DNA from: Escherichia coli
Lineage (GTDB): Bacteria > Pseudomonadota > Gammaproteobacteria > Enterobacterales > Enterobacteriaceae
Strand: one strand, 5' to 3'
Length of the DNA stretch: 64,000 nt
NCBI RefSeq assembly: GCF_024700885.2
Contig: NZ_CP117016.1
In this document: one piece after another, positions 1 to 64,000 of the stretch
How positions within the stretch are numbered: the first letter of the stretch is position 1
Layout: each line of letters opens with the position of its first letter
Notes under the pieces: generated by a model
Told to the model about the DNA's origin: nothing
Databases searched by the model: none
Seen by the model: only the letters and a program-made list of their open reading frames with translations
Program-made: the position numbers and the translations under genes

Positions 1-223
1 CGCGAAATACCGGCGCGGAAATCATCGACTTACGCATAGGCGCAAAGTTAAATGGCACGAGGATAATGGCCAGAGGCACCAGTACCCACGCCGACCACAG
101 ACCAGCAACGCCGAGGGCGGCTGTCCAGGCGAGCAAAATCAGACTGCTGATAAATAAGCTCACGCGGTGATAGAACAACGCGCCGAGCAGGACAACCGTA
201 GCGAGAATACTCAAAATCATCAT
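1..223 (-). CDS. fadE: acyl-CoA dehydrogenase, N-terminal part only (gene continues beyond window start)
   Basis: Minus-strand translation from ATG at 221-223 gives MMILSILATVVLLGALFYHRVSLF..., recognised as the FadE N-terminus; upstream of gmhA as in E. coli. Confidence 0.8.
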   Translation of the reverse strand, partial: MMILSILATVVLLGALFYHRVSLFISSLILLAWTAALGVAGLWSAWVLVPLAIILVPFNFAPMRKSMISAPVFR

Positions 224-462
224 AACGAAAAGCCCCTTACTTGTAGGAGGTCTGACCACTTGTGATGATATGGTTGTAGTGGATGTAAAAACATTTAGCA
301 ATGTGTTTACAATATAATTACAACAAAGCTCACATTGTTGCTGTTTTTATCCGCACTTCAGGTCAAAAAGTCCTGGTCATAGCACCTGCCCGTACTTCTC
401 GCTTTTGGCGGTATCCGGTACACTGCATTTTGTCTATTACATTTATGCTGAAGGATATCCTC

Positions 463-1041
463 ATGTACCAGGATCTTATTCGTAACGAACTGAACGAAGC
501 GGCGGAAACGCTGGCTAACTTTTTAAAAGATGACGCCAATATTCACGCCATTCAGCGCGCGGCGGTCCTGTTAGCAGACAGCTTTAAAGCCGGTGGCAAA
601 GTGCTTTCCTGCGGCAACGGCGGCTCCCATTGCGACGCTATGCACTTTGCCGAAGAGTTGACCGGTCGCTACCGTGAAAACCGTCCGGGCTACCCGGCGA
701 TTGCCATTTCTGACGTTAGTCATATTTCCTGCGTCGGTAACGATTTTGGTTTCAATGATATTTTCTCCCGTTACGTTGAAGCGGTAGGTCGCGAAGGCGA
801 TGTACTGCTGGGGATCTCCACCTCCGGTAACTCTGCAAACGTGATCAAAGCGATCGCGGCGGCGCGTGAGAAGGGGATGAAAGTGATCACCCTGACCGGT
901 AAAGACGGCGGTAAAATGGCTGGCACAGCGGATATCGAAATTCGTGTTCCGCACTTTGGTTATGCCGACCGCATTCAGGAGATCCACATTAAAGTGATCC
1001 ATATCCTGATCCAGTTAATTGAAAAAGAGATGGTTAAGTAA
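463..1041 (+). CDS. gmhA: phosphoheptose (sedoheptulose-7-phosphate) isomerase
   Basis: ORF 301..1041; start trimmed to [17 protein letters not shown] (192 aa); SIS-domain sequence recognised as GmhA/LpcA. Confidence 0.93.
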
Positions 1042-1048
1042 GGTCTTT

Positions 1049-1088
1049 TCTCCCTCTCCCTTTCAGGGAGAGGGCCGGGGTGAGGGTA
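1049..1088. repeat. short intergenic palindromic repeat (ccctctccc...gggagaggg...gggtgaggg)
   Basis: Inverted repeat tccctctccctttcagggagaggg followed by ggggtgaggg; a second copy lies at 10889-10928. Confidence 0.4.
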
Positions 1089-1162
1089 ACAGCCTGAACC
1101 TTTGTACTTTTTAATCAATCTTCGCCGGGGGCCATGTGCTCCCGCTGTTGTGGAGGTTACCC

Positions 1163-1930
1163 ATGTGCGAATTGCTCGGGATGAGCGCCAACGTCCCTAC
1201 CGATATCTGCTTTAGTTTCACCGGGCTTGTACAGCGTGGTGGTGGAACCGGGCCACATAAAGATGGCTGGGGCATCACCTTTTACGAAGGTAAAGGCTGT
1301 CGCACATTTAAAGATCCACAACCCAGCTTTAATTCCCCCATCGCCAAACTTGTCCAGGACTACCCGATAAAATCCTGTTCGGTGGTGGCTCATATTCGCC
1401 AGGCGAATCGGGGCGAGGTGGCGCTGGAAAATACTCACCCGTTTACCCGCGAGTTATGGGGGCGTAACTGGACTTATGCCCATAATGGGCAACTGACGGG
1501 CTATAAATCACTGGAAACCGGCAACTTCCGCCCGGTCGGTGAAACCGACAGCGAAAAAGCCTTCTGCTGGCTCCTGCATAAATTAACGCAGCGTTACCCG
1601 CGCACACCGGGCAACATGGCGGCAGTGTTTAAATATATCGCCTCACTGGCGGATGAACTGCGGCAGAAGGGCGTTTTCAACATGCTGCTTTCTGACGGGC
1701 GCTATGTAATGGCGTATTGCTCGACTAATTTACACTGGATCACCCGCCGCGCGCCGTTTGGCGTGGCAACGTTGCTGGATCAGGATGTGGAAATCGACTT
1801 CAGCTCGCAGACCACACCGAATGATGTGGTCACGGTGATTGCGACACAGCCGCTGACGGGCAATGAAACCTGGCAAAAGATTATGCCAGGCGAATGGCGC
1901 TTATTTTGCCTCGGGGAGCGTGTAGTTTGA
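1163..1930 (+). CDS. yafJ: class II (Ntn-type) glutamine amidotransferase
   Basis: ORF 1136..1930; start trimmed to MCELLGMS (Cys directly after Met, typical of Ntn amidotransferases); 255 aa. Confidence 0.85.
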
Positions 1931-2641
1931 TGCCAGCTGTGGCTGCACAACTTCGTGGCTTAACGGCTTGCTGACCACGTAACGACCATTGACCACAGAA
2001 ACGGTCGGTGGCTTACGGGTTTGCTCAAAGTAGTCGTAACCCGGCTTCAGCTGCTCCCAGAAGTCCTTAAAGTTGGAATATTTATGGCGCTTCATATTGG
2101 CGTCGGTCATGCGGAACGGGTAAATACTCACTTGCACGCTCGGCTGACCAAAAACCAGCGCACCAGTAACGAACTGGAAGATCTCATCAATACCCTGATT
2201 GGTCATCGCGTAGCAGCCGATGGAAACACAATCGCCGTGGATCATCAGATATTTCCCTTCATAACCATGCGCACGGTCATAGGCATTGGGGAATCCAATA
2301 TTAATCGCCTTGTAGTAACGGCTGTCTGGTTTTAACTGATTACGCTGGACGCTATAAAACCCTTCCGGGCTTTTGAAATCGCCCTGACGCTGTTTTGGCC
2401 CCAAGCCGCCGGAATATTTACAGATTTTATAGCTGTCGAGCAGTTGATATTGCTCGCCCATTTTGACGTAGAGATCGAGCGTACGTTCTTCCTTGAAGAT
2501 CTGGATGTAGACAGGGGATCCCATCAACTGCTGCTTATACTCTTTGCTCACTGGCGTGGTCGAGCTACTGCTGCCCAGCAAACCGGCAAACGAAACGCAC
2601 GGGATCAACAACATCGCAAGAATTAATGCGATTTTACGCAT
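1901..2641 (-). CDS. yafK: periplasmic L,D-transpeptidase-family protein (YkuD domain)
   Basis: 246-aa ORF with N-terminal signal peptide ([19 protein letters not shown]); position and sequence match YafK. Confidence 0.85.
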
Positions 2642-2932
2642 ACTGCTTATTCCTTGATAAAACGGTTACACACGCCAGGACGGCAAAATAGATCCCAAAT
2701 CGGAATAGTCTGGATTTGGAAGGCTCACATTATCACCAAAAGAGTTTTACGCAAGCCTGTCGGCGCAGGGTTTACAAATTTAGCACAGGGGCAGTTTTCA
2801 ATAGTCCGAAAAGCGCATGTATCATTTATTTCCTAAGATTATGAAACCTCAATAGTAATATGCAAATAAGCAATTAATAATCCCGTTTACTCCTCCGGTC
2901 TTTTAAAATTCTCACCTTCATTCAGCCGGTTT

Positions 2933-3691
2933 ATGTCCTTCATGTCTTCGTTCTTGCTCGGCAGATTTCTGCATCCAGGCGTGTTTTCGTTATGCGTTTT
3001 GCTCCCTTTACTCGCCAGCGCCACCACATCACATATCTCATTCAGCTACGCCGCCCGCCAGCGGATGCAAAACCGTGCGCGTTTATTAAAACAGTACCAA
3101 ACCCATCTGAAAAAACAGGCCAGCTATATTGTGGAAGGCAATGCCGAAAGCAGAAAGGCGCTGCGCCAGCACAACCGCGAACAGATAAAACAGCATCCAG
3201 AATGGTTTCCTGCGCCGCTCAAGGCAAGTGACAGACGCTGGCAGGCGCTGGCGGAGAACAACCATTTCTTAAGCAGCGACCATCTACACAACATCACCGA
3301 AGTGGCGATTCACCGCCTGGAGCAGCAGCTTGGCAAGCCTTACGTCTGGGGCGGCACGCGGCCCGATCAAGGCTTCGACTGTAGCGGGTTGGTTTTTTAT
3401 GCCTACAACAAGATCCTCGAGGCGAAGCTCCCGCGCACGGCCAATGAGATGTATCACTACCATCGGGCAACGATTGTGGCGAACAACGACCTGCGCCGGG
3501 GAGATTTGCTGTTTTTCCATATTCACAGCCGTGAAATTGCCGACCATATGGGCGTGTATCTGGGAGACGGTCAGTTTATCGAGTCGCCGCGCACGGGGGA
3601 AACCATTCGGGTAAGTCGGTTAGCTGAACCTTTCTGGCAGGATCATTTTTTAGGCGCGCGGCGGATTTTGACGGAGGAGACGATTTTGTAA
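2933..3691 (+). CDS. yafL: NlpC/P60-family peptidoglycan endopeptidase lipoprotein
   Basis: 252-aa ORF with signal/lipobox-like N-terminus and the GFDCSGLVFYAY cysteine peptidase motif. Confidence 0.8.
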   Translation: MSFMSSFLLGRFLHPGVFSLCVLLPLLASATTSHISFSYAARQRMQNRARLLKQYQTHLKKQASYIVEGNAESRKALRQHNREQIKQHPEWFPAPLKASDRRWQALAENNHFLSSDHLHNITEVAIHRLEQQLGKPYVWGGTRPDQGFDCSGLVFYAYNKILEAKLPRTANEMYHYHRATIVANNDLRRGDLLFFHIHSREIADHMGVYLGDGQFIESPRTGETIRVSRLAEPFWQDHFLGARRILTEETIL

Positions 3692-3717
3692 ATGGGTAAT
3701 ATTGACGAACTGGCAAA

Positions 3718-3745
3718 AGGTCGGATGCCACGCGGCATCCGACCT
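3718..3745. terminator. REP-like palindrome between convergent genes (likely bidirectional terminator)
   Basis: aggtcggatgccacgcggcatccgacct is a near-perfect palindrome between the yafL 3' end and the 3' end of the minus-strand gene at 3748. Confidence 0.5.
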
Positions 3746-3747
3746 GT

Positions 3748-4104
3748 TTACATCTGGGCTGAAAACTCACGTTCTAAGACATCAACAATGAGCTGGTTTT
3801 TTGAAATGGAATGTTGTCTGGCGACGATGGTCAGCCGCGAATCAATGTGATGAGGAACACGAAGCGTCAGGCGTTTTTGCTCTTCTTCTTCACGAAAAGG
3901 GGCAATACCGTCCTCTTCACAATCCGCCATCCACTCATCCAGCGCGCTTTCGCCTTCACGATATAATGCCTCAATACTTGTGGCTACAAAGTCACAATAA
4001 CCGTTTACATTGAGGAACTTGCCGCGAAATGCGTTGATATCGGCTTCAAATGTCACTGCGGCTGGTTGACCTTTAATTGTGATAATGTTCGATGCTTTAT
4101 TCAT
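3748..4104 (-). CDS. HicB-like antitoxin (RNase H-like fold plus C-terminal ribbon-helix-helix)
   Basis: 118 aa; C-terminal RLTLRVPHHIDSRLTIVARQHSISKNQLIVDVLEREF looks like an RHH DNA-binding tail; 8-nt overlap with the upstream small ORF. Confidence 0.5.
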   Translation of the reverse strand: MNKASNIITIKGQPAAVTFEADINAFRGKFLNVNGYCDFVATSIEALYREGESALDEWMADCEEDGIAPFREEEEQKRLTLRVPHHIDSRLTIVARQHSISKNQLIVDVLEREFSAQM

Positions 4105-4396
4105 AATCTACCCCTACACAGTTAACAAACCACTCCTTAAGACCTGCTACTGCGCCTTTATCCATCACATTCTTTGGATGTGGCTCATGTGTGCTGAATT
4201 TGGTCGTTCCAATCTGAAATTTTCGTCTGGAGCCGTTGTTATTTTTTATTGTTCCACCCACAGCTTTAATGAGTGCAACAACATCATCCCATTTAATTCC
4301 AGATTTTGGCGGCTCCGTCATTACATCGTCGAATGTTTTTCTATGACGAGAGCCTAGCGCGCTGACCTTAATCATACTATCAATCCATGACGTCAT
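4097..4396 (-). CDS. HicA-like toxin (putative mRNA interferase)
   Basis: 99 aa; segment GSRRKFQIGTTKFSTHEPHPKNVMDKGAVAGLKEW resembles the HicA core (GSH..F....HP.K); sits upstream of and overlapping its partner. Confidence 0.45.
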   Translation of the reverse strand: MTSWIDSMIKVSALGSRHRKTFDDVMTEPPKSGIKWDDVVALIKAVGGTIKNNNGSRRKFQIGTTKFSTHEPHPKNVMDKGAVAGLKEWFVNCVGVDYE

Positions 4397-4479
4397 TGTA
4401 TGGTGTCATCGTAGTCTCTTTGCAGTGTGACGTCAATTAATGGTGTCAGGTGCTGCAAAGCATGGAAAAGATTCCTCAA

Positions 4480-6573
4480 TCAACTCAACGCCCCCATAAT
4501 CTTCAACTCCAGCTCATCCGGCACTTCGTTATACGACAGCACATGCAGCCCCGGCGCAAACAATCTCGCATAGCGCGCCAGCAAAGGACGCAACTGCGGC
4601 GGCACCAGCAGCACCGGGTCTTTCCCCGCCGCTTTCATCTGCTCCTTCACCTGCGGCATCGTGATCTGAAACTGGTTGAGCATATTCGGGTCAACCGGTA
4701 CGCTGTCGAGCATCACTTTCCCGCCCTGTTGCGCCTGATTCACCACGTTGGTCAGCAGATTTTCCAGCTCATTATTCAGCGTATACACCGTCAGCTCCTG
4801 CTTGCGAACGAGCGGATGGGTAATGCTGCGCCGTAGCGCCAGGCGCACATCAGCTGCCAGCAGAATATGATCTTTGGTCACTGTGCTACTGGCGACCAGC
4901 ACGGTGGCGATGGTGACGATATCGCGCAGGGAAACGCCTTCAGTCAGTAGCGCCCGGTACACTTTCAGCAACTGGCTGTAATTGAGCGCCGCGCTCAAAT
5001 CTTCCGCCAGTCGCGGTGCCATCGACGACAAACGGTTATGCAGCTGAGTAATATCGTCATAGTTAAACAAATCAGGAATATAGCTGCGGACAATCTTGTT
5101 CACATGGGTGGCAATCACGCTGGCGCTGTCGATCACCTGATACCCCATATTCAGCGCCTTCGCTTTCTGCGCAGGCTGAATCCAGGTGACCGGCATCCCG
5201 TACGCCGGGTCGTTCCCCAATACGCCGTCTATCTCGCCGTAGGTTTCGCTGGAGGGCAGGGCCATCAGTTTATCCGCCGGAATATCCGCTTCATCAGCCT
5301 TAATGCCGTTGATGAAAATGGCGTACTGGCTGGGCTTGAGGCGGAAATTTTCCCGAATGCGGATCTCCGGCAGCAGCACGCCGTTGCCGTCGGAAATCAC
5401 CTGCCGCACGCCGCGAATCCGCTGGGTGAGCGGGTTACCTTGGGCTTTATCGACCAGCGCCACCAGCTTGTAGCCGAGGCTTAAGCTGATGGGCTCGATC
5501 AGCGGAATGGTTTCCCAACTGACCTGTTGCTCGCTGGTTTCAGTGATAGTGCGGGTCAGCGTTTCGAGACTTTTCTCTTCTGCCTCCGCCGCCTGCGGGC
5601 GTTTGCTCATCCGCCAGCCGGTAAAGCCAAGCAGGGCGCTGAACAGCAAAAACGGCAGATGCGGCATTCCCGGCACCACCGCCAGTACGAACATGATCCC
5701 GGTGGCGGTGTAGAGCACCGACGGGCTTGCCAGCAGCTGGTGGCGCACGTCATGGGCGATATCGCCGTTGTCGCTGACGCGGGTGACGATAATCGCCGCC
5801 GCGGTGGAAAGCAGCAGGGAAGGGATCTGCGCCACCAGGCCGTCGCCGATGGTCATCAGCACATATTGCTGGAAGGCGGCGTCGGCGCTCAGGTTGTATT
5901 TGAAGATCCCGATACAGACGCCGCCGATCAGGTTGATCGCCAGAATCATCATCCCGGCTATGGCATCCCCACGCACAAACTTCGATGCCCCGTCCATCGC
6001 GCCGTAGAAATCGGCCTCGCTGGCAACATCTTTACGCCGTGTTTGCGCCTGCGCCTGGTTGATCAACCCGGCGTTAAGATCGGCGTCAATCGCCATCTGT
6101 TTGCCGGGCATCGCGTCCAGGGTAAAGCGGGCGGAAACCTCGGAAATACGCTCGGCCCCTTTGGTGACGACGATAAAGTTGATGATCATCAGGATGATAA
6201 ACACCACGAAACCGACGACAAAGTTGCCGCCAATCACCACCTGACCAAATGACTCAATCACCTTACCTGCTGCGCCCGCGCCGAGATGCCCGTGCAGTAG
6301 CACCACGCGCGTAGAAGCAACGTTCAGCGTCAGGCGCATTAAGGTGGTGATCAGCAAAATGGTCGGGAACAGGCTGAATTCCAGCGGCCTTTTCGCCGAC
6401 ACCGCCACCAGCAGCACCATCACCGCCAGCACAATGTTGAAGGTGAACAGAATATCCAGCAGCGCAGGCGGCAGCGGCAAAATAACCATCGCCAGAATAC
6501 ACAGGATCACCAGCGGCACGCCGGGATTACCGCCGCGCAGTAGCGCGAGGAACGATTTAGTTGTTTTCGCCAT
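4480..6573 (-). CDS. lfhA: flagellar export apparatus protein FlhA homologue (Flag-2 lateral system)
   Basis: 697 aa, multi-TM N-terminus and large cytoplasmic domain typical of FlhA; first gene of the Flag-2 cluster next to yafL. Confidence 0.9.
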   Translation of the reverse strand: MAKTTKSFLALLRGGNPGVPLVILCILAMVILPLPPALLDILFTFNIVLAVMVLLVAVSAKRPLEFSLFPTILLITTLMRLTLNVASTRVVLLHGHLGAGAAGKVIESFGQVVIGGNFVVGFVVFIILMIINFIVVTKGAERISEVSARFTLDAMPGKQMAIDADLNAGLINQAQAQTRRKDVASEADFYGAMDGASKFVRGDAIAGMMILAINLIGGVCIGIFKYNLSADAAFQQYVLMTIGDGLVAQIPSLLLSTAAAIIVTRVSDNGDIAHDVRHQLLASPSVLYTATGIMFVLAVVPGMPHLPFLLFSALLGFTGWRMSKRPQAAEAEEKSLETLTRTITETSEQQVSWETIPLIEPISLSLGYKLVALVDKAQGNPLTQRIRGVRQVISDGNGVLLPEIRIRENFRLKPSQYAIFINGIKADEADIPADKLMALPSSETYGEIDGVLGNDPAYGMPVTWIQPAQKAKALNMGYQVIDSASVIATHVNKIVRSYIPDLFNYDDITQLHNRLSSMAPRLAEDLSAALNYSQLLKVYRALLTEGVSLRDIVTIATVLVASSTVTKDHILLAADVRLALRRSITHPLVRKQELTVYTLNNELENLLTNVVNQAQQGGKVMLDSVPVDPNMLNQFQITMPQVKEQMKAAGKDPVLLVPPQLRPLLARYARLFAPGLHVLSYNEVPDELELKIMGALS

Positions 6574-7696
6574 CCAGTTTAAGCACCTCTTTGGGAATGG
6601 AAATATGTCTGTTCAGGGCCGGGCGCGGCTGTGCGCCGTCGCGCCAGTGTTTCATTTGCAGGACGTAGGTCAGAACGTGGGCGATGGCCCGGTAAAGCTG
6701 AAACGGAATTTGCTGGTTCACCTGGGTGGTGTAGTAAACCGAGCGCGCCAGCCGCGGGAACTCGACCACTTCCACCTGATTCTCAGCAGCGACCTGACGA
6801 ATATAGAGGGCGATTTCATCGGTGCCTTTCGCCACCACAAACGGCGCGGCGGCGCGCGACTGGTCGTACTGCAACGCTACGGCGTAGTGGGTCGGGTTGG
6901 TGATCACCACGTTGGCTTTTGGCACCACTTTGCGGATTTGCCCCATCGCCAGCTGCCGTTGCAGCCGCCGCACGCGTGCCTTCACTTCCGGCTTGCCTTC
7001 CTGATTTTTGTACTCTTCTTTCAGCTCCTGCTTGGTCATCTTCAGTCCTTTGGTGAACAGGGCTTTCGCCAGCGGCACGTCGATTAACGCAAAGAAGATA
7101 AACAGGATGACAAAGTTGCGCATCACGCTGGCGTAGAGCGATAAACCGTCATTCATCGCCAGTTTGAACGGTAGTGCCTGCAGGCCGAGAAAGGCGGCAA
7201 AGTTATTGCGCAGGCTTACCCACAGCATCACCAGCACCACCACCGACTTCACCGTCATCTTTCCCGTTTCCGCCAGATGTTCGCTGGAAAACAGTCGCCC
7301 AATGCCTTTTAACGGGCTGATTTTGCTGAAATCCGGGAGGATTTTTTTCGGCAGAAACAGCCAGCCGCCGGGCACCAGCGAAGAGAGCAGCGCGGCGGCG
7401 GGCATCGGTAGCAAGGTAAGAATAAACTTGCCGAGAATTAACAGGTGATGGCGCAGAAACTGGCCGAGCACCTGCGGGTTATTAATCTCCTGCGCATACT
7501 GATGCACGCTGATAAAACTCTCGCGTACAAAATCGGCGTACCACGGAAAACTGCTGGAGATCACCACAAACGCCGCAAACAGGCTCGCCGCTAGCCCCAT
7601 ATCCTTCGAGCGCGGCAGTTGCCCCTCTTCACGCGCTTTACGCAGCTTTTGCGCCGAGGGTTTCTCTGTTTTTTCTTCGCTGCTGCTATCCGCCAT
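6557..7696 (-). CDS. lfhB: flagellar export apparatus protein FlhB homologue
   Basis: 379 aa with FlhB-like TM region and the conserved NPTH autocleavage motif (VVITNPTHYAVAL). Confidence 0.9.
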   Translation of the reverse strand: MADSSSEEKTEKPSAQKLRKAREEGQLPRSKDMGLAASLFAAFVVISSSFPWYADFVRESFISVHQYAQEINNPQVLGQFLRHHLLILGKFILTLLPMPAAALLSSLVPGGWLFLPKKILPDFSKISPLKGIGRLFSSEHLAETGKMTVKSVVVLVMLWVSLRNNFAAFLGLQALPFKLAMNDGLSLYASVMRNFVILFIFFALIDVPLAKALFTKGLKMTKQELKEEYKNQEGKPEVKARVRRLQRQLAMGQIRKVVPKANVVITNPTHYAVALQYDQSRAAAPFVVAKGTDEIALYIRQVAAENQVEVVEFPRLARSVYYTTQVNQQIPFQLYRAIAHVLTYVLQMKHWRDGAQPRPALNRHISIPKEVLKLDGENN

Positions 7697-8468
7697 AGTG
7701 ACCTTTCAGCGCGTCGAGTTGCTGCAACACAAAATTCGCCAGATGCAGATAGTGATCCGGCAGGTTGTAGAGCAGGGTGGCGAAGCAGACCAGCCCCGCC
7801 AGCATGTTGATGGGAAAGCCGAGCGAAAAGAGGTTCAGCGGCGGCGCGATGCGGTTGAGCAGGCCAAAGCAGCCCTGCACAATCAGCATGATAAAGGTGG
7901 TCGGCAGCGCCAGCAGCGATGCGGACGCCAGCACCCAGCTAAAGGCCAGTGCGATGGTGCGCAGGGGTTGCGGATGCAGCGCGTTGCCAATCGGCCAGTA
8001 GGTGAAGCCCTTATACAAAACACTCACCAGCAACAGATGCCCGTCCATGGCAAAAAACAGCAGGATTGCGTAGACGTTGATTAACTCCGCCAGCACGGTG
8101 GTCGATGCGCCGCTGCTCGGGTCGTTCATCACCGCCATGCTCATCCCCATATTGAACGAGAGAATTTGCCCGGCCAGTTGCAGCGCCAGAAACAGAAACT
8201 GAAACATCAGCCCGAACAACATGCCCCATAATATTTGCTCCACCGTCAGGATCAGGCTGTTGAGCGATAGCAGGTCGTGGGGAATGGGATGGGGGATCAA
8301 CGGCGTGATGATGATTGCCAGCGCCAGCGACAAAATGATCCGCACACGCACGGTCAGGGCGCTGTTATCCAGCACCGGCACATAGCGCAGAAACGCCATA
8401 ATGCGCACGAAGGGAAACCACAGCCCCATCGCCAGATCCATCAGTTGCGTAACGTCGCTTGTACGCAT
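7686..8468 (-). CDS. lfiR: flagellar export apparatus protein FliR homologue
   Basis: ORF 7686..8519; start trimmed to MRTSDVTQLM so it follows the lfiQ stop; polytopic membrane protein. Confidence 0.8.
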   Translation of the reverse strand: MRTSDVTQLMDLAMGLWFPFVRIMAFLRYVPVLDNSALTVRVRIILSLALAIIITPLIPHPIPHDLLSLNSLILTVEQILWGMLFGLMFQFLFLALQLAGQILSFNMGMSMAVMNDPSSGASTTVLAELINVYAILLFFAMDGHLLLVSVLYKGFTYWPIGNALHPQPLRTIALAFSWVLASASLLALPTTFIMLIVQGCFGLLNRIAPPLNLFSLGFPINMLAGLVCFATLLYNLPDHYLHLANFVLQQLDALKGHYGG

Positions 8469-8469
8469 C

Positions 8470-8742
8470 TTAATGCACCAGCAACGCGGCCTGGGTAAAC
8501 AGATGAATACACAGATCATGCAACTGGATAATCATCCATTTGCCGCACACGCCCAGCACCACCAGCGTGACAATCAGCCTCGGCAAAAAACTCAGGGTCT
8601 GTTCGTTAATCTGCGTCACCGCCTGGAACACGCTCACCAGCAGGCCAACCAGCAGGCTCGGCACTACCAGCACGGAAACCAGCAAAATCACCACTTTTAT
8701 GCCGCTCGCGACAATGTCGGCGGCTACGTCTACGGTCAACAT
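8470..8742 (-). CDS. lfiQ: flagellar export apparatus protein FliQ homologue
   Basis: 90 aa, two TM helices, FliQ-like sequence; tightly packed between lfiP and lfiR. Confidence 0.85.
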   Translation of the reverse strand: MLTVDVAADIVASGIKVVILLVSVLVVPSLLVGLLVSVFQAVTQINEQTLSFLPRLIVTLVVLGVCGKWMIIQLHDLCIHLFTQAALLVH

Positions 8743-8744
8743 AA

Positions 8745-9497
8745 TCAGCCCAGCCCCAGCCCGCGAATGCTGGTGGTGAGCGTACCGATTGTCAGCGACC
8801 AGCCGTCGATCAGCACAAACAGCATCAGTTTAAAGGGCAGCGAAACAATCAGCGGCGACAGCATCATCATCCCCATCGCCATCAATACGCTGGCGACAAT
8901 CAGGTCGATAACCAGAAACGGGATGTAAATCATAAAGCCAATCTGGAAGGCGGTTTTCAGCTCGCTCAACACATAGGCAGGCACCACGATGGAGAGATCC
9001 TGATCGGCGGCATTGCCCTTCGCGCCGCCGATGGTCATGATTTGCGCCATCGCTTTTTTGTCGGTCTGCGCCAGCATAAAGCGTTTGAGCGGCGTCGCGG
9101 CGGTGCTTAATGCATCGGTCAGGGTAATCTGATCGTTTTCGAACGGCACTACCGCGTGGTCGTAAATATTGAGCCAGATAGGGCGCATCACCAGCATAGT
9201 GAGTGAGAGCGCAATACCAATCAAAATGCGGTTTGGCGGCGTTTGTTGCAGCCCCAGCGCCTGGCGCAGCAGCGACAGCACGATAATAAAGCGCGTAAAG
9301 CAGGTCATCATCAGCACCATCGTCGGCAGCAAACCGACGAGGGTCATCAGAATCAGTACCTGAATTTTGACGCTGTACTCCTGAGTGTTGCCGTGGGTGA
9401 CCACGTTAAGCAGCGCAATATCGCCACCCTGGGCTAACGCCAGCGGCGCAAGCGCCAGCAGCCCAAGGCCCAGCGTCAGTTGAGTGCGGCGTTTCAT
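8745..9497 (-). CDS. lfiP: flagellar export apparatus protein FliP homologue
   Basis: 250 aa with signal peptide and FliP-like TM core. Confidence 0.88.
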   Translation of the reverse strand: MKRRTQLTLGLGLLALAPLALAQGGDIALLNVVTHGNTQEYSVKIQVLILMTLVGLLPTMVLMMTCFTRFIIVLSLLRQALGLQQTPPNRILIGIALSLTMLVMRPIWLNIYDHAVVPFENDQITLTDALSTAATPLKRFMLAQTDKKAMAQIMTIGGAKGNAADQDLSIVVPAYVLSELKTAFQIGFMIYIPFLVIDLIVASVLMAMGMMMLSPLIVSLPFKLMLFVLIDGWSLTIGTLTTSIRGLGLG

Positions 9498-9865
9498 GGT
9501 GCCAGGTCGTTGATATCGCGGGTGTTAAACTCCAGCACGCGCAGGCCGTACTTCTCGTTGACCACCACCACTTCTGCTTTGCCCAACAGGATATTGTTTA
9601 CTTTAATATCCAGCGGCTCCCCGGCGAGCTTATCCAGCTCAATCACCGTGTCGTCGTCGATGTTAAGGAGGTCGGCTAACATGATCTCTACTGATGACAC
9701 TTCCAGCGTTAAGGTCACCGGAATGCGTTTTAGCAGCGTCATCGAGTCGGAAAAACGGTCTTCCAGGCGGGTGACCAGCGTTTCAGCGTCGGCAGATTTC
9801 GCGACAGGCGCAACTTCATCGGTGAGGCCAAAATCCCCGGCTAAAATATCTTCTTGCTTACTCAT
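9494..9865 (-). CDS. lfiN: flagellar motor switch protein FliN homologue
   Basis: ORF 9494..9925; start trimmed to MSKQEDIL (123 aa) directly after the lfiM stop; SpoA-like C-terminus. Confidence 0.8.
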   Translation of the reverse strand: MSKQEDILAGDFGLTDEVAPVAKSADAETLVTRLEDRFSDSMTLLKRIPVTLTLEVSSVEIMLADLLNIDDDTVIELDKLAGEPLDIKVNNILLGKAEVVVVNEKYGLRVLEFNTRDINDLAP

Positions 9866-10709
9866 GGCTATTCTCATTTTTGCCCGCCAGCTCCGACAAA
9901 AACAGTTTGTCTTTGTCTTCCACAATCAGGGCGCTAAATAATTCAGATTGCCCAATCGCCACCGGGAACGTTTCTCCCAGCGAGATGGGTAAAATATCCC
10001 CGGCTTTTATCTGCGTGAGATCCGCGACATTCAGCGACAGCTCGGCGATTTTGACGTTCAGGGTCAGCGGCAGAGAGCGGATAATCTCTTTAATCAGGGC
10101 CGGTTTATTAACGGATTTCGCCACCTGCTGCGGTTTACTGTGCTCGCTGTGGCGGATCAGATTCAAAATAAAATCGGTGTGGGCGTCGTCGAGCAAAATA
10201 CGAAAACTGCTCTCTTCATCGCCCGCAAGGGTAAAGGTTAATTGATACGCCCAGTGGGTAATCACCGTGCTGCTATCCAGCTTTAATTTCAGCGCAATAC
10301 CGGAGGTTTGCAGATTAAATATCAGCGTGCAGATATCCAGCGCGAGTCGGTTTTTTAAACGAGTTTCGGTTTTGGTCGGCAGCCCGTTATGCGCTTTCGC
10401 CTCTTCAAGAGAGGACTCCAGACCATAAAAATTGCCCAGCAGCATTAACAATAAGGAGCGATCAATATCAAACGCCAGATGCCCGACCTGGGAAACCATC
10501 AGTTCGGCGTTTTTATTAATAATATCCATTTCGCAGCCAATCTTTTTTAAGGTGATATTGCTGCGATGCTTTTTGAGAAAGTAGCTGCCCAGATGCGAAT
10601 CAATCACGTCAAAATTCCCCGTAAACAGGGTCGGCAGGCGATGGTAGGGGCGTCCGAGCCGATTACCTTCTAATTTAAAGATGCCTGGCGTTTTACTGTA
10701 CTTCAGCAT
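9858..10709 (-). CDS. lfiM: flagellar motor switch protein FliM homologue
   Basis: 283 aa; operon position upstream of lfiN and FliM-like N-terminal region. Confidence 0.78.
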   Translation of the reverse strand: MLKYSKTPGIFKLEGNRLGRPYHRLPTLFTGNFDVIDSHLGSYFLKKHRSNITLKKIGCEMDIINKNAELMVSQVGHLAFDIDRSLLLMLLGNFYGLESSLEEAKAHNGLPTKTETRLKNRLALDICTLIFNLQTSGIALKLKLDSSTVITHWAYQLTFTLAGDEESSFRILLDDAHTDFILNLIRHSEHSKPQQVAKSVNKPALIKEIIRSLPLTLNVKIAELSLNVADLTQIKAGDILPISLGETFPVAIGQSELFSALIVEDKDKLFLSELAGKNENSHE

Positions 10710-10888
10710 GGCTTACTTTCTCTGCTGTAATGGTATGGGTGTTTCTGTGCACGCAAATCCGGCTGTGACACAAGGTGAGGTATTAAATAGAGGGGGAGTG
10801 AAAGGGGCAAATTATTAATAGGATGAAAAAATAATTAATCGATTAATTGCTTAATGGGAGTGATTTTCGCCAATCAGTCTGCGGTCTG

Positions 10889-10928
10889 TCCCCTCGCCCC
10901 ATCCGGGGAGAGGGTTAGGGTGAGGGGG
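10889..10928. repeat. short intergenic palindromic repeat (second copy)
   Basis: ccctcgccccatccggggagagggttagggtgaggg, same architecture as the repeat at 1049-1088. Confidence 0.4.
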
Positions 10929-11081
10929 CATCACAGATGTCCAAATTAACAGTATTAATATCTAACTAATTGTTTACCATCAAATAATATTTTTATTATC
11001 GTTTAATTCGAACTTGTTAATCCCGCCGGTGATACGCTTCAGAACATCCTGTTTTCTGTCGCTACTTATATCGTTCACCCT

Positions 11082-11349
11082 ATGTCTGAACTTATTGCAA
11101 CTGCCGCTTCCAGCATTAACGCTTTTACTCTGGCAAAGCGTGTCGCCGCATTTAACGTGCCGGTGCTCATTCAGGGCGAAACCGGCGCGGGCAAAGAATG
11201 CGTGGCAAAATATATTCACACCGTCGCCTTTGGTGAAAATGATAACGCGCCCTATATCGGCGTGAACTGCGCGGCGATCCCGGAAAACATGCTGGAAGCT
11301 ACATTATTTGGCTACGACAAAGGCGCATTTACCGGCGCAATTGCCAGCG
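11082..11349 (+). pseudogene. lafK: truncated sigma-54-dependent activator (Flag-2 regulator LafK-like), cut by IS1
   Basis: Translation contains the AAA+ Walker A GETGAGKE and sigma-54 activator-like sequence, then runs directly into the IS1 left end at 11350. Confidence 0.7.
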
Positions 11350-11404
11350 GGTGATGCTGCCAACTTACTGATTTAGTGTATGATGGTGTTTTTGAGGTGC
11401 TCCA

Positions 11405-11680
11405 GTGGCTTCTGTTTCTATCAGCTGTCCCTCCTGTTCAGCTACTGACGGGGTGGTGCGTAACGGCAAAAGCACCGCCGGACATCAGCGCTATCTCTGC
11501 TCTCACTGCCGTAAAACATGGCAACTGCAGTTCACTTACACCGCTTCTCAACCCGGTACGCACCAGAAAATCATTGATATGGCCATGAATGGCGTTGGAT
11601 GCCGGGCAACCGCCCGCATTATGGGCGTTGGCCTCAACACGATTTTCCGCCATTTAAAAAACTCAGGCCGCAGTCGGTAA
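11405..11680 (+). CDS. insA: IS1 InsA (transposition repressor)
   Basis: 91 aa [41 protein letters not shown]..., the zinc-finger InsA of IS1. Confidence 0.92.
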
Positions 11681-12102
11681 CCTCGCGCATACAGCCGGGC
11701 AGTGACGTCATCGTCTGCGCGGAAATGGACGAACAGTGGGGATACGTCGGGGCTAAATCGCGCCAGCGCTGGCTGTTTTACGCGTATGACAGGCTCCGGA
11801 AGACGGTTGTTGCGCACGTATTCGGTGAACGCACTATGGCGACGCTGGGGCGTCTTATGAGCCTGCTGTCACCCTTTGACGTGGTGATATGGATGACGGA
11901 TGGCTGGCCGCTGTATGAATCCCGCCTGAAGGGAAAGCTGCACGTAATCAGCAAGCGATATACGCAGCGAATTGAGCGGCATAACCTGAATCTGAGGCAG
12001 CACCTGGCACGGCTGGGACGGAAGTCGCTGTCGTTCTCAAAATCGGTGGAGCTGCATGACAAAGTCATCGGGCATTATCTGAACATAAAACACTATCAAT
12101 AA
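11599..12102 (+). CDS. insB: IS1 InsB reading frame (expressed as InsAB' transposase by -1 frameshift)
   Basis: Frame encodes ...[60 protein letters not shown]..., recognised as IS1 InsB. Confidence 0.88.
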
Positions 12103-12118
12103 GTTGGAGTCATTACCG

Positions 12119-12274
12119 GAATGCCTGACGGAAATGAAATTTGAAGATTTGCGCGGCATGAAAATATCCGCCATCCGCAAACTGATTTCTGATGCGCTAA
12201 AGAAAGATCTTCAGCGTCGCAAAATGAGCGCACCGTATAAGGATTTGCTGGTGAAAAAAGTGGTCTTCCAGTAA
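12119..12274 (+). pseudogene. 3' remnant of a gene truncated by the IS1-associated deletion
   Basis: Open frame immediately after the IS1 right end encodes a C-terminal tail (...KISAIRKLISDALKKDLQRRKMSAPYKDLLVKKVVFQ*) with no upstream start context. Confidence 0.35.
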
Positions 12275-12293
12275 TCACCAGGCGGATATAAAC

Positions 12294-13010
12294 ATGCTAC
12301 AGGACGTATTCGAGTCAGAAGAATTTGCTGCCGCGCCGGTATTAACCCCGCAGCAGGAGAGCCACTACTTGCAGGCCTATTTACCGTTGGTGCGTAAAGT
12401 GGTGCGGCAACTTGCCCCGCAGTGTAATTGCATTATTGATCGTCAGGATATGGAACAAATGGCGTTAATGGGGCTGCTTAATGCCATTCGTCGCTACGGG
12501 CTGCCGGACGAAGGTTTTGCGGGCTATGCCGTGCACCGTATTCGCGGCGCGATCCTGGATGAGCTGCGCGCTCTCGACTGGCGACCGCGCCAGCTGCGAC
12601 AGAAATATCATCAGATGAAAGATCTGATACGCGAAACGCGTAAAAAACTGGGGCACGAACCGGAGTGGTCAGAACTGGCCGTGGAAGGGATTTCGCATGA
12701 AGATTATATCGAATATCAGCAACTGGAAGGGGCGGAAACGCTCGCCAGCCTTGACGAACTGCTGAACGGCGAAGGGCCAGGCATTCCACTTGTTGGCAGG
12801 GAACTGGAAGATCAGTTTGTCACCCAGCAAATGCTGCAATACGCGCTTTCACTATTAAGCGAAAAAGAGCAACTGATCCTCTCCATGTATTACCAGCATG
12901 AGATGAATCTCAAAGAGATTGCGCTGGTATTAGGGCTAACCGAGGCCCGAATTTGTCAACTGAATAAACAGATCGCGCAGAAAATTCGTGATTTTGTCTA
13001 TCCGAATTAA
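12294..13010 (+). CDS. lafS: flagellar sigma factor (FliA/sigma-28 family), Flag-2 system
   Basis: 238 aa with sigma-70 regions 2 and 4 (C-terminal HTH LKEIALVLGLTEARICQL). Confidence 0.85.
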   Translation: MLQDVFESEEFAAAPVLTPQQESHYLQAYLPLVRKVVRQLAPQCNCIIDRQDMEQMALMGLLNAIRRYGLPDEGFAGYAVHRIRGAILDELRALDWRPRQLRQKYHQMKDLIRETRKKLGHEPEWSELAVEGISHEDYIEYQQLEGAETLASLDELLNGEGPGIPLVGRELEDQFVTQQMLQYALSLLSEKEQLILSMYYQHEMNLKEIALVLGLTEARICQLNKQIAQKIRDFVYPN

Positions 13011-13022
13011 AGTGAAGAAATC

Positions 13023-13886
13023 ATGCAAAAAATATTAGGTTTACTGGTGGTGCTCGGCTGCGTATTTGGCGGTTATTTTGAAGCGGGCGGGCAACTAGTG
13101 GCTATCTGGCAACCGGCGGAGATGATCATTATTTTGGGTGCCGGTTTCGGGGCGATGATTATTGGTAATCCGAAACATGTGCTGAAAGAGATTGCTCATC
13201 AAATTAAAGGCGTGATCAGTAAAAAACAGCTCGGGCCGGAGTTTCAGCGTCAGCTATTAATGTGCCTGTATGAGTTGCTCGAAATGGTACAAAACGGCGG
13301 CCTGCGCATGTTGGATCAGCATATTGAGCAGCCGGAAGAGAGCACCGTTTTCCAGAAATACCCGCTGGTGTTAACCCAGAAGCGGCTGGTGACCTTTATT
13401 GCCGATAACTTTCGCCTGATGGCGATGGGCAAAATCGACGCCCACGAACTGGAAGGCATTCTCGATCAGGAGCTGGATACCGCCGAAGAGTCGCTGCTCA
13501 CGCCGTCGCGCTCGCTGCAACGTACCGCCGAAGCGATGCCGGGATTTGGTATTTGCGCGGCGGTGCTGGGCATCATCATCACCATGCAGTCGATTGATGG
13601 ATCTATCGCCCTGATTGGCCTGAAAGTGGCGGCGGCTCTGGTGGGGACGTTTTTAGGCGTCTTTATCTGCTACTGCCTGATGGACCCGCTTGCCAACGCC
13701 ATGGAACAACAGGCGCGGGCGGAACATTCTTTGCTGGAATGTGTGCGTACCGTGCTGGTGGCGCAGGCGGGCGGTAAACCGACGCTGCTGGCGGTAGACG
13801 CCGGGCGTAAGCTGCTGCATCTAGCGTCCAAACCGACCTTCGCCAACCTCGACGCGTGGGTGAATGCGATGCTGGAGCAAGAATAA
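13023..13886 (+). CDS. lafT: flagellar stator protein MotA homologue
   Basis: 287 aa, four TM helices, MotA/TolQ/ExbB family pattern. Confidence 0.88.
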   Translation: MQKILGLLVVLGCVFGGYFEAGGQLVAIWQPAEMIIILGAGFGAMIIGNPKHVLKEIAHQIKGVISKKQLGPEFQRQLLMCLYELLEMVQNGGLRMLDQHIEQPEESTVFQKYPLVLTQKRLVTFIADNFRLMAMGKIDAHELEGILDQELDTAEESLLTPSRSLQRTAEAMPGFGICAAVLGIIITMQSIDGSIALIGLKVAAALVGTFLGVFICYCLMDPLANAMEQQARAEHSLLECVRTVLVAQAGGKPTLLAVDAGRKLLHLASKPTFANLDAWVNAMLEQE

Positions 13887-13888
13887 GC

Positions 13889-14812
13889 ATGAGAAAGACG
13901 GGCAACCGCCGCGAGCGTGGGGCAAAAACCACCATCGTCCGGCGGCAGATCAAAAAGAATCATGCCGGGCATCACGGCGGGGCGTGGAAGGTGGCGTTCG
14001 CCGACTTTACTTTGGCAATGATGGCGCTATTTATGACGCTGTGGATTGTCAACAGCGTCAGTAAATCCGAGCGTGAAAGCATTATCGCCGCGCTGCACGG
14101 GCAGTCGATTTTCAATGGCGGCGGGTTGTCGCCGTTAAATAAAATCAGCCCGTCTCATCCGCCAAAACCTGCCACCGTGGCGGTGCCGGAAGAGACGGAG
14201 AAAAAAGCGCGTGACGTCAATGAGAAAACGGCGCTGCTGAAGAAGAAATCAGCCACTGAGCTTGGCGAGCTGGCGACCAGTATCAACACCATTGCCCGTG
14301 ATGCACATATGGAAGCGAATCTGGAGATGGAGATTGTTCCCCAGGGACTGCGCGTGCTGATTAAAGATGACCAGAACCGCAATATGTTTGAACGCGGCAG
14401 CGCACAGATTATGCCGTTCTTTAAAACTTTGCTGGTGGAGCTCGCGCCAGTGTTCGACTCGCTCGATAACAAAATTATTATTACCGGGCATACCGATGCG
14501 ATGGCCTACAAAAACAATATCTACAACAACTGGAACCTTTCGGGCGATCGCGCGCTTTCGGCTCGTCGGGTGCTGGAAGAGGCCGGAATGCCGGAAGATA
14601 AAGTGATGCAGGTGAGCGCGATGGCGGACCAGATGCTGCTGGACGCGAAAAATCCGCAAAGCGCGGGCAACCGACGCATTGAGATTATGGTGCTGACCAA
14701 AAGTGCGTCCGATACGCTGTATCAATACTTTGGTCAGCATGGGGATAAAGTGGTGCAGCCGCTGGTGCAAAAGCTGGATAAGCAGCAGGTGCATTCGCAG
14801 CGAACGCGCTAG
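13889..14812 (+). CDS. lafU: flagellar stator protein MotB homologue (OmpA-like peptidoglycan-binding domain)
   Basis: ORF 13856..14812; start trimmed to MRKTGNRRE; single TM then OmpA-like C-terminal domain (NRRIEIMVL). Confidence 0.85.
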   Translation: MRKTGNRRERGAKTTIVRRQIKKNHAGHHGGAWKVAFADFTLAMMALFMTLWIVNSVSKSERESIIAALHGQSIFNGGGLSPLNKISPSHPPKPATVAVPEETEKKARDVNEKTALLKKKSATELGELATSINTIARDAHMEANLEMEIVPQGLRVLIKDDQNRNMFERGSAQIMPFFKTLLVELAPVFDSLDNKIIITGHTDAMAYKNNIYNNWNLSGDRALSARRVLEEAGMPEDKVMQVSAMADQMLLDAKNPQSAGNRRIEIMVLTKSASDTLYQYFGQHGDKVVQPLVQKLDKQQVHSQRTR

Positions 14813-14849
14813 ATGCTGAATCTTTACGCATTTCTCAAACCCTGAAATC

Positions 14850-14869
14850 ACTGTATACTTTACCAGTGT
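14850..14869 (+). promoter_or_regulatory. LexA (SOS) box upstream of dinB
   Basis: aCTGTatactttacCAGTgt matches the CTGT-N8-ACAG type LexA operator, about 15 bp upstream of the dinB start. Confidence 0.7.
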
Positions 14870-14882
14870 TGAGAGGTGAGCA

Positions 14883-15938
14883 ATGCGTAAAATCATTCAT
14901 GTGGATATGGACTGCTTTTTCGCAGCGGTGGAGATGCGCGACAATCCCGCCCTGCGCGATATCCCTATTGCTATTGGCGGCAGCCGCGAACGTCGGGGGG
15001 TGATCAGCACCGCCAATTATCCCGCGCGTAAATTTGGCGTACGTAGCGCTATGCCGACAGGGATGGCGCTCAAATTATGCCCACATCTCACCTTGCTTCC
15101 GGGGCGCTTTGACGCCTACAAAGAAGCCTCAAATCATATCCGTGAAATCTTCTCGCGCTACACCTCGCGTATTGAACCGTTGTCACTGGATGAAGCCTAT
15201 CTCGATGTCACTGATAGCGTCCATTGCCACGGTTCTGCGACCCTCATCGCCCAGGAAATCCGCCAGACGATTTTCAGCGAGCTGCAACTGACGGCGTCTG
15301 CGGGCGTGGCACCAGTAAAGTTTCTCGCCAAAATCGCCTCCGACATGAATAAACCCAACGGCCAGTTTGTGATTACGCCGGCAGAAGTTCCGGCATTTTT
15401 ACAAACCTTACCACTGGCAAAAATCCCCGGCGTCGGCAAAGTCTCGGCGGCAAAACTGGAAGCGATGGGGCTGCGGACCTGCGGTGATGTACAAAAGTGT
15501 GATCTGGTGATGCTGCTTAAACGCTTTGGCAAATTTGGCCGCATTTTGTGGGAGCGTAGTCAGGGGATTGACGAACGCGATGTTAACAGCGAACGGTTGC
15601 GAAAATCCGTCGGCGTGGAACGCACGATGGCGGAAGATATTCATCACTGGTCTGAATGTGAAGCGATTATCGAGCGGCTGTATCCGGAACTTGAACGCCG
15701 TCTGGCAAAGGTGAAACCTGATTTACTGATTGCTCGCCAGGGGGTGAAATTAAAGTTTGATGATTTTCAGCAAACCACTCAGGAGCACGTCTGGCCGCGG
15801 CTGAATAAAGCTGATCTAATCGCCACCGCGCGTAAAACCTGGGATGAACGCCGCGGCGGGCGCGGTGTGCGACTGGTGGGGCTGCATGTGACGTTGCTTG
15901 ACCCTCAAATGGAAAGACAACTGGTGCTGGGATTATGA
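14883..15938 (+). CDS. dinB: DNA polymerase IV (Y-family translesion polymerase)
   Basis: 351 aa starting [33 protein letters not shown]. Confidence 0.95.
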
Positions 15939-15989
15939 TGTATACTATTATGTCTATTCTGGTGTGCATTATTATGAGGGGATCACTGT

Positions 15990-16283
15990 ATGCATCGAAT
16001 TCTCGCTGAAAAATCGGTCAATATCACTGAGTTACGTAAAAACCCAGCTAAATACTTTATTGATCAACCGGTTGCGGTTCTTTCTAATAATCGCCCCGCA
16101 GGATATCTCTTAAGTGCCAGCGCATTCGAAGCGTTAATGGACATGCTTGCTGAACAAGAGGAGAAAAAACTGGTTAAGGCGCGCTTCCGTCCGAGTGCCG
16201 CAAGATTAGAGGAAATTACACGCCGCGCTGAACAATATCTTAATGATATGACGGATGATGATTTCAATGACTTTAAGGAATAA
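15990..16283 (+). CDS. yafN: YafN antitoxin (Phd/YefM family)
   Basis: 97 aa; operon position after dinB; Phd/YefM-like N-terminus. Confidence 0.85.
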   Translation: MHRILAEKSVNITELRKNPAKYFIDQPVAVLSNNRPAGYLLSASAFEALMDMLAEQEEKKLVKARFRPSAARLEEITRRAEQYLNDMTDDDFNDFKE

Positions 16284-16285
16284 GG

Positions 16286-16684
16286 ATGCGGGTATTCAAA
16301 ACAAAACTTATTTGCCTGCAACTTACAGCAGAGGAACTTGATGCGTTAACGGCGGATTTTATTTCCTATAAGCGTGACGGTGTTTTGCCAGATATATTTG
16401 GTCGCGATGCACTCTACGACGACTCGTTTACCTGGCCATTAATCAAATTTGAGCGAGTTGCTCATATTCATCTGGCAAATGTGAATAATCCATTTCCGCC
16501 ACAGTTGCGCCAATTCAGCAGAACGAATGACGAAGCGCATTTGGTATATTGTCAGGGTGCGTTTGATGAGCAAGCATGGTTGCTCATTGCCATTCTGAAA
16601 CCTGAACCTCATAAACTGGCTCGAGATAACAACCAAATGCATAAAATTGGGAAAATGGCAGAAGCGTTTCGCATGCGTTTTTGA
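16286..16684 (+). CDS. yafO: YafO toxin (ribosome-dependent mRNA interferase)
   Basis: 132 aa directly after yafN with 2-nt spacing. Confidence 0.85.
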   Translation: MRVFKTKLICLQLTAEELDALTADFISYKRDGVLPDIFGRDALYDDSFTWPLIKFERVAHIHLANVNNPFPPQLRQFSRTNDEAHLVYCQGAFDEQAWLLIAILKPEPHKLARDNNQMHKIGKMAEAFRMRF

Positions 16685-16693
16685 ATTTATATT

Positions 16694-17146
16694 ATGAATA
16701 ACATACAAATAAGAAACTATCAGCCTGGCGATTTTCAGCAACTATGCGCTATTTTCCTTAGAGCGGTTACGATGACCGCCAGTCAGCATTATTCACCACA
16801 ACAAATTGCCGCCTGGGCGCAGATTGACGAATCTCGCTGGAAGGAGAAACTCGCGAAATCACAAGTATGGGTTGCGATCATTAATGCACAACCGGTTGGT
16901 TTTATTTCCCGCATTGAACACTATATCGATATGTTATTTGTTGACCCTGAATACACCCGCCGTGGGGTTGCCAGCGCTTTGTTAAAACCTTTGATTAAGT
17001 CTGAATCCGAACTTACGGTGGACGCAAGCATAACCGCAAAACCCTTTTTTGAACGTTATGGTTTTCAGACAGTTAAGCAGCAGCGCGTTGAATGCAGGGG
17101 AGCGTGGTTTACTAATTTTTCTATGCGATATAAACCGCAACATTAA
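16694..17146 (+). CDS. yafP: GNAT-family N-acetyltransferase
   Basis: 150 aa; last gene of the dinB-yafNOP operon; GNAT motif region (RRGVASALL). Confidence 0.85.
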   Translation: MNNIQIRNYQPGDFQQLCAIFLRAVTMTASQHYSPQQIAAWAQIDESRWKEKLAKSQVWVAIINAQPVGFISRIEHYIDMLFVDPEYTRRGVASALLKPLIKSESELTVDASITAKPFFERYGFQTVKQQRVECRGAWFTNFSMRYKPQH

Positions 17147-17378
17147 ATTCAGCTTGCAATGAAAATAACACCCGCCTGGTATGTGCGCGTTTTCTTATTC
17201 CACAAACTGCAAGGAGGTAAATCATGACAAATCCTTTATCAATGACTCTTTGCAGACCTTTCCAGGATTAATTCTTTTTTCTTGCCCTGGATTCGTCTGC
17301 CATTTCCTGATTTTTATATTTATATACTCTAAATAATTCGAGTCGCAGTACATGCAACTTGAAGTATGACGAGTATAA

Positions 17379-17645
17379 ATGGGATGGTACATGGGCAAAT
17401 CTATTCGTCCCTTATCCGATGCGGTATTTACCATCGCATCTGATGGCCTGTGGATCGAGAGTTTAGCGATCCAACAATTACACACCACGGCAAATTTACC
17501 CAACATGCAGCGCGTAGTAGGGATGCCAGATTTACACCCCGGACGCGGCTACCCGATTGGCGCAGCGTTCTTCTCCGCAGGCCGTTTTTACCCGGCAAGA
17601 CGTCGCGGTAACGGTGCTGGAAACAGAAACGGGCCGCTACTCTGA
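17379..17645 (+). pseudogene. ykfJ: RtcB-like RNA ligase fragment (frameshifted/truncated)
   Basis: Only about 90 aa of RtcB-like N-terminal sequence (...[16 protein letters not shown]), continuing in another frame (17557..17811). Confidence 0.6.
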
Positions 17646-17687
17646 CACGCTGCGTTCGGCGCTGATTTCTCTGGATGGCGATAACGC

Positions 17688-17945
17688 ATGGGCATTAAGC
17701 GAAAGTTGGTGCGGCACTATTCAGTGGATTTGTCCGAGTCCGTATCGGCCTCATCATGGGCGCAAAAACTGGTTTCTGGGCATGCTAACAAGCGGCTGGC
17801 GCGATTGCTGATTGCCTGGAAGCTGGAACAACAGCAACAGGAAAATAGCGCGGCGCTGAAATCGCAGTGGCGAATGTTCCATCATCAAATTGAACGTGGC
17901 AACCCGCGACGGACATTTACAGGGATGGCTTTTATCGAAGGATAA
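17688..17945 (+). pseudogene. prfH: peptide chain release factor homologue fragment
   Basis: 85-aa C-terminal fragment in a third frame, adjacent to the rtcB-like remnant. Confidence 0.55.
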
Positions 17946-18001
17946 TGAAGGATGAAACTGCCGGAAGGCGATTAAACGCCATCCGGCAGCAAATCAAATA
18001 A

Positions 18002-19459
18002 TTACTTCGCCGGAATTTCTTTCAGCAGTTCAGTCAGCAGTGTCCAGTAATGACCAACGCTTTCGATATGAACCTGCTCATCCGGAGAGTGCGGACCGGT
18101 GATGGTTGGCCCGATAGAAACCATGTCCATTTCCGGATACGGTTTTTTAAACAGACCACATTCCAGGCCCGCGTGGATAATCTGGATGTTCGGCGTCTTG
18201 TTGAACAGACGCTGATAGGTTTCACGCACCAGGTGCATCACCGGAGAATTAGCGTCCGGCTGCCAGCCTGGATACGCGCCTTTCGCTTCGGTTTTCGCGC
18301 CAGCCAGTTTACCCAGCGAATCCAGCATGCTCACCACGTAGTCTTTACCGCTGTCGATCAGAGAACGGATCAGGCAGTGAATTTCTACGTTATTGTCAGT
18401 CATGGTCACCACACCGACGTTCAGGGAGGTTTCGACCACACCTTTTGCCACGTCGGAGTTGCGGATCACACCGTTCGGGGTAGCGTTCAGCAGACGAATA
18501 AAGGTATCGCGAGATTTCGCAATCAGGGCAGCTTTATCGTTCGCAACAGAGTCCAGCAGCAATGCCAGATTTTTCTCTTTCTCTGCCAGCTCGTTTTTCA
18601 GGATCTCCTGATAGGTATTCACCAGAGATTTCAGTGCGTCGACTTTATCAGCTGCGACAGCAATCGTCGCAAAGGCTTCACGCGGGATGGCGTTACGCAG
18701 TGTGCCACCGTTGAAATCGATAAGGCGCAGGTCCAGCTCTTCCGCATGACCCGCCAGGAAGCGCACCAGCAGTTTGTTGGCATTACCCAGGCCAACGTGG
18801 ATTTCACCGCCGGAGTGACCGCCTTTCAGGCCTTTTAAGGTTAACTTGAAGGTTTCAAAGCCAGCTGGAACCGCTTCACGATCTAAATGCAGGTTGGAGG
18901 TAAAGTCGATACCCCCCGCGCAACCCATGTAGATTTCACCTTCCTCTTCGGAGTCGGTGTTAATCAGAATATCAGCCTGCAACCAGTTGCTCTGTAAGCC
19001 AAAAGCACCATCCATACCGGCTTCTTCGGTCATGGTCAGCAGCACTTCCAGCGGGCCGTGAACCACGTTTTCGTCAGCCAGAACCGCCAGCGCAGACGCC
19101 ATACCAATGCCGTTATCCGCACCCAGCGTGGTGCCGCGCGCTTTAACCCATTCGCCATCAATATAAGGCTGGATAGGATCTTTAGTGAAGTCATGCACAG
19201 TGTCGTTATTTTTCTGCGGCACCATATCGAGGTGGGCCTGCAAGACGACCGGTTTACGATTTTCCATACCTGCGGTAGCAGGTTTACGAATCAGGATATT
19301 ACCTACCTGATCGCGTTCGACATGGAAACCTTTCTCTTTTGCCCAACCAACAATGTATTCAGCGAGTTGCTCTTCATGATAGGACGGGTGAGGAATAGAA
19401 CAGATTTTGGCAAAAATATCCCACAGCGGCTGTGGAGATAATTGAGACAGTTCAGACAC
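18002..19459 (-). CDS. pepD: cytosolic non-specific dipeptidase (aminoacyl-histidine dipeptidase)
   Basis: 485 aa M20-family peptidase starting MSELSQLSPQPLWDIFAKICSIPHPSYHEE. Confidence 0.95.
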   Translation of the reverse strand: MSELSQLSPQPLWDIFAKICSIPHPSYHEEQLAEYIVGWAKEKGFHVERDQVGNILIRKPATAGMENRKPVVLQAHLDMVPQKNNDTVHDFTKDPIQPYIDGEWVKARGTTLGADNGIGMASALAVLADENVVHGPLEVLLTMTEEAGMDGAFGLQSNWLQADILINTDSEEEGEIYMGCAGGIDFTSNLHLDREAVPAGFETFKLTLKGLKGGHSGGEIHVGLGNANKLLVRFLAGHAEELDLRLIDFNGGTLRNAIPREAFATIAVAADKVDALKSLVNTYQEILKNELAEKEKNLALLLDSVANDKAALIAKSRDTFIRLLNATPNGVIRNSDVAKGVVETSLNVGVVTMTDNNVEIHCLIRSLIDSGKDYVVSMLDSLGKLAGAKTEAKGAYPGWQPDANSPVMHLVRETYQRLFNKTPNIQIIHAGLECGLFKKPYPEMDMVSIGPTITGPHSPDEQVHIESVGHYWTLLTELLKEIPAK

Positions 19460-19719
19460 GTTAAGTCTCCTTGTCGATCACCCGCAAAACAGTATTGCAG
19501 GTCACAGGGTTAGCAGAAAATGTTGTCAACACAAGACAGGCTTGCGAGATATGTTTGAGAATACCACTTTATCCCGCGTCAGGGAGAGGCAGTGCGTAAA
19601 AAGACGCGGACTCATGTGAAATACTGGTTTTTAGTGCGCCAGATCTCTATAATCTCGCGCAACCTATTTTCCCCTCGAACACTTTTTAAGCCGTAGATAA
19701 ACAGGCTGGGACACTTCAC

Positions 19720-20178
19720 ATGAGCGAAAAATACATCGTCACCTGGGACATGTTGCAGATCCATGCACGTAAACTCGCAAGCCGACTGATGCCTTCTGAA
19801 CAATGGAAAGGCATTATTGCCGTAAGCCGTGGCGGTCTGGTACCGGGTGCGTTACTGGCGCGTGAACTGGGTATTCGTCATGTCGATACCGTTTGTATTT
19901 CCAGCTACGATCACGACAACCAGCGCGAGCTTAAAGTGCTGAAACGTGCAGAAGGCGATGGCGAAGGCTTCATCGTTATTGATGACCTGGTGGATACCGG
20001 TGGTACTGCGGTTGCGATTCGTGAAATGTATCCAAAAGCGCACTTTGTCACCATCTTCGCAAAACCGGCCGGTCGCCCGCTGGTTGATGATTATGTTGTT
20101 GATATCCCGCAAGATACCTGGATCGAACAGCCGTGGGATATGGGCGTCGTATTCGTCCCGCCAATCTCCGGTCGCTAA
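19720..20178 (+). CDS. gpt: xanthine-guanine phosphoribosyltransferase
   Basis: 152 aa starting [23 protein letters not shown] with PRTase motif [11 protein letters not shown]. Confidence 0.95.
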
Positions 20179-20269
20179 TCTTTTCAACGCCTGGCACTGC
20201 CGGGCGTTGTTCTTTTTAACTTCAGGCAGGTTACAATAGTTTCCAGTAAGTATTCTGGAGGCTGCATCC

Positions 20270-21514
20270 ATGACACAGGCAAACCTGAGCGAAACCCTGT
20301 TCAAACCCCGCTTTAAACATCCTGAAACCTCGACGCTAGTTCGCCGCTTTAATCACGGCGCACAACCGCCTGTGCAGTCGGCCCTTGATGGTAAAACCAT
20401 CCCTCACTGGTATCGCATGATTAACCGTCTGATGTGGATCTGGCGCGGCATTGACCCACGTGAAATCCTCGACGTCCAGGCACGTATTGTGATGAGCGAT
20501 GCCGAACGTACCGACGATGATTTATACGATACGGTGATTGGCTACCGCGGCGGCAACTGGATTTATGAGTGGGCTACCCAGGCGATGGTGTGGCAACAAA
20601 AAGCCTGTGCGGAAGAAGATCCGCAACTCAGTGGTCGTCACTGGCTGCATGCGGCTACGTTGTACAACATTGCCGCCTATCCTCATCTGAAAGGAGATGA
20701 CCTGGCCGAGCAAGCGCAGGCTTTGTCAAACCGCGCCTATGAAGAGGCCGCCCAGCGTCTGCCGGGCACCATGCGGCAGATGGAGTTTACCGTACCCGGC
20801 GGTGCGCCCATCACCGGCTTTTTGCATATGCCGAAAGGGGATGGCCCGTTCCCGACAGTATTAATGTGTGGTGGTCTGGATGCGATGCAGACGGACTATT
20901 ACAGCCTGTATGAACGTTATTTTGCGCCGCGCGGCATTGCGATGCTGACTATTGATATGCCGTCGGTGGGCTTTTCTTCAAAATGGAAGCTCACCCAGGA
21001 CTCCAGCCTGTTGCATCAGCACGTCTTAAAGGCGCTGCCTAACGTACCGTGGGTAGATCACACTCGCGTCGCGGCCTTTGGTTTCCGTTTCGGCGCTAAC
21101 GTTGCCGTACGTCTGGCATACCTTGAATCGCCGCGTCTGAAAGCGGTTGCCTGTCTTGGTCCGGTAGTTCATACCCTGTTGAGTGATTTTAAGTGCCAGC
21201 AACAGGTGCCGGAAATGTATCTTGACGTTCTGGCGAGTCGTTTGGGGATGCATGATGCTTCCGACGAAGCGTTGCGCGTGGAGCTGAATCGCTATTCATT
21301 AAAAGTGCAAGGATTGCTGGGACGTCGCTGCCCAACGCCAATGTTATCAGGCTACTGGAAGAACGATCCGTTCAGCCCGGAAGAGGACTCACGCTTAATC
21401 ACCTCATCATCTGCTGACGGTAAATTATTAGAGATCCCATTTAACCCAGTGTATCGGAATTTTGACAAAGGTCTTCAGGAAATCACCGACTGGATCGAAA
21501 AACGATTGTGTTAA
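20270..21514 (+). CDS. frsA: fermentation/respiration switch protein (alpha/beta hydrolase esterase)
   Basis: 414 aa; position between gpt and crl; alpha/beta-hydrolase core. Confidence 0.9.
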
Positions 21515-21973
<459 letters not shown>

Positions 21974-22011
21974 GTGAAATGTGCCGGATGCATCACATCC
22001 GGCAATATCCA

Positions 22012-23067
22012 TTAAAACTGATAGGTCATGCCAACCGCGACAATATCATCATTATTGATGTTCAGCTTATTATCGCTATCCAGTTGGTTTATTTTATAAT
22101 CAACAAATGCCGACATATTTTTGTTGAAATAATACGTAGCACCAACATCGATATAATTGACCAGATCTTCATCACCGATGCCTTCAATATCTTTCCCTTT
22201 CGATAAGACATAACCCAGCGACGGACGTAGACCAAAGTCAAACTGGTATTGGGCGACCGCTTCAAAGTTCTGTGTCTTATTGGCAAAGCCGCCAGTTATT
22301 GGCGTCATTTTGCGTGTTTCAGAATAGAAAGTTGCCAGATAAATATTATTGGCATCGTATTTCAGACCTGTTGCCCATGCTTCTGCACGCTTGCCTGTGC
22401 CACGGCTTTGCAGGTTCTGCTCGTTGGTGCGATCAGAGTTGGTATAGGCTCCACTGATGGCGAAATCGCTGCCACCAAAGTCATATGTCAATGACGTGCC
22501 GAAGCCATCGCCGTTTTGCTTTTTAACGTCGCGGTTTTCGTTTTTCCCTTGATATTGCAGGGTTAAGTTCAGACCATCGATAACGCCGAAGAAGTCGGTG
22601 TTCCTATACGTCGCCAGACCGCTGGCACGTTTGGTCATAAAGTTGTCGGTCTGTGCGGAGGAGTCGCCACCAAATTCCGGGAACATATCGGTCCAGGCTT
22701 CCACGTCATACAGCGCGCCCAGGTTACGACCATAATCGAAAGAACCCAAATCTTTATATTTCAACCCGGCAAAAGCGAGACGTGTTTTTTGCTGTGCAGT
22801 ATCACTCTCTGCTTTATTACCGGCAAACTCTGCTTCCCAGCGACCATAACCGGTCAATTGATCGTTAATTTGTGTTTCGCCTTTAAAACCAAAACGGATA
22901 TAACTCTGGTCGCCATCTTTACTGTCATTATCACTCATATAATGCATGGCTTTAACTTTGCCATAGACATCCAGTTTATTACCGTCTTTGTTATATATTT
23001 CTGCGGCCTGTACGGATGCAGATGCCACAATGCCCATCACCACTAATGCCAGAGTGCTCTTTTTCAT
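22012..23067 (-). CDS. phoE: phosphate-starvation outer-membrane porin PhoE
   Basis: ORF 22012..23073; start trimmed to [22 protein letters not shown]-terminal ...VGMTYQF beta-barrel signature. Confidence 0.93.
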
Positions 23068-23144
23068 TTTCATTCCTGATTTTAATTAACGCGCGAATAT
23101 TCAGCGGGAGAGTCCCGTTGAAAACAGGAAAGTTTTTAACCTGA

Positions 23145-23166
23145 GATTGTTAAAGATATATTACAG
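23145..23166 (-). promoter_or_regulatory. Pho box (PhoB binding site) in the phoE promoter
   Basis: Minus-strand reading CTGTAATATATCTTTAACAATC matches the tandem 7-bp CTGTAAT/CTTTAAC-type PhoB repeats about 80-100 bp upstream of phoE. Confidence 0.6.
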
Positions 23167-23354
23167 ATTAATAATATTCTTAAAATGTGGTAATTTATTA
23201 AATCTGTAATAAAAGCGTAAACAACTGCCGCTACGCTTGCTGATCCCGCGCAACAAAACGCCATGCTTTGCTCGCAGATGGTTGGCAACCGACGACAGTC
23301 CTGCTAAAACGTTCGTTTGATATCATTTTTCCTAAAATTGAATGGCAGAGAATC

Positions 23355-24458
23355 ATGAGTGACAGCCAGACGCTGGTGGTAAAACTCGGCACCAGTGTGC
23401 TAACAGGCGGATCGCGCCGTCTGAACCGTGCCCATATCGTTGAACTTGTTCGCCAGTGCGCGCAGTTACATGCCGCCGGGCATCGGATTGTTATTGTGAC
23501 GTCGGGCGCGATCGCCGCCGGACGTGAGCACCTGGGTTACCCGGAACTGCCAGCGACTATCGCCTCGAAACAACTGCTGGCGGCGGTAGGGCAGAGTCGA
23601 CTGATTCAACTGTGGGAACAGCTGTTTTCTATTTATGGCATTCACGTCGGGCAAATGCTGCTGACCCGTGCTGATATGGAAGACCGTGAACGCTTCCTGA
23701 ACGCCCGCGACACCCTGCGTGCGTTGCTCGATAACAATATCGTTCCGGTAATCAATGAGAACGATGCTGTCGCTACTGCAGAGATTAAGGTCGGCGATAA
23801 CGACAATCTTTCTGCGCTGGCGGCGATTCTGGCGGGTGCCGATAAACTGTTGCTGCTGACCGATCAAAAAGGTTTGTATACCGCTGACCCGCGCAGCAAT
23901 CCGCAGGCAGAACTGATTAAAGATGTTTACGGCATTGATGACGCACTGCGCGCGATTGCTGGCGACAGCGTTTCAGGCCTCGGAACTGGCGGCATGAGTA
24001 CCAAATTGCAGGCCGCAGACGTGGCTTGCCGTGCGGGTATCGACACCATTATTGCCGCGGGCAGCAAGCCGGGCGTTATTGGTGATGTGATGGAAGGCAT
24101 TTCCGTCGGTACGCTGTTCCATGCCCAGGCGACTCCGCTTGAAAACCGTAAACGCTGGATTTTCGGTGCACCACCTGCGGGTGAAATCACGGTAGATGAA
24201 GGGGCAACCGCCGCCATTCTTGAACGCGGCAGCTCCCTGTTGCCGAAAGGCATTAAGAGCGTAACTGGCAATTTCTCGCGTGGTGAAGTCATCCGCATTT
24301 GCAACCTCGAAGGTCGCGATATCGCCCACGGCGTCAGTCGTTACAACAGCGATGCATTACGCCGCATTGCCGGACACCACTCGCAAGAAATTGATGCAAT
24401 ACTGGGATATGAATATGGCCCGGTTGCCGTTCACCGTGATGACATGATTACCCGTTAA
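23355..24458 (+). CDS. proB: glutamate 5-kinase
   Basis: ORF 23268..24458; start trimmed to [19 protein letters not shown] (367 aa). Confidence 0.95.
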
Positions 24459-24469
24459 GGAGCAGGCTG

Positions 24470-25723
24470 ATGCTGGAACAAATGGGCATTGCCGCGAAGC
24501 AAGCCTCGTATAAATTAGCGCAACTCTCCAGCCGCGAAAAAAATCGCGTGCTGGAAAAAATCGCCGATGAACTGGAAGCACAGAGCGAAATCATCCTCAA
24601 CGCTAACGCCCAGGATGTTGCTGACGCGCGTGCCAATGGCCTTAGCGAAGCGATGATTGACCGTCTGGCACTGACGCCCGCACGGCTGAAAGGCATTGCC
24701 GATGATGTGCGCCAGGTGTGCAACCTCGCCGATCCGGTGGGGCAGGTAATCGATGGTGGCGTGCTGGACAGTGGCCTGCGTCTGGAGCGCCGTCGCGTGC
24801 CGCTGGGTGTGATTGGCGTGATTTATGAAGCGCGGCCGAACGTGACGGTTGATGTCGCTTCGCTGTGCCTGAAAACCGGTAACGCAGTGATCCTGCGTGG
24901 TGGCAAAGAAACCTGTCGCACTAACGCTGCAACGGTGGCGGTGATTCAGGACGCCCTGAAATCCTGCGATTTACCGGCAGGCGCAGTACAAGCGATTGAT
25001 AATCCTGACCGCGCGCTGGTCAGTGAAATGCTGCGTATGGATAAATACATCGACATGCTGATCCCGCGTGGTGGCGCTGGCCTGCATAAACTGTGCCGCG
25101 AACAGTCGACGATCCCGGTGATCACAGGTGGTATAGGCGTATGCCATATTTATGTTGATGAAAGTGCAGAGATCGCTGAAGCCCTGAAAGTAATCGTCAA
25201 CGCGAAAACCCAGCGTCCGAGCACATGTAATACGGTTGAAACGTTGCTGGTGAATAAAAACATCGCCGATAGCTTCCTGCCTGTGTTAAGCAAACAGATG
25301 GCTGAAAGCGGTGTGACGTTACACGCCGATGCTACCGCACTGACGCAATTGCAGGCAGGTCCCGCGAAGGTGGTTGCTGTTAAAGCTGAAGAGTATGACG
25401 ATGAGTTTCTGTCATTAGATTTGAACGTCAAAATCGTCAGCGATCTTGACGATGCCATCGCCCATATTCGTGAACACGGCACACAACACTCCGATGCGAT
25501 CCTGACCCGCGATATGCGCAACGCCCAGCGTTTTGTTAATGAAGTAGATTCATCCGCTGTTTACGTTAACGCCTCTACGCGTTTTACCGACGGCGGCCAG
25601 TTTGGACTGGGCGCGGAAGTGGCGGTAAGCACACAAAAACTCCACGCGCGTGGCCCAATGGGGCTGGAAGCGCTGACCACTTACAAGTGGATCGGCATTG
25701 GTGATTACACCATTCGTGCGTAA
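24470..25723 (+). CDS. proA: gamma-glutamyl phosphate reductase
   Basis: 417 aa aldehyde dehydrogenase-family protein directly after proB. Confidence 0.95.
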
Positions 25724-25837
25724 ATAAAACCGGGTGATGCAAAAGTAGCCATTTGATTCACAAGGCCATTGACGCATCGCCCGGTTAGTTTTAACCTTGT
25801 CCACCGTGATTCACGTTCGTGAACATGTCCTTTCAGG

Positions 25838-25913
25838 GCCGATATAGCTCAGTTGGTAGAGCAGCGCATTCGTAATGCGAAGGTCGTAGGTTCGACTCCT
25901 ATTATCGGCACCA
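25838..25913 (+). tRNA. thrW: tRNA-Thr (anticodon CGU)
   Basis: GCCGATATAGCTCAGTTGGTAGAGCAGCGCATTCGTAATGCGAAGGTCGTAGGTTCGACTCCTATTATCGGCACCA; cloverleaf with CGT anticodon; integration site for the downstream island. Confidence 0.95.
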
Positions 25914-26077
25914 TCACCTAGTTTTCCCAAGTCAACCCACATCAACAAAATCATTTAAAAACATATATATTACGTTGTTTTCATACGTTTGAGGTCAACC
26001 CTTGTCTCTTGAAATCAACACGCGGTTGGGGGCACAATCAGGGGCATGTTCTGTTCGGTCTAGGAAATGTGCCCCCA

Positions 26078-27268
26078 ATGATGCTGAATGCCCGCAAGGT
26101 TGAAGCTGCGAAAGGAAAAGAGAAGAGCTACAAGCTGTTTGATGGAGGTGGCCTATATCTTCAGGTCGAACCTAATGGCTCGCGTTACTGGCGTATGAAA
26201 TACCGTTTTGCTGGTAAAGAGAAACGATTGTCCTTTGGTGTTTATCCAACAGTCACACTTGCTGATGCCAGACAAAAACGAGAAGACGCGAAGAAACTAC
26301 TCGCAGCAGGTGAAGATCCCGGCGAAGTCAAAAAAGCCAAAAAGCAGGCTTTAAATGCAGCGATTGAGACACTTAACCCATTCAGAGAAGTGGCGTTAGA
26401 GTGGCACAAAATGAAATCACCCAAATGGTCTGAGGGCTATGCTTCCGACATCATTGAGGCATTCGAGAAAGACATTTTCCCGCATATTGGGCACAGACCT
26501 ATAGCTGATATTCAGCCCCTTGAACTGCTTGAAGTTCTGAGATTGATAGAAGCTCGAGGCGCTATGGAGAAAGCGAAGAAAGTCCGTCAGCGATGCGGTG
26601 AAGTTTTTCGCTATGCCATCGTAACGGGTAGGGCAATCTACAATCCGGCACCGGATCTTGCCAGTGCGATGCAAGGACATGAAGCAGTCCACTATCCATT
26701 CCTCAAAGCCAACGAACTACCGGAGTTCTTTAATGCCCTTAATTCTTATTCAGGAAGTCCAATTGTATTGTTGGGGGCGCATTTACTTATCCTGACAGGT
26801 CTACGAACTGGAGAACTACGAGCAGGTGAGTGGCGAGAGGTGGATTTTGATAATGCGGTGTGGGAGATCCCAAAAGAACGTATGAAAATGCGTAGGAGCC
26901 ATATTGTCCCGTTGTCAAAACAAGCATTATCCCATCTCAAAAGTTTGAAAGAACTAACTGGGAACTACCCGCTGATGTTCCCTGGACGCAACGATCCTAG
27001 CAAATTTATGAGTGAAGCAAGCATTAATCAGGTGTTTAAACGTATTGGATATGCAGGGCGTGTTACGGGGCATGGTTTCAGGCATACGATGAGTACAATC
27101 CTACATGAGAAAGGATTTAACAGCGCTTGGATTGAAACCCAGCTTGCTCATTCGGACAAAAACTCTATTCGTGGAATTTATAACCATGCCCAATATCTCG
27201 AAGGGAGAAGAGAAATGATGCAATGGTATGCTAATTATTTATCTGAGCTAATTGGTACTCATAAATGA
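26078..27268 (+). CDS. P4-type tyrosine integrase (tRNA-targeting)
   Basis: ORF 26009..27268; likely start at MMLNARK; C-terminal catalytic region with HGFRHT and conserved Tyr (RGIYNHAQYLEGRREMMQWY); directly beside thrW. Confidence 0.85.
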   Translation: MMLNARKVEAAKGKEKSYKLFDGGGLYLQVEPNGSRYWRMKYRFAGKEKRLSFGVYPTVTLADARQKREDAKKLLAAGEDPGEVKKAKKQALNAAIETLNPFREVALEWHKMKSPKWSEGYASDIIEAFEKDIFPHIGHRPIADIQPLELLEVLRLIEARGAMEKAKKVRQRCGEVFRYAIVTGRAIYNPAPDLASAMQGHEAVHYPFLKANELPEFFNALNSYSGSPIVLLGAHLLILTGLRTGELRAGEWREVDFDNAVWEIPKERMKMRRSHIVPLSKQALSHLKSLKELTGNYPLMFPGRNDPSKFMSEASINQVFKRIGYAGRVTGHGFRHTMSTILHEKGFNSAWIETQLAHSDKNSIRGIYNHAQYLEGRREMMQWYANYLSELIGTHK

Positions 27269-28089
27269 ATATTTTAAAAATTAATAATACTGATTCTCTG
27301 CTCAGAGATTACTACCAGTTGGATGAAGCTTCAGAAAAAATTGGTTGTAGTGAAAAGGATATACTCTGGTTTGCCAGAGAACGAGATGTAGAGCTATGCA
27401 TGGAATTCCATGATGATGAGTATGATGTTTCATGTGGTTTGAAGATTGATGGTCAAATGGATGAGTTCTTATCTAATCTGAAATATTTACCACGAGATAG
27501 AAATGGCAATATTATGTTGTCAGACTTAAGTTCTATAAGAATCCCTGATGAAGATAATTTAATTGATAAAAATGGTTTTATTCGATGTTTCATATCCGGT
27601 TTATGGGCTGTTGATTATGAATATAAAGATCTGTTAGTTAAGCATGAGGGGCAACCGGATTCCTGGCCTATTCATTTTCTACTGGCGGGTACGCCTAATA
27701 TAAATTGTAAGGTAATTCTTTATGTAAATTATGATGAAAAAGAAAATTATTATCTTTTTGAGGTTTTGTGGATTACAAAGGTACAGATTCAAAAATTCAT
27801 TGATATAGTCTTATGCGAACAAAAGCGGATAAAAAACGCCAATAAATATAAATCACAATCTGAGGCGCAAAAACAAAAACATGCTGTTCCTCGAGCTGAA
27901 ATACTCATGGCTATTATTTCGCTCTATCATCGTGATATGAGGCTAAGAAGAGAGAGTCCAGCAGCGATAGCTGATTATCTTTTTCAACATGCCAGTGAGT
28001 TCTGGCCTAAGACCGGAGAACCGCCTTTGAGCTATGATACTGTTGTTAGTTTGCTACGTAGTTGCATGAAAAACACTAAGTTTAACTAA
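27265..28089 (+). CDS. hypothetical protein (AT-rich island cargo, translationally coupled to integrase)
   Basis: 274-aa ORF whose ATG overlaps the integrase stop (ATGA); strongly AT-rich compared with flanking DNA; no recognisable motif. Confidence 0.55.
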   Translation: MNILKINNTDSLLRDYYQLDEASEKIGCSEKDILWFARERDVELCMEFHDDEYDVSCGLKIDGQMDEFLSNLKYLPRDRNGNIMLSDLSSIRIPDEDNLIDKNGFIRCFISGLWAVDYEYKDLLVKHEGQPDSWPIHFLLAGTPNINCKVILYVNYDEKENYYLFEVLWITKVQIQKFIDIVLCEQKRIKNANKYKSQSEAQKQKHAVPRAEILMAIISLYHRDMRLRRESPAAIADYLFQHASEFWPKTGEPPLSYDTVVSLLRSCMKNTKFN

Positions 28090-28214
28090 ATATTAACAAT
28101 TATTGTGGCTAATGATTTTGGATTTTTTTCATTAGTCACATTTTTCTCATTTATAACCTATGTTTTAATTTTCCGTGTTGAAGCCAATAGACTTAGATAA
28201 ACGGAGAATGATGA

Positions 28215-28421
28215 ATGTTATCTAAACATGATAATACTACTTTGCAACGACCTTCAATGGATTCTCTGATCGATATGAAGTTTATTACTTCCGATTGTTT
28301 ATTAAGTGATAAATGGATTTATCGATTGATTTCTCTGAATCGCTTTCCAAAACCTATAAAAATAGGTCGGATGTCACGATGGCGCGCTGCTGATTATTAT
28401 AAGTGGCGAGATGGGTTTTAA
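28215..28421 (+). CDS. alpA: AlpA/Vis-family phage transcriptional regulator (excisionase-like)
   Basis: 68 aa with the AlpA-like core ...RLISLNRFPKPIKIGRMSRWRAADYYKWRD. Confidence 0.7.
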   Translation: MLSKHDNTTLQRPSMDSLIDMKFITSDCLLSDKWIYRLISLNRFPKPIKIGRMSRWRAADYYKWRDGF

Positions 28422-28537
28422 GAAAACTCAGGTCAACATTTTGAGGGAATGAGAAATAAGGCAAGAGCAATTAATAAAGGGAATAGATTATCACCTACTC
28501 CCTAAGCCTTAATTGATAGTTAGTAATATTTAACTGA

Positions 28538-28711
28538 TTAGCCTTTAGGGTCAATCCCGCGTGATTGGAGTTCTTTGCGTAAAATTCTTTTAATCCAAGT
28601 TGCCAACGCGCTATCTCCATCTTTGCGCATTTCGTTTTCGAGTTGCAACCTAAAATCGTCGGTAAGACGCATTTGGAATGGTGGAGAACGTTTCTCTTGT
28701 GGTGTTGACAT
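28538..28711 (-). CDS. small Arc/MetJ-type (ribbon-helix-helix) DNA-binding protein, putative island repressor
   Basis: 57-aa minus-strand ORF (MSTPQEKRSPPFQMRLTDDFRLQLENEMRKDGDSALATWIKRILRKELQSRGIDPKG); below the ORF-track size cut-off; start codon overlaps the operator region. Confidence 0.45.
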   Translation of the reverse strand: MSTPQEKRSPPFQMRLTDDFRLQLENEMRKDGDSALATWIKRILRKELQSRGIDPKG

Positions 28712-28751
28712 GGTAATTACCCTAGAATATGATGACTACATGGTAATTACC
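28705..28751 (+). promoter_or_regulatory. sigma-70-like promoter (TTGACA-17-TATGAT) with two copies of the palindromic operator GGTAATTACC
   Basis: TTGACA at 28705-28710, 17-bp spacer, TATGAT at 28728-28733; catGGTAATTACC occurs at 28709-28721 and 28739-28751, 30 bp apart. Confidence 0.45.
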
Positions 28752-28842
28752 ATTGTAAGTATAGTTCGCTTGTAAAAGCAATGCCCGATTGTGCGGGAAC
28801 ACAAATCGGGCATTTAACCAACCGTTATAAGAGGTAACGAAG

Positions 28843-29019
28843 ATGGCTAAACAGAAGTGTACTTGGTTATTTGCGGCGATCAACCGCAGTCAACGCAATG
28901 CCCGTCCTGTGATGTTAAGGATCACCGCAGATAACGAGCGGTCAGCGCGGCGCAGACTTGCCCCGGACTATGTACTGAGCTTTGCCGGGCGCATTCCCTG
29001 CGGAGGTGAACATGCGTAA
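28843..29019 (+). CDS. small hypothetical protein (58 aa), first ORF of the rightward early transcript
   Basis: ATG with GAGG 8 nt upstream; MAKQKCTWLFAAINRSQRNARPVMLRITADNERSARRRLAPDYVLSFAGRIPCGGEHA; not in the ORF track (<60 aa). Confidence 0.3.
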   Translation: MAKQKCTWLFAAINRSQRNARPVMLRITADNERSARRRLAPDYVLSFAGRIPCGGEHA

Positions 29020-29371
29020 TTATCCGCACCCCGGCGAACGCTGGCAGCATGAACGTGGCTGGACGGTCACGATTATCCGATTAATAGAAGCATCGCCCTC
29101 TGTGGCACTGGTTAATCCTGAATTCAGCTGTGAAGTGCTGATACGTCATGACAGCGACAACCAGCTTTCTTCCTGCCCTCTGGCATGGTTTGAACAGCGG
29201 TATACGCGCCTGTTTGATGTACCGCTCTTTAAGCCTGCACCAGCTCCTGCAGGCGGTAGTGGTTCCGGCCCGCTGACACTGCATCCGTCTGTGCTATTTA
29301 TCCGCTGGCGGGAGCGTAGCATATGGCGTTCTGCTGAGCCTGACGACGGTCACTATTCAAAGTTTCTCTGA
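29012..29371 (+). CDS. hypothetical protein (island early region)
   Basis: ORF 28982..29371; ATG at 29012 with GGAGG 8 nt upstream; 119 aa, no recognisable motif. Confidence 0.4.
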   Translation: MRNYPHPGERWQHERGWTVTIIRLIEASPSVALVNPEFSCEVLIRHDSDNQLSSCPLAWFEQRYTRLFDVPLFKPAPAPAGGSGSGPLTLHPSVLFIRWRERSIWRSAEPDDGHYSKFL

Positions 29372-29402
29372 CAAAATACCGCTGAAAACGGAGTAATCCA
29401 CG

Positions 29403-29687
29403 ATGAATATTTCAAACGGGCACAACGGTGCTCAGGGCCACACTTTGCCTGAAAAACACAATACCGGTGCTTTTGCCTATGGGTTGTCAGAGGACAGTTT
29501 CGGAAAGCTGACCCGCGCAAGAAATGCCTGCGACATGCTCCAGCTTCTCTTTTCTGAATACCCGTCTCAGGCCGGAGCACTGGACGCTGGCTGTGCGCAT
29601 GGTGTCGCCGCGCTGATGGAGTACCTGCTGGCAGATTTGACGGATATTGCACACAGCTGCGCACTGATTGAAGGAGGTGCCAGATGA
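29403..29687 (+). CDS. hypothetical protein (island early region)
   Basis: 94-aa ORF, 4-nt overlap with the next ORF (operon-like). Confidence 0.4.
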   Translation: MNISNGHNGAQGHTLPEKHNTGAFAYGLSEDSFGKLTRARNACDMLQLLFSEYPSQAGALDAGCAHGVAALMEYLLADLTDIAHSCALIEGGAR

Positions 29688-30067
29688 ACCAGCCGCAGGT
29701 TTCCATTTTCCCGGCAGAAATGACCACCGCGCTTTACCGGCGGGCTATTGCTTCAGCATGGCGGCAGAAAATGCTGAACGAAACTGGCAGTGATCAGTAT
29801 GGTCCGCACAGCCTGACGGTGGAGCGTATTGAAATGGCCATTGCGCTGCATATCGAGTGCGTACTGATTAACGAGTACGGCGAAGTGCAGGGCGCCGCTG
29901 CCGCGCTGGCACTGCTGACTGACATGCTGGAGCCGTCACTGCTGACCGCGCCGCCGGTACTGACCGCGCGCGGCTGTGAAGTGATGGCGGAGATGTACCG
30001 CACGCTTCCGGCGGCCTTTGATGACTTCTGCAGTACCGGTGTGACGTTGTATGAGGGGGAAGTATGA
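29684..30067 (+). CDS. hypothetical protein (island early region, precedes primase)
   Basis: 127-aa ORF, 4-nt overlaps with both neighbours. Confidence 0.4.
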   Translation: MNQPQVSIFPAEMTTALYRRAIASAWRQKMLNETGSDQYGPHSLTVERIEMAIALHIECVLINEYGEVQGAAAALALLTDMLEPSLLTAPPVLTARGCEVMAEMYRTLPAAFDDFCSTGVTLYEGEV

Positions 30068-32736
30068 CAATACAGACGGTTACGCAGATTTCAGCCGCCG
30101 CACGGGGGAAATGGCCCGTTATTCTGCAGATGCTGCGTATTGATGTACCTGAAAACGGCAGGCACGGTCCCTGCCCGAAATGTGGGGGCAAGGATCGTTT
30201 TCGCCTTGATGACCTTGACGGGCGCGGGACGTGGATCTGCAGCCAGTGTGGCAATGGTGACGGTCTGGATCTGGTTAAGCTCGTAACCGGTTACAGCGTC
30301 AGAAAGGCTGCGCAGGAGGTGGCGCAGGTGCTTAATGTGCCGAATATGCAGGAACTGCCTGTTAAGCCTGCCAGACAAAAAGCCCCTAAACGCGACATGG
30401 GTCTTACCGTGGCGGCGCTGATGAAAGAGAGCCACACGGGAGAAAGCGCCTATCTGACAGGAAAAGGGTTCGCCGGATACCCGGCCTCTCTGACCGGAAG
30501 CGTGCAGCATATCAGCGGTAAGGATTTCCCTGCCGGTTCCCTGCTGTTACCACTCACGACCAACACCGGAGCCGTGACCGGTGCACAGCTTATCGCCCCG
30601 ACGGGTGAAAAAAGCATACTGCCCGGCAGCACGATGAAAGGCGCGTTTGTGTCGCTCAGCCCGTTACCGTCTGAACCACCGGTACAGGTGGTGATTACCG
30701 AAGGTTACGCTACGGCGCTGACGGTAAGTCAGCTCACTGCCGGATGCGTAGTGGCTGCCATATCTGCGGGCAACCTGCCCAATGTGGCGCAGTCGCTGCG
30801 GGCACGCTGGCCTGAGGTAAAAATTATCATCGCCGGTGATAACGATTTTCAGGACGGAGATGAGAATCCCGGCAGAGCCTTTGCTGAACGGGCGGCAAAA
30901 GCTGTTGGCGGCTGGATGACGCTGCCACCAGGAGAGATTAAGGCTGACTGGAATGACTTTCATCGGGAGCACGGTATTACCCGTGCCCGTGAAGCCTTTC
31001 GCAACGGTCTGGTACTGTGCGGGGAAGGCCGCACGCAACTGCCGCACGGGTTCCGTCTTACCCAGGAATATCTCTGGTATGAAAAGCAGGTACAGCGCAA
31101 CGGTGAGACGGAGATCCAGAACGTCAAAATATGCAGCCCGCTGCGCGTGACGGCAATCACCTGCGATGCCGATGGCGGTAACTTCGGACGACTGCTGGAA
31201 TGGGAAGATACGTGGGGTGAGTGTCGCCGCTGGGCGATGCCGATGGAAATGCTGAGCGGCAGTGGTGAGGAACTGCGCCGGGTACTGCTGGTTAACGGGC
31301 TGTCTTATATCAGCACCACCGGTGAGGCACGCGCACGCCTGATGGAATATATCTCACTGTGTAAACCGGAACGCCGCGTGACCTGCGTCAGTCGTACTGG
31401 CTGGCATGGTCAGGTTTACGTCCTGCAGGATGAGGTCAGCGGTGAAGGTGCAGAGGGTGTCATTCTCCAGACCACTTCCGTGCAGGGGCGTGATTTCCGC
31501 GTGTCGGGCACAACAGAGGAATGGCGGGAGCATGTATCCCGCTACTGTACCGGCAACTCCCGCGTGGCATTTGCTGTCAGCCTGGCCTTTGCTGCACCAC
31601 TGTTACGGCTGGTTGGTATGGACGGCGGCGGCTACCACCTCAAAGGGGAATCGACAGACGGTAAGACCACCACCATGAAAGCGGCAACCTCCGTCTGCGG
31701 CGGGCCTGACTACTGGCAGACATGGCGGGCCACCGGCAACGCGCTGGAGGGATGCGCCAGCCGCCGCAACGATGCCGCCATGATGCTTGATGAGATCCGG
31801 GAAGTTGACGGACGCGAGGCAGGCAATATCGCCTACATGCTGGCAAACGGTCAGGGCAAGGGCCGTGCCGGTACGGACGGTGAGCTGCGTACCCGTAAGC
31901 AGTGGCGCCTGTTGTTCTTTTCAACTGGCGAGTTGTCTCTGACCGAACATGCGGCAAAGGCCGGTGAGCGTACTTTTGCCGGGATGGAAGTCAGGATGAT
32001 CCAGATCCCCAGCGATTCCGGGAAGTTTGGCGTTTTTGAGGAGCTGCACGGCTTCGACAGCGGCAAGGCTCTGGCAGAGCATCTTGAATGGGCCACGTCC
32101 TGCTACTACGGTTCGCCGTTCCGGGAGTGGCTGAAAGCACTGACCGCTGATCTTAACGGACTAACGGCACAGGCAAAATCGCTGATGAAGGAATATGCTG
32201 CCGCCCTGACTCCGAAAGATGCAGGCAATCAGGTGGGCCGGGCTGTGAACCGCTTTGCTCTGGTGGCGATGGCAGGTGAACTGGCAACCCGTCTGGGTAT
32301 CACCGGCTGGCCTGAGGGTGAAGCACTGCGGGCAACCCGCGTCTGCCTGAACGCATGGCTGAAAGATCGCGGGCACACCGCCAATCAGGAAGATATCGCC
32401 GCACTGGAGCAGGTTCGCAGTTTCTTTACCGCGAATCAGTACAGCCGCTTTGCAGACTGGTATGACGAGCGCAACCGCCCCGGCAATATGGTGGGCTGGC
32501 GCAGGGTGGAGAAAGGCAGTACCGCGCAGGGCACGGAAGCTGTCACTACGTTCTATGTCATGCCGTCCGGCTGGAAAGAAATCTGCAGGGGATTTGACCC
32601 GCGCAAGGTGGCGCGTCTGTGCGCAGATCGTGGATACCTGCTGCCCTCCACAGATGGCAAACTCCAGACAACCATTCGCCCGCCAGAGATGAATCCCCGC
32701 AGGCTCTATGTCTTCAACAGCGAGGTGCCTGGTTAA
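30064..32736 (+). CDS. P4 alpha-type primase/helicase (zinc-binding primase domain, Toprim, P-loop NTPase)
   Basis: 890 aa; N-terminal Cys4 zinc motif (CPKCGGKDRF...CSQCGNGDG), Toprim-like acidic region, Walker A GESTDGKTT. Confidence 0.88.
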   Translation: MTIQTVTQISAAARGKWPVILQMLRIDVPENGRHGPCPKCGGKDRFRLDDLDGRGTWICSQCGNGDGLDLVKLVTGYSVRKAAQEVAQVLNVPNMQELPVKPARQKAPKRDMGLTVAALMKESHTGESAYLTGKGFAGYPASLTGSVQHISGKDFPAGSLLLPLTTNTGAVTGAQLIAPTGEKSILPGSTMKGAFVSLSPLPSEPPVQVVITEGYATALTVSQLTAGCVVAAISAGNLPNVAQSLRARWPEVKIIIAGDNDFQDGDENPGRAFAERAAKAVGGWMTLPPGEIKADWNDFHREHGITRAREAFRNGLVLCGEGRTQLPHGFRLTQEYLWYEKQVQRNGETEIQNVKICSPLRVTAITCDADGGNFGRLLEWEDTWGECRRWAMPMEMLSGSGEELRRVLLVNGLSYISTTGEARARLMEYISLCKPERRVTCVSRTGWHGQVYVLQDEVSGEGAEGVILQTTSVQGRDFRVSGTTEEWREHVSRYCTGNSRVAFAVSLAFAAPLLRLVGMDGGGYHLKGESTDGKTTTMKAATSVCGGPDYWQTWRATGNALEGCASRRNDAAMMLDEIREVDGREAGNIAYMLANGQGKGRAGTDGELRTRKQWRLLFFSTGELSLTEHAAKAGERTFAGMEVRMIQIPSDSGKFGVFEELHGFDSGKALAEHLEWATSCYYGSPFREWLKALTADLNGLTAQAKSLMKEYAAALTPKDAGNQVGRAVNRFALVAMAGELATRLGITGWPEGEALRATRVCLNAWLKDRGHTANQEDIAALEQVRSFFTANQYSRFADWYDERNRPGNMVGWRRVEKGSTAQGTEAVTTFYVMPSGWKEICRGFDPRKVARLCADRGYLLPSTDGKLQTTIRPPEMNPRRLYVFNSEVPG

Positions 32737-32769
32737 GGCTTTGCGTGAGTCTTATTTATTAAGGGTAAC

Positions 32770-32960
32770 AGGTGAAACAGGTGGAACAACCGTATTTTAC
32801 AGGGCTGAACCTGTTCCACCTTCTGAAATAGTGAGGTGGAACAGATGTAACGCCAGCCAATCCGCTGTTCCACCTTGTTACCCGCGATGTTCCACCGGTG
32901 CAGTGTATATAAATGCCTTATAAAACAAAGCCGTAACACATGTTTCACCTGTTCCACCGC
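32770..32960. repeat. iteron cluster (repeated GGTGGAACA/TGTTCCACC motif), candidate replication origin/crr
   Basis: At least six copies of the TGTTCCACC core in both orientations within about 190 bp directly downstream of the primase gene. Confidence 0.55.
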
Positions 32961-33046
32961 ATCAGGGACATAAAGCAGACTGAAACAGAGGGCATTTTTA
33001 TCTGGCTGGCTTTCATAGCCACGTCTGAATAACCGCAAGCGCCCGT

Positions 33047-33102
33047 TGTGCCAGCCACCACACACTGAACACCGATAGTGTGCTTGTGTCAGCCACGACA
33101 CA
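33047..33102 (+). promoter_or_regulatory. two TGT-N12-ACA dyads (Ogr/Delta-type activator sites), candidate late promoter
   Basis: TGTgccagccaccacACA (33047-33064) and TGTgtcagccacgacACA (33085-33102) upstream of the sid-like gene. Confidence 0.5.
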
Positions 33103-33136
33103 ATTGACGTAACGAACCAACCCGACAGGAGAAGTC

Positions 33137-33880
33137 ATGAACAATACCGCAGTAAATAACAACCTTTCCACTTTTCCGGCTGTAACGCAGCGGGCACTGG
33201 AAACCATGAACACAGCCAGAAACGCATGGCTTGAAGCACGTCGTCAGCAGAAAGCGGCAGCGGATAATATTGCGACAATCCGCCAGCGTCGCGCTGAAAT
33301 GGAAGCCACGACGAACACACTGAATGAGGAGTGGCGCACGCTGTTTCGTGAAAGTCAGGGCGTGATCTCAAAGGAAATGAAAAAACTGCGCACGGAAATT
33401 GCGCTGGGACGAGAAACGCTTGAGGATTTTGATGAGCTGCTGGCGGCTCAGGAAAGCGAAAATGCACTTTTGCCGCAGAAAGCTGCAGAATTAGCCGGAA
33501 AGTATATCCACGCGCATAACATTCTTGTGGATATTCGCGCAAAACAAATCTGGGAGGATTTTATGCAGTCGCATGGAAAAGTGCTTATTCAGACGCTGAG
33601 CCTGCTTAAATCCACAATGGGCCGGGAAGCCAGTGCCGTTGTGGGTGTGGTGAATTCAGTTAATGACCCGGACACAGTGCTGAAAGACTTTATTCATAAA
33701 TATATCACCAGACCGGCTCTGGCTAACGATGCGATGCCTGAGCAGGACCCGGTGTTTAAACTGGCGGGAGTTGCCCCGGATTATGCGGCGCGTCTGGATT
33801 TCAGTAATCAACTCTCTCCGGCAGCTATGCATAAAATTAAGGTTCGTCAGGAACTTGCTGAGAAGGAGAAAGCAGTATGA
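33137..33880 (+). CDS. Sid-like capsid size-determination (external scaffold) protein
   Basis: 247-aa helix-rich protein; first gene of the late operon downstream of the TGT-N12-ACA dyads and immediately upstream of the Psu-like gene; assignment by context and size. Confidence 0.45.
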   Translation: MNNTAVNNNLSTFPAVTQRALETMNTARNAWLEARRQQKAAADNIATIRQRRAEMEATTNTLNEEWRTLFRESQGVISKEMKKLRTEIALGRETLEDFDELLAAQESENALLPQKAAELAGKYIHAHNILVDIRAKQIWEDFMQSHGKVLIQTLSLLKSTMGREASAVVGVVNSVNDPDTVLKDFIHKYITRPALANDAMPEQDPVFKLAGVAPDYAARLDFSNQLSPAAMHKIKVRQELAEKEKAV

Positions 33881-34428
33881 CGGCCCGAGGCACGCCTGAC
33901 CAGGCACTTACCAGTTTTCGGAATGCCCGTATTCTGTGGGCCGGACATAATGAGAGCCGAAAAGCCGTTGAACAACAGATAACATCTCTCCTCGCTGCCA
34001 CAGAAAAACCAGCAGATTATGCCCGACAGCTCGAATTACTGCGGGAACGTCTGGATGTGCTGAAATGGCAAATTAACTGTGCTGCGCGCGAATGCATTTA
34101 CTCGCAGCATTTACTGATGGAGGCCTGCACAGAAGCCGCTCTCAGCAATTTTATGCAGGCGAATGGGGCAGCCCTGACATCTGCACTGGCTCCGTTCCTG
34201 AAGGGGCGCGGAGGGGTTGACGTTGCGTCCCGTATATTACGCAGTGCTCTGGTTCGCCAGCTGGCAATAACACCGCCTGAATTTGCCGGGGATTATCGTG
34301 AGATCCTGGATGAATCCGGTTTGATGCTTGACCCCGGGATGATTCGTGATTGCCAGGGTTCTTACACCCCGGCACAACATCTGCGTTTTCAGCAACGCCT
34401 GAATGACATTAACGATATACAGGAGTGA
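33877..34428 (+). CDS. Psu-like polarity-suppression / capsid-decoration protein
   Basis: 183 aa; motifs recalled from P4 Psu (LKWQINCAAR, HG.ALA.ALAP, TPAQHLRFQQR); 4-nt overlap with the sid-like gene. Confidence 0.65.
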   Translation: MTARGTPDQALTSFRNARILWAGHNESRKAVEQQITSLLAATEKPADYARQLELLRERLDVLKWQINCAARECIYSQHLLMEACTEAALSNFMQANGAALTSALAPFLKGRGGVDVASRILRSALVRQLAITPPEFAGDYREILDESGLMLDPGMIRDCQGSYTPAQHLRFQQRLNDINDIQE

Positions 34429-34433
34429 TATTA

Positions 34434-34706
34434 ATGGCACTTAAATGTCCGGAATGCGGTACAGTTGCACACGCCAGAACAGCAGCCTATGAAGCTCCGT
34501 CAGTTAAACGCTCGTGGTATCAGTGCCAGAATCTGGAATGTTCCTGCACATTTACGGCACTGGAGAGTGTGGATAAGATAATCATGAAACCCCGGCGCAA
34601 TGAACAGGAACCAGACAAATCACAAACCCCGGTAAAACAACAGCAAACGCTCAATCGCTATGGCTCCGCGTCAAAACTGTCAAGCCGTCAGCAGATTCCT
34701 GTCTGA
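34434..34706 (+). CDS. Ogr/Delta-family zinc-finger late transcriptional activator
   Basis: ORF 34425..34706; start trimmed to MALKCPECG with AGGAG upstream; Cys4 pattern CPECG...CQNLEC typical of Ogr/Delta. Confidence 0.75.
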   Translation: MALKCPECGTVAHARTAAYEAPSVKRSWYQCQNLECSCTFTALESVDKIIMKPRRNEQEPDKSQTPVKQQQTLNRYGSASKLSSRQQIPV

Positions 34707-34727
34707 TTAGAAAAAAAATGCCCACGT

Positions 34728-34753
34728 AATCCCGGTCGAGTACTGGGATTTTT
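34728..34753 (+). terminator. rho-independent terminator-like hairpin after the late operon
   Basis: aatccc-ggtcgagtact-gggatt stem-loop followed by a T run. Confidence 0.4.
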
Positions 34754-35289
34754 AACACCTTACCCCTGGCTGGCCTGAGAGCGCATGAGTGCATGTCTAT
34801 GGCGCATGAAAACGCATGAGTCTCATGCACCATTTTTGACGCGAAAGCCCTTGTGTGGTGGCTTCTGAGACGATTAATGAGGTGCATGAAAACCAGTCTG
34901 TTAAGTGAAGCGGGAAGGCGTGCGGGGCTGCGCACGTAGCAGGGTTAAATGGTCAATTCTGGCGCAGCTCACGACATTAAGTCAGCCTCAATAGATGTAC
35001 GTGTTGGTAGGGGTAATTCGCTACTTTTTTGTATCCTAAATTGTATGGTTTGATGCTGATCGTTTCTTCACCGCACCTGCAGAGATATCAATTCAATGTG
35101 GACAAAAATGAGTCTGGCTCTTTCCGTATCACTAGAATTGCCAGTATTGTTAGGGATGATGCCCATATCATACGGAGGGAGCCAGTGGGGGCGATTGCGC
35201 GTGGAAAGTGCTTTGGATTTATTCATCGGTTTTATGATTCTACATAAGGAGCAAAGGTACTTGTATCGTATGAAAAAAAATAGTATAGA

Positions 35290-35520
35290 TATAATGCTCC
35301 TTACGCGTTATGGCATAGTTATATGCTAGTCGGGCGATTAGCCAGACTCGAACTTATTGAACGGTATTAGGGTTGCGCTTGGTGTGCCTCTGGATTGCAC
35401 TCCATGCTGTCGCGCAATCCAGAGGCACACCAAGCGCTTCCTTTAGGTAAGTGAGTAAAAACAGCACCTTCTTCGATTTATGATGAAGGTGCTGCAATCG
35501 TAACGTTTTTTGTATACACG
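35290..35520 (+). ncRNA. candidate retron msr-msd non-coding RNA
   Basis: Non-coding stretch directly upstream of the effector-RT pair with a perfect 24-bp stem (35375-35398 / 35414-35437, 15-nt loop) and a second 10-bp stem (35462-35471 / 35485-35494); exact ends and a1/a2 repeats not resolved. Confidence 0.55.
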
Positions 35521-35529
35521 GATAGTATA

Positions 35530-36498
35530 GTGGCTGAGACATACGAAGATAAAGTTGCTAATCATGTTTCAGAGTGGGAAATGGAAAATTTCCGTGTATG
35601 TTATGATGATCAGGTTATTTTCTTATGTGGTGCGGAAGTACTTCCTCAAGGAAGTGTTCAGACTTCAATGAGAGGGCATTTTTATCACTATTGCCTGAAT
35701 AAAAATAAAGATATAGCTGATAAAATAATTCTTGCCGAAAACTTCAAAAAATATCTTCAAAATAATCATTATCCAGACTTAATAACTTTTGAGCATGATG
35801 TTGCAAGTATATCTAGTTTAGTTGTTATTTTCTTGGAAAGCAGTGGTTCAATTGCTGAGTTAGGTGTTTTCTGTAATATTAGTGATGTCAATAAAAAATT
35901 ATTGATATTTGTTCCATCAGATGAAGTTGAAGGTGACAAGAAAGAGTCTTTCATTTACTTAGGGCCTTTATTGTTTTTAAAAGAAAAGGTCAATGAAAAA
36001 GCATTTAAGATTTATCCAAAACCCACTAATGGTTCTGATTACTCCGAGCATTTAGAGATTATGGCTGATGACTTGGCTGAACTATTACCTAGAAGTGGTA
36101 AGTTTGAAAGCTTCGATCCTGACAATTTAGGGCATATAGCTTTTCTTATATGCAGAATTGTGCATTTAGTAATGCCTATTAAGCTAAAGGAAATATTAAA
36201 TTGTTTAAAAATAATAGGTATCAATAAATATACTCTGACTGAGGTTGAAAGAATTTTGTTTTTATTGGAAACATTGGGTTTTATAAATATTTATCCGTAT
36301 GGCGATTTAAAATACTATTATTCAATGCAAGCCAGGCAAAATCTTAAATTAGGGAAAAATAAAACCGGATTCACAATCGATGAGGCTGGTATTTTTACTG
36401 ATATTAGTGTTTTTATCAATGACAATAAATTATGTAGTGATAAAAAAAGACGGCTGGTTTTGAAAGGCATTAAGGAGAAGCATAATGGACATAATTAA
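35530..36498 (+). CDS. retron effector candidate: nucleoside 2-deoxyribosyltransferase-like (NDT-like) protein with C-terminal putative DNA-binding region
   Basis: 322 aa (GTG start in the ORF track); Rossmann-like N-terminus with ESSGSIAELG motif resembling the NDT-family catalytic Glu region; overlaps the RT gene by 14 nt; AT-rich. Confidence 0.6.
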   Translation: MAETYEDKVANHVSEWEMENFRVCYDDQVIFLCGAEVLPQGSVQTSMRGHFYHYCLNKNKDIADKIILAENFKKYLQNNHYPDLITFEHDVASISSLVVIFLESSGSIAELGVFCNISDVNKKLLIFVPSDEVEGDKKESFIYLGPLLFLKEKVNEKAFKIYPKPTNGSDYSEHLEIMADDLAELLPRSGKFESFDPDNLGHIAFLICRIVHLVMPIKLKEILNCLKIIGINKYTLTEVERILFLLETLGFINIYPYGDLKYYYSMQARQNLKLGKNKTGFTIDEAGIFTDISVFINDNKLCSDKKRRLVLKGIKEKHNGHN

Positions 36499-37417
36499 AA
36501 AAATCGCAGATGAAACTCTAATGCCGGTATCAAAAGTATCTGCTTTTATATTTACAGCCCCATATAGATATAAAGTATATCCCATCCCCAAAAGGAATGG
36601 TGGGTTTAGGGAGATTGCTCAACCGTCAAGGGCATTAAAGTTTATGCAAAGGATTGTTATTGCTGAACTAGAGAAAGTACTTAAGGTTCATGAAAACGCA
36701 TATGCTTATGTCAAAGGACGTAGTATAAAAGATAATGTGGAAAAGCATCAAAGAAACTCTTATATTTTGAAAGTTGATTTCTGCGACTTTTTTAATAGCA
36801 TAAACCCTTACGACCTTGAGTTATGTTTAAAAAACAATGGGTTAGACTCATTGTTAAGCTCACAAGAATTATTGAATAAACTTTTTTTCTATAAGAAAAG
36901 TAAAAGAGGTGCTTTATCAATGAGCATCGGGGCACCTAGTTCTCCATTTTTGTCAAATGCGATTATGTATAAGTTTGATTCAGTCATTAGTGATATGTGT
37001 TCAAATAAAAATATTACTTATACAAGATATGCTGATGATCTTACATTTTCTACTAATGAAAAAGGTATTTTGTATGAATTCATACATGAAATAGATAAAG
37101 TTCTTGAGGAGATAGATAGTCCTAAATTAAAACTAAATGATAAGAAAACCATATTTGCATCTAAAAAATGCAATCGTCATATAACAGGAATTGTTATTAA
37201 TAACGAAGAAAAACTTTCAATTGGTAGAGATAAAAAACGTTACTTAAGTAGTTTAATTCATAAATTCTCGCTTAATGCACTTAATGAGGAAGGAGTTGAA
37301 CATTTAAAAGGGTATTTGGCGTATGTAAATAAAATTGAACCTTCATTCATTAGCAGAATGAAAAGGAAATATGGAGTCGAAGTTGTCAACTCCATAATCA
37401 CATTTAATCCATTATAA
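36485..37417 (+). CDS. retron-type reverse transcriptase
   Basis: 310 aa; RT motifs YRYKVYPIPKRNGGFREIAQPSRALK, VDFCDFFNSI, GAPSSPFLSNAIM, TRYADDLTFS (YADD active site), HITGIVI; distant resemblance to the Ec86 RT. Confidence 0.9.
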   Translation: MDIIKKIADETLMPVSKVSAFIFTAPYRYKVYPIPKRNGGFREIAQPSRALKFMQRIVIAELEKVLKVHENAYAYVKGRSIKDNVEKHQRNSYILKVDFCDFFNSINPYDLELCLKNNGLDSLLSSQELLNKLFFYKKSKRGALSMSIGAPSSPFLSNAIMYKFDSVISDMCSNKNITYTRYADDLTFSTNEKGILYEFIHEIDKVLEEIDSPKLKLNDKKTIFASKKCNRHITGIVINNEEKLSIGRDKKRYLSSLIHKFSLNALNEEGVEHLKGYLAYVNKIEPSFISRMKRKYGVEVVNSIITFNPL

Positions 37418-37894
37418 ATGTGAACTTATTATATTTATAATGGTTGTGCTTTTTTCTTGTACCTTAGGGGTGTAAAAGAATGTCATCATGAAGATAATTA
37501 AAAAATGAATGGCAATAAGAGTAATAGGTAACATTTTTTCAATATCACTTAAATGGCGATGCCTTTTTTGTGTAATAACTTCCTCTTCTCTTTTGAAAGG
37601 AGTTATACCTATCTTGACCTCCATCTCCTGAATTACTGTAAACTTAGCAGCATTAATTCTTTTATAGGAAGTAATTAGATTTATCCAATAGATATTAATT
37701 ACGACTCCAGCGAGAGAGATTAAGATTACCCAAATAGGCTGTATTGTTGGCTTTAAAGAAAAATATCCAACAAGCGGTAAAATAGAAGAGTTTAAGGCTA
37801 ATAAAAATGTATTTGACTTAAGTCTTCGATCACTTATTCTATCCGCCATCTCAACGCATGTTTTATATATTTCTATGACTTTATCATCCGTCAC
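37412..37894 (-). CDS. small three-TM membrane protein of unknown function (candidate defence/abortive-infection effector)
   Basis: 160 aa with three predicted hydrophobic helices; AT-rich; convergent with the RT gene, its stop codon overlapping the RT's last codon. Confidence 0.55.
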   Translation of the reverse strand: MTDDKVIEIYKTCVEMADRISDRRLKSNTFLLALNSSILPLVGYFSLKPTIQPIWVILISLAGVVINIYWINLITSYKRINAAKFTVIQEMEVKIGITPFKREEEVITQKRHRHLSDIEKMLPITLIAIHFLIIFMMTFFYTPKVQEKSTTIINIISSHL

Positions 37895-38137
37895 TAATAG
37901 TATCCTTATAAATTTCTGAGTTGTTCAAATAAATGTTATCATATATTTTTATCAACGTAATATGTATTTTTACGTATTTTTAACTGTGAGAGATACATAG
38001 TGATTGTTGGGTGCATGTACAATCCTTGATACTTAACAATGAAAGCGTAGTTGTGGGGGGGGGGCATATTTGGGGGCATTACTATTTAATCTTTCTTGAT
38101 TTTTATTATAAAACAACTGGTTGTATTGATGTTTTGT

Positions 38138-38154
38138 TCCTATTATCGCACCAT
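38138..38154 (+). repeat. attR: degenerate direct repeat of the thrW 3' end (island right boundary)
   Basis: tcctattatcg-caccat matches the tRNA 3' end tcctattatcggcaccat with one missing G. Confidence 0.5.
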
Positions 38155-38280
38155 TTAAATCAAGTAGTTACCTCACATTCAATTACACCACATTTTCCTC
38201 CTGTGCCGTATTTGTGCCATTGTAACCCTGGCAATTCATCAAAATACTGTTCTGACATCAGGCAGTGCAGGTGCAGACAT

Positions 38281-38496
38281 TTAAGCCAATTGCTGCCGCC
38301 ATTCCTTGACGTGGTCAATCAGGGCGCGGAGCTTTGGTGCAATATTGCGACGCTGTGGGAAATACAGATAGAAGCCCGGAAATTGTGGAAGAAAGTCATC
38401 AAGCAGCGATACAAGCTTACCGCTTTCAATATATGGCCTGAAAGTTTCCTGAGTGGCAATTGTTATGCCTGCGCCGGCAAGAGCCAGCCTCAACAT
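38281..38496 (-). pseudogene. LysR-family regulator, C-terminal fragment only
   Basis: 71-aa ORF matching only the C-terminal effector-domain end of the LysR paralogues in this window (...FPGFYLYFPQRRNIAPKLRALIDHV); no HTH N-terminus. Confidence 0.55.
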
Positions 38497-38689
38497 CAGA
38501 CGCAGATCATTCTGCTAATCCCACCGATGCTTCGGTCTGGAGTGGTAAATTAATATTGGACACAGTTTTATTTTCTCTCTTTTTCGAGGGCTATATGAAC
38601 AGGAAGAATACATCCCTAAGCGGTTAATGCTGGCGTAATCAATAGACCAGCATTAATCACAGATGATTACCAATCAGACAGAAATGGTT

Positions 38690-38810
38690 AAATCGTCGAA
38701 TTCATATTTAATACGTTTTCTTACGCCGCTGAGCAACTTGAAAGCAGGAAAAGGATGTATATTTTAAATATCAGTGAAGTGAACAGTTTATTGCCGTTAT
38801 TAATAGAGAT
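38690..38810 (-). pseudogene. degraded duplicate of the rpmJ2 (ykgO) 3' end and ykgR
   Basis: Close nucleotide similarity to 57200-58160; ykgR-like frame disrupted by a deletion (C-terminal IVVFVAIVEYAYLFLHLY retained, N-terminus out of frame). Confidence 0.4.
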
Positions 38811-39079
38811 GGAGGAATAAATAGGCGTATTCTACTATTGCAACAAAAACAACGATAATGATCAGTTTTCATAATGAAGTAACCTGACAGATATAAAAAT
38901 GTTGATTGAGGCTAAATGCCCGGATGAAGGTTGTCGAGGGAGCCAGGTGGTTTTTTCTTTTGGGTGATCTCCATTGCTGGATAGTCCTCTCTTTCTCGCT
39001 CAAAGCAGACCCTGGAATTGAATGCAGAGGGACTACCTGACACAATTTTGCACAGTGAAGAGTCGGTCGTTATTAACGT

Positions 39080-39964
39080 TCAGATTTTCAATGTATCAAT
39101 GACCATCCGCAGGGCGGGGGAGACGTTGCGATGAGGGTAATAGAGAAACAATCCCTCCATTCGCAGGCTGTAACGCTGCAACACCCTGATAAGCTTACCG
39201 TGTTCTAAATCATCCGCGACCAGTTCAACAGGAACATAGGCCAATCCGAGGCCCAGCCGGGCTGCTTCTGCTTCCATATAGCTGTCGGATAAGGCCCATT
39301 GCCCTTCAGGGCGATGAGTGATTTTTTTATCATCCTGATTGAGTTCCCACTGGTATACGCTGCCGTCGGCAAACTGATAGGCGATACAGGGATGCGCCTT
39401 TAAATCCGCCGGGGTTTGCGGAAAACCATAGCGACGAAAATGTTCCGGAGTCCCCACAATTGCCATCTCCATATCGGGCGTGATGCGTACCGCGACCATA
39501 CCCTGGCCGACTTCAGGCCCCAGGCGGACACCTGCATCGAATCTTTCCTCGATGATATCGACGAACCGGCTCTCATTTATCAGTTCAAGCCGGATATCAG
39601 GATATCTCTGTTTAAATACCGCCAGCTTTGGCAGCAGGCATTTATCAATCGCGTGCTGGCTGGCATTGATACGCACCGTGCCGGAGGGCGTCTCTCGATA
39701 GTGCGCCAGCGTGGCAAGCCCAAGATCTAACATTTCAAATCCAGATGCCGTCTTCTGGTAGAGCTGCTCGCCTGCTTGTGTCAGCGACAGTTTACGCGTG
39801 GTGCGCACTAGCAGCTGGACGCCCAGCCTTTCTTCAAGCTCGCGAACAGAACGGCTGACTCCTGACTGAGCAAGACCCAGCCGCTGAGCCGCTGCGGTAA
39901 AGCTGCCTTCCCGCACCACCTGCATAAACAGGTACAGCTCGTTGTAGTTCTCCCTTTTCGCCAT
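39080..39964 (-). CDS. LysR-family transcriptional regulator
   Basis: 294 aa; N-terminal HTH (FTAAAQRLGLAQSGVSRSVRELEERLGVQLL) and LysR substrate-binding domain; divergent from the hydrolase gene. Confidence 0.85.
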   Translation of the reverse strand: MAKRENYNELYLFMQVVREGSFTAAAQRLGLAQSGVSRSVRELEERLGVQLLVRTTRKLSLTQAGEQLYQKTASGFEMLDLGLATLAHYRETPSGTVRINASQHAIDKCLLPKLAVFKQRYPDIRLELINESRFVDIIEERFDAGVRLGPEVGQGMVAVRITPDMEMAIVGTPEHFRRYGFPQTPADLKAHPCIAYQFADGSVYQWELNQDDKKITHRPEGQWALSDSYMEAEAARLGLGLAYVPVELVADDLEHGKLIRVLQRYSLRMEGLFLYYPHRNVSPALRMVIDTLKI

Positions 39965-40129
39965 TGAAACATCCCCCCTTCATGCCGGCAATCTCCGCAT
40001 TAATTTATAACAATATGGTATTAATCTTAGCATTAATCGCCCCCTAATCAGCACTAATTCTGCTCACTATAATGACCCCATCAAAGTAAAGCACCGCAGC
40101 GTTGTCCGTCGGAAACCTGTATCTCTCTG

Positions 40130-41279
40130 TTGTTTTTTATGGGGATTTTTATGAAAGCCTTCACCCGCACGCTAAAAACCGCGATGCCGACCATGCTGCT
40201 TTTCGCATCATTAAGTGGAGTCACGACAATGAGTTATGCTGATTCAACCAATCCTAATGCCCCTGTGTCCATGACAGATAAATGGGATAAAACGTTCGCC
40301 GAGAGCCAGAAAGTCGATCACCGTAAAGTCTCGTTCCCGAACCGATATGGCATCACCTTAGTGGGCGATCTTTACCTGCCTAAAGACCGTGGCGATCGCA
40401 AGCTGGCGGCGATTGCGGTCAGTGGGCCATTTGGCGCGGTGAAAGAGCAATCCAGCGGCTTGTATGCGCAGACGCTGGCGGAACGAGGGTTTGTTACCCT
40501 GGCGTTCGATCCTTCTTACACCGGGGAAAGCGGCGGCTATCCGCGAAACGTCGCCTCACCGGATATCAACACTGAAGATTTCAGCGCGGCGGTGGATTTC
40601 TTAGGGCTGCAAAAAGAGGTAGATCGCAACCGTATCGGGCTGCTCGGTATTTGTGGCTGGGGCGGCATGGCGCTGAACGACGTGGCGATGGATACCCGCG
40701 TTAAAGCGGTAGCTACCAGCGTGATGTATGACATGAGCCGGGCGATGGGTCATGGTGTGGGGGATGGCAAAGACCGTTATTCTACCGCCGACCGTCGTGC
40801 CGTTCTGCAATATCTGAATGAACAGCGCTGGAAGGATGCGCAGAGCGGAACGTTCGCTCACGGTGGTCATGATATTAATGTCGACAGCAACGGCAAGGTC
40901 AGTGCGGGCGAGCGCATTCTGCCAGAAACGCTGCCGGCAAATCCTCATCCGGTACTGAAAGAGTTCTTTGACTACTATCGCATGCCGCGCGGCTTCCACG
41001 AACGTTCCGTTAACTCTACCGGGGCGTGGACGGCAACGATGCCGCTGGAATATGCCGCTGTTGAGCTACGCCAGTGAAATCACCATCCCGACGCTGATTG
41101 TGACCGGTGAGAAAGCGCATTCACGCTATTTTGCTGAAGATGCTTACAAGGTGGTTGGCAGTAACGACAAAGAGCTGGTGGTGGTACCAGGGGCAAATCA
41201 CGTGGACCTGTACGATAACGTGGCCGGAAAAATACCTTTCGCGAAGTTCGAACAATTTTTCCAGACCAAACTGAAATAA
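40130..41279 (+). pseudogene. alpha/beta (dienelactone-type, Cys-nucleophile) hydrolase, frameshifted by a 13-bp duplication
   Basis: ORF 40130..41077 carries the N-terminal and core domain (GICGWGG elbow); the C-terminus with catalytic His (GANHVDLYD) continues in ORF 40968..41279 in another frame; tandem duplicate atgccgctg(gaat)atgccgctg at 41039-41060. Confidence 0.6.
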
Positions 41280-41354
41280 AACCTCTCCTGAATTGATGCA
41301 AAGCCACCGGCCATAGGCTGGTGGCTTTTATCCTGATCTTTGTGAAATTTCACT

Positions 41355-42548
41355 ATGTCGACACTAAGCCAAACACTATCACCTCATCATCAGCGCGCAT
41401 ACTGGGGCGGTATTTTTGCCATGACCCTGTGCGTGTTTGTGCTGATTGCTTCTGAATTTATGCCCGTCAGCCTGCTCACGCCGATTACCCGCGATTTAGG
41501 CGTGACGGAGGGGCTGGCAGGGCAGGGGATTGCTATCTCCGGCGCGCTGGCGGTTCTGACCAGCCTGACGCTTTCAACGCTAGCTGGAAAGATGAATCGT
41601 AAGTTCCTGCTGCTGGGGATGACGGTTCTGATGGCCGTATCGGGGCTTATTATTGCGCTGGCTTCCAGTTATCTGATGTATATGGTCGGTCGTGCGATGA
41701 TTGGTGTGGCTATTGGCGGATTCTGGTCGATGTCAGCGGCAACGGCGATTCGTCTGGTGCCGCAGCATCAGGTCACGCGTGCGCTGGCAATTTTCAACGC
41801 CGGTAATGCGCTGGCGACGGTCGTGGCCGCACCGCTGGGAAGCTATCTGGGGGCTACGGTCGGATGGCGAGGCGCTTTCTTGTGCCTGGTGCCCATCGCG
41901 GTTGTCGCCTTTATCTGGCAGTGCATCAGCCTGCCAAGCATGGATGCGAATAAAAGCCACACTTCATGTGGCGCGGTATTCCGCTTATTTAGCCGCCGCA
42001 TGGTTGTGGTCGGCATGATAGCCTGCTGCCTGTTTTTCATGGGGCAGTTTGCACTATTCACCTATGTGCGCCCGTTTCTGGAGTCGGTGACACGGGTTAA
42101 TTCCTTAGGCTTGTCGTTGATTTTGCTGATTATCGGCGTGGCCGGTTTTATTGGCACGCTGGTTGTTTCGGCATTTCTCAACAGAAAATTCTACCCCACG
42201 CTGATGGCCATACCCGGACTGATGGCCGTCATTGCTATCGGTCTGATGCTGACCGGGCATCACGTCTGGACGGTCTCGCTGCTGTTAGGACTCTGGGGCA
42301 TGCTGGCCACCGCCGCGCCAACCGGATGGTGGACATGGATTGCGCGTACGTTGCCTGACAACGCCGAAGCCGGAGGCGGGCTCATGGTCGCGGTGATTCA
42401 GCTCTCCATCGCCCTTGGATCAACAGCAGGAGGCATCGTATTTGACCGCCTTGGCTGGCAGAGCACGTTTGCTATGAGTAGCGTGCTGCTCCTTTGCGCT
42501 GGCGTACTGACCTTTGTTACCGCACGCCAGAAGGCCGGTGCGCTTTAG
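41355..42548 (+). CDS. MFS-family transporter
   Basis: 397 aa with 12 predicted TM helices. Confidence 0.85.
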   Translation: MSTLSQTLSPHHQRAYWGGIFAMTLCVFVLIASEFMPVSLLTPITRDLGVTEGLAGQGIAISGALAVLTSLTLSTLAGKMNRKFLLLGMTVLMAVSGLIIALASSYLMYMVGRAMIGVAIGGFWSMSAATAIRLVPQHQVTRALAIFNAGNALATVVAAPLGSYLGATVGWRGAFLCLVPIAVVAFIWQCISLPSMDANKSHTSCGAVFRLFSRRMVVVGMIACCLFFMGQFALFTYVRPFLESVTRVNSLGLSLILLIIGVAGFIGTLVVSAFLNRKFYPTLMAIPGLMAVIAIGLMLTGHHVWTVSLLLGLWGMLATAAPTGWWTWIARTLPDNAEAGGGLMVAVIQLSIALGSTAGGIVFDRLGWQSTFAMSSVLLLCAGVLTFVTARQKAGAL

Positions 42549-42727
42549 TCCGGCGAGGGCGCGCGTTGCTGAATAAGTTACACAAGGCGATGAGCGCCCA
42601 CTATGGGTTGGGTGCTCTTTTAAACGATTTAGGTGATTTTCTAAAACGGCTACTGCAGATTTTTCTCTTAATTTATGGGTATTTCCCCCGGAGGCGAGAA
42701 AGCGCTCTCCACGCCCGGCCGCAAGGA

Positions 42728-43684
42728 TCAGGACGACGGGGGCAGGCATGAATCCTCCTCCTGATGGAGACGTACAGAGGCGACTTCTGCCAGCACGGAG
42801 AGTGCCAGAGTATGCGCATCCCGGGCTTTGGGGAATATCCCGACGGGTGCCCGGATTTGCGCTGTCTCCTCCCTGGACCATCCCAGCTCGTGGAGCTTTT
42901 GCAGACGTAAAGTGTGGGTTCGATAGCTGCCCAATGCGCCGAGATAAAAGGGTTTTGCTTCTCGCGCGGCCTGCAACACTGGCAGCTCCCGGTTGAGATC
43001 ATGGCACAGCAAAATGACCGCCGTATCGGTATCGATCTGAGCGCTGGCTGAGGCCGGAAAAAGATCGAAGATATGGCTGTCATAGCCTGTGGCTGCTGCA
43101 AGACTCGCGGTTGCCTGCGCCTCAAGAGAACGTCCGTAAATCATCAGCCTGACGCATGGCCTGAACCCCACCTCAAAGCCATTGAGACTCCAGCCCGTCC
43201 GGGTTTGCGTGGGCAGGCACACCAGCGATTGAGCTTGCGGATCGTAGCGCAGACCCGCCGGTTTTCTCTGTTCCAGGCGGTTCAGCACGGCGAGCAGAGG
43301 CTGTGCCGAGCGTAGTTTATGGAGCGTCAGCGTGATCCCACCGCCGCAGGGCAGAACGATGTCAAACCACGGCGAACCTTCGCCATAGCGAACTTCGCGA
43401 TCGCGGCCTGAGCCCATCACCTCCAGCGCTTCAAAAGCGGCAGCGGCCTCCACGCAGCCGCCAGAGACAAAACCGCAGTAACGGCCATCTTCGCGCACCA
43501 CCATCTGCGCCCCGAGCGGGCGCGCCGCGCCGCCGCGTATCTCCACCAGCGTCACCAGCACCGCTCCTTTACCGGACATTAGCGCCTCTACGGCGAAGCG
43601 CAGAATGGTCCGGTGGTCATCGGTGAGAAACGCCTGCTCTGGCTTATGCCAGTGCTCGTCTTTATCAAAAAGCGAGTATGACAT
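42728..43684 (-). CDS. paoD: XdhC/CoxI-family molybdenum cofactor insertion chaperone
   Basis: 318 aa; last gene of the aldehyde oxidoreductase operon (yagQ position). Confidence 0.82.
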   Translation of the reverse strand: MSYSLFDKDEHWHKPEQAFLTDDHRTILRFAVEALMSGKGAVLVTLVEIRGGAARPLGAQMVVREDGRYCGFVSGGCVEAAAAFEALEVMGSGRDREVRYGEGSPWFDIVLPCGGGITLTLHKLRSAQPLLAVLNRLEQRKPAGLRYDPQAQSLVCLPTQTRTGWSLNGFEVGFRPCVRLMIYGRSLEAQATASLAAATGYDSHIFDLFPASASAQIDTDTAVILLCHDLNRELPVLQAAREAKPFYLGALGSYRTHTLRLQKLHELGWSREETAQIRAPVGIFPKARDAHTLALSVLAEVASVRLHQEEDSCLPPSS

Positions 43685-43693
43685 TGTTCCTCC

Positions 43694-45892
43694 TTAAACC
43701 ACATCCGGCAGTTTATCGAGCAGCTTATCCAGAGTGATGGGATAATCCCGTACCCGAATACCGGTGGCGTTATACACCGCGTTGGCGATAGCCGCGCTCA
43801 CGCCGCACAGGCCCAGCTCACCGACACCTTTGGCCTTCATCGGGGAGGAGATGGGGTCGGTATCATCCAGGAAAATCACCTCCTGTTTTGGGATATCCGC
43901 ATGAACCGGCACCTCATACCCCGCCATATCGTGATTAACGAAGTAGCCCAAACGGTCATCTACCGCCAGCTCCTCCATCAGTGCCGCGCCCATGCCCATA
44001 GTCATCGCGCCAATGACCTGGCTACGTGCAGTTTTCGGATTCAGGATGCGTCCTGCAGCACACACAGCGAGCATACGCCGGACCCGAACTTCTCCCGTCG
44101 CGCTATGCACGCCGACCTCCACAAAATGCCCGGCAAAGGTCGACTGCTGGTACTCCTTGCTCAGTGTTCCGAATTCAATGCTCTCTTCCGCTGTCAGTCT
44201 GCCGCCTGCGGTGGCCTCATGTAGCGTGGCGCTTCGGGTACCGTTGGTAATCTTGCCGTCGGCAAACTGCGACTGCTCAGGATCAAACCCGACTGCCGAG
44301 GCAATCATTTCGCGAAGTTTCACACAGGCGGCGTAAACGCCGGAGGTGGAGGTATTCGCGCCCCATTGTCCACCAGACCCCGCAGAAACCGGGAAACTGG
44401 AATCGCCGAGGTGAACCGCAACCTGCTCCAGCGGTACGCCAAGCATTTCCGCTGCCGTCTGGGCCAGAATGGTGTAGCTGCCAGTGCCAATATCGGTCAT
44501 GTCCGTTTCCACGGTAACGGTGCCGTTTTGTTCGAGATGAACCCGCGCACCCGATTTTTCCAGCAGATTATTGCGAAAGCCCGCCGCAACACCGTGGCCG
44601 ACTAGCCACTCCCCGTCGCGTACCTGTCCGGGTGTGGCGTTGCGCTGCTTCCAGCCAAATTTATCCGCTCCGGTGCGCAAGCACTCAATAAGCTGACGGC
44701 GAGAGAAGCGGCGCGTCGGGTCGGCGGGGTCAACCTGAGTGTCATTCAGGATGCGAAACTCGACGGGATCGATGCCCGCTTTTTCCGCCAGTTCATCGAT
44801 CGCGATTTCGAGCGCCATCAGACCGGGGGCTTCGCCGGGCGCACGCATGGCGTTCCCTTCCGGCAAATCAAGCGTGGCGAGCCGCAGGCCGGTATGACGA
44901 TTCGCCCCTGCGTAAAGAAATTCGCTTTGCTGTACCGCCGTTTCCGGCGTGCCGCCGGGCAGGTTTCCGGACCAGCTTTCATGTGAGATAGCAGTGATTT
45001 TCCCGCTCTGGTCGGCACCGATACGCAGGTGCTGAAGGGTGGCGGGGCGGTGCGTTGTGTTATTGGGAATAGTGGGGCGGGGGAGCATCACTTTAACCGG
45101 ACGTTTCACCGCACGGGCGGCGAGGGCCGCCAGCAGCGCATCGCTTCTCAGGAACAGCTTGCCGCCAAACCCTCCACCGATATACGGGGAGATAATACGC
45201 ACATTCTCCACGGGCACTTTCAGCGTTTTTGCCAGATCGGTGCGGCACCAGTCAATCATCTGATTTGAGGTCCAGAGGGTAAGCTTATTTCCATCCCAGA
45301 CGGCCATCGAGGCATGCGGCTCCATCGCCATATGGCTCTGGTCCGGGGTCGTGTAGGTAGCATCAATCTTCACCGCAGCGGAGGTGAAAGCCCCGTCAAA
45401 GTCACCAACATTTTTATCGGGCGTGTCTTCCGGCGGCTGACTGACGGCCTGTTTCTCGTCCGCCAGGGAGTAAGCTCCTTTATTACGGCGATAGTGCGCC
45501 TGCACCAGCGAGGCCGCCGCTCGTGCCTGTTCGAAGGTCTCGGCCACTACCAGCGCAATGGCCTGATGATAGTGCTCAATAGTGGGGCCGCCTAACAGCC
45601 TGGCGGTGTTTTTGTCGCCTTTGCCGAGCACCCCGGCGTTACTGGCGGTAATGACAGCCAGTACGCCCGGCGCTTTTTGCGCGGCGTCCGTATCGAGGGC
45701 GGTGAGGCATCCTTTGGCAATGGCGGAACCGACGATATAACCATAGGCGGCGTTGGGGGCTTCTTCATGCCATTCGTAGGCGTAGCGTGCCGTGCCGGTA
45801 GTTTTCAGCGGTCCGTCGATGCGGTCATGGGGACGACCGACAACCTTCAGCTGATCGATCGGGTTTTCCCCTGCGGGTTTATCAAATTTCAT
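43694..45892 (-). CDS. paoC: periplasmic aldehyde oxidoreductase, molybdopterin-binding large subunit
   Basis: 732 aa xanthine dehydrogenase-family Mo-binding subunit. Confidence 0.9.
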
Positions 45893-46845
45893 GCCTGTGC
45901 CCTCGCTTCAGCCAGTACGGAGGCAAGCGTTCGCTTCGCCAACAGGAGTTTAAAGGTGTTTTCAGCGGTGGGATGGGCGCTGGCGAACAGCGCGTCATAT
46001 ACGGCCTGCGCCCCCTGGGATAGCTGAGCATCCGCAGCCTCAATGCGCCAGGGCTTATGTGCTACTCCGCCCAGCGCGACGCGCCCGCTGCCGTCAGGCT
46101 GAATAATCGCTGCGACCGATACCAGGGCAAAGGCGTAGGAGGCGCGATCGCGCACCTTACGGTAAATATGTTTTCCGCCGAGCGGCGGAGGTAACGTCAC
46201 CGCAACGATAAGCTCACCGGGAAGCAGGGCGGTTTCAATGTGCGGCGTTTTTCCCGGAGGGTGATAAAAATCAGCCAGTGTGATACTGCGAGTCTTTCCC
46301 TCCGGCGTGATGGTTTCCACCACCGCATCCAGCAACCGCATTGCGACCGCCATATCGCTCGGATGGGTGGCAATGCAGGCTTCGCTTACGCCTACCACCG
46401 CGTGCTGACGGCTAAAGCCTTCAAGTGCCGCGCAGCCGCTCCCGGGCAGGCGCTTATTGCAGGGCTGATTGGTGTCGTAAAAATAGGGGCAGCGCGTGCG
46501 CTGGAGCAGATTACCTGCGGTGGTTGCCTGATTACGTAACTGACCAGACGCGCCAGCGAGCAGGGCGCGGGAGAGTACCGCGTAATCACGACGCACGCGC
46601 TCGTGAGCTGCCAGGTCGGTGTTCCGTACCAGTGCGCCGATGCGCAGCCCACCCGCGTCGGTCACTTCAATCTTATCGAGCCCGAGCCCGTTCACATCGA
46701 TAAGGTGGGTTGGCGTTTCAATTTCCAGCTTCATCAGGTCCAGCAGATTGGTCCCGCCCGCGATAAATTTTGCGCCGGGTACGCGCTGAGCGCTAAGTGC
46801 CGCCTCGGCCGGGGTGTTCACTCGTTCATAGGTAAACGCCTTCAT
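45889..46845 (-). CDS. paoB: periplasmic aldehyde oxidoreductase, FAD-binding subunit
   Basis: 318 aa FAD-binding (CO dehydrogenase medium-subunit-like) protein; 4-nt overlaps with neighbours. Confidence 0.88.
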
Positions 46846-47531
46846 GATTTTATCTCCCCCGCAGCGTCTTCAATGGCGGCAAGGATGTTAGCGTATGCTC
46901 CACAGCGACAGATGTTGCCGCTCATACGTTCACGGATCTCATCGGCAGTTCTTTCTGGAGGGGAAACCAAATCGACCGTGACGTGACTGGGAATGCCGTC
47001 CTGAATCTCTTTTAGCACCGCTACTGATGAGCAAATTTGCCCGGAGGTGCAGTAGCCGCACTGGAAGCCATCATGCTTGATAAAGGCCGCCTGCATGGGG
47101 TGAAGATTCTCTGGTGAACCCAGGCCTTCAATGGTGGTGATCTCGGCCCCCTGATGCATGACTGCAAGCGTCAGGCAGGCATTAAGCCTGCGACCATTGA
47201 CCAGCACGGTACAGGCTCCGCACTGTCCGTGATCGCAACCTTTCTTGGTACCGAACAGATGCAGATTTTCACGCAAAGCGTCCAGTAGCGTGGTTCGGGT
47301 ATCCACCTCAAGCTGCTCGGTTTTGCCGTTCACCTTAAGTGTCAGGGGCATTATCTCTGGCGCGGGTGTAGCTGCCGGAACGCTTGCTGCAAGCGTAGAA
47401 TGAGGATAAACCACGGCGGTCGCCGCCGTTGCGGCGCTGACTTTAATCAGATCGCGACGGGTCAAACTAAAATCGTGCGGCTCGTGCTTCCCAACCCGAT
47501 TATCTTCGGGGTATTCGCCTTGGTTGCTCAT
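46842..47531 (-). CDS. paoA: periplasmic aldehyde oxidoreductase, [2Fe-2S] iron-sulfur subunit (Tat signal)
   Basis: 229 aa; twin-arginine signal ([18 protein letters not shown]) and 2Fe-2S cysteine motifs ([18 protein letters not shown]). Confidence 0.9.
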
Positions 47532-47937
47532 ACCAGGCCTCCGGTATTCTAAAGGGGAAAATAAGAGAGCGTTGCGAGAGTGCTGATGCTTTTTTAAACG
47601 TTAAGCATAGTCGGTGAGAGCAGGAGGATTATTCTTAAAACGCGAATGCAGCTATGAGCCCGGCTAATTAATTCATATTCGCCGATGACGGGAGCTCGTT
47701 TATTGCTTTAGTTGTGCGATGCAAAAACCGATAAGGAAACCTGTGATTGTCAGCTCTGCATCACCCTACAAATCTTTGTCACTTCTAACATAAAAATAGG
47801 GAGAAATGATGGTGCTTATATTCATTGGCGATTAGGAAACTATCTTGTTATACAAAACAATACAGTTCTTTACATTTGTCTTGTTTTATGAATACTCCTG
47901 AAGAGGTGTATAACATAATGGTACAAGCAGGGTAGAT

Positions 47938-48552
47938 ATGAATATATTTGAACAAACTCCACCGAACCGCAGACGTTATGGTCTTGCTGCATTCATTGGG
48001 CTGATTGCTGGCGTTGTTTCCGCATTTGTGAAGTGGGGGGCTGAAGTTCCATTGCCGCCACGTAGCCCGGTGGATATGTTTAATGCAGCGTGTGGCCCGG
48101 AATCATTAATCAGGGCTGCTGGGCAAATTGATTGCTCCCGTAATTTTCTCAATCCTCCGTATGTTTTTCTTCGAGACTGGCTAGGGCTGACAGATCCCAA
48201 TGCGGCTGTTTATACCTTTGCCGGGCATGTCTTTAACTGGGTTGGCGTTACGCACATTATCTTTTCGATAGTGTTTGCTGTCGGTTATTGTGTGGTTGCT
48301 GAAGTATTTCCAAAAATTAAACTCTGGCAGGGCTTACTGGCAGGTGCTTTAGCCCAACTTTTTGTTCATATGATTTCATTCCCTCTCATGGGACTGACGC
48401 CACCTCTGTTTGATCTCCCGTGGTATGAGAATGTTTCTGAAATTTTTGGACATTTAGTCTGGTTCTGGTCCATTGAAATTATTCGCAGAGATTTACGAAA
48501 CAGAATTACTCATGAGCCAGACCCTGAGATCCCTTTAGGCTCAAACAGATAA
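47938..48552 (+). CDS. yagU: inner-membrane protein YagU (DUF1440 family)
   Basis: 204 aa, three to four TM helices; position between pao and ykgJ. Confidence 0.82.
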
Positions 48553-48800
48553 TGCATTGAATAATAAAAATGGCGCAAATGCAGCGCCATTTTTATAGGT
48601 TAAAAACATTGCTTTTTACTTTCTGAAGCAGATAGCCAGTGAGTACATCGCGCTACTTCAGGATGCTGTAGATCCGGAGAACACTATAGAGGAAGATGCA
48701 TTGTTGCTGGCAGATGGAAGAAGTTTCGGGTTTTGTTATCCCTGAAAAACGAAGCCCCGCGGTTATAGCTGGCGGGGCAGTGCAATTAATTATTGCATAT

Positions 48801-49130
48801 TTATAACGGTGTCAGCCCGTATTTAGCTCTTGCACGATTGCAAGCCTCATTGACGACTCCGTTCTCACCAGACATGGCGAATTCTCTGCACGTGGACGAT
48901 CGATTTTTATATATCGTGCAGCAGGCATTTTTGCCCGGTGTTCCTGCAAGGGCAATACATCGGGGGTTTTTCTGATTGGTACCGCTCATGCATCGGTGAA
49001 AAGGGGATATTTGTTCAGTGAGCCTGGCGGGAATGGTACCGCCAGCATCGTCGGCTTCGGCCCAGTAAAAAGAGACGCGGAAAAATGCACAACAGGCACC
49101 ACACGTCATGCATGGATTCAGATTGCTCAT
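48801..49130 (-). CDS. ykgJ: YkgJ-family zinc/iron-chelating cysteine cluster protein
   Basis: 109 aa with CxxC clusters ([21 protein letters not shown]). Confidence 0.8.
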
Positions 49131-49443
49131 AATTCACCAGTACAGCTATAAATCGTAAAGAGAACAACGGTACATCGTATGTAAGAACGTACCGCGGTTG
49201 GCTGGGGAACTTTCGATAGTGTGAGTATTGAATGATTTCCAGCCGTTACCGATTTTACGTACTAATTCGTGAATAAACCACTCGTTAGCAGGCTGCCTGG
49301 TACCTTTCCGTGTCTCCTGAACACTATGGTGTACATATGAGAAAGCCCATCGTTACAGGTGACATTGACGATCGCTTCCACATCATTTAATCGATTATTT
49401 GAGTCTCTGAGGTGGAATTCTTCCCTCGTCCGATGGATAAGTC

Positions 49444-50154
49444 TTAGTCCGCCGAAGGGGGCTTAGCAGGACAGGAATCGCTAATCTTAATGAATTTGTC
49501 GTTATAGACCAGATAATGATTCCCCGGCTGACGTAACTCAGGCTGATGAACCACGTCTCCCGGACGTAGATACCAGGCGTCGCCTTCCTCTTCGGTCGAA
49601 TCACATCCTGGTTTAATCAGTAGCTTAAACCACGTGTTGCCGGTGTTACTTACCGTTCCTTTCACCTGGTCGAAGGACCATCTAAACTGAACCTGACGAG
49701 GTCGTACTACCAGAATGGTATCCATCACCACCACCGGCTCCGTGCTGACCTCGCCGCCGGTCGGGCTACGTCTTGTCTGGTTGCGAGTGGGGACCTCGCG
49801 AAATGAGACCCGGTAGTAGCGCTCGCGGTTATCCCGTGGACCATGATAGTAAAATTTAAAATACTCGCTCTCACCAGCCTGCAACGCCAGCTGGCGGGGG
49901 GCGAAAAGCAGTTCACCATCCACCGGTCGGGTGCGCAATTCACTGCTGCCCGGGCTATCGATAGCACTGATGGCAATACGGTATATCCGTGCGCTTTTGT
50001 TGTTATTCACTACACGTTTGCTGACAAAGTCAGTCTCGGACGGCAGCGAAAATGTCAGATTGCCGACCGAAATCGCCTGTGTCAAAGGTGCCGCTAGCAT
50101 ACAGACCACTGTCAGCAGGGCCTTAGTTAATGTTACGCCACGTCGCCTGAACAT
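49444..50154 (-). CDS. ecpE: E. coli common pilus chaperone EcpE
   Basis: ORF 49444..50199; start trimmed to [14 protein letters not shown] (signal peptide); last gene of the ecp operon, overlapping the ecpD 3' end. Confidence 0.78.
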
Positions 50155-51766
50155 GAATTTCTCCTGAAGCGCTGACTTCGCCAAACCAGCCGTTATCATC
50201 TACCGTACGCAGCGAAATGGCGTTATCCATTGGAATCGAAAATTTGACAGTGGTCTTATCCATCTGCCCCACTTCGCCAGAGATATCAGTCCACGGTGTA
50301 GTCAGCCACAGCGCATCGGTCATATCCCGCCAGCTATCATCGCACCCGGCATCGTAGGTTTTTGTAGCTCCGTTGCGGGTAATAAAGGAAAGCGTCGCCG
50401 GGAACGGTACTTTCGCCTTACCGTCATCGGAGCTGAAGACACAATAGGAGCGCCCGCCAATCACCTGCGCGGGTCCGGTCACCTTGATCAGCACTTCGTC
50501 GGCAGCTGTTTTACCGCTGGTGGTTACGATATAGCCGAAATCGAGTGCCGACTCGCCGCTGCCGACATATCCCTCCCGCGACGGTGTCTGAGTATATTCA
50601 TCGGAGATAATACTGATGCTGAAATCACGGGGTTTGATAATCAGCGTGTTGGAGGTAGAAAATTCATACCAGCCAGACTCCGGTGATGTCGTGTTCTGAA
50701 AGCGAAAGTTGAATAGATCTTTGGTGTTGATATCGCTGATCCCGAGGTTCACCATCTGCTTAAAGAAGTTGCTCGAGAAGAAAACATAGATCGAGTCTGC
50801 GCTCTTCATCTCGTTGAAGGTGTAGTAATAGGCAGTATTGCTCACCGGTTTCCATGAACTGCCATTCAGACTGAACTGCATATCGTACGCCCCGACGGCC
50901 GAGGCTAACGACGAGTTGGCGATCGCCGGGAATATATGGATTGAGATGTTGCTGAGTCCGTTTGTTTGCAGGGTGTAGTTGACCATCTTACAACTTAATC
51001 CTGAAAGGCTGCCGATGGTTTGCGTCCGGCAGTCGGCGTTCCCTTCGCCCAGAGTCGGTACTCCGTCGCTGTTGATAAATACCTCCGCCAGCGAGTGGGT
51101 ATTTATTAACCGCAGATTTGCTGCTTTCGTATGGGTGACATTGCGAACATACCAGTTGCCGGAGGCCTGATCCTTACAACGCGCGCCGCTGCTGGCGTCA
51201 TAGTTCACAGAGGTCTGACAGGCATTGATGGTCATTGTAAAGCTGCTGCCGACGGGCATTTGTTGCATATACTGGTAAAACGCGTCTGACAACATGCCGT
51301 GCATCCACTTCGCGCCGCCGCTGGTCACCGTCGCGCCATAAAATCCACTGGCGTCGGTGGTTTGCGGCAGGATAAGACTGGTGGTCATATTACACCCTGC
51401 GTACCAGTTGATGCAGCGCAAGCCAGTTAAAGGAGATGAAACTGGTGAATTTTCCAGCCACATATCAAACTTCCAGTTGGTATAAAGGCCGGTGTTGTAA
51501 CCGTTATCAATGTAGCCGAGGCTTTGCTGATAGATGGTTCCTGAACCATTGTATTTTAAACCGGTCCAGCGGTTGGCACCGGTCAGGCGCGGATCCAGCG
51601 CCCCGCCAGGCGTGACGAAAAAGTTGTCGTCTGAGTTGTTTTCGACAAACACAAACTCGCTTGCCGGTGCATCCGCCCAGGTTGTTTTGCTCACTGCAGC
51701 TCTGAGCGCGGTTGCAGGCCAGATTAGCGCAAATATTATCATCGCTATCAGTAGGTTAACTCTCAT
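50123..51766 (-). CDS. ecpD: E. coli common pilus tip adhesin EcpD
   Basis: 547 aa with signal peptide; operon position after the usher. Confidence 0.85.
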
Positions 51767-54281
51767 TCTCTTCTCCTGTCTGCGTCACCGCCGCCCACGA
51801 TGAGAGGCCGCTGCAGACCACATCACCGACCCAGACGGCACCGCGCGCCTGGCTGAGTTCCAGTGCCACTTCGCAGGTTTTATTGCCACTGTAGCGAAAA
51901 TCGATAGTGGGGTATTTCTTATCCACGTCCATGACAAACTCGCCGTTTTCATCGGTTCGGGTTCGGCCGATATGGTTGTTAATCCGTGCGTTAGCCAGCA
52001 GTGTGCCGTCTTCCGCACGGATACGACCGGAGACGGTAACCATCTGCTTCACCTCTGGCTCAATGACAGCGACATTGCCTGGATAGAGAGTCAGATGACT
52101 TTTGCGACCGCTGACGATATCGTAACTGTCGAGTGAGTTTTTGCTGTTCTGTAACTCCACCTCATATCTTCCATAGGGAGAGAGCGGGAGATAGTTACGC
52201 TTGCCGTTAAGCGGGAAAATCCGCCCGTTGATTTTGGCGCTGATCTGACCGTCGTCCTCCAGCCCGGTGTTGAATATCACCCCAGCGTTGCCATCAGTCC
52301 GCCCGCTGGCAGCAATGTTTTTACCCTGCCAGCCGACGCTGCCATTGGCGGTCAAGTTGGTATTGACGTAGCCGTCCGCCGCGCTATTGATGTTCAGCGT
52401 TCCGCTGGCGTAACGAGCGTCGAACTGTGCATACGCTCCACCGCTGAGGGTTTTGTCATCACCGGTATCGCCGGAGATGGCTCGTGACAGATTGGCACCA
52501 ACAGTGCGAATGGTCCCTTCATCAAACTGCTTGCGTGCTGACAGGTTTGCCATGGTGTAGCCGTTTTGATGGGTCATCCCTGCGCTAAACCAGTTGCCCA
52601 GTGGTAGCGAGAGATCGAGAGCGATATATTTTCCTGTATTGGCGCTGCTGTCGCCGTTGTTATAGCGCTGAATACCGGCCCGCAGGCCAAGCGTACCAAA
52701 GGTACCGCTGTAGACACTTTGATAGTAATCTGCCGTGTAATAATGGCTGTTGTAACGGCGGTCATCATTGTAGCTGATGCTGAATGTGCCCAGCTTCGAC
52801 CACAGTGAGTTCAGGTTGAGTGTGCCGCCGATAGCACGGTTGTCGGCATCGCTACGTCGCAATTGATTGCCAATGCGGGTTTTTTCCTGATTAACCCACA
52901 GCGAACTAAAGCCTCCCGGTAGAGTGGCGCTGATGCTGCCGATGCTGCTCCATGAGCTGTCACTGGCCAGCATATTTTGCAGGTTAACGTTGATCGCTCC
53001 CCCAAGCGGCAGCGTCAGACGGGTTTCACCCACCGCCTGATTATCGTATCCATATCCCGTTGCCGCCCAGCTAAGCGTACTCAGTGAGCCGGAGGTCGAG
53101 GCACCTGCCAGCCAACTCTCTTTGGCTGGTCGCGTCTTTTTCCCGTTTTCCGACCAGCGATCCATATGAAAGCTACCGCCCCATATCTGCCACGCCAGTG
53201 GTGCACCGACGCCGCGCCCCCGGCTAAACAGCTTATTGACCCGTTGAGTGCGTTTGCTGATCACGCGACCGTTAACGATGACCTCAACTTCCACATCGTA
53301 AATACCGTACGGTAGACCCCGGGTATCCACTTCATGATTGCCCATGGTGAAGTTCTGAACGCTTAGTAGCCGCCCATCACGGGTGAGATGTACTTCGCCC
53401 GCCGCCGGTAAAAAGGCGATCACTGGCGTGGCTGACTGGCTGCTGTCGAAGATGGTGGAGCTGGCCTGGTTTCCCCAGGAAAGGCCGTAAATCTTCCCTG
53501 CTGAAATGGCGGTCATCGGCCCTAAGGACTGCAAGTTCCAGGTGTCGAGCATTCCACCGGCAAATCGGTGACCGGCAAAATCGCGTTCATACATCGCTTT
53601 ATATAATTCACTGTCCTGTTGACCGCTACCGATCCCGTACAGCGAGCCGTCGAGCACCACGTGATGTTCGCGCAGTGCAGTAACGTTATTCAGCGACAGA
53701 TAGCTGGATGTGTTGCTCCCGCCGTTACGCAACTGGTTGTTATAGACGCCGAAGTTATAGCTCAGATTACTGCTGAGGGTGTTAACACTGGACTGCCCGA
53801 TGTCTTCGCTACGTGAGCGTAGTACGGTGCCCAGCGCTTCGCGCTTGACCACTAGCTGCAGCAGCAGTTGGCGCAAGCTGAGATCCAGCTGCGCGTTGTC
53901 AGTCAGGGGGATGGTAAGGGCCTCATTGAACGGGGCGTTCGCCAGAGCCATCAGCTGCTGTCGAGTTTGTTCGCTGACACTGGCGTTATCTTCACTCTCT
54001 TCCAGCTGTATTTTCCGGATGCGTAGCTGTCCATCATCCAGCCAGATAAAAGCGCTGCCGATTCGCTGATCGTCCTGGCGACCCTGGCTACCGGCGAGAT
54101 GAATATAAAGCGGGACGCTCATGCCGTCCTGGAGCGCCTGACTGAAGGCCTGCGGAATAATCACCCCACCTATTTGCTGCGCACTTATGTCAGCAGCGCT
54201 GGCATCGGGCTGAACGAACAAAAAGACCATGCCGAAGGCAAACTGGGCTTTCAGTCCTGGGGAGAACCGTCGTAAAGGCAT
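51756..54281 (-). CDS. ecpC: E. coli common pilus outer-membrane usher EcpC
   Basis: 841-aa beta-barrel usher-size protein with signal peptide. Confidence 0.9.
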
Positions 54282-54306
54282 TGTCGTTATCCATCTGCAC
54301 AGCTAT

Positions 54307-54975
54307 CTATTTCACGGGAATGAACTTATCACCCTGCCAAAGTGCAACCCGTCCTTTGTTATCCGCCGTGTCCACGCGGGTAAAACGACGCGACTTGCCC
54401 GGCATCAGGTAGTAATTCTCTTTACACTCCTTACCATTGGCGGCTTTCAGGCAGGGGCCGTAGGCGAGGATCCGCAGCGTCGCATTTCCTGTATTTGTCA
54501 GGGAGCCGTTGGCGTACTGAAAGCGGTAGTTCGCCTGGCGGGGGGCGACGACCAGAATGGTGCCGATGCGGGCGGAAGCAGTGGCTACAGCGCTGCGGTT
54601 GGCATTATCGCGCTGCGCATCACTGAGGGCCTGATCGAACCAGACAATGCGGTAATAGCGCTCTTTCTCATCTACTGGTCCCTTATAGAAGAAGCGGATC
54701 ACTTCGCTGGCTTGGGCGGGTAGCAGCAAGCTAGCGGGAGTGAGTAGCAACTCATCCGGCTTGTCCATTGAGATAACCTGCCCGTCGTCAAGCGGTGAAG
54801 AGAGCCGTTCGAGACGGATATTGATGAGGCGGCCACTGTCGGTACTGTTTTGGATCGTTTTGCTCAGCGTGCTGCTGTCACTGTTCATAAACGATGATAT
54901 ATCGCCGACATCCAGCGCCTGGGCCGGAGATATTCCGGAAAACAGCAGAGCGAGAGGCAGAAGGTGCTTTTTCAT
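54307..54975 (-). CDS. ecpB: E. coli common pilus periplasmic chaperone EcpB
   Basis: 222 aa with signal peptide [20 protein letters not shown]. Confidence 0.88.
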
Positions 54976-55032
54976 AACAATTCCGTCCAGGAATAAAGCA
55001 GGGGGGCTACCCCTGCTGGTACATCAGAGAGA

Positions 55033-55620
55033 TTAACTGGTCCAGGTCGCGTCGAACTGTACGCTAACGTCGCCGCTCCAGATGCCTTCCGGTAGAGTGC
55101 TGTAATCGGTTACTGCGGTGGTACCATTGGTGGTGCCGCTGATGATGGTGAAGGTGAAACCATCCTGTGCGGTGGTACGATTGCTGGCATTGTAACCGTT
55201 AGCCAGCGGGCTAAGGTTGCCGCCCAGTACGCCGTTGGCGGTATCGATCATCACGGTATCGCCAGTTTTTTCGACTGCCGCGCCGTTATAATCCACGCCC
55301 ACATTCAGTGTGGAACCTGAGGTATCCAACTGGGTTAATGTGTTGGTGATAAGACGTGAGGTCAGTTTAAAGGCGGTAGCCGTTGAGTCACCTTCGATAG
55401 CCACGTCAAATAGACCTTTCTGTGAGTTAAAACCTTTAATGCCTTCGGCATACTGGAACGCCAGGCTACCGAGTGGCGTCACAACCAGCTTACTGGTGGT
55501 GTCTTTTTTGGCTGTTGCTGACCAGGTCGCTACAGCCTGAGCTGTTACGTCAGCAGCCTGCGCCACACCCATGCCGGTAAACACCGTTACCAGAGCTATT
55601 GCCAGAACCTTTTTTTTCAT
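55033..55620 (-). CDS. ecpA: E. coli common pilus (Mat fimbria) major subunit EcpA
   Basis: 195 aa; signal peptide [22 protein letters not shown] followed by pilin domain. Confidence 0.9.
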
Positions 55621-55693
55621 TGCTTTTCTTCCCGAGTTGAATTGAGGACATGAAGTCCCGGTGAGTCATTTTTAAAACTAACTTGCCTGGAGT

Positions 55694-56305
<612 letters not shown>

Positions 56306-57319
56306 TTACAGGTGCATTCAGTTTCCTTAGTAAACCGGAGGTAAATAAGATACGTAGTACATATCAATAAAGGTTAAACGAGATTAAGTTTAATTATTTT
56401 CGATTGGGCTTAAATTTATGTTTTTTTCCCGATGAGTGTCAATATGTGAACGGAAAAGGAATTCAATGGTTAAGTCAATATTTAGAAAAACTGAAAATAT
56501 TGCTTTTTTGATAAGAAGAAAAAGACATTTAGTTTCATAAGGTTATTGGCAATATAACGTTCATTTCTTACTTGCATTTTATATTGGTCAGGAACTTTGC
56601 CCTGAAGTGTTAGGAATAGTCTTAATGCGCTGTGTGATGGACTAGTAAAAAAACAAGTTTTAAGGGTAAGGGATAGAATATAAAACTATTATGAGCTGTC
56701 ATTGAAGATGATTTGCCAATCAGTAAGATATTTTAATGGATTAACATGCCGCACAAAATGGTTATAGGTGTTCATTACAATAAGTGATGGAAAATTGAAC
56801 GGGTATAAGTACGTCATCTGTTCGGTAAGTCCCCCAAGAGCCAAATTAAGTGAAGTTAAACGAAGGCTGCCAGCTGTCACAGGAACGATGGCCTCTTTGT
56901 CAGGGCACTGCATTCAGTCATCTGTGCGCATTACTCTAACTGGCACTCGAACGTCAGCGACGGGGTTACCGGTGGATCAGGCTGTTCCTGTGGCGTAAAC
57001 GTTTTTATGTTAGTACCAACAGATTTACCACATTTATCATCTTAACAGTTTGAGTGAAAATGCAGGCTGCGCCGCAAAGGGAGGAGACTGATGGCGTGTT
57101 CAGTCTAAAAGAGGGTTGATGCCAGCATACAGGGGCGAAGCTGGTCAACACGTCAACATTAATATAATGGAATATTCGGAGAGAAACGTCAGGCAGTTGA
57201 CCTTAAATGAACAGGAAGATACATCCCCAGGAAAATTAATGCTGGTGTAATAAATACACCAACATTAATCCGGTCTGATTATTAATCAGACAAATATCGT
57301 TAATTCGTCGAATTTTAAA

Positions 57320-57460
57320 TCAACGTTTTTTCTTACGACCCTGAACGGCCTTAAAACGTGGATTAGATTTACAAATCACATACAGCCGTCCTTTTCGCTT
57401 CACAATCTGACAGTCTGGATGGCGTTCTTTTGCGGTACGCAGAGAGTTAAGGACTTTCAT
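57320..57460 (-). CDS. rpmJ2: 50S ribosomal protein L36 paralogue (zinc-independent type B)
   Basis: 46 aa [46 protein letters not shown]; start overlaps the rpmE2 stop; not in the ORF track (<60 aa). Confidence 0.85.
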
Positions 57461-57726
57461 CATGCCTCCTTTTTCGTGCTAACAAAACGACCAAAACGTT
57501 GGGTGAACCGTGCAACATTTCCTTCTGATGCCACTGTTCTCAGCTTCCCTGTATAGAACGGGTGCGATTTCGAAGAGACATCAATTGTTACGTACGGATA
57601 CGTTACGCCATCCAGCTCAATCTCACGGTCTGTTTTGATAGTCGAGCCGATTTTAAAGTACTCATCAACACTGGTGTCATGGAACACCACAGTACGATAC
57701 TCAGGATGGATATTGGGTTTCATCAT
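57460..57726 (-). CDS. rpmE2: 50S ribosomal protein L31 paralogue (zinc-independent type B)
   Basis: 88 aa [61 protein letters not shown]... Confidence 0.9.
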
Positions 57727-57732
57727 TTTTAC

Positions 57733-57754
57733 CGGTTATGTTATAACATAACCG
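57733..57754. promoter_or_regulatory. Zur box upstream of rpmE2-rpmJ2
   Basis: cGGTTATGTTATAACATAACCg is a perfect palindrome of the Zur operator type, immediately upstream of the rpmE2 start. Confidence 0.6.
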
Positions 57755-58087
57755 CAAAGATACATGCTCATCCGGATCATTTCAACACCCAATCCCTGTG
57801 ACTATTTGTAGGATGTGGAATTTCCGCAACGGAGAAGTCTGGTATTGTTAGCAGCCATTGGCGACGCTCTCATAAACGCCTGGATGAGTGATTGATGATG
57901 GTTTCGCTGAGAGTATGAATTTTTCGAGAATGGAGGCTATCTCCACTTTACTGGCCGATGATTTATCGCAGTTTGATTGATTACCTGACAGCGTGTATTC
58001 CTCTCCCACGGATATAATAATTACTTACAAAAAAGGGAGAGGATGCATATTTTAAATATCACTGCAGTGAACAGTTTATTGCCGTTA

Positions 58088-58189
58088 TTAATAGAAATGG
58101 AGAAATAAATAGGCGTATTCTACAATTGCGACAAAAACAACGATATTAATCAGTTTATGACTGATTTGCTGTACTTTATTCTCTTTCAT
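58088..58189 (-). CDS. ykgR: small membrane protein YkgR (33 aa)
   Basis: Minus-strand ORF MKENKVQQISHKLINIVVFVAIVEYAYLFLHFY; below the ORF-track size cut-off. Confidence 0.55.
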   Translation of the reverse strand: MKENKVQQISHKLINIVVFVAIVEYAYLFLHFY

Positions 58190-58661
58190 TGGTACTTCCT
58201 CGCTTTAAAAAAGAGTGCACTTCGTAAGTGCCCTTATATAAATAACGAGTTTGGTCAACCAATTTTTTGATATGTATCACAAATTTGAATAGATGTATTA
58301 CATCGGCTATCTTTTATTGCCCCAACGTCATTGATATATGTCGCCTGAAGTCAGTCCGGGAATGAGTCTGATCTCAAAACTGGCCCAGTCCGGGCGTTGA
58401 TTGGTGCTGAGGAGCATATCGCATCTCATCATAATGTCGTATCTCCTGGGGTGTTATACAAGATATCGTTGTTGGTGACCTGGGCGAGGAATTGAGTTCT
58501 ATTAAACCGTCAACTATGCTGGATACATACTGGATTACACTGCAGGCACGCCTTACGAGAGAACGTGCCGCAGTGACGGGTTAATTATCTGAAAGAATTT
58601 GCGAGACTGTATCGGTTACTCATTGATTTGATAGTTTTACTCTCGGGAGAGTAATAGATAT

Positions 58662-59804
58662 TTAATCTATTAACGGAAACCAGCCAGTTCCTTTCGATGC
58701 CTGAATTTGATCCCATAGTTTATCCGGAATGGTTAATTCAGGAACAAGTTGTGGATTAAGGGTTGTTTGAATTTCATGGCCTCTACCTGATTCAGCTAAA
58801 GTCACCCATTCTGGATTTATCACCAGCCCTTTACCGATCGCAACAAGTGGCAGGCCAGTGGAAATTGCTTCTTGAGCCTGAGACGGTGTGCGTATTTTAC
58901 CTGCAGCGATTACCGGCACTCTGCCTGCAATATGATTTAAAATCAATTCAATAGTTCGGGGGCCATTTGGCGACTCAACAGGGTAGCTATCGTTAATACT
59001 GACCAGCGAGGTATGTATATACGAAATACCGGATGAAATGAGCCGATCAAGGAGTTTATAAGTATCCTCTATCCGCAGCCCCCCTGTTACAGATTCTTCA
59101 GGAGATATTCTGTAACCGATAGCAAAGGGCTTTGTCGCATATTCATAGACTACATTTTTTACTTCCTGTAATACGGCCAGCGGGAAGCGCATACGTCCTT
59201 CAAGATCTCCTCCCCATCGGTCATTACGCTGGTTAAATAGAGGGGAGAAGAAATTCTGCAGAAGGAATCCGTGCGCACCATGAAGTTCAACGCCATCAAA
59301 ACCTGCTTTAATCGCCCTTTTTGTGACATCTCCGAATGCTCTAATGGTTTCCTGAATTTCGTTTTCAGTCATTTCCCTGCTTTGTACCACTCTCTTCATA
59401 AAGTCACCAGATTTTACGCTTGATGCGCTGGCACTAATAACATCGTTATTTGGTACAAGCTCCGGGATGGCTTTATTACCGGCGTGGAAAATCTGCAAAA
59501 TAGCCGGAGCCCCCCCACTTTGGGCTGCCGCTGCTAACTTTTCAAGGCTGTTAATGAAACGGTCGTCATATGCGGCAAATTCATGAGTAAACCCAATGCC
59601 GCTTGGCGTGACATAGGTACATCCTGTTATTACTAAACCAACATTTTGTGAGCGGCGTTTATAAAATTCGAGTTCTTGCTCAGAGATGGTTCCATCAGGA
59701 TTCGCTGACCAGGTCGTCATAGGGGCCATAACGATACGATTACGTAGCTTTATTTTTTCTGTCAGCATAAAAGGAGAAAACAATGATGGGTGTTTATTTG
59801 TCAT
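58662..59804 (-). CDS. NADH:flavin oxidoreductase (Old Yellow Enzyme family)
   Basis: 380 aa TIM-barrel OYE-like sequence (PMTTWSANPDG..., HGAHGFLLQNFFSPLFNQRNDRWGG). Confidence 0.85.
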   Translation of the reverse strand: MTNKHPSLFSPFMLTEKIKLRNRIVMAPMTTWSANPDGTISEQELEFYKRRSQNVGLVITGCTYVTPSGIGFTHEFAAYDDRFINSLEKLAAAAQSGGAPAILQIFHAGNKAIPELVPNNDVISASASSVKSGDFMKRVVQSREMTENEIQETIRAFGDVTKRAIKAGFDGVELHGAHGFLLQNFFSPLFNQRNDRWGGDLEGRMRFPLAVLQEVKNVVYEYATKPFAIGYRISPEESVTGGLRIEDTYKLLDRLISSGISYIHTSLVSINDSYPVESPNGPRTIELILNHIAGRVPVIAAGKIRTPSQAQEAISTGLPLVAIGKGLVINPEWVTLAESGRGHEIQTTLNPQLVPELTIPDKLWDQIQASKGTGWFPLID

Positions 59805-60048
59805 AACAATACCTCAAATGTTTATCTGATTTTGATGCGTATGTTTTAACTGGTTAGTTGTTGCCAGCTTTGGAACCAAGATTTCTGGCTTTATTTATAA
59901 TCCCTTCAAAGGGTTTCTAATAATCTTAATAATTGAGTTGCTGCTTTTTTGTTTCTTTAATGAAATTTCTTTTTGAGTAATTTTATTATTGTTGTGTAGT
60001 CAATAAAGGATAAATGTCAGGGAGATAAGGAATCTCCCTGTAAAATTA

Positions 60049-60969
60049 TTACAAATGTGTTTTATAAAAAGGAATTAATTTATCGAGTGCCTGTTTCACA
60101 GGTTCTGGCTTATCATACAGGTCGTAATGTGAATAACCTTCAACCACGACCAGCTCTTTATGTTTTGAGGCAGCGCGGCCAATAATTTCGCAGCCGTCAC
60201 GGTAGGCACCAAATGCGCCCACTCTATCGCCCACCACAACCATTATTGGTTGAGTTAACAGGACTTCTGCAAGATGAAATGCATCCCAACCCACGGCAAC
60301 AGTCTGATGTGAGAATAGCGAACGATTTACCCCATTAGGTGCACAGCCTCGTGGCGAACGATAATATTCTGTGGCTTCAAAAAGGTCTATTTCTGTTAAT
60401 CCCGCTTCAAGAGCTGCATCCGGAGAAGAGGGGAGTAAATCATCTACGCGAAGTTTTGCGCCGTTAGCTTCGTCTGTTCTTTGTTGCGCCATTGCTTCGA
60501 GTGCTCCGATAGGATTAAACGCTGTAAATCCCTCACGCATAAGACGCCCGTAGTTTGCACCCGTGACAGTACCAATAGCTTTAATTCGACGTTCTGTCAT
60601 TGCGGCATTAATGGCATATCCACCTCCACCACAAATACCCAGTACACCAATACGCCCGGCATCAACGTAAGGTAAGGTGGTAAGGTAATCAACGACAATG
60701 CTGAAGTCTTTTACTCGCATTGTTGGATCTTCCAGATAACGCGGTTCCCCACCGCTGCTTCCCTGAAAACTGGCATCAAAAGCAATGACGATAAAGCCAG
60801 CTTTTGCCAGGGCGGCACCATACACACTACCCGATGTCTGTTCTTTGCAGCTTCCAATTGGATGGGCGCTGATAATGGCAGGATACTTTTTTTCACTATT
60901 AAAATCGTCAGGGAAATAGATATCAGCAGCTATATCCCAGTAAGTGTGTTTTATCGAAACAGTTTTCAT
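60049..60969 (-). CDS. alpha/beta (dienelactone-type, Cys-nucleophile) hydrolase
   Basis: 306 aa; GICGGGG elbow and C-terminal His (YSHYDLYD); paralogue of the frameshifted gene at 40130. Confidence 0.8.
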   Translation of the reverse strand: MKTVSIKHTYWDIAADIYFPDDFNSEKKYPAIISAHPIGSCKEQTSGSVYGAALAKAGFIVIAFDASFQGSSGGEPRYLEDPTMRVKDFSIVVDYLTTLPYVDAGRIGVLGICGGGGYAINAAMTERRIKAIGTVTGANYGRLMREGFTAFNPIGALEAMAQQRTDEANGAKLRVDDLLPSSPDAALEAGLTEIDLFEATEYYRSPRGCAPNGVNRSLFSHQTVAVGWDAFHLAEVLLTQPIMVVVGDRVGAFGAYRDGCEIIGRAASKHKELVVVEGYSHYDLYDKPEPVKQALDKLIPFYKTHL

Positions 60970-61125
60970 TTCAAGCTCCGGGGATTTGCCTAAACAGATT
61001 TAAATATCATTTCTATTATCCGCAACTGGCATTCGTGTTCATATCGAGAACGGCGTAATAGTATGACTTGTATTGGTTATCATCAATGGTCTAATATCTA
61101 TCACAGTGTTAAGTTAAGGTTTACA

Positions 61126-62052
61126 ATGATGAAAATAGAGCCTTCAATTTTGCCTTCTCTTGCCTGGTTTGCGCATATTGTTCGTGCCGGCAGTTTTTCC
61201 AGAGCCGCTTCTGAAATGGGTATTACGCGGGCCGCATTGTCCCAGAATTTAAAATCTCTTGAGGAACGTCTTAACACCAAGCTGATATACCGTACGACCC
61301 GCAATATGTCGCTTACTGAGGAAGGACTGCGTCTGTATGAAGTGCTGGTGTCGGCTTTGGGGCAAATTGATGATGCTTTGAAAGATGTTGGTGATACCCA
61401 ACTTGAACCTACAGGCCTGTTGAGAATAAATTCCTCCCGTGTTGCAGCAAGGATGCTTATTGAGCCTCATATTGGCGAGTTTCTTACTCGTTACCCCAAA
61501 ACAAAGATAGAACTCATTATGGATGACGGTTTATCTAACATTATTGCGGACGGCTGTGATGTGGGCATACGTCTTGAGCAAGGACTGGATGAGCATATGA
61601 CTGCCGTTCCTGTTTCTCCGCTTATTAAACTGGTTACTGTGGCATCGCCAGATTATTTAAAAGAACACGGTATTCCTGAAACGCCTCAGGAACTGAGTAA
61701 CCATAATTGCCTTCGGTTGCGGCATAAAAGTAGCGGTGCACTCTCTGCATGGGAGTTTTCTAATGTTGCGGGCGGGAATGAAGAGTTCGAAATAGAGGTT
61801 TCAGGTAAGTATATTTCTAATGATGACGAAAGCATGATACGAATGGCGCTGAATGGAACGGGTATCATTCAACATCTGGATTTTGCAATCGCTGAACATA
61901 TCAATGCGGGCAAGTTACAGCCGATTCTTGAGGATTGGGCCGTTTCATTTCCTGGGTTTTATATATATGTTTCATCACGGGTGAGAATGCCCTCTAAAGT
62001 TCGTGCTTTTATTGATTTTATGGTGGAGAAAAGAGTAAAAATAGAAAGTTAA
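61126..62052 (+). CDS. LysR-family transcriptional regulator
   Basis: ORF 61063..62052; start trimmed to MMKIEPS; HTH FSRAASEMGITRAALSQNLKSLEERL; divergent from the hydrolase gene. Confidence 0.85.
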   Translation: MMKIEPSILPSLAWFAHIVRAGSFSRAASEMGITRAALSQNLKSLEERLNTKLIYRTTRNMSLTEEGLRLYEVLVSALGQIDDALKDVGDTQLEPTGLLRINSSRVAARMLIEPHIGEFLTRYPKTKIELIMDDGLSNIIADGCDVGIRLEQGLDEHMTAVPVSPLIKLVTVASPDYLKEHGIPETPQELSNHNCLRLRHKSSGALSAWEFSNVAGGNEEFEIEVSGKYISNDDESMIRMALNGTGIIQHLDFAIAEHINAGKLQPILEDWAVSFPGFYIYVSSRVRMPSKVRAFIDFMVEKRVKIES

Positions 62053-62134
62053 TGATGTGTGTCAGAATATCGGTAAGAAGAATGGCACAATCGTGAGGAT
62101 ACGTTTATTCATAATAAATCTCCTGAAAGTTTAG

Positions 62135-64000
<1,866 letters not shown>

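What the first reader, a model, noticed from the sequence alone, without database searches (positions are those of the whole stretch)
38011..38810. Scar at the island's right boundary: LysR C-terminal fragment and a degraded copy of the rpmJ2-ykgR segment
Just outside attR there is a LysR fragment lacking its N-terminus (38281-38496), followed by sequence closely similar to the 3' end of rpmJ2 and to ykgR, which exist intact about 19 kb away at 57320-58189. The ykgR-like copy is frame-disrupted. This indicates an old segmental duplication or a rearrangement that left pseudogene debris at the integration hotspot.
Basis: seen in the sequence. Interest (0 to 1): 0.4.

Follow-up and report, generated by a model that had tools for sequence, protein, structure and literature searches.

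The report
Gene fragments beside the thrW island
Next to a tRNA gene where mobile islands insert, this E. coli carries dead fragments of a regulator gene and of a second, old version of the ykgL-ykgO-ykgR region; they are ordinary, already-annotated pseudogene debris and the island did not make them.

Summary
The window matches E. coli strain 1190 at 100% identity.

- **LysR fragment:** 38281-38511(-) holds the last 76 codons of a LysR regulator.
- **ykg-like blocks:** 38592-38745 matches the ykgL 3' end, terminator hairpin and rpmJ2 3' end at 57204-57356 (about 77%, E 5e-22). 38746-38868 matches the ykgR 3' flank and codons 12-33 at 58034-58156 (91%, E 8e-45).
- **Already annotated:** RefSeq/PGAP marks both as partial pseudogenes.

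Three points need correcting.

- **Truncated, not frameshifted:** ykgR' keeps 22 codons in frame. It lacks the first 11 codons and has a TGA just upstream.
- **Two unrelated events:** the LysR fragment comes from a 2,050-bp deletion of LysR-SDR-hyp, relative to O55:H7. The ykg block is older and occurs in 912 of 5,426 complete genomes.
- **Not an island scar:** strain JNE12-007 has the same junction and the same ykgR' beside an empty thrW.

Three complete genomes (6EVA, wlxctx60, GF4-3) join the same ykgL'-rpmJ2' remnant to a single full-length ykgR. They lack the 19,288 bp between the two copies. ykgR' therefore probably descends from a working gene of a divergent version of the locus. Whether that joined form came first or arose by deletion is unresolved. 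I found no evidence that the debris has a function. Interest is low.

The parts
38138..38154 (+). attR: a 17-nt imperfect copy of the thrW 3' end (thrW is 25838-25913). It marks the right end of the roughly 12.2-kb P4-like satellite island.
   Evidence: ARAGORN finds tRNA-Thr(CGT). Local alignment pairs 25897-25914 with 38138-38154, with one G missing. The empty-site strain JNE12-007 aligns from 38138 onward.
38155..38280 (.). Conserved backbone spacer between the att site and the LysR1 stop codon. It is intact here.
   Evidence: It aligns at 95-97% with K-12, O55:H7 and JNE12-007.
38281..38511 (-). LysR1 C-terminal fragment: the last 76 codons and the stop, with no HTH domain. It is allelic to K-12 yagP.
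   Evidence: Pfam PF03466 positions 137-207 of 209, E 5e-10. 98.7% identical to residues 224-299 of O55:H7 WP_000687183.1. PGAP calls it a partial pseudogene.
38511..38512 (.). Junction of a 2,050-bp deletion that removed the N-terminal 223 codons of LysR1, an SDR oxidoreductase gene and a 92-aa hypothetical gene.
   Evidence: The window joins L003 2953 to L003 5004 (O55:H7), with 1-2 nt of microhomology. The junction is found in 179 of 5,426 genomes.
38512..38591 (.). Spacer that lies downstream of the 92-aa gene in strains without the deletion. It is not part of the ykg-like homology.
   Evidence: Alignment A1. No similarity to 55.5-59.5 kb.
38592..38707 (+). ykgL' 3' end and the ykgO/ykgL intergenic hairpin region of the second version. 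The first hairpin (38624-38657) is kept. The second hairpin and the U-tract are lost.
   Evidence: BLAST 76.7% to 57204-57344. Folding gives -18.8 kcal/mol, z -4.6, against -24.5, z -6.1 for the intact locus.
38708..38745 (-). rpmJ2' (type B L36) remnant: the last 10-12 codons or so with their own TAA (..FQVAQRRKKTY* versus ..[11 protein letters not shown]). It is followed by the internal-deletion junction. In this strain and the 6EVA type the junction still carries GAAAGCAG, which O55:H7 and the other sampled copies have lost.
   Evidence: Translation and alignment.
38746..38799 (-). 3' flank of ykgR' (54 nt downstream of the stop codon).
   Evidence: Part of the 91% block matching 58034-58087.
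38800..38868 (-). ykgR' remnant: codons 12-33 and the stop, in frame. It has no start codon, and an in-frame TGA lies at 38869-38871.
   Evidence: NF041474 positions 12-33 of 33, E 3.5e-9, below cut-off. Codon alignment. PGAP calls it a partial pseudogene.
38869..39079 (.). 211-bp spacer of unknown origin between the ykgR' truncation point and the LysR2 stop codon. It carries indel polymorphisms.
   Evidence: No match elsewhere in the window. It is not part of the LysR2 module in Kluyvera or Citrobacter, where DNA homology starts at 39076-39080. Alignment A1.
39080..39964 (-). Intact LysR2 regulator. It is the first gene of the LysR2 / alpha-beta hydrolase / MFS module that the debris abuts.
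   Evidence: PGAP WP_001119037.1. Orthologues at 85-90% aa identity in Kluyvera, Enterobacter, Klebsiella and Citrobacter.
57204..58189 (-). Intact counterpart: ykgL 3' end (+ strand, frameshifted in this strain), ykgO/rpmJ2 57320-57460, ykgM/rpmE2 57460-57723, a palindrome GGTTATGTTATAACATAACC at 57734-57753, and ykgR 58088-58189.
   Evidence: PGAP annotation mapped from L009. NF041474 at 78.1 bits, above the 40-bit cut-off, for ykgR.

Best explanation
The region is inert backbone debris left by at least two unrelated events. The thrW island produced neither.

**Event A (shown).** A simple 2,050-bp deletion removed the first 223 codons of a LysR regulator (LysR1), a divergently transcribed SDR oxidoreductase gene and a 92-aa gene. 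O55:H7-type strains keep all three intact. K-12's yagP is an independent, larger deletion (6,128 bp) in the same gene.

**Event B (structure shown, history inferred).** The ykgL'-hairpin-rpmJ2'-ykgR' block is the truncated left end of a second, much more divergent version of the ykgL-ykgO-ykgM-ykgR segment.
- That version had already lost about 677 bp: rpmE2, most of rpmJ2 and the promoter region.
- Its ykgR was probably still a working gene when it diverged. A rare haplotype (6EVA, wlxctx60, GF4-3) carries the same remnant joined to a complete ykgR. That gene shares three synonymous changes with all truncated copies, up to 9 nt from the truncation point.
- In the window's lineage this gene is cut at codon 11/12 and joined to a 211-bp spacer in front of LysR2.
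- The 19,288 bp from that point to the matching position in the canonical ykgR (LysR2-hydrolase-MFS-pao-yagU-ykgJ-ecp-ykgL-ykgO-ykgM) is exactly what the rare haplotype lacks.
- The most likely origin is an additive, one-ended illegitimate recombination between two divergent versions of the locus, not a copy made from the resident locus.

After truncation the remnant decayed neutrally. It has no start codon and no promoter of its own. It lacks the palindrome upstream of ykgM, which from my own knowledge of ykgMO regulation I take to be the Zur operator.
For: **Similarity.** Two collinear blocks, E 8e-45 and 5e-22. PGAP annotates both as pseudogenes.

**Event A.** Deletion mapped base by base against O55:H7. 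K-12 deletion mapped to L003 3062-9189. Allele counts among 5,426 genomes: 388 undeleted, 179 window-type junction, 2,685 K-12-type junction.

**Independence from the island.** JNE12-007 has an empty thrW site with the same junction and the same ykgR'.

**Single old origin of the block.** Five lineages share the same outer boundaries and the same internal deletion. There are 29 fixed differences from all E. coli intact loci.

**The block does not belong to the LysR2 module.** Homology with Kluyvera and Citrobacter stops at the LysR2 stop codon.

**Decay.** Among the copies there are 6 non-synonymous and about 3 synonymous codon changes, whereas the changes shared by all copies are 5 synonymous and 0 non-synonymous.

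**Joined haplotype.** Found by a signature search and confirmed in three complete genomes, each with a single ykgR place. It is collinear with the window minus 38869-58156 (517 bp aligned at 92.9%). Its shared T/A/G states and its lack of the copies' later changes are shown.

**No function detected.** No Rfam hit. No family hit for the overlapping 33-aa ORF.
Against: - The direction of event B is not proven. pao, ecp and ykgMO are near-universal in E. coli, and the joined form is in only 3 of 5,426 genomes. On parsimony the joined form could therefore be derived, by deletion between ykgR' and ykgR.
- The ykgR core of the joined haplotype is about 97% identical to canonical E. coli, while its flanks are only 77-90% identical. 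This mosaic points to later recombination or gene conversion, which blurs the history.
- No genome of another Escherichia species with a usable outgroup was obtained. L021 has a decaying locus and L020 ends inside ykgR.
- The synonymous/non-synonymous counts rest on 22 codons.
- Absence of expression was inferred from sequence, not measured.
Confidence: 0.7

Rival explanations
1. The resident ykgL-ykgO-ykgM-ykgR segment was copied within the genome to the thrW side and then decayed through an internal deletion, a 5' truncation and point changes. On this model the joined 6EVA-type haplotype is secondary, made by recombination between ykgR' and ykgR that deleted the 19.3 kb between them.
For: The repeats are direct, in the same order and orientation. 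The copy is nearer to E. coli's own locus than to the sister-lineage locus L021: 20 fixed sites follow the pattern copy=E. coli≠L021, against 1 for copy=L021≠E. coli. pao, ecp and ykgMO are near-universal, while the joined form is in only 3 of 5,426 genomes. K-12-type, window-type and other alleles all derive from the composite arrangement, so that arrangement is old in E. coli.
Against: - The copy's branch is 10-20 times longer than the E. coli intact branch (0.106-0.213 versus 0.006-0.022, worked out from the distances). This is hard to reach by decay within E. coli's time depth.
- In the joined haplotype the copy-type states sit at the 5'-proximal end of the repeat and canonical-type states at the 3' end. 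A single crossover would give the opposite pattern, so the crossover would have to fall within the last 9 nt of homology.
- Two lineages about 3% apart share this same pattern.
- All changes shared by the copies are synonymous, which is unexpected for a fragment that was dead on arrival.
Confidence: 0.25
2. The fragments are a scar made by integration or excision of the thrW island, or of its predecessors: imprecise excision or island-end deletions chewed into the flank.
For: The flank of thrW is clearly unstable. Four different left-hand truncations were seen. Two of them abut island DNA: an integrase fragment next to a truncated SDR gene in TUM14759, and an AbiE-carrying island ending inside ykgL' in W13-16.
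Against: - In the window, attR and the 126-bp spacer are intact, and the deletion lies entirely inside backbone DNA.
- The same junction occurs beside an empty thrW.
- The K-12 and window deletions both spare the att-proximal end of LysR1.
- The ykg block lies 350 bp or more from attR and is shared by strains with different islands or none.
Confidence: 0.03
3. The block is kept because part of it works: as a small membrane peptide from ykgR', as the overlapping 33-aa ORF at 38771-38872(-), or as an RNA or terminator element built on the retained hairpin.
For: Twenty-two codons remain in frame. A 10-12-bp hairpin is retained and nearly invariant in five lineages. A weak promoter-like site lies at 38738-38765(+).
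Against: - There is no ATG/GTG/TTG start codon and a TGA lies immediately upstream.
- O55:H7 has four non-synonymous changes, including L>P and F>S, in the transmembrane segment.
- The U-tract and the second hairpin are lost.
- The one promoter-like site is fewer than the 3.1 expected by chance.
- No Rfam, Pfam or NCBIfam match supports the alternative ORF.
- The block is absent from about 83% of complete genomes.
Confidence: 0.04

Closest known systems
K-12 yagP, the LysR-family pseudogene just outside the CP4-6 prophage at thrW
   Same: It is the same gene at the same position: the K-12 fragment aligns to window 38138-38511 at 96%. It also lacks the N-terminal HTH domain.
   Different: K-12 keeps 339 bp and is joined directly to the region downstream of paoD by a 6,128-bp deletion. 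The window keeps 231 bp and is joined to the spacer in front of the ykg-like block by a 2,050-bp deletion. The two are independent events.
ykgR, a 33-aa small membrane protein (NCBIfam NF041474), with the adjacent ykgM-ykgO operon of alternative ribosomal proteins L31B and L36B. The operon is Zur-regulated according to my own knowledge; this was not tested here.
   Same: The remnant matches YkgR positions 12-33, the ykgR 3' flank, the last codons of ykgO and the ykgL/ykgO intergenic hairpin, in the same order and orientation.
   Different: It has no start codon, no ykgM, no promoter and no palindrome upstream of ykgM. Divergence is 9-23%, against 0.7-2.5% among E. coli alleles.
Additive integration by homology-facilitated illegitimate recombination, in which one end is homologous and the other illegitimate. 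This is a known route by which incoming DNA is added rather than swapped in bacteria.
   Same: One junction lies seamlessly in register inside ykgR. The other is an abrupt join with no homology at codon 11/12. A natural haplotype lacks exactly the intervening 19,288 bp.
   Different: The resemblance is mechanistic only. Neither donor nor recipient is identified, and the alternative (deletion between the repeats) is not excluded.
Erosion of the flanks of tRNA-associated integration hot spots, seen as nested deletions and mosaic junctions next to tRNA genes
   Same: Several alternative truncations of the same thrW-paoD interval coexist in the species.
   Different: The window's own deletion does not touch the att site and occurs without any island.

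Membership tests
YkgR small membrane protein gene (NCBIfam NF041474, equivalog) | Full-length match (33 of 33 positions) scoring at or above the curated 40-bit cut-off | tested here: not met
   The remnant covers positions 12-33 only and scores 36.1 bits, E 3.5e-9. The canonical gene at 58088-58189 scores 78.1 bits over positions 1-33.
YkgR small membrane protein gene (NCBIfam NF041474, equivalog) | An open reading frame with a start codon | tested here: not met
   An in-frame TGA lies directly upstream of codon K12, and the remnant contains no ATG, GTG or TTG.
LysR-type transcriptional regulator | N-terminal HTH_1 DNA-binding domain (PF00126) | tested here: not met
   Only 76 C-terminal residues remain and there is no PF00126 hit. 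Residues 1-223 of the O55:H7 orthologue are missing.
LysR-type transcriptional regulator | LysR_substrate domain (PF03466) | tested here: inconclusive
   Partial: profile positions 137-207 of 209, 39.5 bits (cut-off 28), E 5e-10. Homology is clear but the domain is incomplete.
Type B ribosomal protein L36 gene (rpmJ2/ykgO) | Complete 46-codon ORF | tested here: not met
   Only the last 10-12 codons or so and a stop codon are recognisable, with a 2-nt indel.
Repeated DNA of common descent (paralogous or allelic second copy) | Long, collinear, same-strand similarity well beyond chance | tested here: met
   E 8e-45 and 5e-22 in a 64-kb search. The same blocks appear in O55:H7.
Repeated DNA of common descent (paralogous or allelic second copy) | Single origin: the same boundaries in independent lineages | tested here: met
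   In four lineages both outer boundaries and the internal deletion are the same. In the fifth, W13-16, the left end is overwritten by an island. The block is present in 912 of 5,426 genomes.
Island-generated scar at an att site | The lesion abuts or includes the att site and co-occurs with the island | tested here: not met
   attR and 126 bp of flank are intact. The same junction occurs beside an empty thrW in JNE12-007.
Direct repeats flanking a deletable or insertable segment | A natural variant carries one repeat copy and lacks the intervening DNA | tested here: met
   6EVA, wlxctx60 and GF4-3 have a single ykgR and are collinear with the window minus 38869-58156.
Direct repeats flanking a deletable or insertable segment | Polarity of the event (insertion or deletion) | tested here: inconclusive
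   The site pattern favours the joined form as the source. Gene distribution favours deletion. No informative outgroup was available.

The most novel reading that the evidence does not exclude
ykgR' and the canonical ykgR mark the two ends of a 19.3-kb block (LysR2-hydrolase-MFS, pao, yagU, ykgJ, ecp, ykgL-ykgO-ykgM). On this reading the block was added early in E. coli evolution to an ancestral chromosome resembling 6EVA or GF4-3, by one-ended illegitimate recombination inside ykgR. The near-universal pao/ecp/ykgMO interval would then be an ancient additive import, and the three rare genomes would preserve the state before the import.
Probability: 0.2. Interest if true: 0.4.

Novelty: already known. 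Interest (0 to 1): 0.12.

Why it matters
It matters little for function. The fragments encode nothing usable, and RefSeq already flags them as partial pseudogenes.

The value is in annotation and evolutionary history.
- The debris should not be read as a footprint of the retron-carrying thrW satellite.
- The thrW-paoD interval exists in at least five structural alleles in E. coli. The K-12 yagP form is an independent deletion found in about half of complete genomes.
- The ykgR remnant is a marker linking the common arrangement to a rare haplotype that lacks pao, ecp and ykgMO at this position.

That link could help reconstruct how this part of the chromosome was assembled. It also warns that small 'duplicates' can be leftovers of recombination between divergent alleles rather than true duplications.

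Tried and rejected
1. **Genome-contig scan.** I searched for the 21-mer CAGTTTATTGCCGTTATTAAT to collect ykgR loci from other species. It returned only two chance hits, a Gastranaerophilales MAG and Breznakia. The 21-mer is not exact even in K-12. The scan was wasted, so no named outgroup species were obtained.
2. **YkgL homologue search** and look-ups of the most divergent hits. All turned out to be E. coli loci 98% identical in DNA; the protein differences come from frameshifts.
3. **YkgR search against 1.84 billion representatives**. It gave two sister-lineage loci. L021 has decayed ykgM/ykgO and a doubly frameshifted ykgR, so it is a poor outgroup. L020 ends inside ykgR in adapter sequence.
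4. **A larger duplication that includes neighbouring genes.** LysR2 versus the LysR at 62177 is 42% identical at the protein level. The hydrolase at 40130 versus the one at 60049 is 33%. There is no DNA similarity and the orientations differ. I rejected this as part of the same event.
5. **Resemblance of the LysR-NmrA-YdgH-like-ykgR arrangement in L020 to LysR1-SDR-hyp-ykgR'.** There is no protein or DNA homology. Rejected.
6. **The debris as part of the LysR2-hydrolase-MFS module.** Homology with Kluyvera and Citrobacter stops at the LysR2 stop codon. Rejected.
7. **Rfam** at E ≤ 1 on 37900-39100: nothing.
8. **The 180-aa ORF 38011-38553(+) and the 33-aa ORF 38771-38872(-).** The first spans the island end, attR and antisense LysR'. 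The second has no family match. I treat both as spurious.
9. **The joined contig L022 as an assembly chimera.** Three complete genomes show the same arrangement. Rejected.
10. **Literature search** for ykgR, yagP and thrW: the listed titles and abstracts showed nothing on this remnant (no paper was opened).
Full report
**Identity of the window and layout**

Window 38011-38900 is 100% identical to E. coli strain 1190 (NZ_CP023386.1). tRNA-Thr(CGT), thrW, lies at 25838-25913. A roughly 12.2-kb P4-like satellite follows it. PGAP names its genes as a TOPRIM/DUF927 primase, a polarity suppression protein, an ogr/Delta-like protein, a retron St85 effector and reverse transcriptase, and a RipA-family membrane protein.

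The satellite ends at a 17-nt imperfect copy of the thrW 3' end at 38138-38154. Everything to the right of that is chromosome backbone. It aligns with strains that carry other islands or none.

**Check of the observation**

BLAST of 37900-39100 against the whole window gives two collinear, same-strand matches:
- 38746-38868 with 58034-58156: 91.1%, no gaps, E 8e-45.
- 38592-38732 with 57204-57344: 76.7%, E 5e-22. This extends to about 38745/57356.

Mapping PGAP's annotation of the intact locus shows what the blocks contain. The left block covers the ykgL 3' end, the ykgL/ykgO intergenic hairpins and the last 10-12 codons or so of ykgO (rpmJ2). The right block covers the 54-nt 3' flank of ykgR and its codons 12-33.

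The 677 bp in between (57357-58033) is absent from the copy. That stretch holds most of ykgO, all of ykgM (rpmE2) and the upstream palindrome at 57734-57753. From my own knowledge I take that palindrome to be the Zur operator.

The LysR fragment is real:
- Pfam LysR_substrate positions 137-207 of 209, E 5e-10.
- 98.7% identity to residues 224-299 of a full-length O55:H7 LysR.
- It extends to 38511, not 38496.

PGAP annotates both fragments as 'incomplete; missing N-terminus'.

**Correction: ykgR' is truncated, not frameshifted**

In the ykgR frame the remnant reads TGA-KLIIIVVFVAIVEYAYLFLHLY*, against ...SH-KLINIVVFVAIVEYAYLFLHFY*. It matches NCBIfam NF041474 positions 12-33 of 33 at E 3.5e-9, with 36.1 bits against a 40-bit cut-off. 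It lacks the first 11 codons, a start codon and the promoter region. The ATG-initiated 33-aa ORF at 38771-38872(-) is in another frame and matches nothing.

**The LysR fragment comes from a separate, simple deletion**

O55:H7 strain DEC5A has the fuller arrangement: island, LysR1 (299 aa), SDR oxidoreductase, a 92-aa hypothetical gene, the ykg-like block, LysR2, alpha/beta hydrolase, MFS transporter, paoD.

- The window joins L003 2953 to L003 5004, a 2,050-bp deletion with 1-2 nt of microhomology.
- K-12's yagP is a different deletion of 6,128 bp (L003 3062-9189). It also removed the ykg-like block and the LysR2 module.
- TUM14759 and W13-16 show two further left-hand truncations that abut island DNA.

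| Allele | Genomes of 5,426 |
|---|---|
| Undeleted LysR1-SDR-hyp | 388 |
| Window-type junction | 179 |
| K-12-type junction | 2,685 |
| ykgL'/rpmJ2' block present | 912 |

**The island did not cause the debris**

Strain JNE12-007 has thrW followed directly by the same 231-bp LysR fragment, the same junction and the same ykgR' remnant, with no island at all. In the window, attR and the 126-bp spacer before the LysR stop codon are intact. Calling this a 'scar at the island's right boundary' is therefore a mis-framing, although the thrW flank is clearly a structurally unstable interval.

**Nature and age of the ykg-like block**

Copies were compared from five lineages: strain 1190, JNE12-007, TUM14759, O55:H7 and W13-16.
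- They share the same internal deletion and the same outer boundaries. The exception is the left end in W13-16, which an island has overwritten.
- They differ from one another by 4-5%.
- They lie outside all sampled alleles of the intact locus. Mean p-distance is 0.235 (left block) and 0.112 (right block), against 0.025 and 0.007 among E. coli intact loci. There are 29 fixed differences.

The block is not part of the LysR2-hydrolase-MFS module. In Kluyvera and Citrobacter, DNA homology to that module begins exactly at the LysR2 stop codon.

The retained structure is partial. The first hairpin survives (-18.8 kcal/mol, z -4.6). The second hairpin and the U-tract of the ykgMO terminator are lost. 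No Rfam family matches. The single promoter-like site is below the chance expectation.

**Codon evidence**

In the 22 retained codons, the changes shared by all copies relative to the canonical gene are five synonymous and no non-synonymous. The changes that arose after the copies diverged from each other are six non-synonymous and about three synonymous. In O55:H7 these are L>P, I>T, I>T and F>S; in the strain-1190 type they are N>I and F>L.

This suggests the ancestor of the remnant was a functioning ykgR while it diverged, and became a pseudogene only later. The counts are small.

**A joined haplotype**

I searched metagenome contigs for an intact 5' end combined with the copy's synonymous signature. 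That gave one contig. The same arrangement then turned up in three complete E. coli genomes, 6EVA, wlxctx60 and GF4-3:

proA, thrW, integrase remnant, Mn-catalase/ferritin-like genes, LysR1, SDR, hyp, ykgL', rpmJ2', a full-length ykgR (WP_000662258.1, identical to the canonical protein), about 125 bp of canonical upstream sequence, a remnant of the flavin (OYE-type) oxidoreductase gene at 58662-59804 (83% identical), a remnant of the LysR gene at 62177-63145 (79%), fdeC, then the bet genes.

- Each genome has a single ykgR place. None has LysR2, pao, ecp or ykgMO at this position.
- The arrangement is collinear with the window minus 38869-58156, which is 19,288 bp (517 bp aligned at 92.9%).
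- Its ykgR carries the three synonymous states found in every truncated copy (ATC, GTT, ATA), up to 9 nt from the truncation point. It lacks the copies' later changes.
- 6EVA and GF4-3 differ by 3.2% over 25 kb, yet share this pattern.
- The DNA to the right of ykgR in these genomes is only 83-90% identical to typical E. coli. It is not like the sister-lineage loci L020 or L021.

**Interpretation**

ykgR' and the canonical ykgR are the two ends of a 19.3-kb insertion/deletion polymorphism. I favour the reading that the truncated remnant derives from a full-length, divergent version like that of 6EVA, through recombination with one homologous end and one illegitimate end.

Three things support this:
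- A crossover that would instead create the joined form from the composite would have to fall in the last 9 nt of homology.
- The shared changes are all synonymous.
- The 21-23% divergence of the ykgL'/rpmJ2' part is too large to have arisen by decay within E. coli.

The reverse polarity, an old duplication followed by deletion between the repeats, remains possible. pao, ecp and ykgMO are near-universal, and all the common alleles derive from the composite arrangement.

I could not obtain informative outgroup species. The two sister-lineage loci I did find are either decaying or cut off.

**Verdict**

It is wrong on the frameshift, on the link to the island, and on treating everything as one event. 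A resident-locus duplication is probably not the best account of the origin. No function is indicated. The features are already annotated, so interest is low. The one mildly interesting by-product is the rare joined haplotype that lacks the pao-ecp-ykgMO interval.

Noticed in passing
window 35296-37894: There is a retron St85-family system on the thrW P4-like satellite. It comprises an msr RNA (Rfam RF00170, 35296-35365, 53.4 bits against a gathering score of 52), an effector (35530-36498), a reverse transcriptase (36485-37417, with a YADD motif) and a convergent RipA-family membrane protein (37412-37894, minus strand).
   Followed up: partly
L023 (6EVA) 9815-13390; L024 (GF4-3) 9812-13403; L022: Three complete E. 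coli genomes carry a rare thrW-bet haplotype with a single ykgR fused to the ykgL'-rpmJ2' remnant. At this position they lack LysR2-hydrolase-MFS, pao, yagU, ykgJ, ecp and ykgMO. The DNA upstream of fdeC is only 83-90% identical to typical E. coli.
   Followed up: partly
window 58034-58087 and L023 12343-12390: The 54-nt 3' flank of ykgR is identical between the canonical gene in sampled E. coli alleles such as O157 (the window's own differs at one base) and the 6EVA-type gene, although adjacent DNA is about 20% diverged. It changes only in the truncated copies. This may be a constrained terminator or 3' UTR of ykgR.
   Followed up: no
window 57060-57285: ykgL is annotated as frameshifted in this strain. 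A 1-nt loss near 57222 gives GAAG-ATAC, whereas K-12, the sister lineage L021 and the thrW-side copy all keep GAAGAATA.
   Followed up: partly
window 38055-38064: A run of ten G lies 74 nt inside the right end of the island.
   Followed up: no
window 39080-42548 versus 60049-63145: Both ykgR and ykgR' are followed by a divergently arranged LysR regulator and alpha/beta hydrolase pair. The regulators are 42% identical and the hydrolases 33% identical at the protein level. There is no DNA similarity and the orientations differ. I judged this to be family-level resemblance only.
   Followed up: yes
window 48558-48758: A full-length Rfam IS009 (RF02111) match scoring 190.7 bits lies between the ORFs at 47938-48552 and 48801-49130.
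   Followed up: no
L015 (O157:H7 ATCC 43890) 3784-6434: An ISEc8 (IS66-family) element is inserted between ykgM and ykgR, and ykgR itself is frameshifted in this O157:H7 strain.
   Followed up: no
L021 4001-4933 (GCA_900603405.1): In a sister Escherichia lineage (92% identical to the window across ecp-ykgR), ykgM and ykgO appear degraded: tblastn gives 58% and 40% in pieces. Its ykgR has a compensated double frameshift (..VGIRYLF..).
   Followed up: partly
window 38869-39079; L024 about 12340-12360: The 211-bp spacer between ykgR' and LysR2 carries 18-bp and 9-bp indel polymorphisms among lineages. GF4-3 has a threefold TGAACAGCT tandem repeat in the rpmJ2' remnant.
   Followed up: no

What the first reader, a model, noticed from the sequence alone, without database searches (positions are those of the whole stretch)
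38045..38054. G10 homopolymer in the promoter-side region of the 3-TM gene
A run of ten G residues (ttgtGGGGGGGGGGcat) lies about 150 bp upstream of the 3-TM gene start and just inside attR. Tracts of this length are prone to slipped-strand mispairing and could make expression phase-variable, or it may be a sequencing artefact.
Basis: seen in the sequence. Interest (0 to 1): 0.25.

Follow-up and report, generated by a model that had tools for sequence, protein, structure and literature searches.

The report
Slippery G-run in integrase binding repeat
The ten-G run is real and its length does drift between E. coli isolates, but it is an expanded copy of a known integrase-binding repeat at the edge of a P4-like satellite prophage, not a promoter element, so it is an ordinary and probably harmless hypermutable tract.

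Summary
The G10 run exists at 38055-38064, 10 bases right of the reported coordinates. It is the only G/C run longer than 7 in the window.

It lies in attR of a P4-like satellite integrated at thrW. That satellite carries a type II-A (St85-family) retron plus ripA (8xMP, the "3-TM gene") in the psu-int defence hotspot.

The run is the G-stretch of the outermost 12-bp P4-type "attP arm sequence repeat" (GTGGGGGCATAT), expanded from G5. Phage P4's GenBank record annotates the same motif in the same five-copy layout. In an element whose integrase is 73% identical, all five copies switch together to GGGGGTA.

Copies of this satellite with zero mismatches in 726 flanking bp carry G5, G6, G7, G9, G10 or G11, so slippage is real and G10 is not an artefact. 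Within one host clone, however, 19 of 21 genomes have exactly G10.

The tract is 161 bp upstream of the ripA start and about 117 bp beyond the best predicted -10. Homology shared with elements carrying other cargo begins at the repeat pair, whose first copy holds the run, so the tract belongs to the att module.

Phase-variable ripA expression is therefore unsupported. The most likely reading is a near-neutral expansion on the distal side of the outermost arm site. Interest is low.

The parts
38055..38064 (+). G10 homopolymer (the finding). Polymorphic: G5, G6, G7, G9, G10, G11 in otherwise identical copies.
38053..38069 (+). P-arm repeat 1 (outermost Int arm-type repeat), GT-G10-CATAT. The ancestral 12-mer is GTGGGGGCATAT, the counterpart of P4 GTGGGGGCACAA.
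38070..38081 (+). P-arm repeat 2, TTGGGGGCATTA, 12 bp after repeat 1. Its G-run is G5 in every copy of the satellite and in every thrW-type arm examined.
38138..38153 (+). attR core TCCTATTATCGCACCA, a copy of the tRNA-Thr 3' end with one G missing.
25838..25913 (+). tRNA-Thr(CGT) thrW. Its 3' end (25897-25913) is the attL core.
26026..26049 (+). P'-arm repeats 1 and 2, TTGGGGGCACAA and TCAGGGGCATGT, tandem with a 12-bp period.
26067..26078 (-). Inverted P'-arm repeat (TTGGGGGCACAT on the minus strand) abutting the int ATG at 26078. P4 has the same arrangement.
26078..27268 (+). P4-family tyrosine integrase with an Arm-DNA-binding domain, 43% identical to P4 Int.
Convergent with the retron RT gene and overlapping it by 6 bp.
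37370..37396 (-). Terminator-like hairpin plus T-run just after the ripA stop, suggesting ripA is its own transcription unit (prediction only).
37933..37955 (-). Best predicted ripA promoter elements: -35 TTGATA 37955-37950, and TG-extended -10 TAACAT 37938-37933. Weak, prediction only. The tract lies 117 bp further upstream.
35296..37417 (+). Neighbouring cargo: type II-A (St85-family) retron. msr 35296-35365, msd region about 35368-35486, NDT-like effector 35530-36498, RT 36485-37417.

Best explanation
The G10 run is a slipped-strand expansion of the G5 stretch inside the outermost P4-type integrase arm-binding repeat (P-arm repeat 1, ancestrally GTGGGGGCATAT). That repeat belongs to the attachment site of a thrW-integrating P4-like satellite prophage.

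Shown:
- The motif, its five-copy layout and its spacing to the core match the annotated attP arm repeats of phage P4.
- All five copies co-vary with integrase type.
- The tract is by far the most variable site in the element.

Inferred:
- The extra Gs were added on the side of the GGGGGCAT motif that faces away from the core. They therefore leave the motif, the 12-bp register to repeat 2 and the distance to the core unchanged.
- They only push the cargo-specific ripA upstream DNA 5 bp further away.
- The expansion is thus tolerated as a near-neutral length polymorphism that, once long, keeps drifting by +/-1.
- It is not a switch for ripA expression.
For: (1) Anatomy: the tract is at 38055-38064, followed by CATATTT-GGGGGCAT.

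(2) Allelic series: G11, G10, G9, G6 and G5 in complete E. coli genomes, and G5, G6, G7 and G10 in further assemblies with the identical RipA. Twelve copies have 0 mismatches in 643+83 flanking bp yet carry 6 different lengths across 4 chromosomal flank types.

(3) Ten distinct P-arm sequence classes at thrW-type attR sites keep the pair GGGG(G)(C/T)A(C/T)-N4-GGGGG(C/T)AT 57-60 bp from the core, while everything else diverges. Similarity between elements begins at that repeat pair.

(4) Co-variation: the AST240 element (Int 73% identical) has GGGGGTA in all five copies, two in the P arm and two direct plus one inverted in the P' arm.

(5) P4's GenBank record annotates GTGGGGGCACAA, AAGGGGGCATAT, TTGGGGGCATAA, TTGGGGGCATCT and inverted TTGGGGGCACAT as 'attP arm sequence repeat'. 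Their offsets to the core are 77 and 65 bp, against 78 and 66 bp here.

(6) Int has the Arm-DNA-bind_3 domain and is 43% identical to P4 Int.

(7) Only repeat 1 varies. Repeat 2 is G5 in every copy of the satellite and in every thrW-type arm examined.

(8) Long expansion is lineage-specific. In 115 arm pairs from IMG/VR the first-copy run is G5 in 102, G6 in 12 and G7 in 1. No enterobacterial hit with G8 or more was found among 100,044 species genomes.

(9) Promoter scans place nothing at the tract. Rfam finds no RNA family there.
Against: - No binding, excision or expression data exist for this element, so neutrality is an inference from position.
- The ripA transcription start is unknown. 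Predicted promoters in this 28-33% GC DNA are weak and unreliable.
- G10 was found in a single host clone, so hitch-hiking and selection for G10 cannot be told apart.
- 19 of 21 clone members share exactly G10. This could reflect recent ancestry, a modest slippage rate in a mismatch-repair-proficient host, or stabilising selection.
Confidence: 0.78

Rival explanations
1. Phase-variable promoter: changes in G-run length switch or tune transcription of ripA, for example by altering the spacing between an upstream factor and the promoter.
For: The tract is upstream of ripA on the promoter side and its length is polymorphic. ripA has no other obvious strong promoter.
Against: - The tract starts 161 bp from the start codon and about 117 bp beyond the best predicted -10. 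No -35/-10 pair spans it.
- The DNA beyond the tract is only the att arm and the host chromosome, so there is no obvious activator site to re-space.
- The tract sits in the conserved att module, while the ripA-specific DNA ends at its left edge.
- 19 of 21 clone members are fixed at G10.
- G5, G6 and G7 alleles coexist with an identical ripA in other hosts, with no sign of on/off coupling.
Confidence: 0.07
2. Mobility tuning: expansion within arm repeat 1 changes Int occupancy or intasome geometry, so tract length sets how readily the satellite excises or integrates.
For: The tract is inside a repeat that matches the P4 arm repeats in motif, layout and spacing. The thrW site shows element turnover within the same host clone.
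Against: - The GGGGGCAT motif, the 12-bp register to repeat 2 and the distance to the core are all preserved.
- The two bases 5' of the G5 are variable among the five P4 arm repeats flanking the core (GT, AA, TT, TT, TT), so replacing them with GG is unlikely to matter.
- Long expansions do not recur in other P4-like arms.
Confidence: 0.08
3. Sequencing or assembly artefact: the run length is miscalled and there is no real polymorphism.
For: Homopolymers are error-prone on long-read platforms. G9 and G11 are each seen in a single assembly within a G10 clone.
Against: - G10 is reproduced in 19 complete genomes, 2 other assemblies and a metagenome contig from different laboratories.
- G6 is seen in assemblies from three different strains, and G5 in at least three.
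- The alleles track chromosomal flank types.
Confidence: 0.03
4. Structural DNA element: G10 plus the neighbouring G5 forms a G-quadruplex or other non-B structure that affects replication, transcription or recombination at attR.
For: Two G-runs lie within 25 bp on one strand.
Against: - Only two G-runs are present.
- The ancestral and widespread state is G5+G5, explained by the arm repeats.
- No conservation of a long run was seen elsewhere.
- This reading was not tested directly.
Confidence: 0.02

Closest known systems
Phage P4 attP arm sequence repeats (annotated in NC_001609. From my memory, unchecked here, they were first described by Pierson & Kahn 1987, J Mol Biol 196:487).
   Same: - Same GGGGGCA(C/T)-centred 12-mer.
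- Same layout: two tandem copies on the arm away from int, and two tandem plus one inverted copy at the int start.
- Same spacing to the core (77 and 65 bp in P4, 78 and 66 bp here).
- The core is the 3' end of a tRNA gene.
- The integrase has an arm-binding domain and is 43% identical.
   Different: - The target tRNA is thrW, whereas (from memory) P4 integrates at leuX, so the core sequence differs.
- The first repeat carries G10 instead of G5.
- Int binding has not been shown for this element.
Homopolymer contingency loci, i.e. phase-variable promoters or ORFs such as poly-G/poly-C tracts in Neisseria, Campylobacter and Bordetella (background knowledge; reviews and studies listed).
   Same: A G/C mononucleotide run long enough to slip, with length alleles differing by single units among very close relatives.
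   Different: - Not in an ORF and not within or next to a predicted core promoter.
- Nearly fixed at one length within a clone.
- Sits in a recombination site rather than a regulatory region.
- The host is E. coli, where, to my knowledge, such switches are uncommon.
P4-like satellite defence hotspot between psu and int (Rousset et al. 2022, PMC9122126).
   Same: The retron and ripA cargo occupies exactly this hotspot. Sister elements with the same backbone carry DRT3 or DprA cargo instead.
   Different: The hotspot concept concerns the cargo. The G-run lies at the cargo/att boundary and is not discussed in the passages of that paper that I read.

Membership tests
P4-type attP arm repeat (Int arm-type binding site) | 12-bp unit centred on GGGGGCA(C/T) | tested here: met
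   Window repeats GT-G10-CATAT, TTGGGGGCATTA, TTGGGGGCACAA, TCAGGGGCATGT and inverted TTGGGGGCACAT, against the P4 annotated repeats.
P4-type attP arm repeat (Int arm-type binding site) | Five-copy layout: two tandem copies on the far arm, and two tandem plus one inverted copy at the int start, at P4-like distances from the core | tested here: met
   Offsets of 78 and 66 bp here against 77 and 65 bp in P4. The inverted copy abuts the int ATG in both.
P4-type attP arm repeat (Int arm-type binding site) | Adjacent tyrosine integrase with an arm-DNA-binding domain, related to P4 Int | tested here: met
   PF13356 at E=8e-28. 43% identity to P4 Int, E=3e-112.
P4-type attP arm repeat (Int arm-type binding site) | Repeat sequence co-varies with the integrase across both arms | tested here: met
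   All five copies read GGGGGTA in the AST240 element, whose Int is 73% identical.
P4-type attP arm repeat (Int arm-type binding site) | Physical binding by Int (footprint or EMSA) and a requirement for recombination | not testable with these tools
   No experimental data were available.
Homopolymer phase-variable (contingency) locus | Tract length polymorphic among close relatives | tested here: met
   G5, G6, G7, G9, G10 and G11 with identical flanks.
Homopolymer phase-variable (contingency) locus | Tract lies in an ORF or within or adjacent to the core promoter, so that length changes switch expression | tested here: not met
   The tract is 161 bp from the start codon and about 117 bp beyond the best predicted -10, and no promoter pair spans it. 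ORFs crossing it are not conserved across the alleles. This rests on prediction only, with no TSS data.
Homopolymer phase-variable (contingency) locus | High-frequency reversible switching within a clonal population | not testable with these tools
   Only consensus assemblies were available. 19 G10, 1 G9 and 1 G11 in one clone argues against very high rates but cannot measure them.
P4-like satellite (context) | int, alpha primase (TOPRIM/DUF927), psu, delta and sid-like genes, a tRNA att site, and cargo between psu and int | tested here: met
   RefSeq annotation of the identical locus and Rousset et al. 2022.

The most novel reading that the evidence does not exclude
The G-run in the outermost arm repeat acts as a heritable, reversible dial. 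Its length changes Int occupancy or local DNA geometry at attR. That would tune either how often the satellite excises (phase-variable mobility of a defence-carrying satellite) or how strongly the adjacent ripA membrane-protein gene is transcribed.
Probability: 0.06. Interest if true: 0.5.

Novelty: new member of a known kind. Interest (0 to 1): 0.15.

Why it matters
It matters little. The finding is mainly a cautionary example: a striking homopolymer next to a defence gene turns out to be a drifting expansion of a recombinase-binding repeat.

It has three modest uses:
- The tract is a fast-evolving marker for tracing this retron/ripA satellite within an E. coli clone.
- The pattern of variation (only the distal edge of the outermost arm repeat expands, while the inner repeat and the spacing stay fixed) is a natural readout of which parts of a P4-type att arm are constrained.
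- The GGGGGCA to GGGGGTA co-variation with integrase type gives a clean natural pair for studying arm-site specificity.

Tried and rejected
- Consensus promoter/terminator scan and a PWM sigma-70 scan: no promoter at or spanning the tract. Candidates near ripA are weak, so the promoter position remains a prediction.
- Rfam at permissive thresholds over 25-40 kb: nothing at the tract, only thrW, the retron msr and an STnc400-like hit on msd.
- Literature searches for RipA/8xMP, PDB sequence search, PHROGs, PADLOC and NCBIfam: no functional information on the membrane protein.
- Whole-window count of GGGGGCAY: 6 observed against 4.5 expected. The motif is therefore not enriched overall. The argument rests on position, conservation, co-variation and the P4 annotation instead.
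- Small ORFs crossing the tract (46 aa on the minus strand, 180 aa on the plus strand): rejected as coding, because the G5, G6 and G10 alleles shift the frame and the 180-aa ORF runs across attR into host DNA.
- Metagenome scan: 5 hits, of which only one (L028, G10) was the real element. The other four were chance matches.
- Genome-wide scan for G8 or longer first copies: nine hits, all exactly G8 and all in non-enterobacterial genomes. Most are GC-rich repeats unrelated to att sites.
- One paper reading failed on a too-short search term and was not repeated.

Full report
**Observation.** It occupies 38055-38064, not 38045-38054. It is the only G or C homopolymer longer than 7 in 64 kb. An i.i.d. 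model at window composition expects about 0.12 such runs, and the run sits in a 33% GC island where the expectation is lower still. It begins 161 bp upstream of the GTG start (37894, minus strand) of a 160-aa membrane-protein gene. It ends 74 bp left of the attR core.

**Context.**
- tRNA-Thr(CGT) thrW lies at 25838-25913.
- It is followed by a P4-family integrase, an Icd-like protein, an alpha-type primase (TOPRIM/DUF927), a sid-like gene, psu and delta (RefSeq annotation of a 100% identical locus).
- Next comes a 33% GC cargo block holding a type II-A, St85-family retron: Rfam msr at 35296-35365, an NDT-like effector at 35530-36498 and the RT at 36485-37417.
- A convergent gene follows, which RefSeq names "RipA family octameric membrane protein" and which matches Pfam 8xMP (PF24838).
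- The island ends at TCCTATTATCGCACCA (38138-38153), a copy of the tRNA 3' end lacking one G. Beyond it lie a LysR pseudogene fragment and the pao/ecp chromosomal genes.
- This is the psu-int defence hotspot of P4-like satellites described by Rousset et al. 2022 (PMC9122126). Sister elements with a 99% identical backbone carry DRT3 or DprA cargo instead.

**What the tract is.** The G-run is immediately followed by CATATTT-GGGGGCAT. The same GGGG(G)CA(C/T) motif occurs twice, 12 bp apart, just inside attL (26026-26049), and once inverted, abutting the int ATG (26067-26078). Four lines of evidence identify these as integrase arm-type sites.

1. *Conservation.* Ten distinct attR-proximal arm sequences from thrW-type elements with unrelated cargo were compared. 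All keep the tandem pair GGGG(G)(C/T)A(C/T)-N4-GGGGG(C/T)AT 57-60 bp from the core, while the spacer and the outer flank are unrelated. Similarity between elements begins at that repeat pair.
2. *Co-variation.* In E. coli AST240 the element at thrW has an integrase 73% identical to the window's. All five of its copies, on both arms, read GGGGGTA instead of GGGGGCA, at the same positions.
3. *Match to P4.* Phage P4's GenBank record (NC_001609) annotates GTGGGGGCACAA and AAGGGGGCATAT (77 and 65 bp from the core), TTGGGGGCATAA, TTGGGGGCATCT and an inverted TTGGGGGCACAT over the int start as "attP arm sequence repeat". The window's copies lie 78 and 66 bp from its core.
4. *The integrase.* The window's Int has the Arm-DNA-binding domain (PF13356) and is 43% identical to P4 Int, with a strongly conserved N-terminus.

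The G10 is therefore the G5 of the outermost P-arm repeat (ancestrally GTGGGGGCATAT) with five extra G.

**Is the length variable?** Yes.
- Among 23 complete E. coli genomes carrying the whole region, 17 are 100% identical to the window (G10).
- The other six were read directly: G11 (JNE070796), G10 plus one SNP in ripA (JNE21-003), G9 (E700025), G6 (HS30-1), G5 (52F4) and G5 (SY038, a copy 92% identical to the window).
- Further assemblies encoding the identical RipA add G5, G6, G6, G7 and G10, and a metagenome contig adds G10.
- Twelve copies have no mismatch in 643 bp to the left and 83 bp to the right of the tract, yet show six different lengths across four different chromosomal flank types. 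The same set shows only about four substitutions across those 726 sites.
- By my rough count, at least six length changes at one site against about four substitutions over 726 sites puts the tract some three orders of magnitude above the per-site substitution rate.
- G10 itself is not an artefact. The lone G9 and G11 could be homopolymer miscalls.

**How unstable is it?**
- All G9, G10 and G11 carriers belong to one host clone. 24 genomes are at least 99.9% identical over 25 kb of chromosomal flank, and the next best is 98.6%.
- Their satellites are about 100.0% identical over 12.2 kb.
- Within that clone, which was sampled from dogs, humans, chickens, lake water and seawater in several countries, 19 of 21 satellite carriers have exactly G10.
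- That pattern fits occasional slippage in a repair-proficient host. It does not fit a fast on/off switch, although consensus assemblies cannot reveal within-culture heterogeneity.
- Four members of the same clone carry entirely different elements at thrW, so the site turns over.

**Is it a promoter element?** The evidence says no, with the caveat that no transcription start data exist.
- A consensus scan finds no sigma-70 site on the ripA strand.
- A PWM scan puts all the better candidates within about 70 bp of the start codon, for example -35 TTGATA at 37955-37950 and a TG-extended -10 TAACAT at 37938-37933. That leaves the tract about 117 bp further upstream, and no -35/-10 pair spans it.
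- A terminator-like hairpin follows the ripA stop, so ripA is probably its own transcription unit with a promoter in the AT-rich 160 bp.
- The DNA on the far side of the tract is only the att arm and the chromosome, so there is no plausible activator site whose spacing the run could change.
- The small ORFs that cross the tract are not preserved across the alleles.

**Why this site, and why is it tolerated?** This part is inference. The extra Gs lie on the side of the GGGGGCAT motif that faces away from the core. The motif, the 12-bp register to repeat 2 and the distances to the core are therefore untouched. The two bases 5' of the G5 are in any case variable among the five P4 arm repeats that flank the core (GT, AA, TT, TT, TT). 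Repeat 2 is G5 in every copy of the satellite and in every thrW-type arm examined. Expansion at the outer edge only moves cargo DNA, so it escapes the constraint that holds the inner features fixed.

**Is it a general design?** No.
- In 115 distinct tandem arm pairs from IMG/VR viral contigs the first-copy run is G5 in 102, G6 in 12 and G7 in 1.
- A scan of one genome from each of 100,044 species for G8 or longer gave nine hits. All are exactly G8, none is enterobacterial, and most are GC-rich repeats.
- One of the nine (L156, a Deltaproteobacteria MAG) is a convincing P'-arm next to a tmRNA gene.

**Verdict.** The slippage idea is right, the artefact idea is wrong for G10, and the phase-variable-expression idea is unsupported. 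The feature is a lineage-specific, probably near-neutral expansion inside a known kind of element, a P4-type Int arm repeat. It is a new example of a known kind and of low interest. The residual novel reading, tract-length tuning of satellite excision or of ripA expression, has roughly a 6% probability.

Noticed in passing
window 37412-37894 (minus strand); loci L021-L027: ripA/8xMP has no hit in PADLOC, PHROGs, NCBIfam or PDB sequences. Yet this exact protein is indexed in 3,555 blocks of the public collection. In all 7 contexts shown it sits tail-to-tail with, and overlaps by 6 bp, the St85-family retron RT and its STM3845 effector. It may be an uncharacterised accessory of this retron or an independent defence gene.
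   Followed up: partly
L018/L019 (E. coli AST240, thrW element) against window 26026-26078 and 38053-38081: All five arm repeats switch from GGGGGCA to GGGGGTA in an element whose integrase is 73% identical. L015 and L012a show the same GGGGGTA motif in their P-arm pair. This is a natural specificity pair for the arm-binding domain.
   Followed up: partly
L015-L018 (thrW region in OY754421, GmM066, PCP07014, AST240): Four of the 24 members of one host clone (at least 99.9% identical over 25 kb of flank) carry different elements at thrW: a DprA-cargo P4-like satellite, an HxsABCD/relaxase island, and two PerC/TOPRIM elements. This shows rapid turnover at the site.
   Followed up: partly
window 38148-38153, and the same position in L005-L027: The attR core varies between GCACCA and GGCACCA (one G missing relative to the tRNA), and one copy (L017) reads TCCTATTATCACCA. 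This is a second small length polymorphism at the recombination site.
   Followed up: no
window 35368-35486: The retron msd region matches Rfam STnc400 (53 bits, below the 80-bit gathering score). This suggests that the Salmonella 'sRNA' family overlaps a retron msd.
   Followed up: no
window 37955-37975: Inverted repeat ACGTAA-N9-TTACGT in the ripA upstream region, overlapping the predicted -35. It could be an operator or simply chance in AT-rich DNA.
   Followed up: no
L156 10466-10488 (Deltaproteobacteria MAG SAAX01000028.1): A G8 first-copy arm repeat (GGGGGGGGCATaattGGGGGCAT, then an inverted ATGCCCCC) lies about 140 bp downstream of a tmRNA gene. This is an independent, smaller expansion of the same motif in a distant element.
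   Followed up: partly
window 28777-28848 (minus strand): Weak Rfam SymR-like hit (31.6 bits against a gathering score of 61, E=0.011) in the satellite's early/immunity region. Probably chance.
   Followed up: no

What the first reader, a model, noticed from the sequence alone, without database searches (positions are those of the whole stretch)
39080..41279. Duplicated LysR plus Cys-nucleophile hydrolase module
The divergent pair at 39080-41279 has a paralogue at 60049-62052. Both hydrolases have a cysteine in the nucleophile elbow (GICGWGG / GICGGGG), as in dienelactone-type hydrolases. One copy is frameshifted, suggesting redundancy after duplication.
Basis: seen in the sequence. Interest (0 to 1): 0.25.

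Follow-up and report, generated by a model that had tools for sequence, protein, structure and literature searches.

The report
Two unrelated LysR–cysteine hydrolase cassettes
The two regulator-plus-hydrolase gene pairs are real and both enzymes carry a cysteine where most relatives have the catalytic serine, but they are anciently diverged members of a large known family acquired separately, not a duplication, and the frameshift is private to this one E. coli strain.

Summary
The sequence observations hold. The window (E. coli MLI114 chromosome) has two divergent LysR/alpha-beta-hydrolase pairs. Both hydrolases have Cys in the nucleophile elbow, and the first is broken by a frameshift.

The duplication reading does not hold:
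- The hydrolases are 32% identical, the paired LysRs 29%, and the DNA shows no similarity.
- H1 (40151-41279) matches P. aeruginosa PA2218 (PDB 2HDW). H2 (60049-60969) is nearer E. coli YcjY (PDB 5XB6, 41%).
- LysR_A is nearer LysR_C (62252-63145, 42%) and PgrR (41%) than H2's partner LysR_B.
- Each pair belongs to its own cassette, conserved in other bacteria: LysR_A, exported H1 and an MFS transporter, versus LysR_B, cytoplasmic H2 and an OYE flavin reductase.

The elbow Cys is a hallmark of the whole YcjY/PA2218 family (833 clusters at 50% identity). The closest characterised structures are the fungal enzymes DcsB and GrgF. Dienelactone hydrolases rank lower.

The frameshift is an 8-bp deletion found in 1 of 912 E. 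coli genomes carrying the gene. It is a recent private lesion, possibly an assembly error, and says nothing about redundancy.

Verdict: ordinary accessory genes of unknown substrate, low interest.

The parts
39080..39964 (-). LysR_A, a 294-aa LysR-type regulator transcribed divergently from H1
   Evidence: Pfam HTH_1 and LysR_substrate. RefSeq WP_001119037.1. Orthologues of 86-89% identity sit in the same position in Klebsiella michiganensis and Yersinia frederiksenii. Identity to LysR_B is 29%, to LysR_C 42% and to PgrR 41%.
39965..40150 (.). Intergenic control region of cassette 1
   Evidence: The core ATTTATAACAATATGrTAT (contains a T-N11-A), a CTATAAT -10-like hexamer and the GGGGA Shine-Dalgarno/ATG at 40151 are conserved in E. 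coli, Klebsiella and Yersinia. Binding by LysR_A is inferred, not shown.
40151..41279 (+). H1, a PA2218-type Cys alpha/beta hydrolase and a pseudogene here (intact form 378 aa with signal peptide)
   Evidence: PDB 2HDW (PA2218) matches at E 9e-125. Most homologues are 378 aa and cover the N-terminus MKAF...MSYA|DS. Elbow is GICGWGG with the protein's only Cys, at 168. RefSeq starts the gene at 40229 and flags it frameshifted.
41047..41048 (+). Site of the 8-bp deletion (TCATTTAT) that frameshifts H1
   Evidence: Alignment with strain 1190. The deletion junction was found in 1 of 912 genomes. The frame change cuts off the C-terminal ~72 residues, including the conserved His of NHVDLYD.
41355..42548 (+). 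MFS transporter, third gene of cassette 1
   Evidence: Pfam MFS_1. Orthologues of 75-77% identity lie directly downstream of H1 orthologues in Klebsiella and Yersinia. MFS homologues also lie next to H1-like genes in Pseudoalteromonas, Pseudomonas, Bosea and Rhizobium. RefSeq start is 41421.
60049..60969 (-). H2, an intact 306-aa YcjY-type Cys alpha/beta hydrolase with no signal peptide
60970..61125 (.). Intergenic region between H2 and LysR_B
   Evidence: Sequence read. No binding site was analysed.
61126..62052 (+). LysR_B, a 308-aa LysR regulator transcribed divergently from H2-OYE
   Evidence: Pfam HTH_1 and LysR_substrate. RefSeq WP_001605084.1. Relatives of 51-57% identity sit divergently upstream of H2-like genes in 7 distant genomes.
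58662..59804 (-). OYE-type NADH:flavin oxidoreductase downstream of H2
   Evidence: Pfam Oxidored_FMN at E 1e-77. A 56% orthologue lies after the YcjY-like/H2-like tandem in Paraburkholderia nodosa. K-12 ykgP is its 3' remnant.
62252..63145 (+). LysR_C, a second LysR next to cassette 2 and the closest in-window relative of LysR_A
   Evidence: 42% identical to LysR_A and 47% to PgrR. It clusters with LysRs found next to H1-like hydrolases in Bosea and Microvirga.

Best explanation
The window holds two independent accessory cassettes, each with its own orthologues in distant bacteria. They are not a duplicated module.

- Cassette 1 is LysR_A, exported H1 (PA2218-type, elbow GICGWGG) and an MFS transporter.
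- Cassette 2 is LysR_B, cytoplasmic H2 (YcjY-type, elbow GICGGGGY) and an OYE flavin reductase.

Both hydrolases belong to the large YcjY/PA2218 family of alpha/beta hydrolases, whose hallmark is a Cys in the nucleophile elbow paired with a conserved His (N-H-x-D-L-Y-D).

Inferred mechanism:
1. The LysR binds the shared intergenic region and switches the divergent operon in response to a small ligand. PgrR does this at ycjY in K-12.
2. The hydrolase attacks an ester, lactone or thioester through a thioester acyl-enzyme on the Cys.
3. In cassette 1 this happens in the periplasm, with the MFS moving substrate or product.
4. In cassette 2 it happens in the cytoplasm, coupled to an ene-reductase.

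In this strain H1 has lost its C-terminal third, including the catalytic His, through a private 8-bp deletion. Cassette 1 is therefore enzymatically dead here.

Shown: homology, family placement, conserved neighbourhoods, the position of the Cys, and the rarity of the deletion. Inferred: regulation, export, chemistry and substrate.
For: Identities:
- H1-H2 32%, H2-YcjY 41%, LysR_A-LysR_B 29%, LysR_A-LysR_C 42%, LysR_A-PgrR 41%.
- No DNA similarity between the modules.

Nearest relatives:
- H1 matches PA2218 (2HDW) at E 9e-125.
- H2 matches YcjY (5XB6) at E 4e-67.

Family:
- 833 50%-identity clusters at E<1e-30.
- The elbow residue is Cys in 115 of the 120 sequences matched by a motif regex that allowed C, S, A, G or T there, out of 150 sampled representatives, and in 71 of 81 full-length representatives.
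- H1 and H2 fall in separate deep clades.

Conserved cassettes:
- LysR_A, H1 and MFS are conserved in different genomic contexts in Klebsiella and Yersinia.
- H1-like plus MFS occurs in four more genera.
- LysR_B-like regulators sit divergently from H2-like genes in 7 genomes, and an OYE orthologue occurs in Paraburkholderia.

Regulator precedent and mismatch:
- ycjY and pgrR are divergent in K-12. PgrR binds the ycjY/ycjZ intergenic region and controls ycjY-ymjDC-mpaA (PMC5934670).
- The hydrolase tree ((H2,YcjY),H1) disagrees with the LysR tree (B,(A,(C,PgrR))).

Other:
- The deletion is present in 1 of 912 genomes.
- Signal peptides or lipoboxes are common in the H1 clade and absent from H2 and YcjY.
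Against: - No substrate or activity is known for any bacterial member, so the chemistry is inference.
- The canonical acid position after strand beta7 is Ala in 62 of 81 family members. The triad is therefore unresolved and the enzymes might use a Cys-His dyad or another acid.
- LysR adjacency is not universal: 14 of 80 sampled loci.
- The LysR_A/LysR_C/PgrR clade recurs next to H1-like and YcjY-like hydrolases. A very ancient regulator-enzyme linkage cannot be fully excluded.
- The trees are neighbour-joining without bootstrap.
- The 8-bp deletion could be an assembly error rather than a real mutation.
Confidence: 0.8

Rival explanations
1. One reading: a segmental duplication within the E. 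coli lineage produced two copies of a LysR-hydrolase module. One copy then decayed because it was redundant.
For: - Both pairs are divergent LysR/hydrolase pairs of the same two superfamilies within 20 kb.
- One copy is frameshifted.
- A 123-bp partial copy of ykgR (91% identical) lies beside module 1 and the full ykgR lies beside module 2. So some duplication has occurred in this region.
Against: - Protein identities are 29-32% with no DNA similarity. The ykgR repeat, by contrast, is still 91% identical.
- Gene order is not collinear relative to the ykgR repeats: LysR(-), Hyd(+), MFS(+) versus OYE(-), Hyd(-), LysR(+).
- Closer relatives exist in other phyla.
- The frameshift is private to 1 of 912 genomes.
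- Module 1 is in 914 and module 2 in 2219 of 5426 E. coli genomes, so they are inherited independently.
Confidence: 0.02
2. An ancient co-duplication: a primordial LysR-plus-hydrolase unit duplicated long before Enterobacteria existed. Regulator and enzyme then diverged together, so the two pairs are true but very old module paralogues.
For: - A divergent LysR sits 150 bp or less upstream of a family hydrolase in 14 of 80 sampled loci. No background rate was computed, but only 27 LysR ORFs were detected across all 80 loci.
- Three such pairs exist in the E. coli pan-genome, counting ycjY-pgrR.
- LysRs of the A/C/PgrR clade recur next to H1-like and YcjY-like hydrolases.
Against: - The trees are incongruent. 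H2 groups with YcjY, but H2's regulator LysR_B is the outgroup to LysR_A, LysR_C and PgrR.
- The same YcjY-like/H2-like tandem is served by PgrR-like regulators in some genomes and by LysR_B-like ones in others. That shows regulator replacement.
- Most family members have no adjacent LysR at all.
Confidence: 0.12
3. The hydrolases are bona fide dienelactone hydrolases (Pfam DLH, ClcD-like). They would work in a chloroaromatic or lactone degradation route, with OYE standing in for maleylacetate reductase.
For: - The Cys is at the position equivalent to ClcD Cys123.
- H2 scores 25.0 bits against Pfam DLH, just above the 21-bit cut-off.
- An ene-reductase lies downstream of H2.
Against: - H1 has no DLH hit. 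H2's hit is partial (profile positions 12-123 of 217) and weaker than its Peptidase_S15 hit.
- The family profile scores only 8.7 bits against ClcD.
- The canonical Asp position is Ala.
- The proteins have a ~100-residue cap that the 236-aa ClcD lacks.
- No catechol-pathway genes are nearby.
Confidence: 0.05

Closest known systems
E. coli YcjY (b1327; PDB 5XB6) with its divergent LysR regulator PgrR (YcjZ)
   Same: - Cys in the elbow (GICAGAG), which is the protein's only Cys.
- Same divergent LysR arrangement.
- PgrR is 41% identical to LysR_A and 47% to LysR_C.
   Different: - The ycjY operon continues into ymjD, ymjC and mpaA (peptidoglycan recycling), not MFS or OYE.
- PgrR is only 31% identical to H2's own partner LysR_B.
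- The biochemical function of YcjY is itself unknown.
Pseudomonas aeruginosa PA2218 (PDB 2HDW, a structural-genomics 'hypothetical protein')
   Same: - Near-full-length match to H1 (E 9e-125).
- Same GICGWGG elbow, WDKTF N-terminal motif and NHVDLYD histidine motif.
   Different: - No function or publication was found.
- H1 in this window is truncated by the 8-bp deletion.
- The genomic context of PA2218 was not examined here.
Fungal polyketide-offloading alpha/beta hydrolases GrgF (PDB 6LZH) and DcsB (PDB 7D78)
   Same: - GrgF is described as a cysteine hydrolase (bioRxiv 10.1101/2020.12.16.421545).
   Different: - Only 18-22% identity.
- They act on carrier-protein-bound polyketides inside biosynthetic clusters: Claisen-type chain fusion for GrgF (PMC12304814) and thioesterase activity for DcsB.
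- No PKS or carrier-protein genes are near H1 or H2.
Dienelactone hydrolase ClcD (Pfam PF01738)
   Same: Alpha/beta hydrolase with Cys, not Ser, at the nucleophile elbow. The family Cys aligns with ClcD Cys123.
   Different: - Marginal sequence similarity.
- No cap domain in ClcD.
- The canonical Asp171-equivalent is absent from the YcjY family.

Membership tests
YcjY/PA2218 family of alpha/beta hydrolases (PDB 5XB6, 2HDW) | Full-length sequence homology to the solved members | tested here: met
   [not shown]
YcjY/PA2218 family of alpha/beta hydrolases (PDB 5XB6, 2HDW) | Cys in the nucleophile elbow, G-[IV]-C-[GA]-x-G-G | tested here: met
   H1 has GICGWGG and H2 has GICGGGG. The residue is Cys in 115 of 120 regex-matched sequences out of 150 sampled representatives, and in 71 of 81 full-length representatives. 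Position is strand-Cys-helix in the model.
YcjY/PA2218 family of alpha/beta hydrolases (PDB 5XB6, 2HDW) | Conserved C-terminal His in N-H-x-D-L-Y-D, plus the K-E-Q and invariant Arg motifs | tested here: met
   H281, D283, Y285, K42-E43-Q44 and R128 (H2 numbering) are conserved in 65-81 of 81 representatives and are present in H2 and in intact H1. In the window's H1 the His motif lies in the shifted frame.
Dienelactone hydrolase (Pfam PF01738, ClcD type) | Passes the Pfam DLH model over most of its length | tested here: not met
   H1 has no DLH hit. H2 scores 25.0 bits (cut-off 21), but only over profile positions 12-123 of 217 and below its Peptidase_S15 hit of 39.9 bits.
Dienelactone hydrolase (Pfam PF01738, ClcD type) | Cys nucleophile at the elbow | tested here: met
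   The family profile aligns GICagGG with ClcD VGYC123LGG. The ClcD sequence was recalled from memory and checked by the positions of residues E36, R81, C123, D171, H202 and R206.
Dienelactone hydrolase (Pfam PF01738, ClcD type) | Canonical Asp after strand beta7 completing a Cys-His-Asp triad | tested here: not met
   The position that aligns with the catalytic Asp of 9PJB and 7QJM (G+3 after beta7) is Ala in 62 of 81 members. It is Val in H2 and Ala in H1 and YcjY. Geometry could not be measured.
LysR-type transcriptional regulators | N-terminal HTH_1 plus C-terminal LysR_substrate domain, about 300 aa | tested here: met
   All three full-length LysRs hit both Pfam domains at E<1e-19. None reaches any NCBIfam equivalog cut-off; the best is YafC at 160-192 bits against 470.
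LysR-type transcriptional regulators | Divergent transcription from the regulated operon, with a T-N11-A site in the shared intergenic region | tested here: inconclusive
   The divergent arrangement is seen for LysR_A/H1 and LysR_B/H2. A conserved ATAACAATATGrTAT element containing T-N11-A lies in the module 1 intergenic region. Binding was not tested, and the module 2 site was not analysed.
Recent paralogous (segmentally duplicated) module | The two copies are each other's closest relatives, with residual DNA similarity and collinear gene content | tested here: not met
   blastn finds nothing between the modules. Closer relatives exist for all four genes. The third genes differ, MFS versus OYE.

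The most novel reading that the evidence does not exclude
The YcjY/PA2218 family may not be a set of simple hydrolases. It could be a large bacterial family of Cys-dependent acyl-transfer or lactone-processing enzymes, mechanistically akin to fungal GrgF and DcsB, that lack the canonical triad acid. On this reading the two E. coli cassettes would be distinct, ligand-inducible pathways for an unidentified small-molecule ester or thioester. One would be periplasmic (H1 plus MFS) and one cytoplasmic (H2 plus OYE). Finding the substrate would de-orphan two crystal structures and the PgrR-controlled YcjY.
Probability: 0.15. Interest if true: 0.4.

Novelty: already known. Interest (0 to 1): 0.1.

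Why it matters
It matters little for this window. The genes are already annotated (RefSeq 'alpha/beta hydrolase', 'LysR family transcriptional regulator'). They belong to a family with two solved structures and occur in hundreds to thousands of E. coli genomes.

The useful outcome is mostly corrective:
- There is no duplication and no redundancy-driven decay.
- The RefSeq start of H1 probably omits a signal peptide.

The wider point is modest. The family is large (more than 800 clusters at 50% identity), nearly always has a Cys nucleophile, appears to lack the canonical acid, and still has no known bacterial substrate. The conserved partners found here (MFS, OYE, and YcjY-like/H2-like tandems) are leads for anyone trying to assign a function to YcjY or PA2218.

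Tried and rejected
- **DNA self-comparison.** blastn and dc-megablast of 36000-42600 against 56000-64000 found no similarity between the modules. They found only a 123-bp ykgR fragment repeat and a 146-bp 77% match.
- **NCBIfam scan.** No equivalog was reached. The hydrolases gave only weak partial hits to UilS lactonase (62-87 bits against a 400-bit cut-off), and all LysRs hit YafC far below cut-off. This was not used for naming.
- **Literature.** Searches for YcjY and PA2218 found no biochemical characterisation. The PA2218 hits were mostly unrelated strings.
- **K-12 yagP as a remnant of LysR_A.** Rejected. yagP is 28% identical to LysR_A but 97% identical to the separate fragment at 38281-38496.
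- **Neighbourhoods of two distant representatives (P0127, P0136).** Neither had an adjacent LysR, so they were uninformative about the cassettes.
- **Glu36-type activation as in ClcD.** Considered for the conserved K-E-Q motif.
- **Promoter and terminator scan of cassette 1.** Counts were no better than in shuffled sequence.
- **Identifying the triad acid from conservation.** No conserved acid lies at the canonical site. The candidates (D283, E43, D65) remain unresolved.
Full report
**Source and anatomy**

The window is 100% identical to the chromosome of E. coli strain MLI114 (NZ_CP117013.1), on the reverse strand.

- Module 1 is LysR_A (39080-39964, -), a hydrolase I call H1 (+), and an MFS transporter (41355/41421-42548, +). 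It lies between a P4-like satellite/retron island and paoD. H1 is split into ORFs 40130-41077 and 40968-41279.
- Module 2 is hydrolase H2 (60049-60969, -) and LysR_B (61126-62052, +; the longest ORF starts at 61063). An OYE-type flavin reductase lies downstream of H2 (58662-59804, -). A second LysR, LysR_C (62252-63145, +), follows LysR_B.

**The frameshift**

Alignment with strain 1190 shows an 8-bp deletion (TCATTTAT) after window position 41047. RefSeq marks the gene 'frameshifted' in MLI114 and intact in strain 1190.

An 80-bp probe across the junction matched perfectly in 1 of 912 genomes that carry the gene. All the others aligned at about 91% because they carry the extra 8 bases. The lesion is therefore private to this strain, or is an assembly error. 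It removes the last ~72 residues, including the conserved His.

**Are the pairs specifically related? No.**

| Pair | Identity |
|---|---|
| H1 – H2 | 32% |
| H1 – YcjY | 34% |
| H2 – YcjY | 41% |
| LysR_A – LysR_B | 29% |
| LysR_A – LysR_C | 42% |
| LysR_A – PgrR | 41% |
| LysR_C – PgrR | 47% |
| LysR_B – PgrR | 31% |

- blastn finds no similarity between the modules. A 123-bp fragment of ykgR beside module 1 is still 91% identical to the full ykgR beside module 2. Any duplication that made that repeat is far younger than the H1/H2 split. The genes to the right of the two ykgR copies are also not collinear.
- H1 matches P. aeruginosa PA2218 (PDB 2HDW) at E 9e-125. H2 matches E. coli YcjY (PDB 5XB6) at E 4e-67.
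- In a neighbour-joining tree of 81 full-length family representatives, H1 sits in a 'GICGWGG' clade. H2 and YcjY sit in neighbouring 'GIC[AG]GGGY' clades.
- The modules are inherited independently in E. coli. Module 1 is in 914 and module 2 in 2219 of 5426 complete genomes.
- K-12 has lost module 2 by deletion. Its pseudogene ykgP is the last 29 codons of the OYE gene, 27 of 29 identical.

**Each pair is part of its own conserved cassette**

- H1 orthologues of 85-98% identity and 378 aa are spread through Enterobacterales.
- In Klebsiella michiganensis and Yersinia frederiksenii, the trio of LysR (86-89% to LysR_A), H1 and MFS (75-77%) is intact but sits in unrelated surroundings.
- MFS homologues also flank H1-like genes in Pseudoalteromonas, Pseudomonas, Bosea and Rhizobium.

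A scan of one genome per species returned 80 loci.
- In 14 of them a LysR lies 150 bp or less upstream, divergent from the first family hydrolase. Seven of these regulators are LysR_B-like (51-57%), six are PgrR-like (59-88%) and one is neither.
- In 13 loci a YcjY-like gene and an H2-like gene lie in tandem. In Paraburkholderia nodosa the tandem is followed by an OYE orthologue of 56% identity.
- H2's natural evolutionary partner is therefore YcjY, not H1.
- The same tandem is controlled by PgrR-like regulators in some genomes and by LysR_B-like regulators in others. The hydrolase tree ((H2,YcjY),H1) also disagrees with the LysR tree (B,(A,(C,PgrR))). Both facts argue against co-duplication of a regulator-enzyme unit.

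**The cysteine**

- The family profile aligns its GiCagGG with the GISLGG and GLSMGG motifs of serine hydrolases 7QJM, 9PJB and 8B4U. It aligns with VGYC123LGG of dienelactone hydrolase ClcD. That ClcD sequence was recalled from memory and validated by six known residue positions.
- An AlphaFold model of H2 (pLDDT 95.5) places Cys113 between strand 102-112 and helix 114-125, the classical nucleophile elbow.
- The Cys is a family hallmark, not a peculiarity of these genes. It is Cys in 115 of 120 regex-matched sequences out of 150 sampled representatives, and in 71 of 81 full-length ones. The family has 833 clusters at E<1e-30.
- H1 and YcjY each contain only this one Cys.
- Also conserved are K42-E43-Q44, D65, R128, Y202-Y203 and H281-x-D283-L-Y-D286 (H2 numbering).
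- The position that carries the catalytic Asp in canonical relatives is Ala in 62 of 81 members. The third triad member is unresolved.

**Dienelactone hydrolase or not**

- H1 has no Pfam DLH hit. H2 has a partial 25-bit hit, weaker than its Peptidase_S15 hit.
- The comparison with dienelactone hydrolase is a fair analogy for the nucleophile, but it is not family membership.

**Compartment**

- Conserved homologue lengths and a conserved Shine-Dalgarno/ATG in E. coli, Klebsiella and Yersinia support the H1 start at 40151.
- That start gives MKAFTRTLKTAMPTMLLFASLSGVTTMSYA|DS, a Sec-type signal peptide judged by eye. RefSeq starts 26 codons later.
- Six of nine full-length representatives with an aromatic elbow residue (the H1-type motif) carry an N-terminal extension of at least 20 residues with a hydrophobic stretch, consistent with signal peptides or lipoboxes. 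H2 and YcjY carry none.
- H1 is therefore probably periplasmic and H2 cytoplasmic, which is a further argument against redundancy.

**Likely mechanism (inferred)**

- The precedent is PgrR, which binds the ycjY/ycjZ intergenic region and controls ycjY-ymjDC-mpaA (PMC5934670; arrangement). By analogy, LysR_A and LysR_B probably bind their intergenic regions and switch the divergent operons in response to a ligand.
- The module 1 intergenic region has a conserved ATAACAATATGrTAT element containing T-N11-A, and a conserved CTATAAT.
- The hydrolases would form a thioester acyl-enzyme on the Cys.
- Cassette 1 would act in the periplasm with MFS transport. Cassette 2 would act in the cytoplasm, coupled to an ene-reductase.
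- The substrate is unknown for every bacterial member.

**Verdict**

These are ordinary, already annotated accessory genes from a structurally known, functionally orphan family. Interest is low.

Noticed in passing
window 38746-38868 versus 58034-58156; also 38592-38732 versus 57204-57344: A 123-bp partial copy of ykgR (91% identical, same orientation) lies just left of LysR_A. A 146-bp stretch with 77% identity to the ykgL/ykgO junction lies beside it. The two copies form a direct repeat bracketing the ~19-kb pao-yagU-ykgJ-ecp-ykgL-ykgO-ykgM segment. Its origin is unexplained (old duplication or recombination scar).
   Followed up: partly
window 38281-38496 (-): A fourth LysR remnant. This 71-aa C-terminal fragment is 97% identical to the C-terminus of K-12 YagP. 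In K-12, yagP abuts paoD directly. So the roughly 4-kb segment holding the ykgR fragment, LysR_A, H1 and MFS is an insertion/deletion polymorphism at this spot.
   Followed up: partly
window ~30064-37894: A P4-like satellite element lies immediately upstream of module 1. It has a TOPRIM/DUF927 primase, a polarity suppression protein and an ogr/Delta zinc finger. It carries a retron St85-type defence system: effector at 35530-36498, reverse transcriptase at 36485-37417, and a RipA-family membrane protein at 37412-37894.
   Followed up: no
window 58662-59804; K-12 locus L095 22717-22806: The K-12 pseudogene ykgP is the last 29 codons of the OYE flavin reductase gene (27 of 29 identical). K-12 has therefore deleted the whole AKR-AKR-LysR_C-LysR_B-H2-OYE island between eaeH and ykgR.
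   Followed up: yes
window 40151 versus 40229: The RefSeq start of the H1 gene (40229) probably cuts off a Sec-type signal peptide. The upstream ATG at 40151 has a conserved Shine-Dalgarno sequence and matches the 378-aa length of most homologues.
   Followed up: partly
loci L017, L018, L020-L025, L027-L029, L036, L061: In 13 genomes from several phyla, a YcjY-like and an H2-like hydrolase lie in tandem. The tandem often follows a divergent LysR, which is PgrR-like in some genomes and LysR_B-like in others. E. coli keeps the two hydrolases at separate loci.
   Followed up: partly
family alignment, H2 positions 247-254: The canonical acid position of the alpha/beta-hydrolase triad (loop after strand beta7) is Ala in 62 of 81 family representatives. 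Q44 and R128 are invariant, and His281 is followed by a conserved Asp283. The identity of the third catalytic residue is open.
   Followed up: partly
window 57060-57285: RefSeq also annotates ykgL as frameshifted in this strain. This is a second small lesion in the same 20-kb region of this assembly.
   Followed up: no

What the first reader, a model, noticed from the sequence alone, without database searches (positions are those of the whole stretch)
41039..41060. 13-bp tandem duplication frameshifts a Cys-hydrolase gene
atgccgctg-gaat-atgccgctg: removing 13 bp restores a continuous frame joining ...GAWTATMPL to LSYASEITIPTLIVTGE... and the catalytic His region. The gene is therefore a recent pseudogene, or the duplication is an assembly error.
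Basis: seen in the sequence. Interest (0 to 1): 0.35.

Follow-up and report, generated by a model that had tools for sequence, protein, structure and literature searches.

The report
Eight-base deletion breaks a hydrolase gene
In this E. coli strain a gene for a probable secreted hydrolase has been inactivated by a recent 8-base deletion, not by the 13-base duplication first proposed; this is an ordinary lineage-specific pseudogene that RefSeq already flags as frameshifted.

Summary
The observed sequence is real: atgccgctg (41039-41047), gaat, atgccgctg (41052-41060), with a broken reading frame. The proposed cause is wrong. About 910 other E. coli genomes, 17 other Enterobacterales genera and Pseudomonas PA2218 all read ATGCCGCTG-TCATTTATGAAT-ATGCCGCTG (MPLSFMNMPL). 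The 9-bp repeat is therefore a native feature spaced 21 bp apart, and the window has lost 8 bp (TCATTTAT) between the copies. Strain 1190 matches the window over 6,950 bp with zero mismatches apart from this one 8-bp gap.

The window is E. coli MLI114 (ST349), a Trycycler assembly polished with Illumina reads. The same junction occurs in at least four independently assembled public datasets, and the exact truncated protein is on about 25 contigs. This is not an assembly error.

The frame breaks after residue 299 of 378, adds 9 wrong residues and stops. The product loses two core strands and the invariant His353, while Cys168 at the nucleophile elbow is kept.

Verdict: a real, recent, lineage-specific loss-of-function deletion in an uncharacterised PA2218/YcjY-like alpha/beta hydrolase. 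It is ordinary and of low interest.

The parts
39080..39964 (-). Divergently transcribed LysR-family regulator, intact (294 aa); the likely regulator of the hydrolase and MFS genes
   Evidence: ORF. RefSeq WP_001119037.1 is identical in MLI114 and HYM1. Pfam HTH_1 + LysR_substrate. The regulatory role is inferred from the divergent arrangement only.
40151..41077 (+). Truncated hydrolase ORF (308 aa): native residues 1-299, then 9 out-of-frame residues (EYAAVELRQ), then TGA. The start at ATG 40151 gives a conserved N-terminus that looks like a signal peptide. RefSeq starts at 40229.
   Evidence: The exact product P0003 is in Logan/ENA. N-terminus conserved across genera. RefSeq annotates the gene as 'frameshifted'.
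40652..40654 (+). Codon TGT for Cys168 in the GICGWGG motif, the putative nucleophile; retained in the truncated product
   Evidence: Invariant in 25 sequences. Aligns with the Ser of GLSMGG in 8B4U/9PJB. Lies between strand 157-166 and helix 170-180 in the model.
41039..41047 (+). First native ATGCCGCTG copy (codons M297 P298 L299)
   Evidence: present in all intact orthologues.
41047..41048 (+). Deletion junction: 8 bp (TCATTTAT, gene positions 898-905) are missing between these two bases; no flanking microhomology
   Evidence: Alignment A1. Zero-mismatch comparison with strain 1190. Microhomology test.
41048..41077 (+). Out-of-frame tail (9 codons) and premature stop codon
41052..41060 (+). 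Second native ATGCCGCTG copy (codons M304 P305 L306 in the native frame)
41052..41279 (+). Orphaned C-terminal coding remnant in the native frame (75 aa from ATG 41052; native residues 304-378). It includes strand 317-322, helix 328-337, strand 343-348 and the C-terminal helix.
   Evidence: The exact 75-aa product P0016 is on 26 contigs. Secondary structure.
41199..41201 (+). Codon CAC for His353 in GANHVDLYD, the putative catalytic His; no longer in frame with the N-terminal part
   Evidence: Invariant. Conserved in PA2218 and YcjY and aligned with the His of GGDHV in 8B4U.
41309..41326 (+). Terminator-like hairpin followed by a T-run, just after the hydrolase stop codon
   Evidence: a consensus scan only; 2 found against 1.8 expected, so weak evidence.
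41421..42548 (+). Downstream MFS transporter, intact (375 aa by RefSeq; the ORF could start at 41355)

Best explanation
The window is the chromosome of E. coli MLI114 (ST349). The accessory locus between the thrW island and paoD carries a LysR regulator, a hydrolase and an MFS transporter. In the hydrolase gene an 8-bp segment (TCATTTAT, codons S300-F301-M302 in part) was deleted from an otherwise unchanged, common intact allele. The two ATGCCGCTG copies are native codons (MPL...MPL) that normally lie 21 bp apart; the deletion brought them to 13 bp apart and so created the look of a duplication. The -8 frameshift ends translation after 299 native and 9 foreign residues. The product keeps the Cys168 nucleophile elbow but lacks two core beta-strands, the His353 loop and the C-terminal helix, so it is very probably inactive.

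Shown: the deletion, its direction (polarity), its presence in independent assemblies, the truncation, and the conservation of the lost residues. Inferred: loss of activity, periplasmic location from the signal-peptide-like N-terminus, a Cys-His catalytic mechanism, and a spontaneous origin of the deletion (no repeat- or hairpin-based mechanism is evident).
For: Intact orthologues are 8 bp longer (1179 vs 1171 bp), and alignment A1 shows TCATTTAT missing. In the 121-bp junction search, 910 of 913 matching records fall in the 90-95% identity band, and the listed rows all span 129 bp (the intact length). Two records are 80-90% identical, and only MLI114 matches at 100%. The window is 100% identical to MLI114 over 25 kb. 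Strain 1190 (L012) differs from the window over 6,950 bp by one 8-bp gap and no mismatch, and seven intact-allele contigs have 0 SNPs in the gene. MPLSFMNMPLL is conserved in 17 Enterobacterales genera and in PA2218 (TPLSFMNMPIL), so the intact state is ancestral. The exact truncated 308-aa product and the 75-aa remnant are on about 25-26 contigs (42 index blocks) in Logan and ENA. The junction was verified in DNA from DRR481270, SRR30129151, SRR35176401 and metagenome ERZ28646433, at 99.98-100% identity to the window. The MLI114 assembly used Trycycler, medaka and Polypolish with Illumina reads (PMC10198576). RefSeq marks the CDS 'frameshifted'. C168 and H353 are invariant. The model shows which elements are lost.
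Against: MLI114's own reads were not examined, and it is not known whether any of the Logan runs is MLI114 itself. No biochemical data exist for this protein or its solved homologues in the library searched, so 'inactive' and 'Cys-His hydrolase' remain inferences. The acid member of a catalytic triad was not identified. The structure model has only moderate overall confidence (mean pLDDT 62), although the C-terminal region is confident. No mechanism for the deletion is evident: there is no microhomology and no hairpin.
Confidence: 0.95

Rival explanations
1. One reading: a 13-bp tandem duplication (atgccgctggaat) was inserted into an ancestral ...TATMPLLSYASE... gene and frameshifted it.
For: The 9-bp repeat at a 13-bp offset is present, and removing 13 bp restores an open frame of 345 aa.
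Against: Only 9 of 13 bases repeat, and TRF finds nothing. Intact alleles are +8 bp, not -13 bp. The 7 residues the model omits (SFMNMPL) are conserved from E. coli to Pseudomonas. The predicted 345-aa ancestor is absent from the 15-billion-protein collection, whereas the +8 repair is on at least 1000 contigs.
Confidence: 0.01
2. Sequencing or assembly artefact: the 8 bases are present in the organism but were dropped by the assembler or the polisher.
For: Among 5,426 complete E. coli genomes only this one record shows the junction. MLI114's own reads were not inspected.
Against: The identical junction is present in independent short-read assemblies from different archives and in a metagenome. 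An 8-bp loss in non-homopolymer sequence is not a typical Nanopore or Illumina error. The assembly was a consensus of 20 long-read assemblies polished with Illumina reads. Only two other frameshift-flagged CDSs (ykgL and the prfH fragment) occur among the 57 features in the surrounding 50 kb.
Confidence: 0.02
3. The break is tolerated or bypassed: either the 308-aa and 75-aa pieces reassemble into a working split enzyme, or ribosomes shift frame at the site.
For: The ATG at 41052 opens the native frame 25 nt before the upstream stop codon, so translational coupling is conceivable. The allele persists in about 25 or more datasets, with at least two different upstream island contexts.
Against: There is no slippery sequence at the site. 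Only a 'GGA' lies 2 nt before ATG 41052, which is a poor Shine-Dalgarno spacing. Conserved residues S300-N303 would be missing from both pieces. The split falls inside a low-confidence lid-to-core connection, with the core strands divided between the two chains. The flanks are 99.98-100% identical, so the carriers are simply clonal.
Confidence: 0.02

Closest known systems
PA2218 of Pseudomonas aeruginosa (PDB 2HDW, 'hypothetical protein', structural-genomics entry)
   Same: Full-length homologue (E = 8e-125; 62% identity in alignment A2). It shares GICGWGG, SFMNMP, GE(K/R)AHSRYF and GA(N/S)HVDLYD.
   Different: Different genus. The window copy is truncated after residue 299. PA2218 has no assigned function in the literature searched.
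E. coli YcjY (PDB 5XB6, 'uncharacterized protein')
   Same: Same subfamily (E about 1e-43). Cys at the elbow (GICAGAG) and GANHMDLYD are conserved.
   Different: Only distantly related in the lid region. It lacks the SFMNMP segment and the N-terminal extension, and it is a core K-12 gene rather than an accessory gene near thrW.
Dienelactone hydrolase family (Pfam PF01738), the textbook Cys-His-Asp alpha/beta hydrolases
   Same: Alpha/beta fold with Cys in place of Ser at the nucleophile elbow. There is a weak Pfam DLH match over residues 146-195 of the query scanned.
   Different: The score of 18.8 bits is below the gathering cut-off of 21. The elbow motif is G-x-C-x-W-G-G rather than G-x-C-x-G-G. 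The acid residue was not identified. Substrate unknown.
Ordinary strain- or lineage-specific frameshift pseudogenes in E. coli, as flagged by NCBI PGAP
   Same: A small out-of-frame indel in an accessory gene, an intact allele common elsewhere, and a 'frameshifted' annotation in RefSeq.
   Different: Nothing distinguishes it, except that the deletion happens to bring two native 9-mers close enough to look like a duplication.

Membership tests
   Only 9 of 13 bases are shared; the second 'unit' reads atgccgctgttga. TRF finds no array.
   Intact orthologues carry both 9-mers and are 8 bp longer.
Frameshift pseudogene caused by a small deletion | Orthologues have an uninterrupted ORF, and the lesion length is not a multiple of three | tested here: met
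   The intact ORF is 1137 bp in 57 of 60 evenly sampled records. The window lacks 8 bp.
Frameshift pseudogene caused by a small deletion | The derived state can be polarised by outgroups | tested here: met
   SFMNMP is present in 17 other genera and in PA2218.
Frameshift pseudogene caused by a small deletion | The lesion is real in the organism, not an assembly artefact | tested here: met
   The same junction is in four independently assembled datasets, and the exact product is on about 25 contigs. MLI114's own reads were not examined.
Frameshift pseudogene caused by a small deletion | Loss of function of the product | not testable with these tools
   Inferred from the loss of residues 300-378, which include the invariant H353 and two core strands.
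Alpha/beta-hydrolase fold, PA2218/YcjY-like subfamily | Significant full-length sequence similarity to solved members | tested here: met
   2HDW E = 8e-125; 5XB6 E = 1e-43.
Alpha/beta-hydrolase fold, PA2218/YcjY-like subfamily | Nucleophile elbow (strand, nucleophile, helix) with a conserved nucleophile | tested here: met
   C168 is invariant, aligns with the Ser of GLSMGG, and lies between strand 157-166 and helix 170-180.
Alpha/beta-hydrolase fold, PA2218/YcjY-like subfamily | Catalytic His after the last core strand, in the same polypeptide as the nucleophile | tested here: not met
   H353 is invariant in the family, but in the window allele it lies downstream of the frameshift and is not part of the 308-aa product.
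Alpha/beta-hydrolase fold, PA2218/YcjY-like subfamily | Acid residue (Asp/Glu) of the catalytic triad | tested here: inconclusive
   The usual post-beta7 position reads GEKA. E323 is invariant in A2, but YcjY has Ser there. The tools return no model coordinates, so distances could not be measured.
Dienelactone hydrolase family (Pfam PF01738) | Score at or above the Pfam gathering threshold | tested here: not met
   18.8 bits against a cut-off of 21, E = 0.0013.
Dienelactone hydrolase family (Pfam PF01738) | Cys nucleophile | tested here: met
   C168 is at the elbow. This is by homology only; no activity data exist.

The most novel reading that the evidence does not exclude
The AT-rich stretch TCATTTAT between the two native ATGCCGCTG copies could be a recurrent indel site through which different E. 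coli lineages independently inactivate this secreted Cys-hydrolase: an 8-bp deletion in the ST349 lineage, a +1 A in SRR22895602, and a 68-bp deletion ending at the same spot in a metagenome. That would hint at selection for loss of the enzyme in some hosts. The three lesions are real in the assemblies. However, the last two were found through a search that could only detect lesions within about 15 bp of this site, and complete genomes show the gene intact in 57 of 60 sampled records.
Probability: 0.06. Interest if true: 0.3.

Novelty: already known. Interest (0 to 1): 0.07.

Why it matters
It matters little biologically. It is one more lineage-specific loss-of-function mutation in an uncharacterised accessory gene, and the RefSeq record already flags it as 'frameshifted'.

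Its use is methodological. A short direct repeat next to a frameshift invites a 'duplication' reading, but comparison with orthologues shows the opposite event: a deletion that pulled two native repeats together. The deletion could serve as a simple marker for this ST349 sub-lineage.

The intact family (PA2218/YcjY-like, invariant Cys168 and His353, probable signal peptide, next to a LysR regulator and an MFS transporter) remains functionally unassigned despite two crystal structures.

Tried and rejected
1. Tandem Repeats Finder on 40900-41200 found nothing.

2. A mechanism for the deletion. There is no flanking microhomology. DNA folding of the intact site shows no structure beyond shuffled controls (z = -0.07 and -0.98). 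Slippage between the two 9-mers would remove 21 bp in frame, which is not what is seen.

3. Literature on YcjY and PA2218. No functional characterisation was found in the held library.

4. MLI121, the close relative 14 cgMLST alleles away. Its chromosome CP117016 is not in the collection, so the age of the deletion within ST349 could not be narrowed that way.

5. The indel-hotspot idea. Two further independent lesions were found at the same site (L016 +A, L017 68-bp deletion). They were discounted because of ascertainment bias and because complete genomes are almost all intact. L018 and L019 are merely contig ends.

6. Pfam and NCBIfam naming. Only weak or sub-threshold matches were found (PETase-like 32.7 bits, Hydrolase_4, DLH below cut-off; UilS lactonase 64.8 against a cut-off of 400). 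No specific function can be assigned.

7. A structure search was not run, because sequence search already gave a solved homologue at E = 8e-125.

Full report
**Observation**

An ORF entering from upstream stops at TGA 41075-41077, and the remainder of the gene continues in another frame to 41279.

Only 9 of the 13 bases are repeated. The second "unit" continues ttga, and Tandem Repeats Finder reports no array. Close 9-bp repeats are not rare here. The window has 15 exact direct repeats of at least 9 bp at offsets 9-30, three of them at offset 13, against about 4 in Markov-1 shuffles. The repeat on its own is unremarkable; the frameshift is the real feature.

**Where the window comes from**

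The window is the reverse complement of the E. coli MLI114 chromosome NZ_CP117013.1, at 100% identity over 25 kb. MLI114 is an ST349, CTX-M-15 isolate from a soldier's stool in Mali (PMC10198576).

The gene lies in an accessory locus between the thrW island and paoD. The order is a LysR regulator (39080-39964, minus strand), the hydrolase, then an MFS transporter (to 42548). About 912-939 of 5,426 complete E. coli genomes carry the hydrolase. RefSeq already annotates the MLI114 copy as "alpha/beta hydrolase, frameshifted".

**What the lesion really is**

Other E. coli copies span 1179 bp against the window's 1171 bp, so they are 8 bp longer, not 13 bp shorter. The alignment shows that intact alleles read ACG ATG CCG CTG TCA TTT ATG AAT ATG CCG CTG TTG (T M P L S F M N M P L L), and the window lacks TCATTTAT. 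The two ATGCCGCTG copies are therefore native codons that normally sit 21 bp apart. The deletion brought them to 13 bp apart and produced the look of a duplication.

In a 121-bp search across the junction, 910 of 913 matching records fall in the 90-95% identity band, and the listed rows all span the intact 129 bp. Two records are 80-90% identical, and only MLI114 matches at 100%.

Contigs encoding the "repaired" protein are abundant (2,695 index blocks) and have no SNP in the gene relative to the window. Strain 1190 (CP023386.1) is identical to the window over 6,950 bp apart from this single 8-bp gap.

The direction of the change is clear. MPLSFMNMPLL is conserved in 17 other Enterobacterales genera, and Pseudomonas PA2218 has TPLSFMNMPIL.

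That exact sequence is not among about 15 billion proteins, whereas the +8 repair occurs on at least 1000 contigs.

**Real mutation or assembly error?**

MLI114 was assembled as a Trycycler consensus of 20 long-read assemblies, then polished with medaka and with Polypolish using MiSeq reads. Only two other frameshift-flagged CDSs (ykgL and the prfH fragment) occur among the 57 features in the surrounding 50 kb.

More directly, the exact 308-aa truncated product and the exact 75-aa C-terminal remnant are each recorded on about 25 contigs (42 index blocks) from Logan and ENA. I checked the DNA junction in DRR481270, SRR30129151, SRR35176401 and the metagenome assembly ERZ28646433. All carry it and are 99.98-100% identical to the window over 5-7 kb.

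One of these contigs (L005) has a different island upstream (CbeA/CbtA in place of the retron), so the allele has persisted through some island turnover.

The deletion is therefore a real, lineage-level mutation. It appears once among the complete genomes simply because no other close relative of MLI114 is in that collection; the next best match to window 1-25000 is 97% identical. MLI114's own reads were not examined, and MLI121 (14 cgMLST alleles away) is not in the collection.

**Consequence for the protein**

Almost all homologues are 378 aa, and their N-terminus (MKAFTRTLKTAMPTMLLFASLSGVTTMSYA/DSTN) is conserved across genera. It has the charged, then hydrophobic, then small-residue pattern of a Sec signal peptide. 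That reading is an inference, because no signal-peptide predictor was available. The true start is therefore probably ATG 40151 rather than RefSeq's 40229.

The closest solved structures are PA2218 (2HDW, E = 8e-125) and E. coli YcjY (5XB6, E = 1e-43). Both are deposited as uncharacterised, and I found no functional paper on either.

Cys168 (codon 40652-40654, motif GICGWGG) is invariant and aligns with the nucleophile Ser of GLSMGG in 8B4U and 9PJB. In the AlphaFold model it sits between strand 157-166 and helix 170-180, which is the classic nucleophile elbow. His353 (codon 41199-41201, motif GANHVDLYD) is invariant and aligns with the His of GGDHV.

The Pfam matches are weak: PETase-like at 32.7 bits, and DLH at 18.8 bits, below its cut-off of 21. 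The protein works like a dienelactone-hydrolase-type enzyme but is not a demonstrable member of that family.

The window allele keeps residues 1-299, adds EYAAVELRQ and stops. It loses strand 317-322, helix 328-337, strand 343-348, the His353 loop and helix 366-376, all modelled at pLDDT 80-94. Loss of function is the strong inference.

**Mechanism of the deletion**

The deleted octamer occupies gene positions 898-905. It has no flanking microhomology, and the intact site forms no DNA structure beyond shuffled controls. Slippage between the 9-mers would have removed 21 bp in frame, which did not happen. I therefore treat it as a spontaneous small deletion of unknown mechanism.

**A side lead that did not hold up**

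A 77-aa fragment (MNMPLL..., P0018) led to two further independent lesions at the same spot. One is a +1 A (TCAT^TTAT) in SRR22895602, on a different allele backbone. The other is a 68-bp deletion with CAT microhomology that ends at ...GT|CATTTAT, in a metagenome.

This looks like a hotspot, but that fragment can only arise from lesions within about 15 bp of its Met, so the clustering is built into the search. Two further "hits" (L018, L019) were merely contig ends. In an evenly spaced sample of complete genomes, 57 of 60 records have the intact 1137-bp gene. I keep the hotspot idea only as a low-probability reading.

**Comparison with what is known, and verdict**

The event is an ordinary frameshift pseudogene in an accessory gene, and PGAP already flags it. 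The assembly-error alternative is effectively excluded. Novelty: already known. Interest: low.

Noticed in passing
window 25838-37894: A P4-like satellite prophage is integrated next to tRNA-Thr (25838-25913). It comprises an integrase (26078-27268), a TOPRIM/DUF927 primase (30064-32736), a polarity-suppression protein (33877-34428) and an ogr/Delta protein (34434-34706). It carries a retron as cargo: an msr RNA (Rfam RF00170, 53.4 bits, 35296-35365, + strand), a St85-family effector (35530-36498) and a reverse transcriptase (36485-37417), with a RipA-family membrane protein on the opposite strand (37412-37894). An independent contig with the same hydrolase deletion (L005) has a CbeA/CbtA toxin-antitoxin pair here instead.
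   Followed up: partly
window 40151 vs 40229: RefSeq starts the hydrolase at ATG 40229 (352 aa). The 26 codons upstream are conserved across at least 17 genera and look like a Sec signal peptide (MKAFTRTLKTAMPTMLLFASLSGVTTMSYA/D), and GenBank and Prodigal calls use 378 aa. The RefSeq start is probably too far downstream, and the enzyme is probably periplasmic.
   Followed up: partly
L016 2480-2520 (Logan SRR22895602) and L017 250-300 (ENA ERZ28588282): Two other independent frameshifts hit the same hydrolase at the same few bases: a +1 A inside TCAT^TTAT, and a 68-bp deletion with CAT microhomology that ends at CATTTAT. This is probably an ascertainment effect of how they were found, but an unbiased census was not possible.
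   Followed up: partly
window ~11082-12274: The lateral-flagellar (Flag-2) gene cluster is interrupted by an IS1B element (about 11405-12102). The element is flanked by a fragment of a sigma-54-interacting regulator and a fragment of a FliL-family gene, so this cluster is degraded in this strain.
   Followed up: no
window 38281-38511 and 38800-38868: Remnants of a second LysR substrate-binding-domain gene and of ykgR lie between the island and the intact LysR regulator. A full ykgR copy lies further on (about window 58088-58189). This suggests past rearrangement at the island boundary.
   Followed up: no
E. coli genome hits: About 27 E. coli records carry a second, roughly 80-87% identical version of this hydrolase (for example protein P0102), and some genomes have two places. 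A divergent paralogue or allele of the gene therefore circulates in the species.
   Followed up: no
window 48558-48758: A full-length match to Rfam IS009 (RF02111, 190.7 bits, + strand), near yagU/ykgJ.
   Followed up: no
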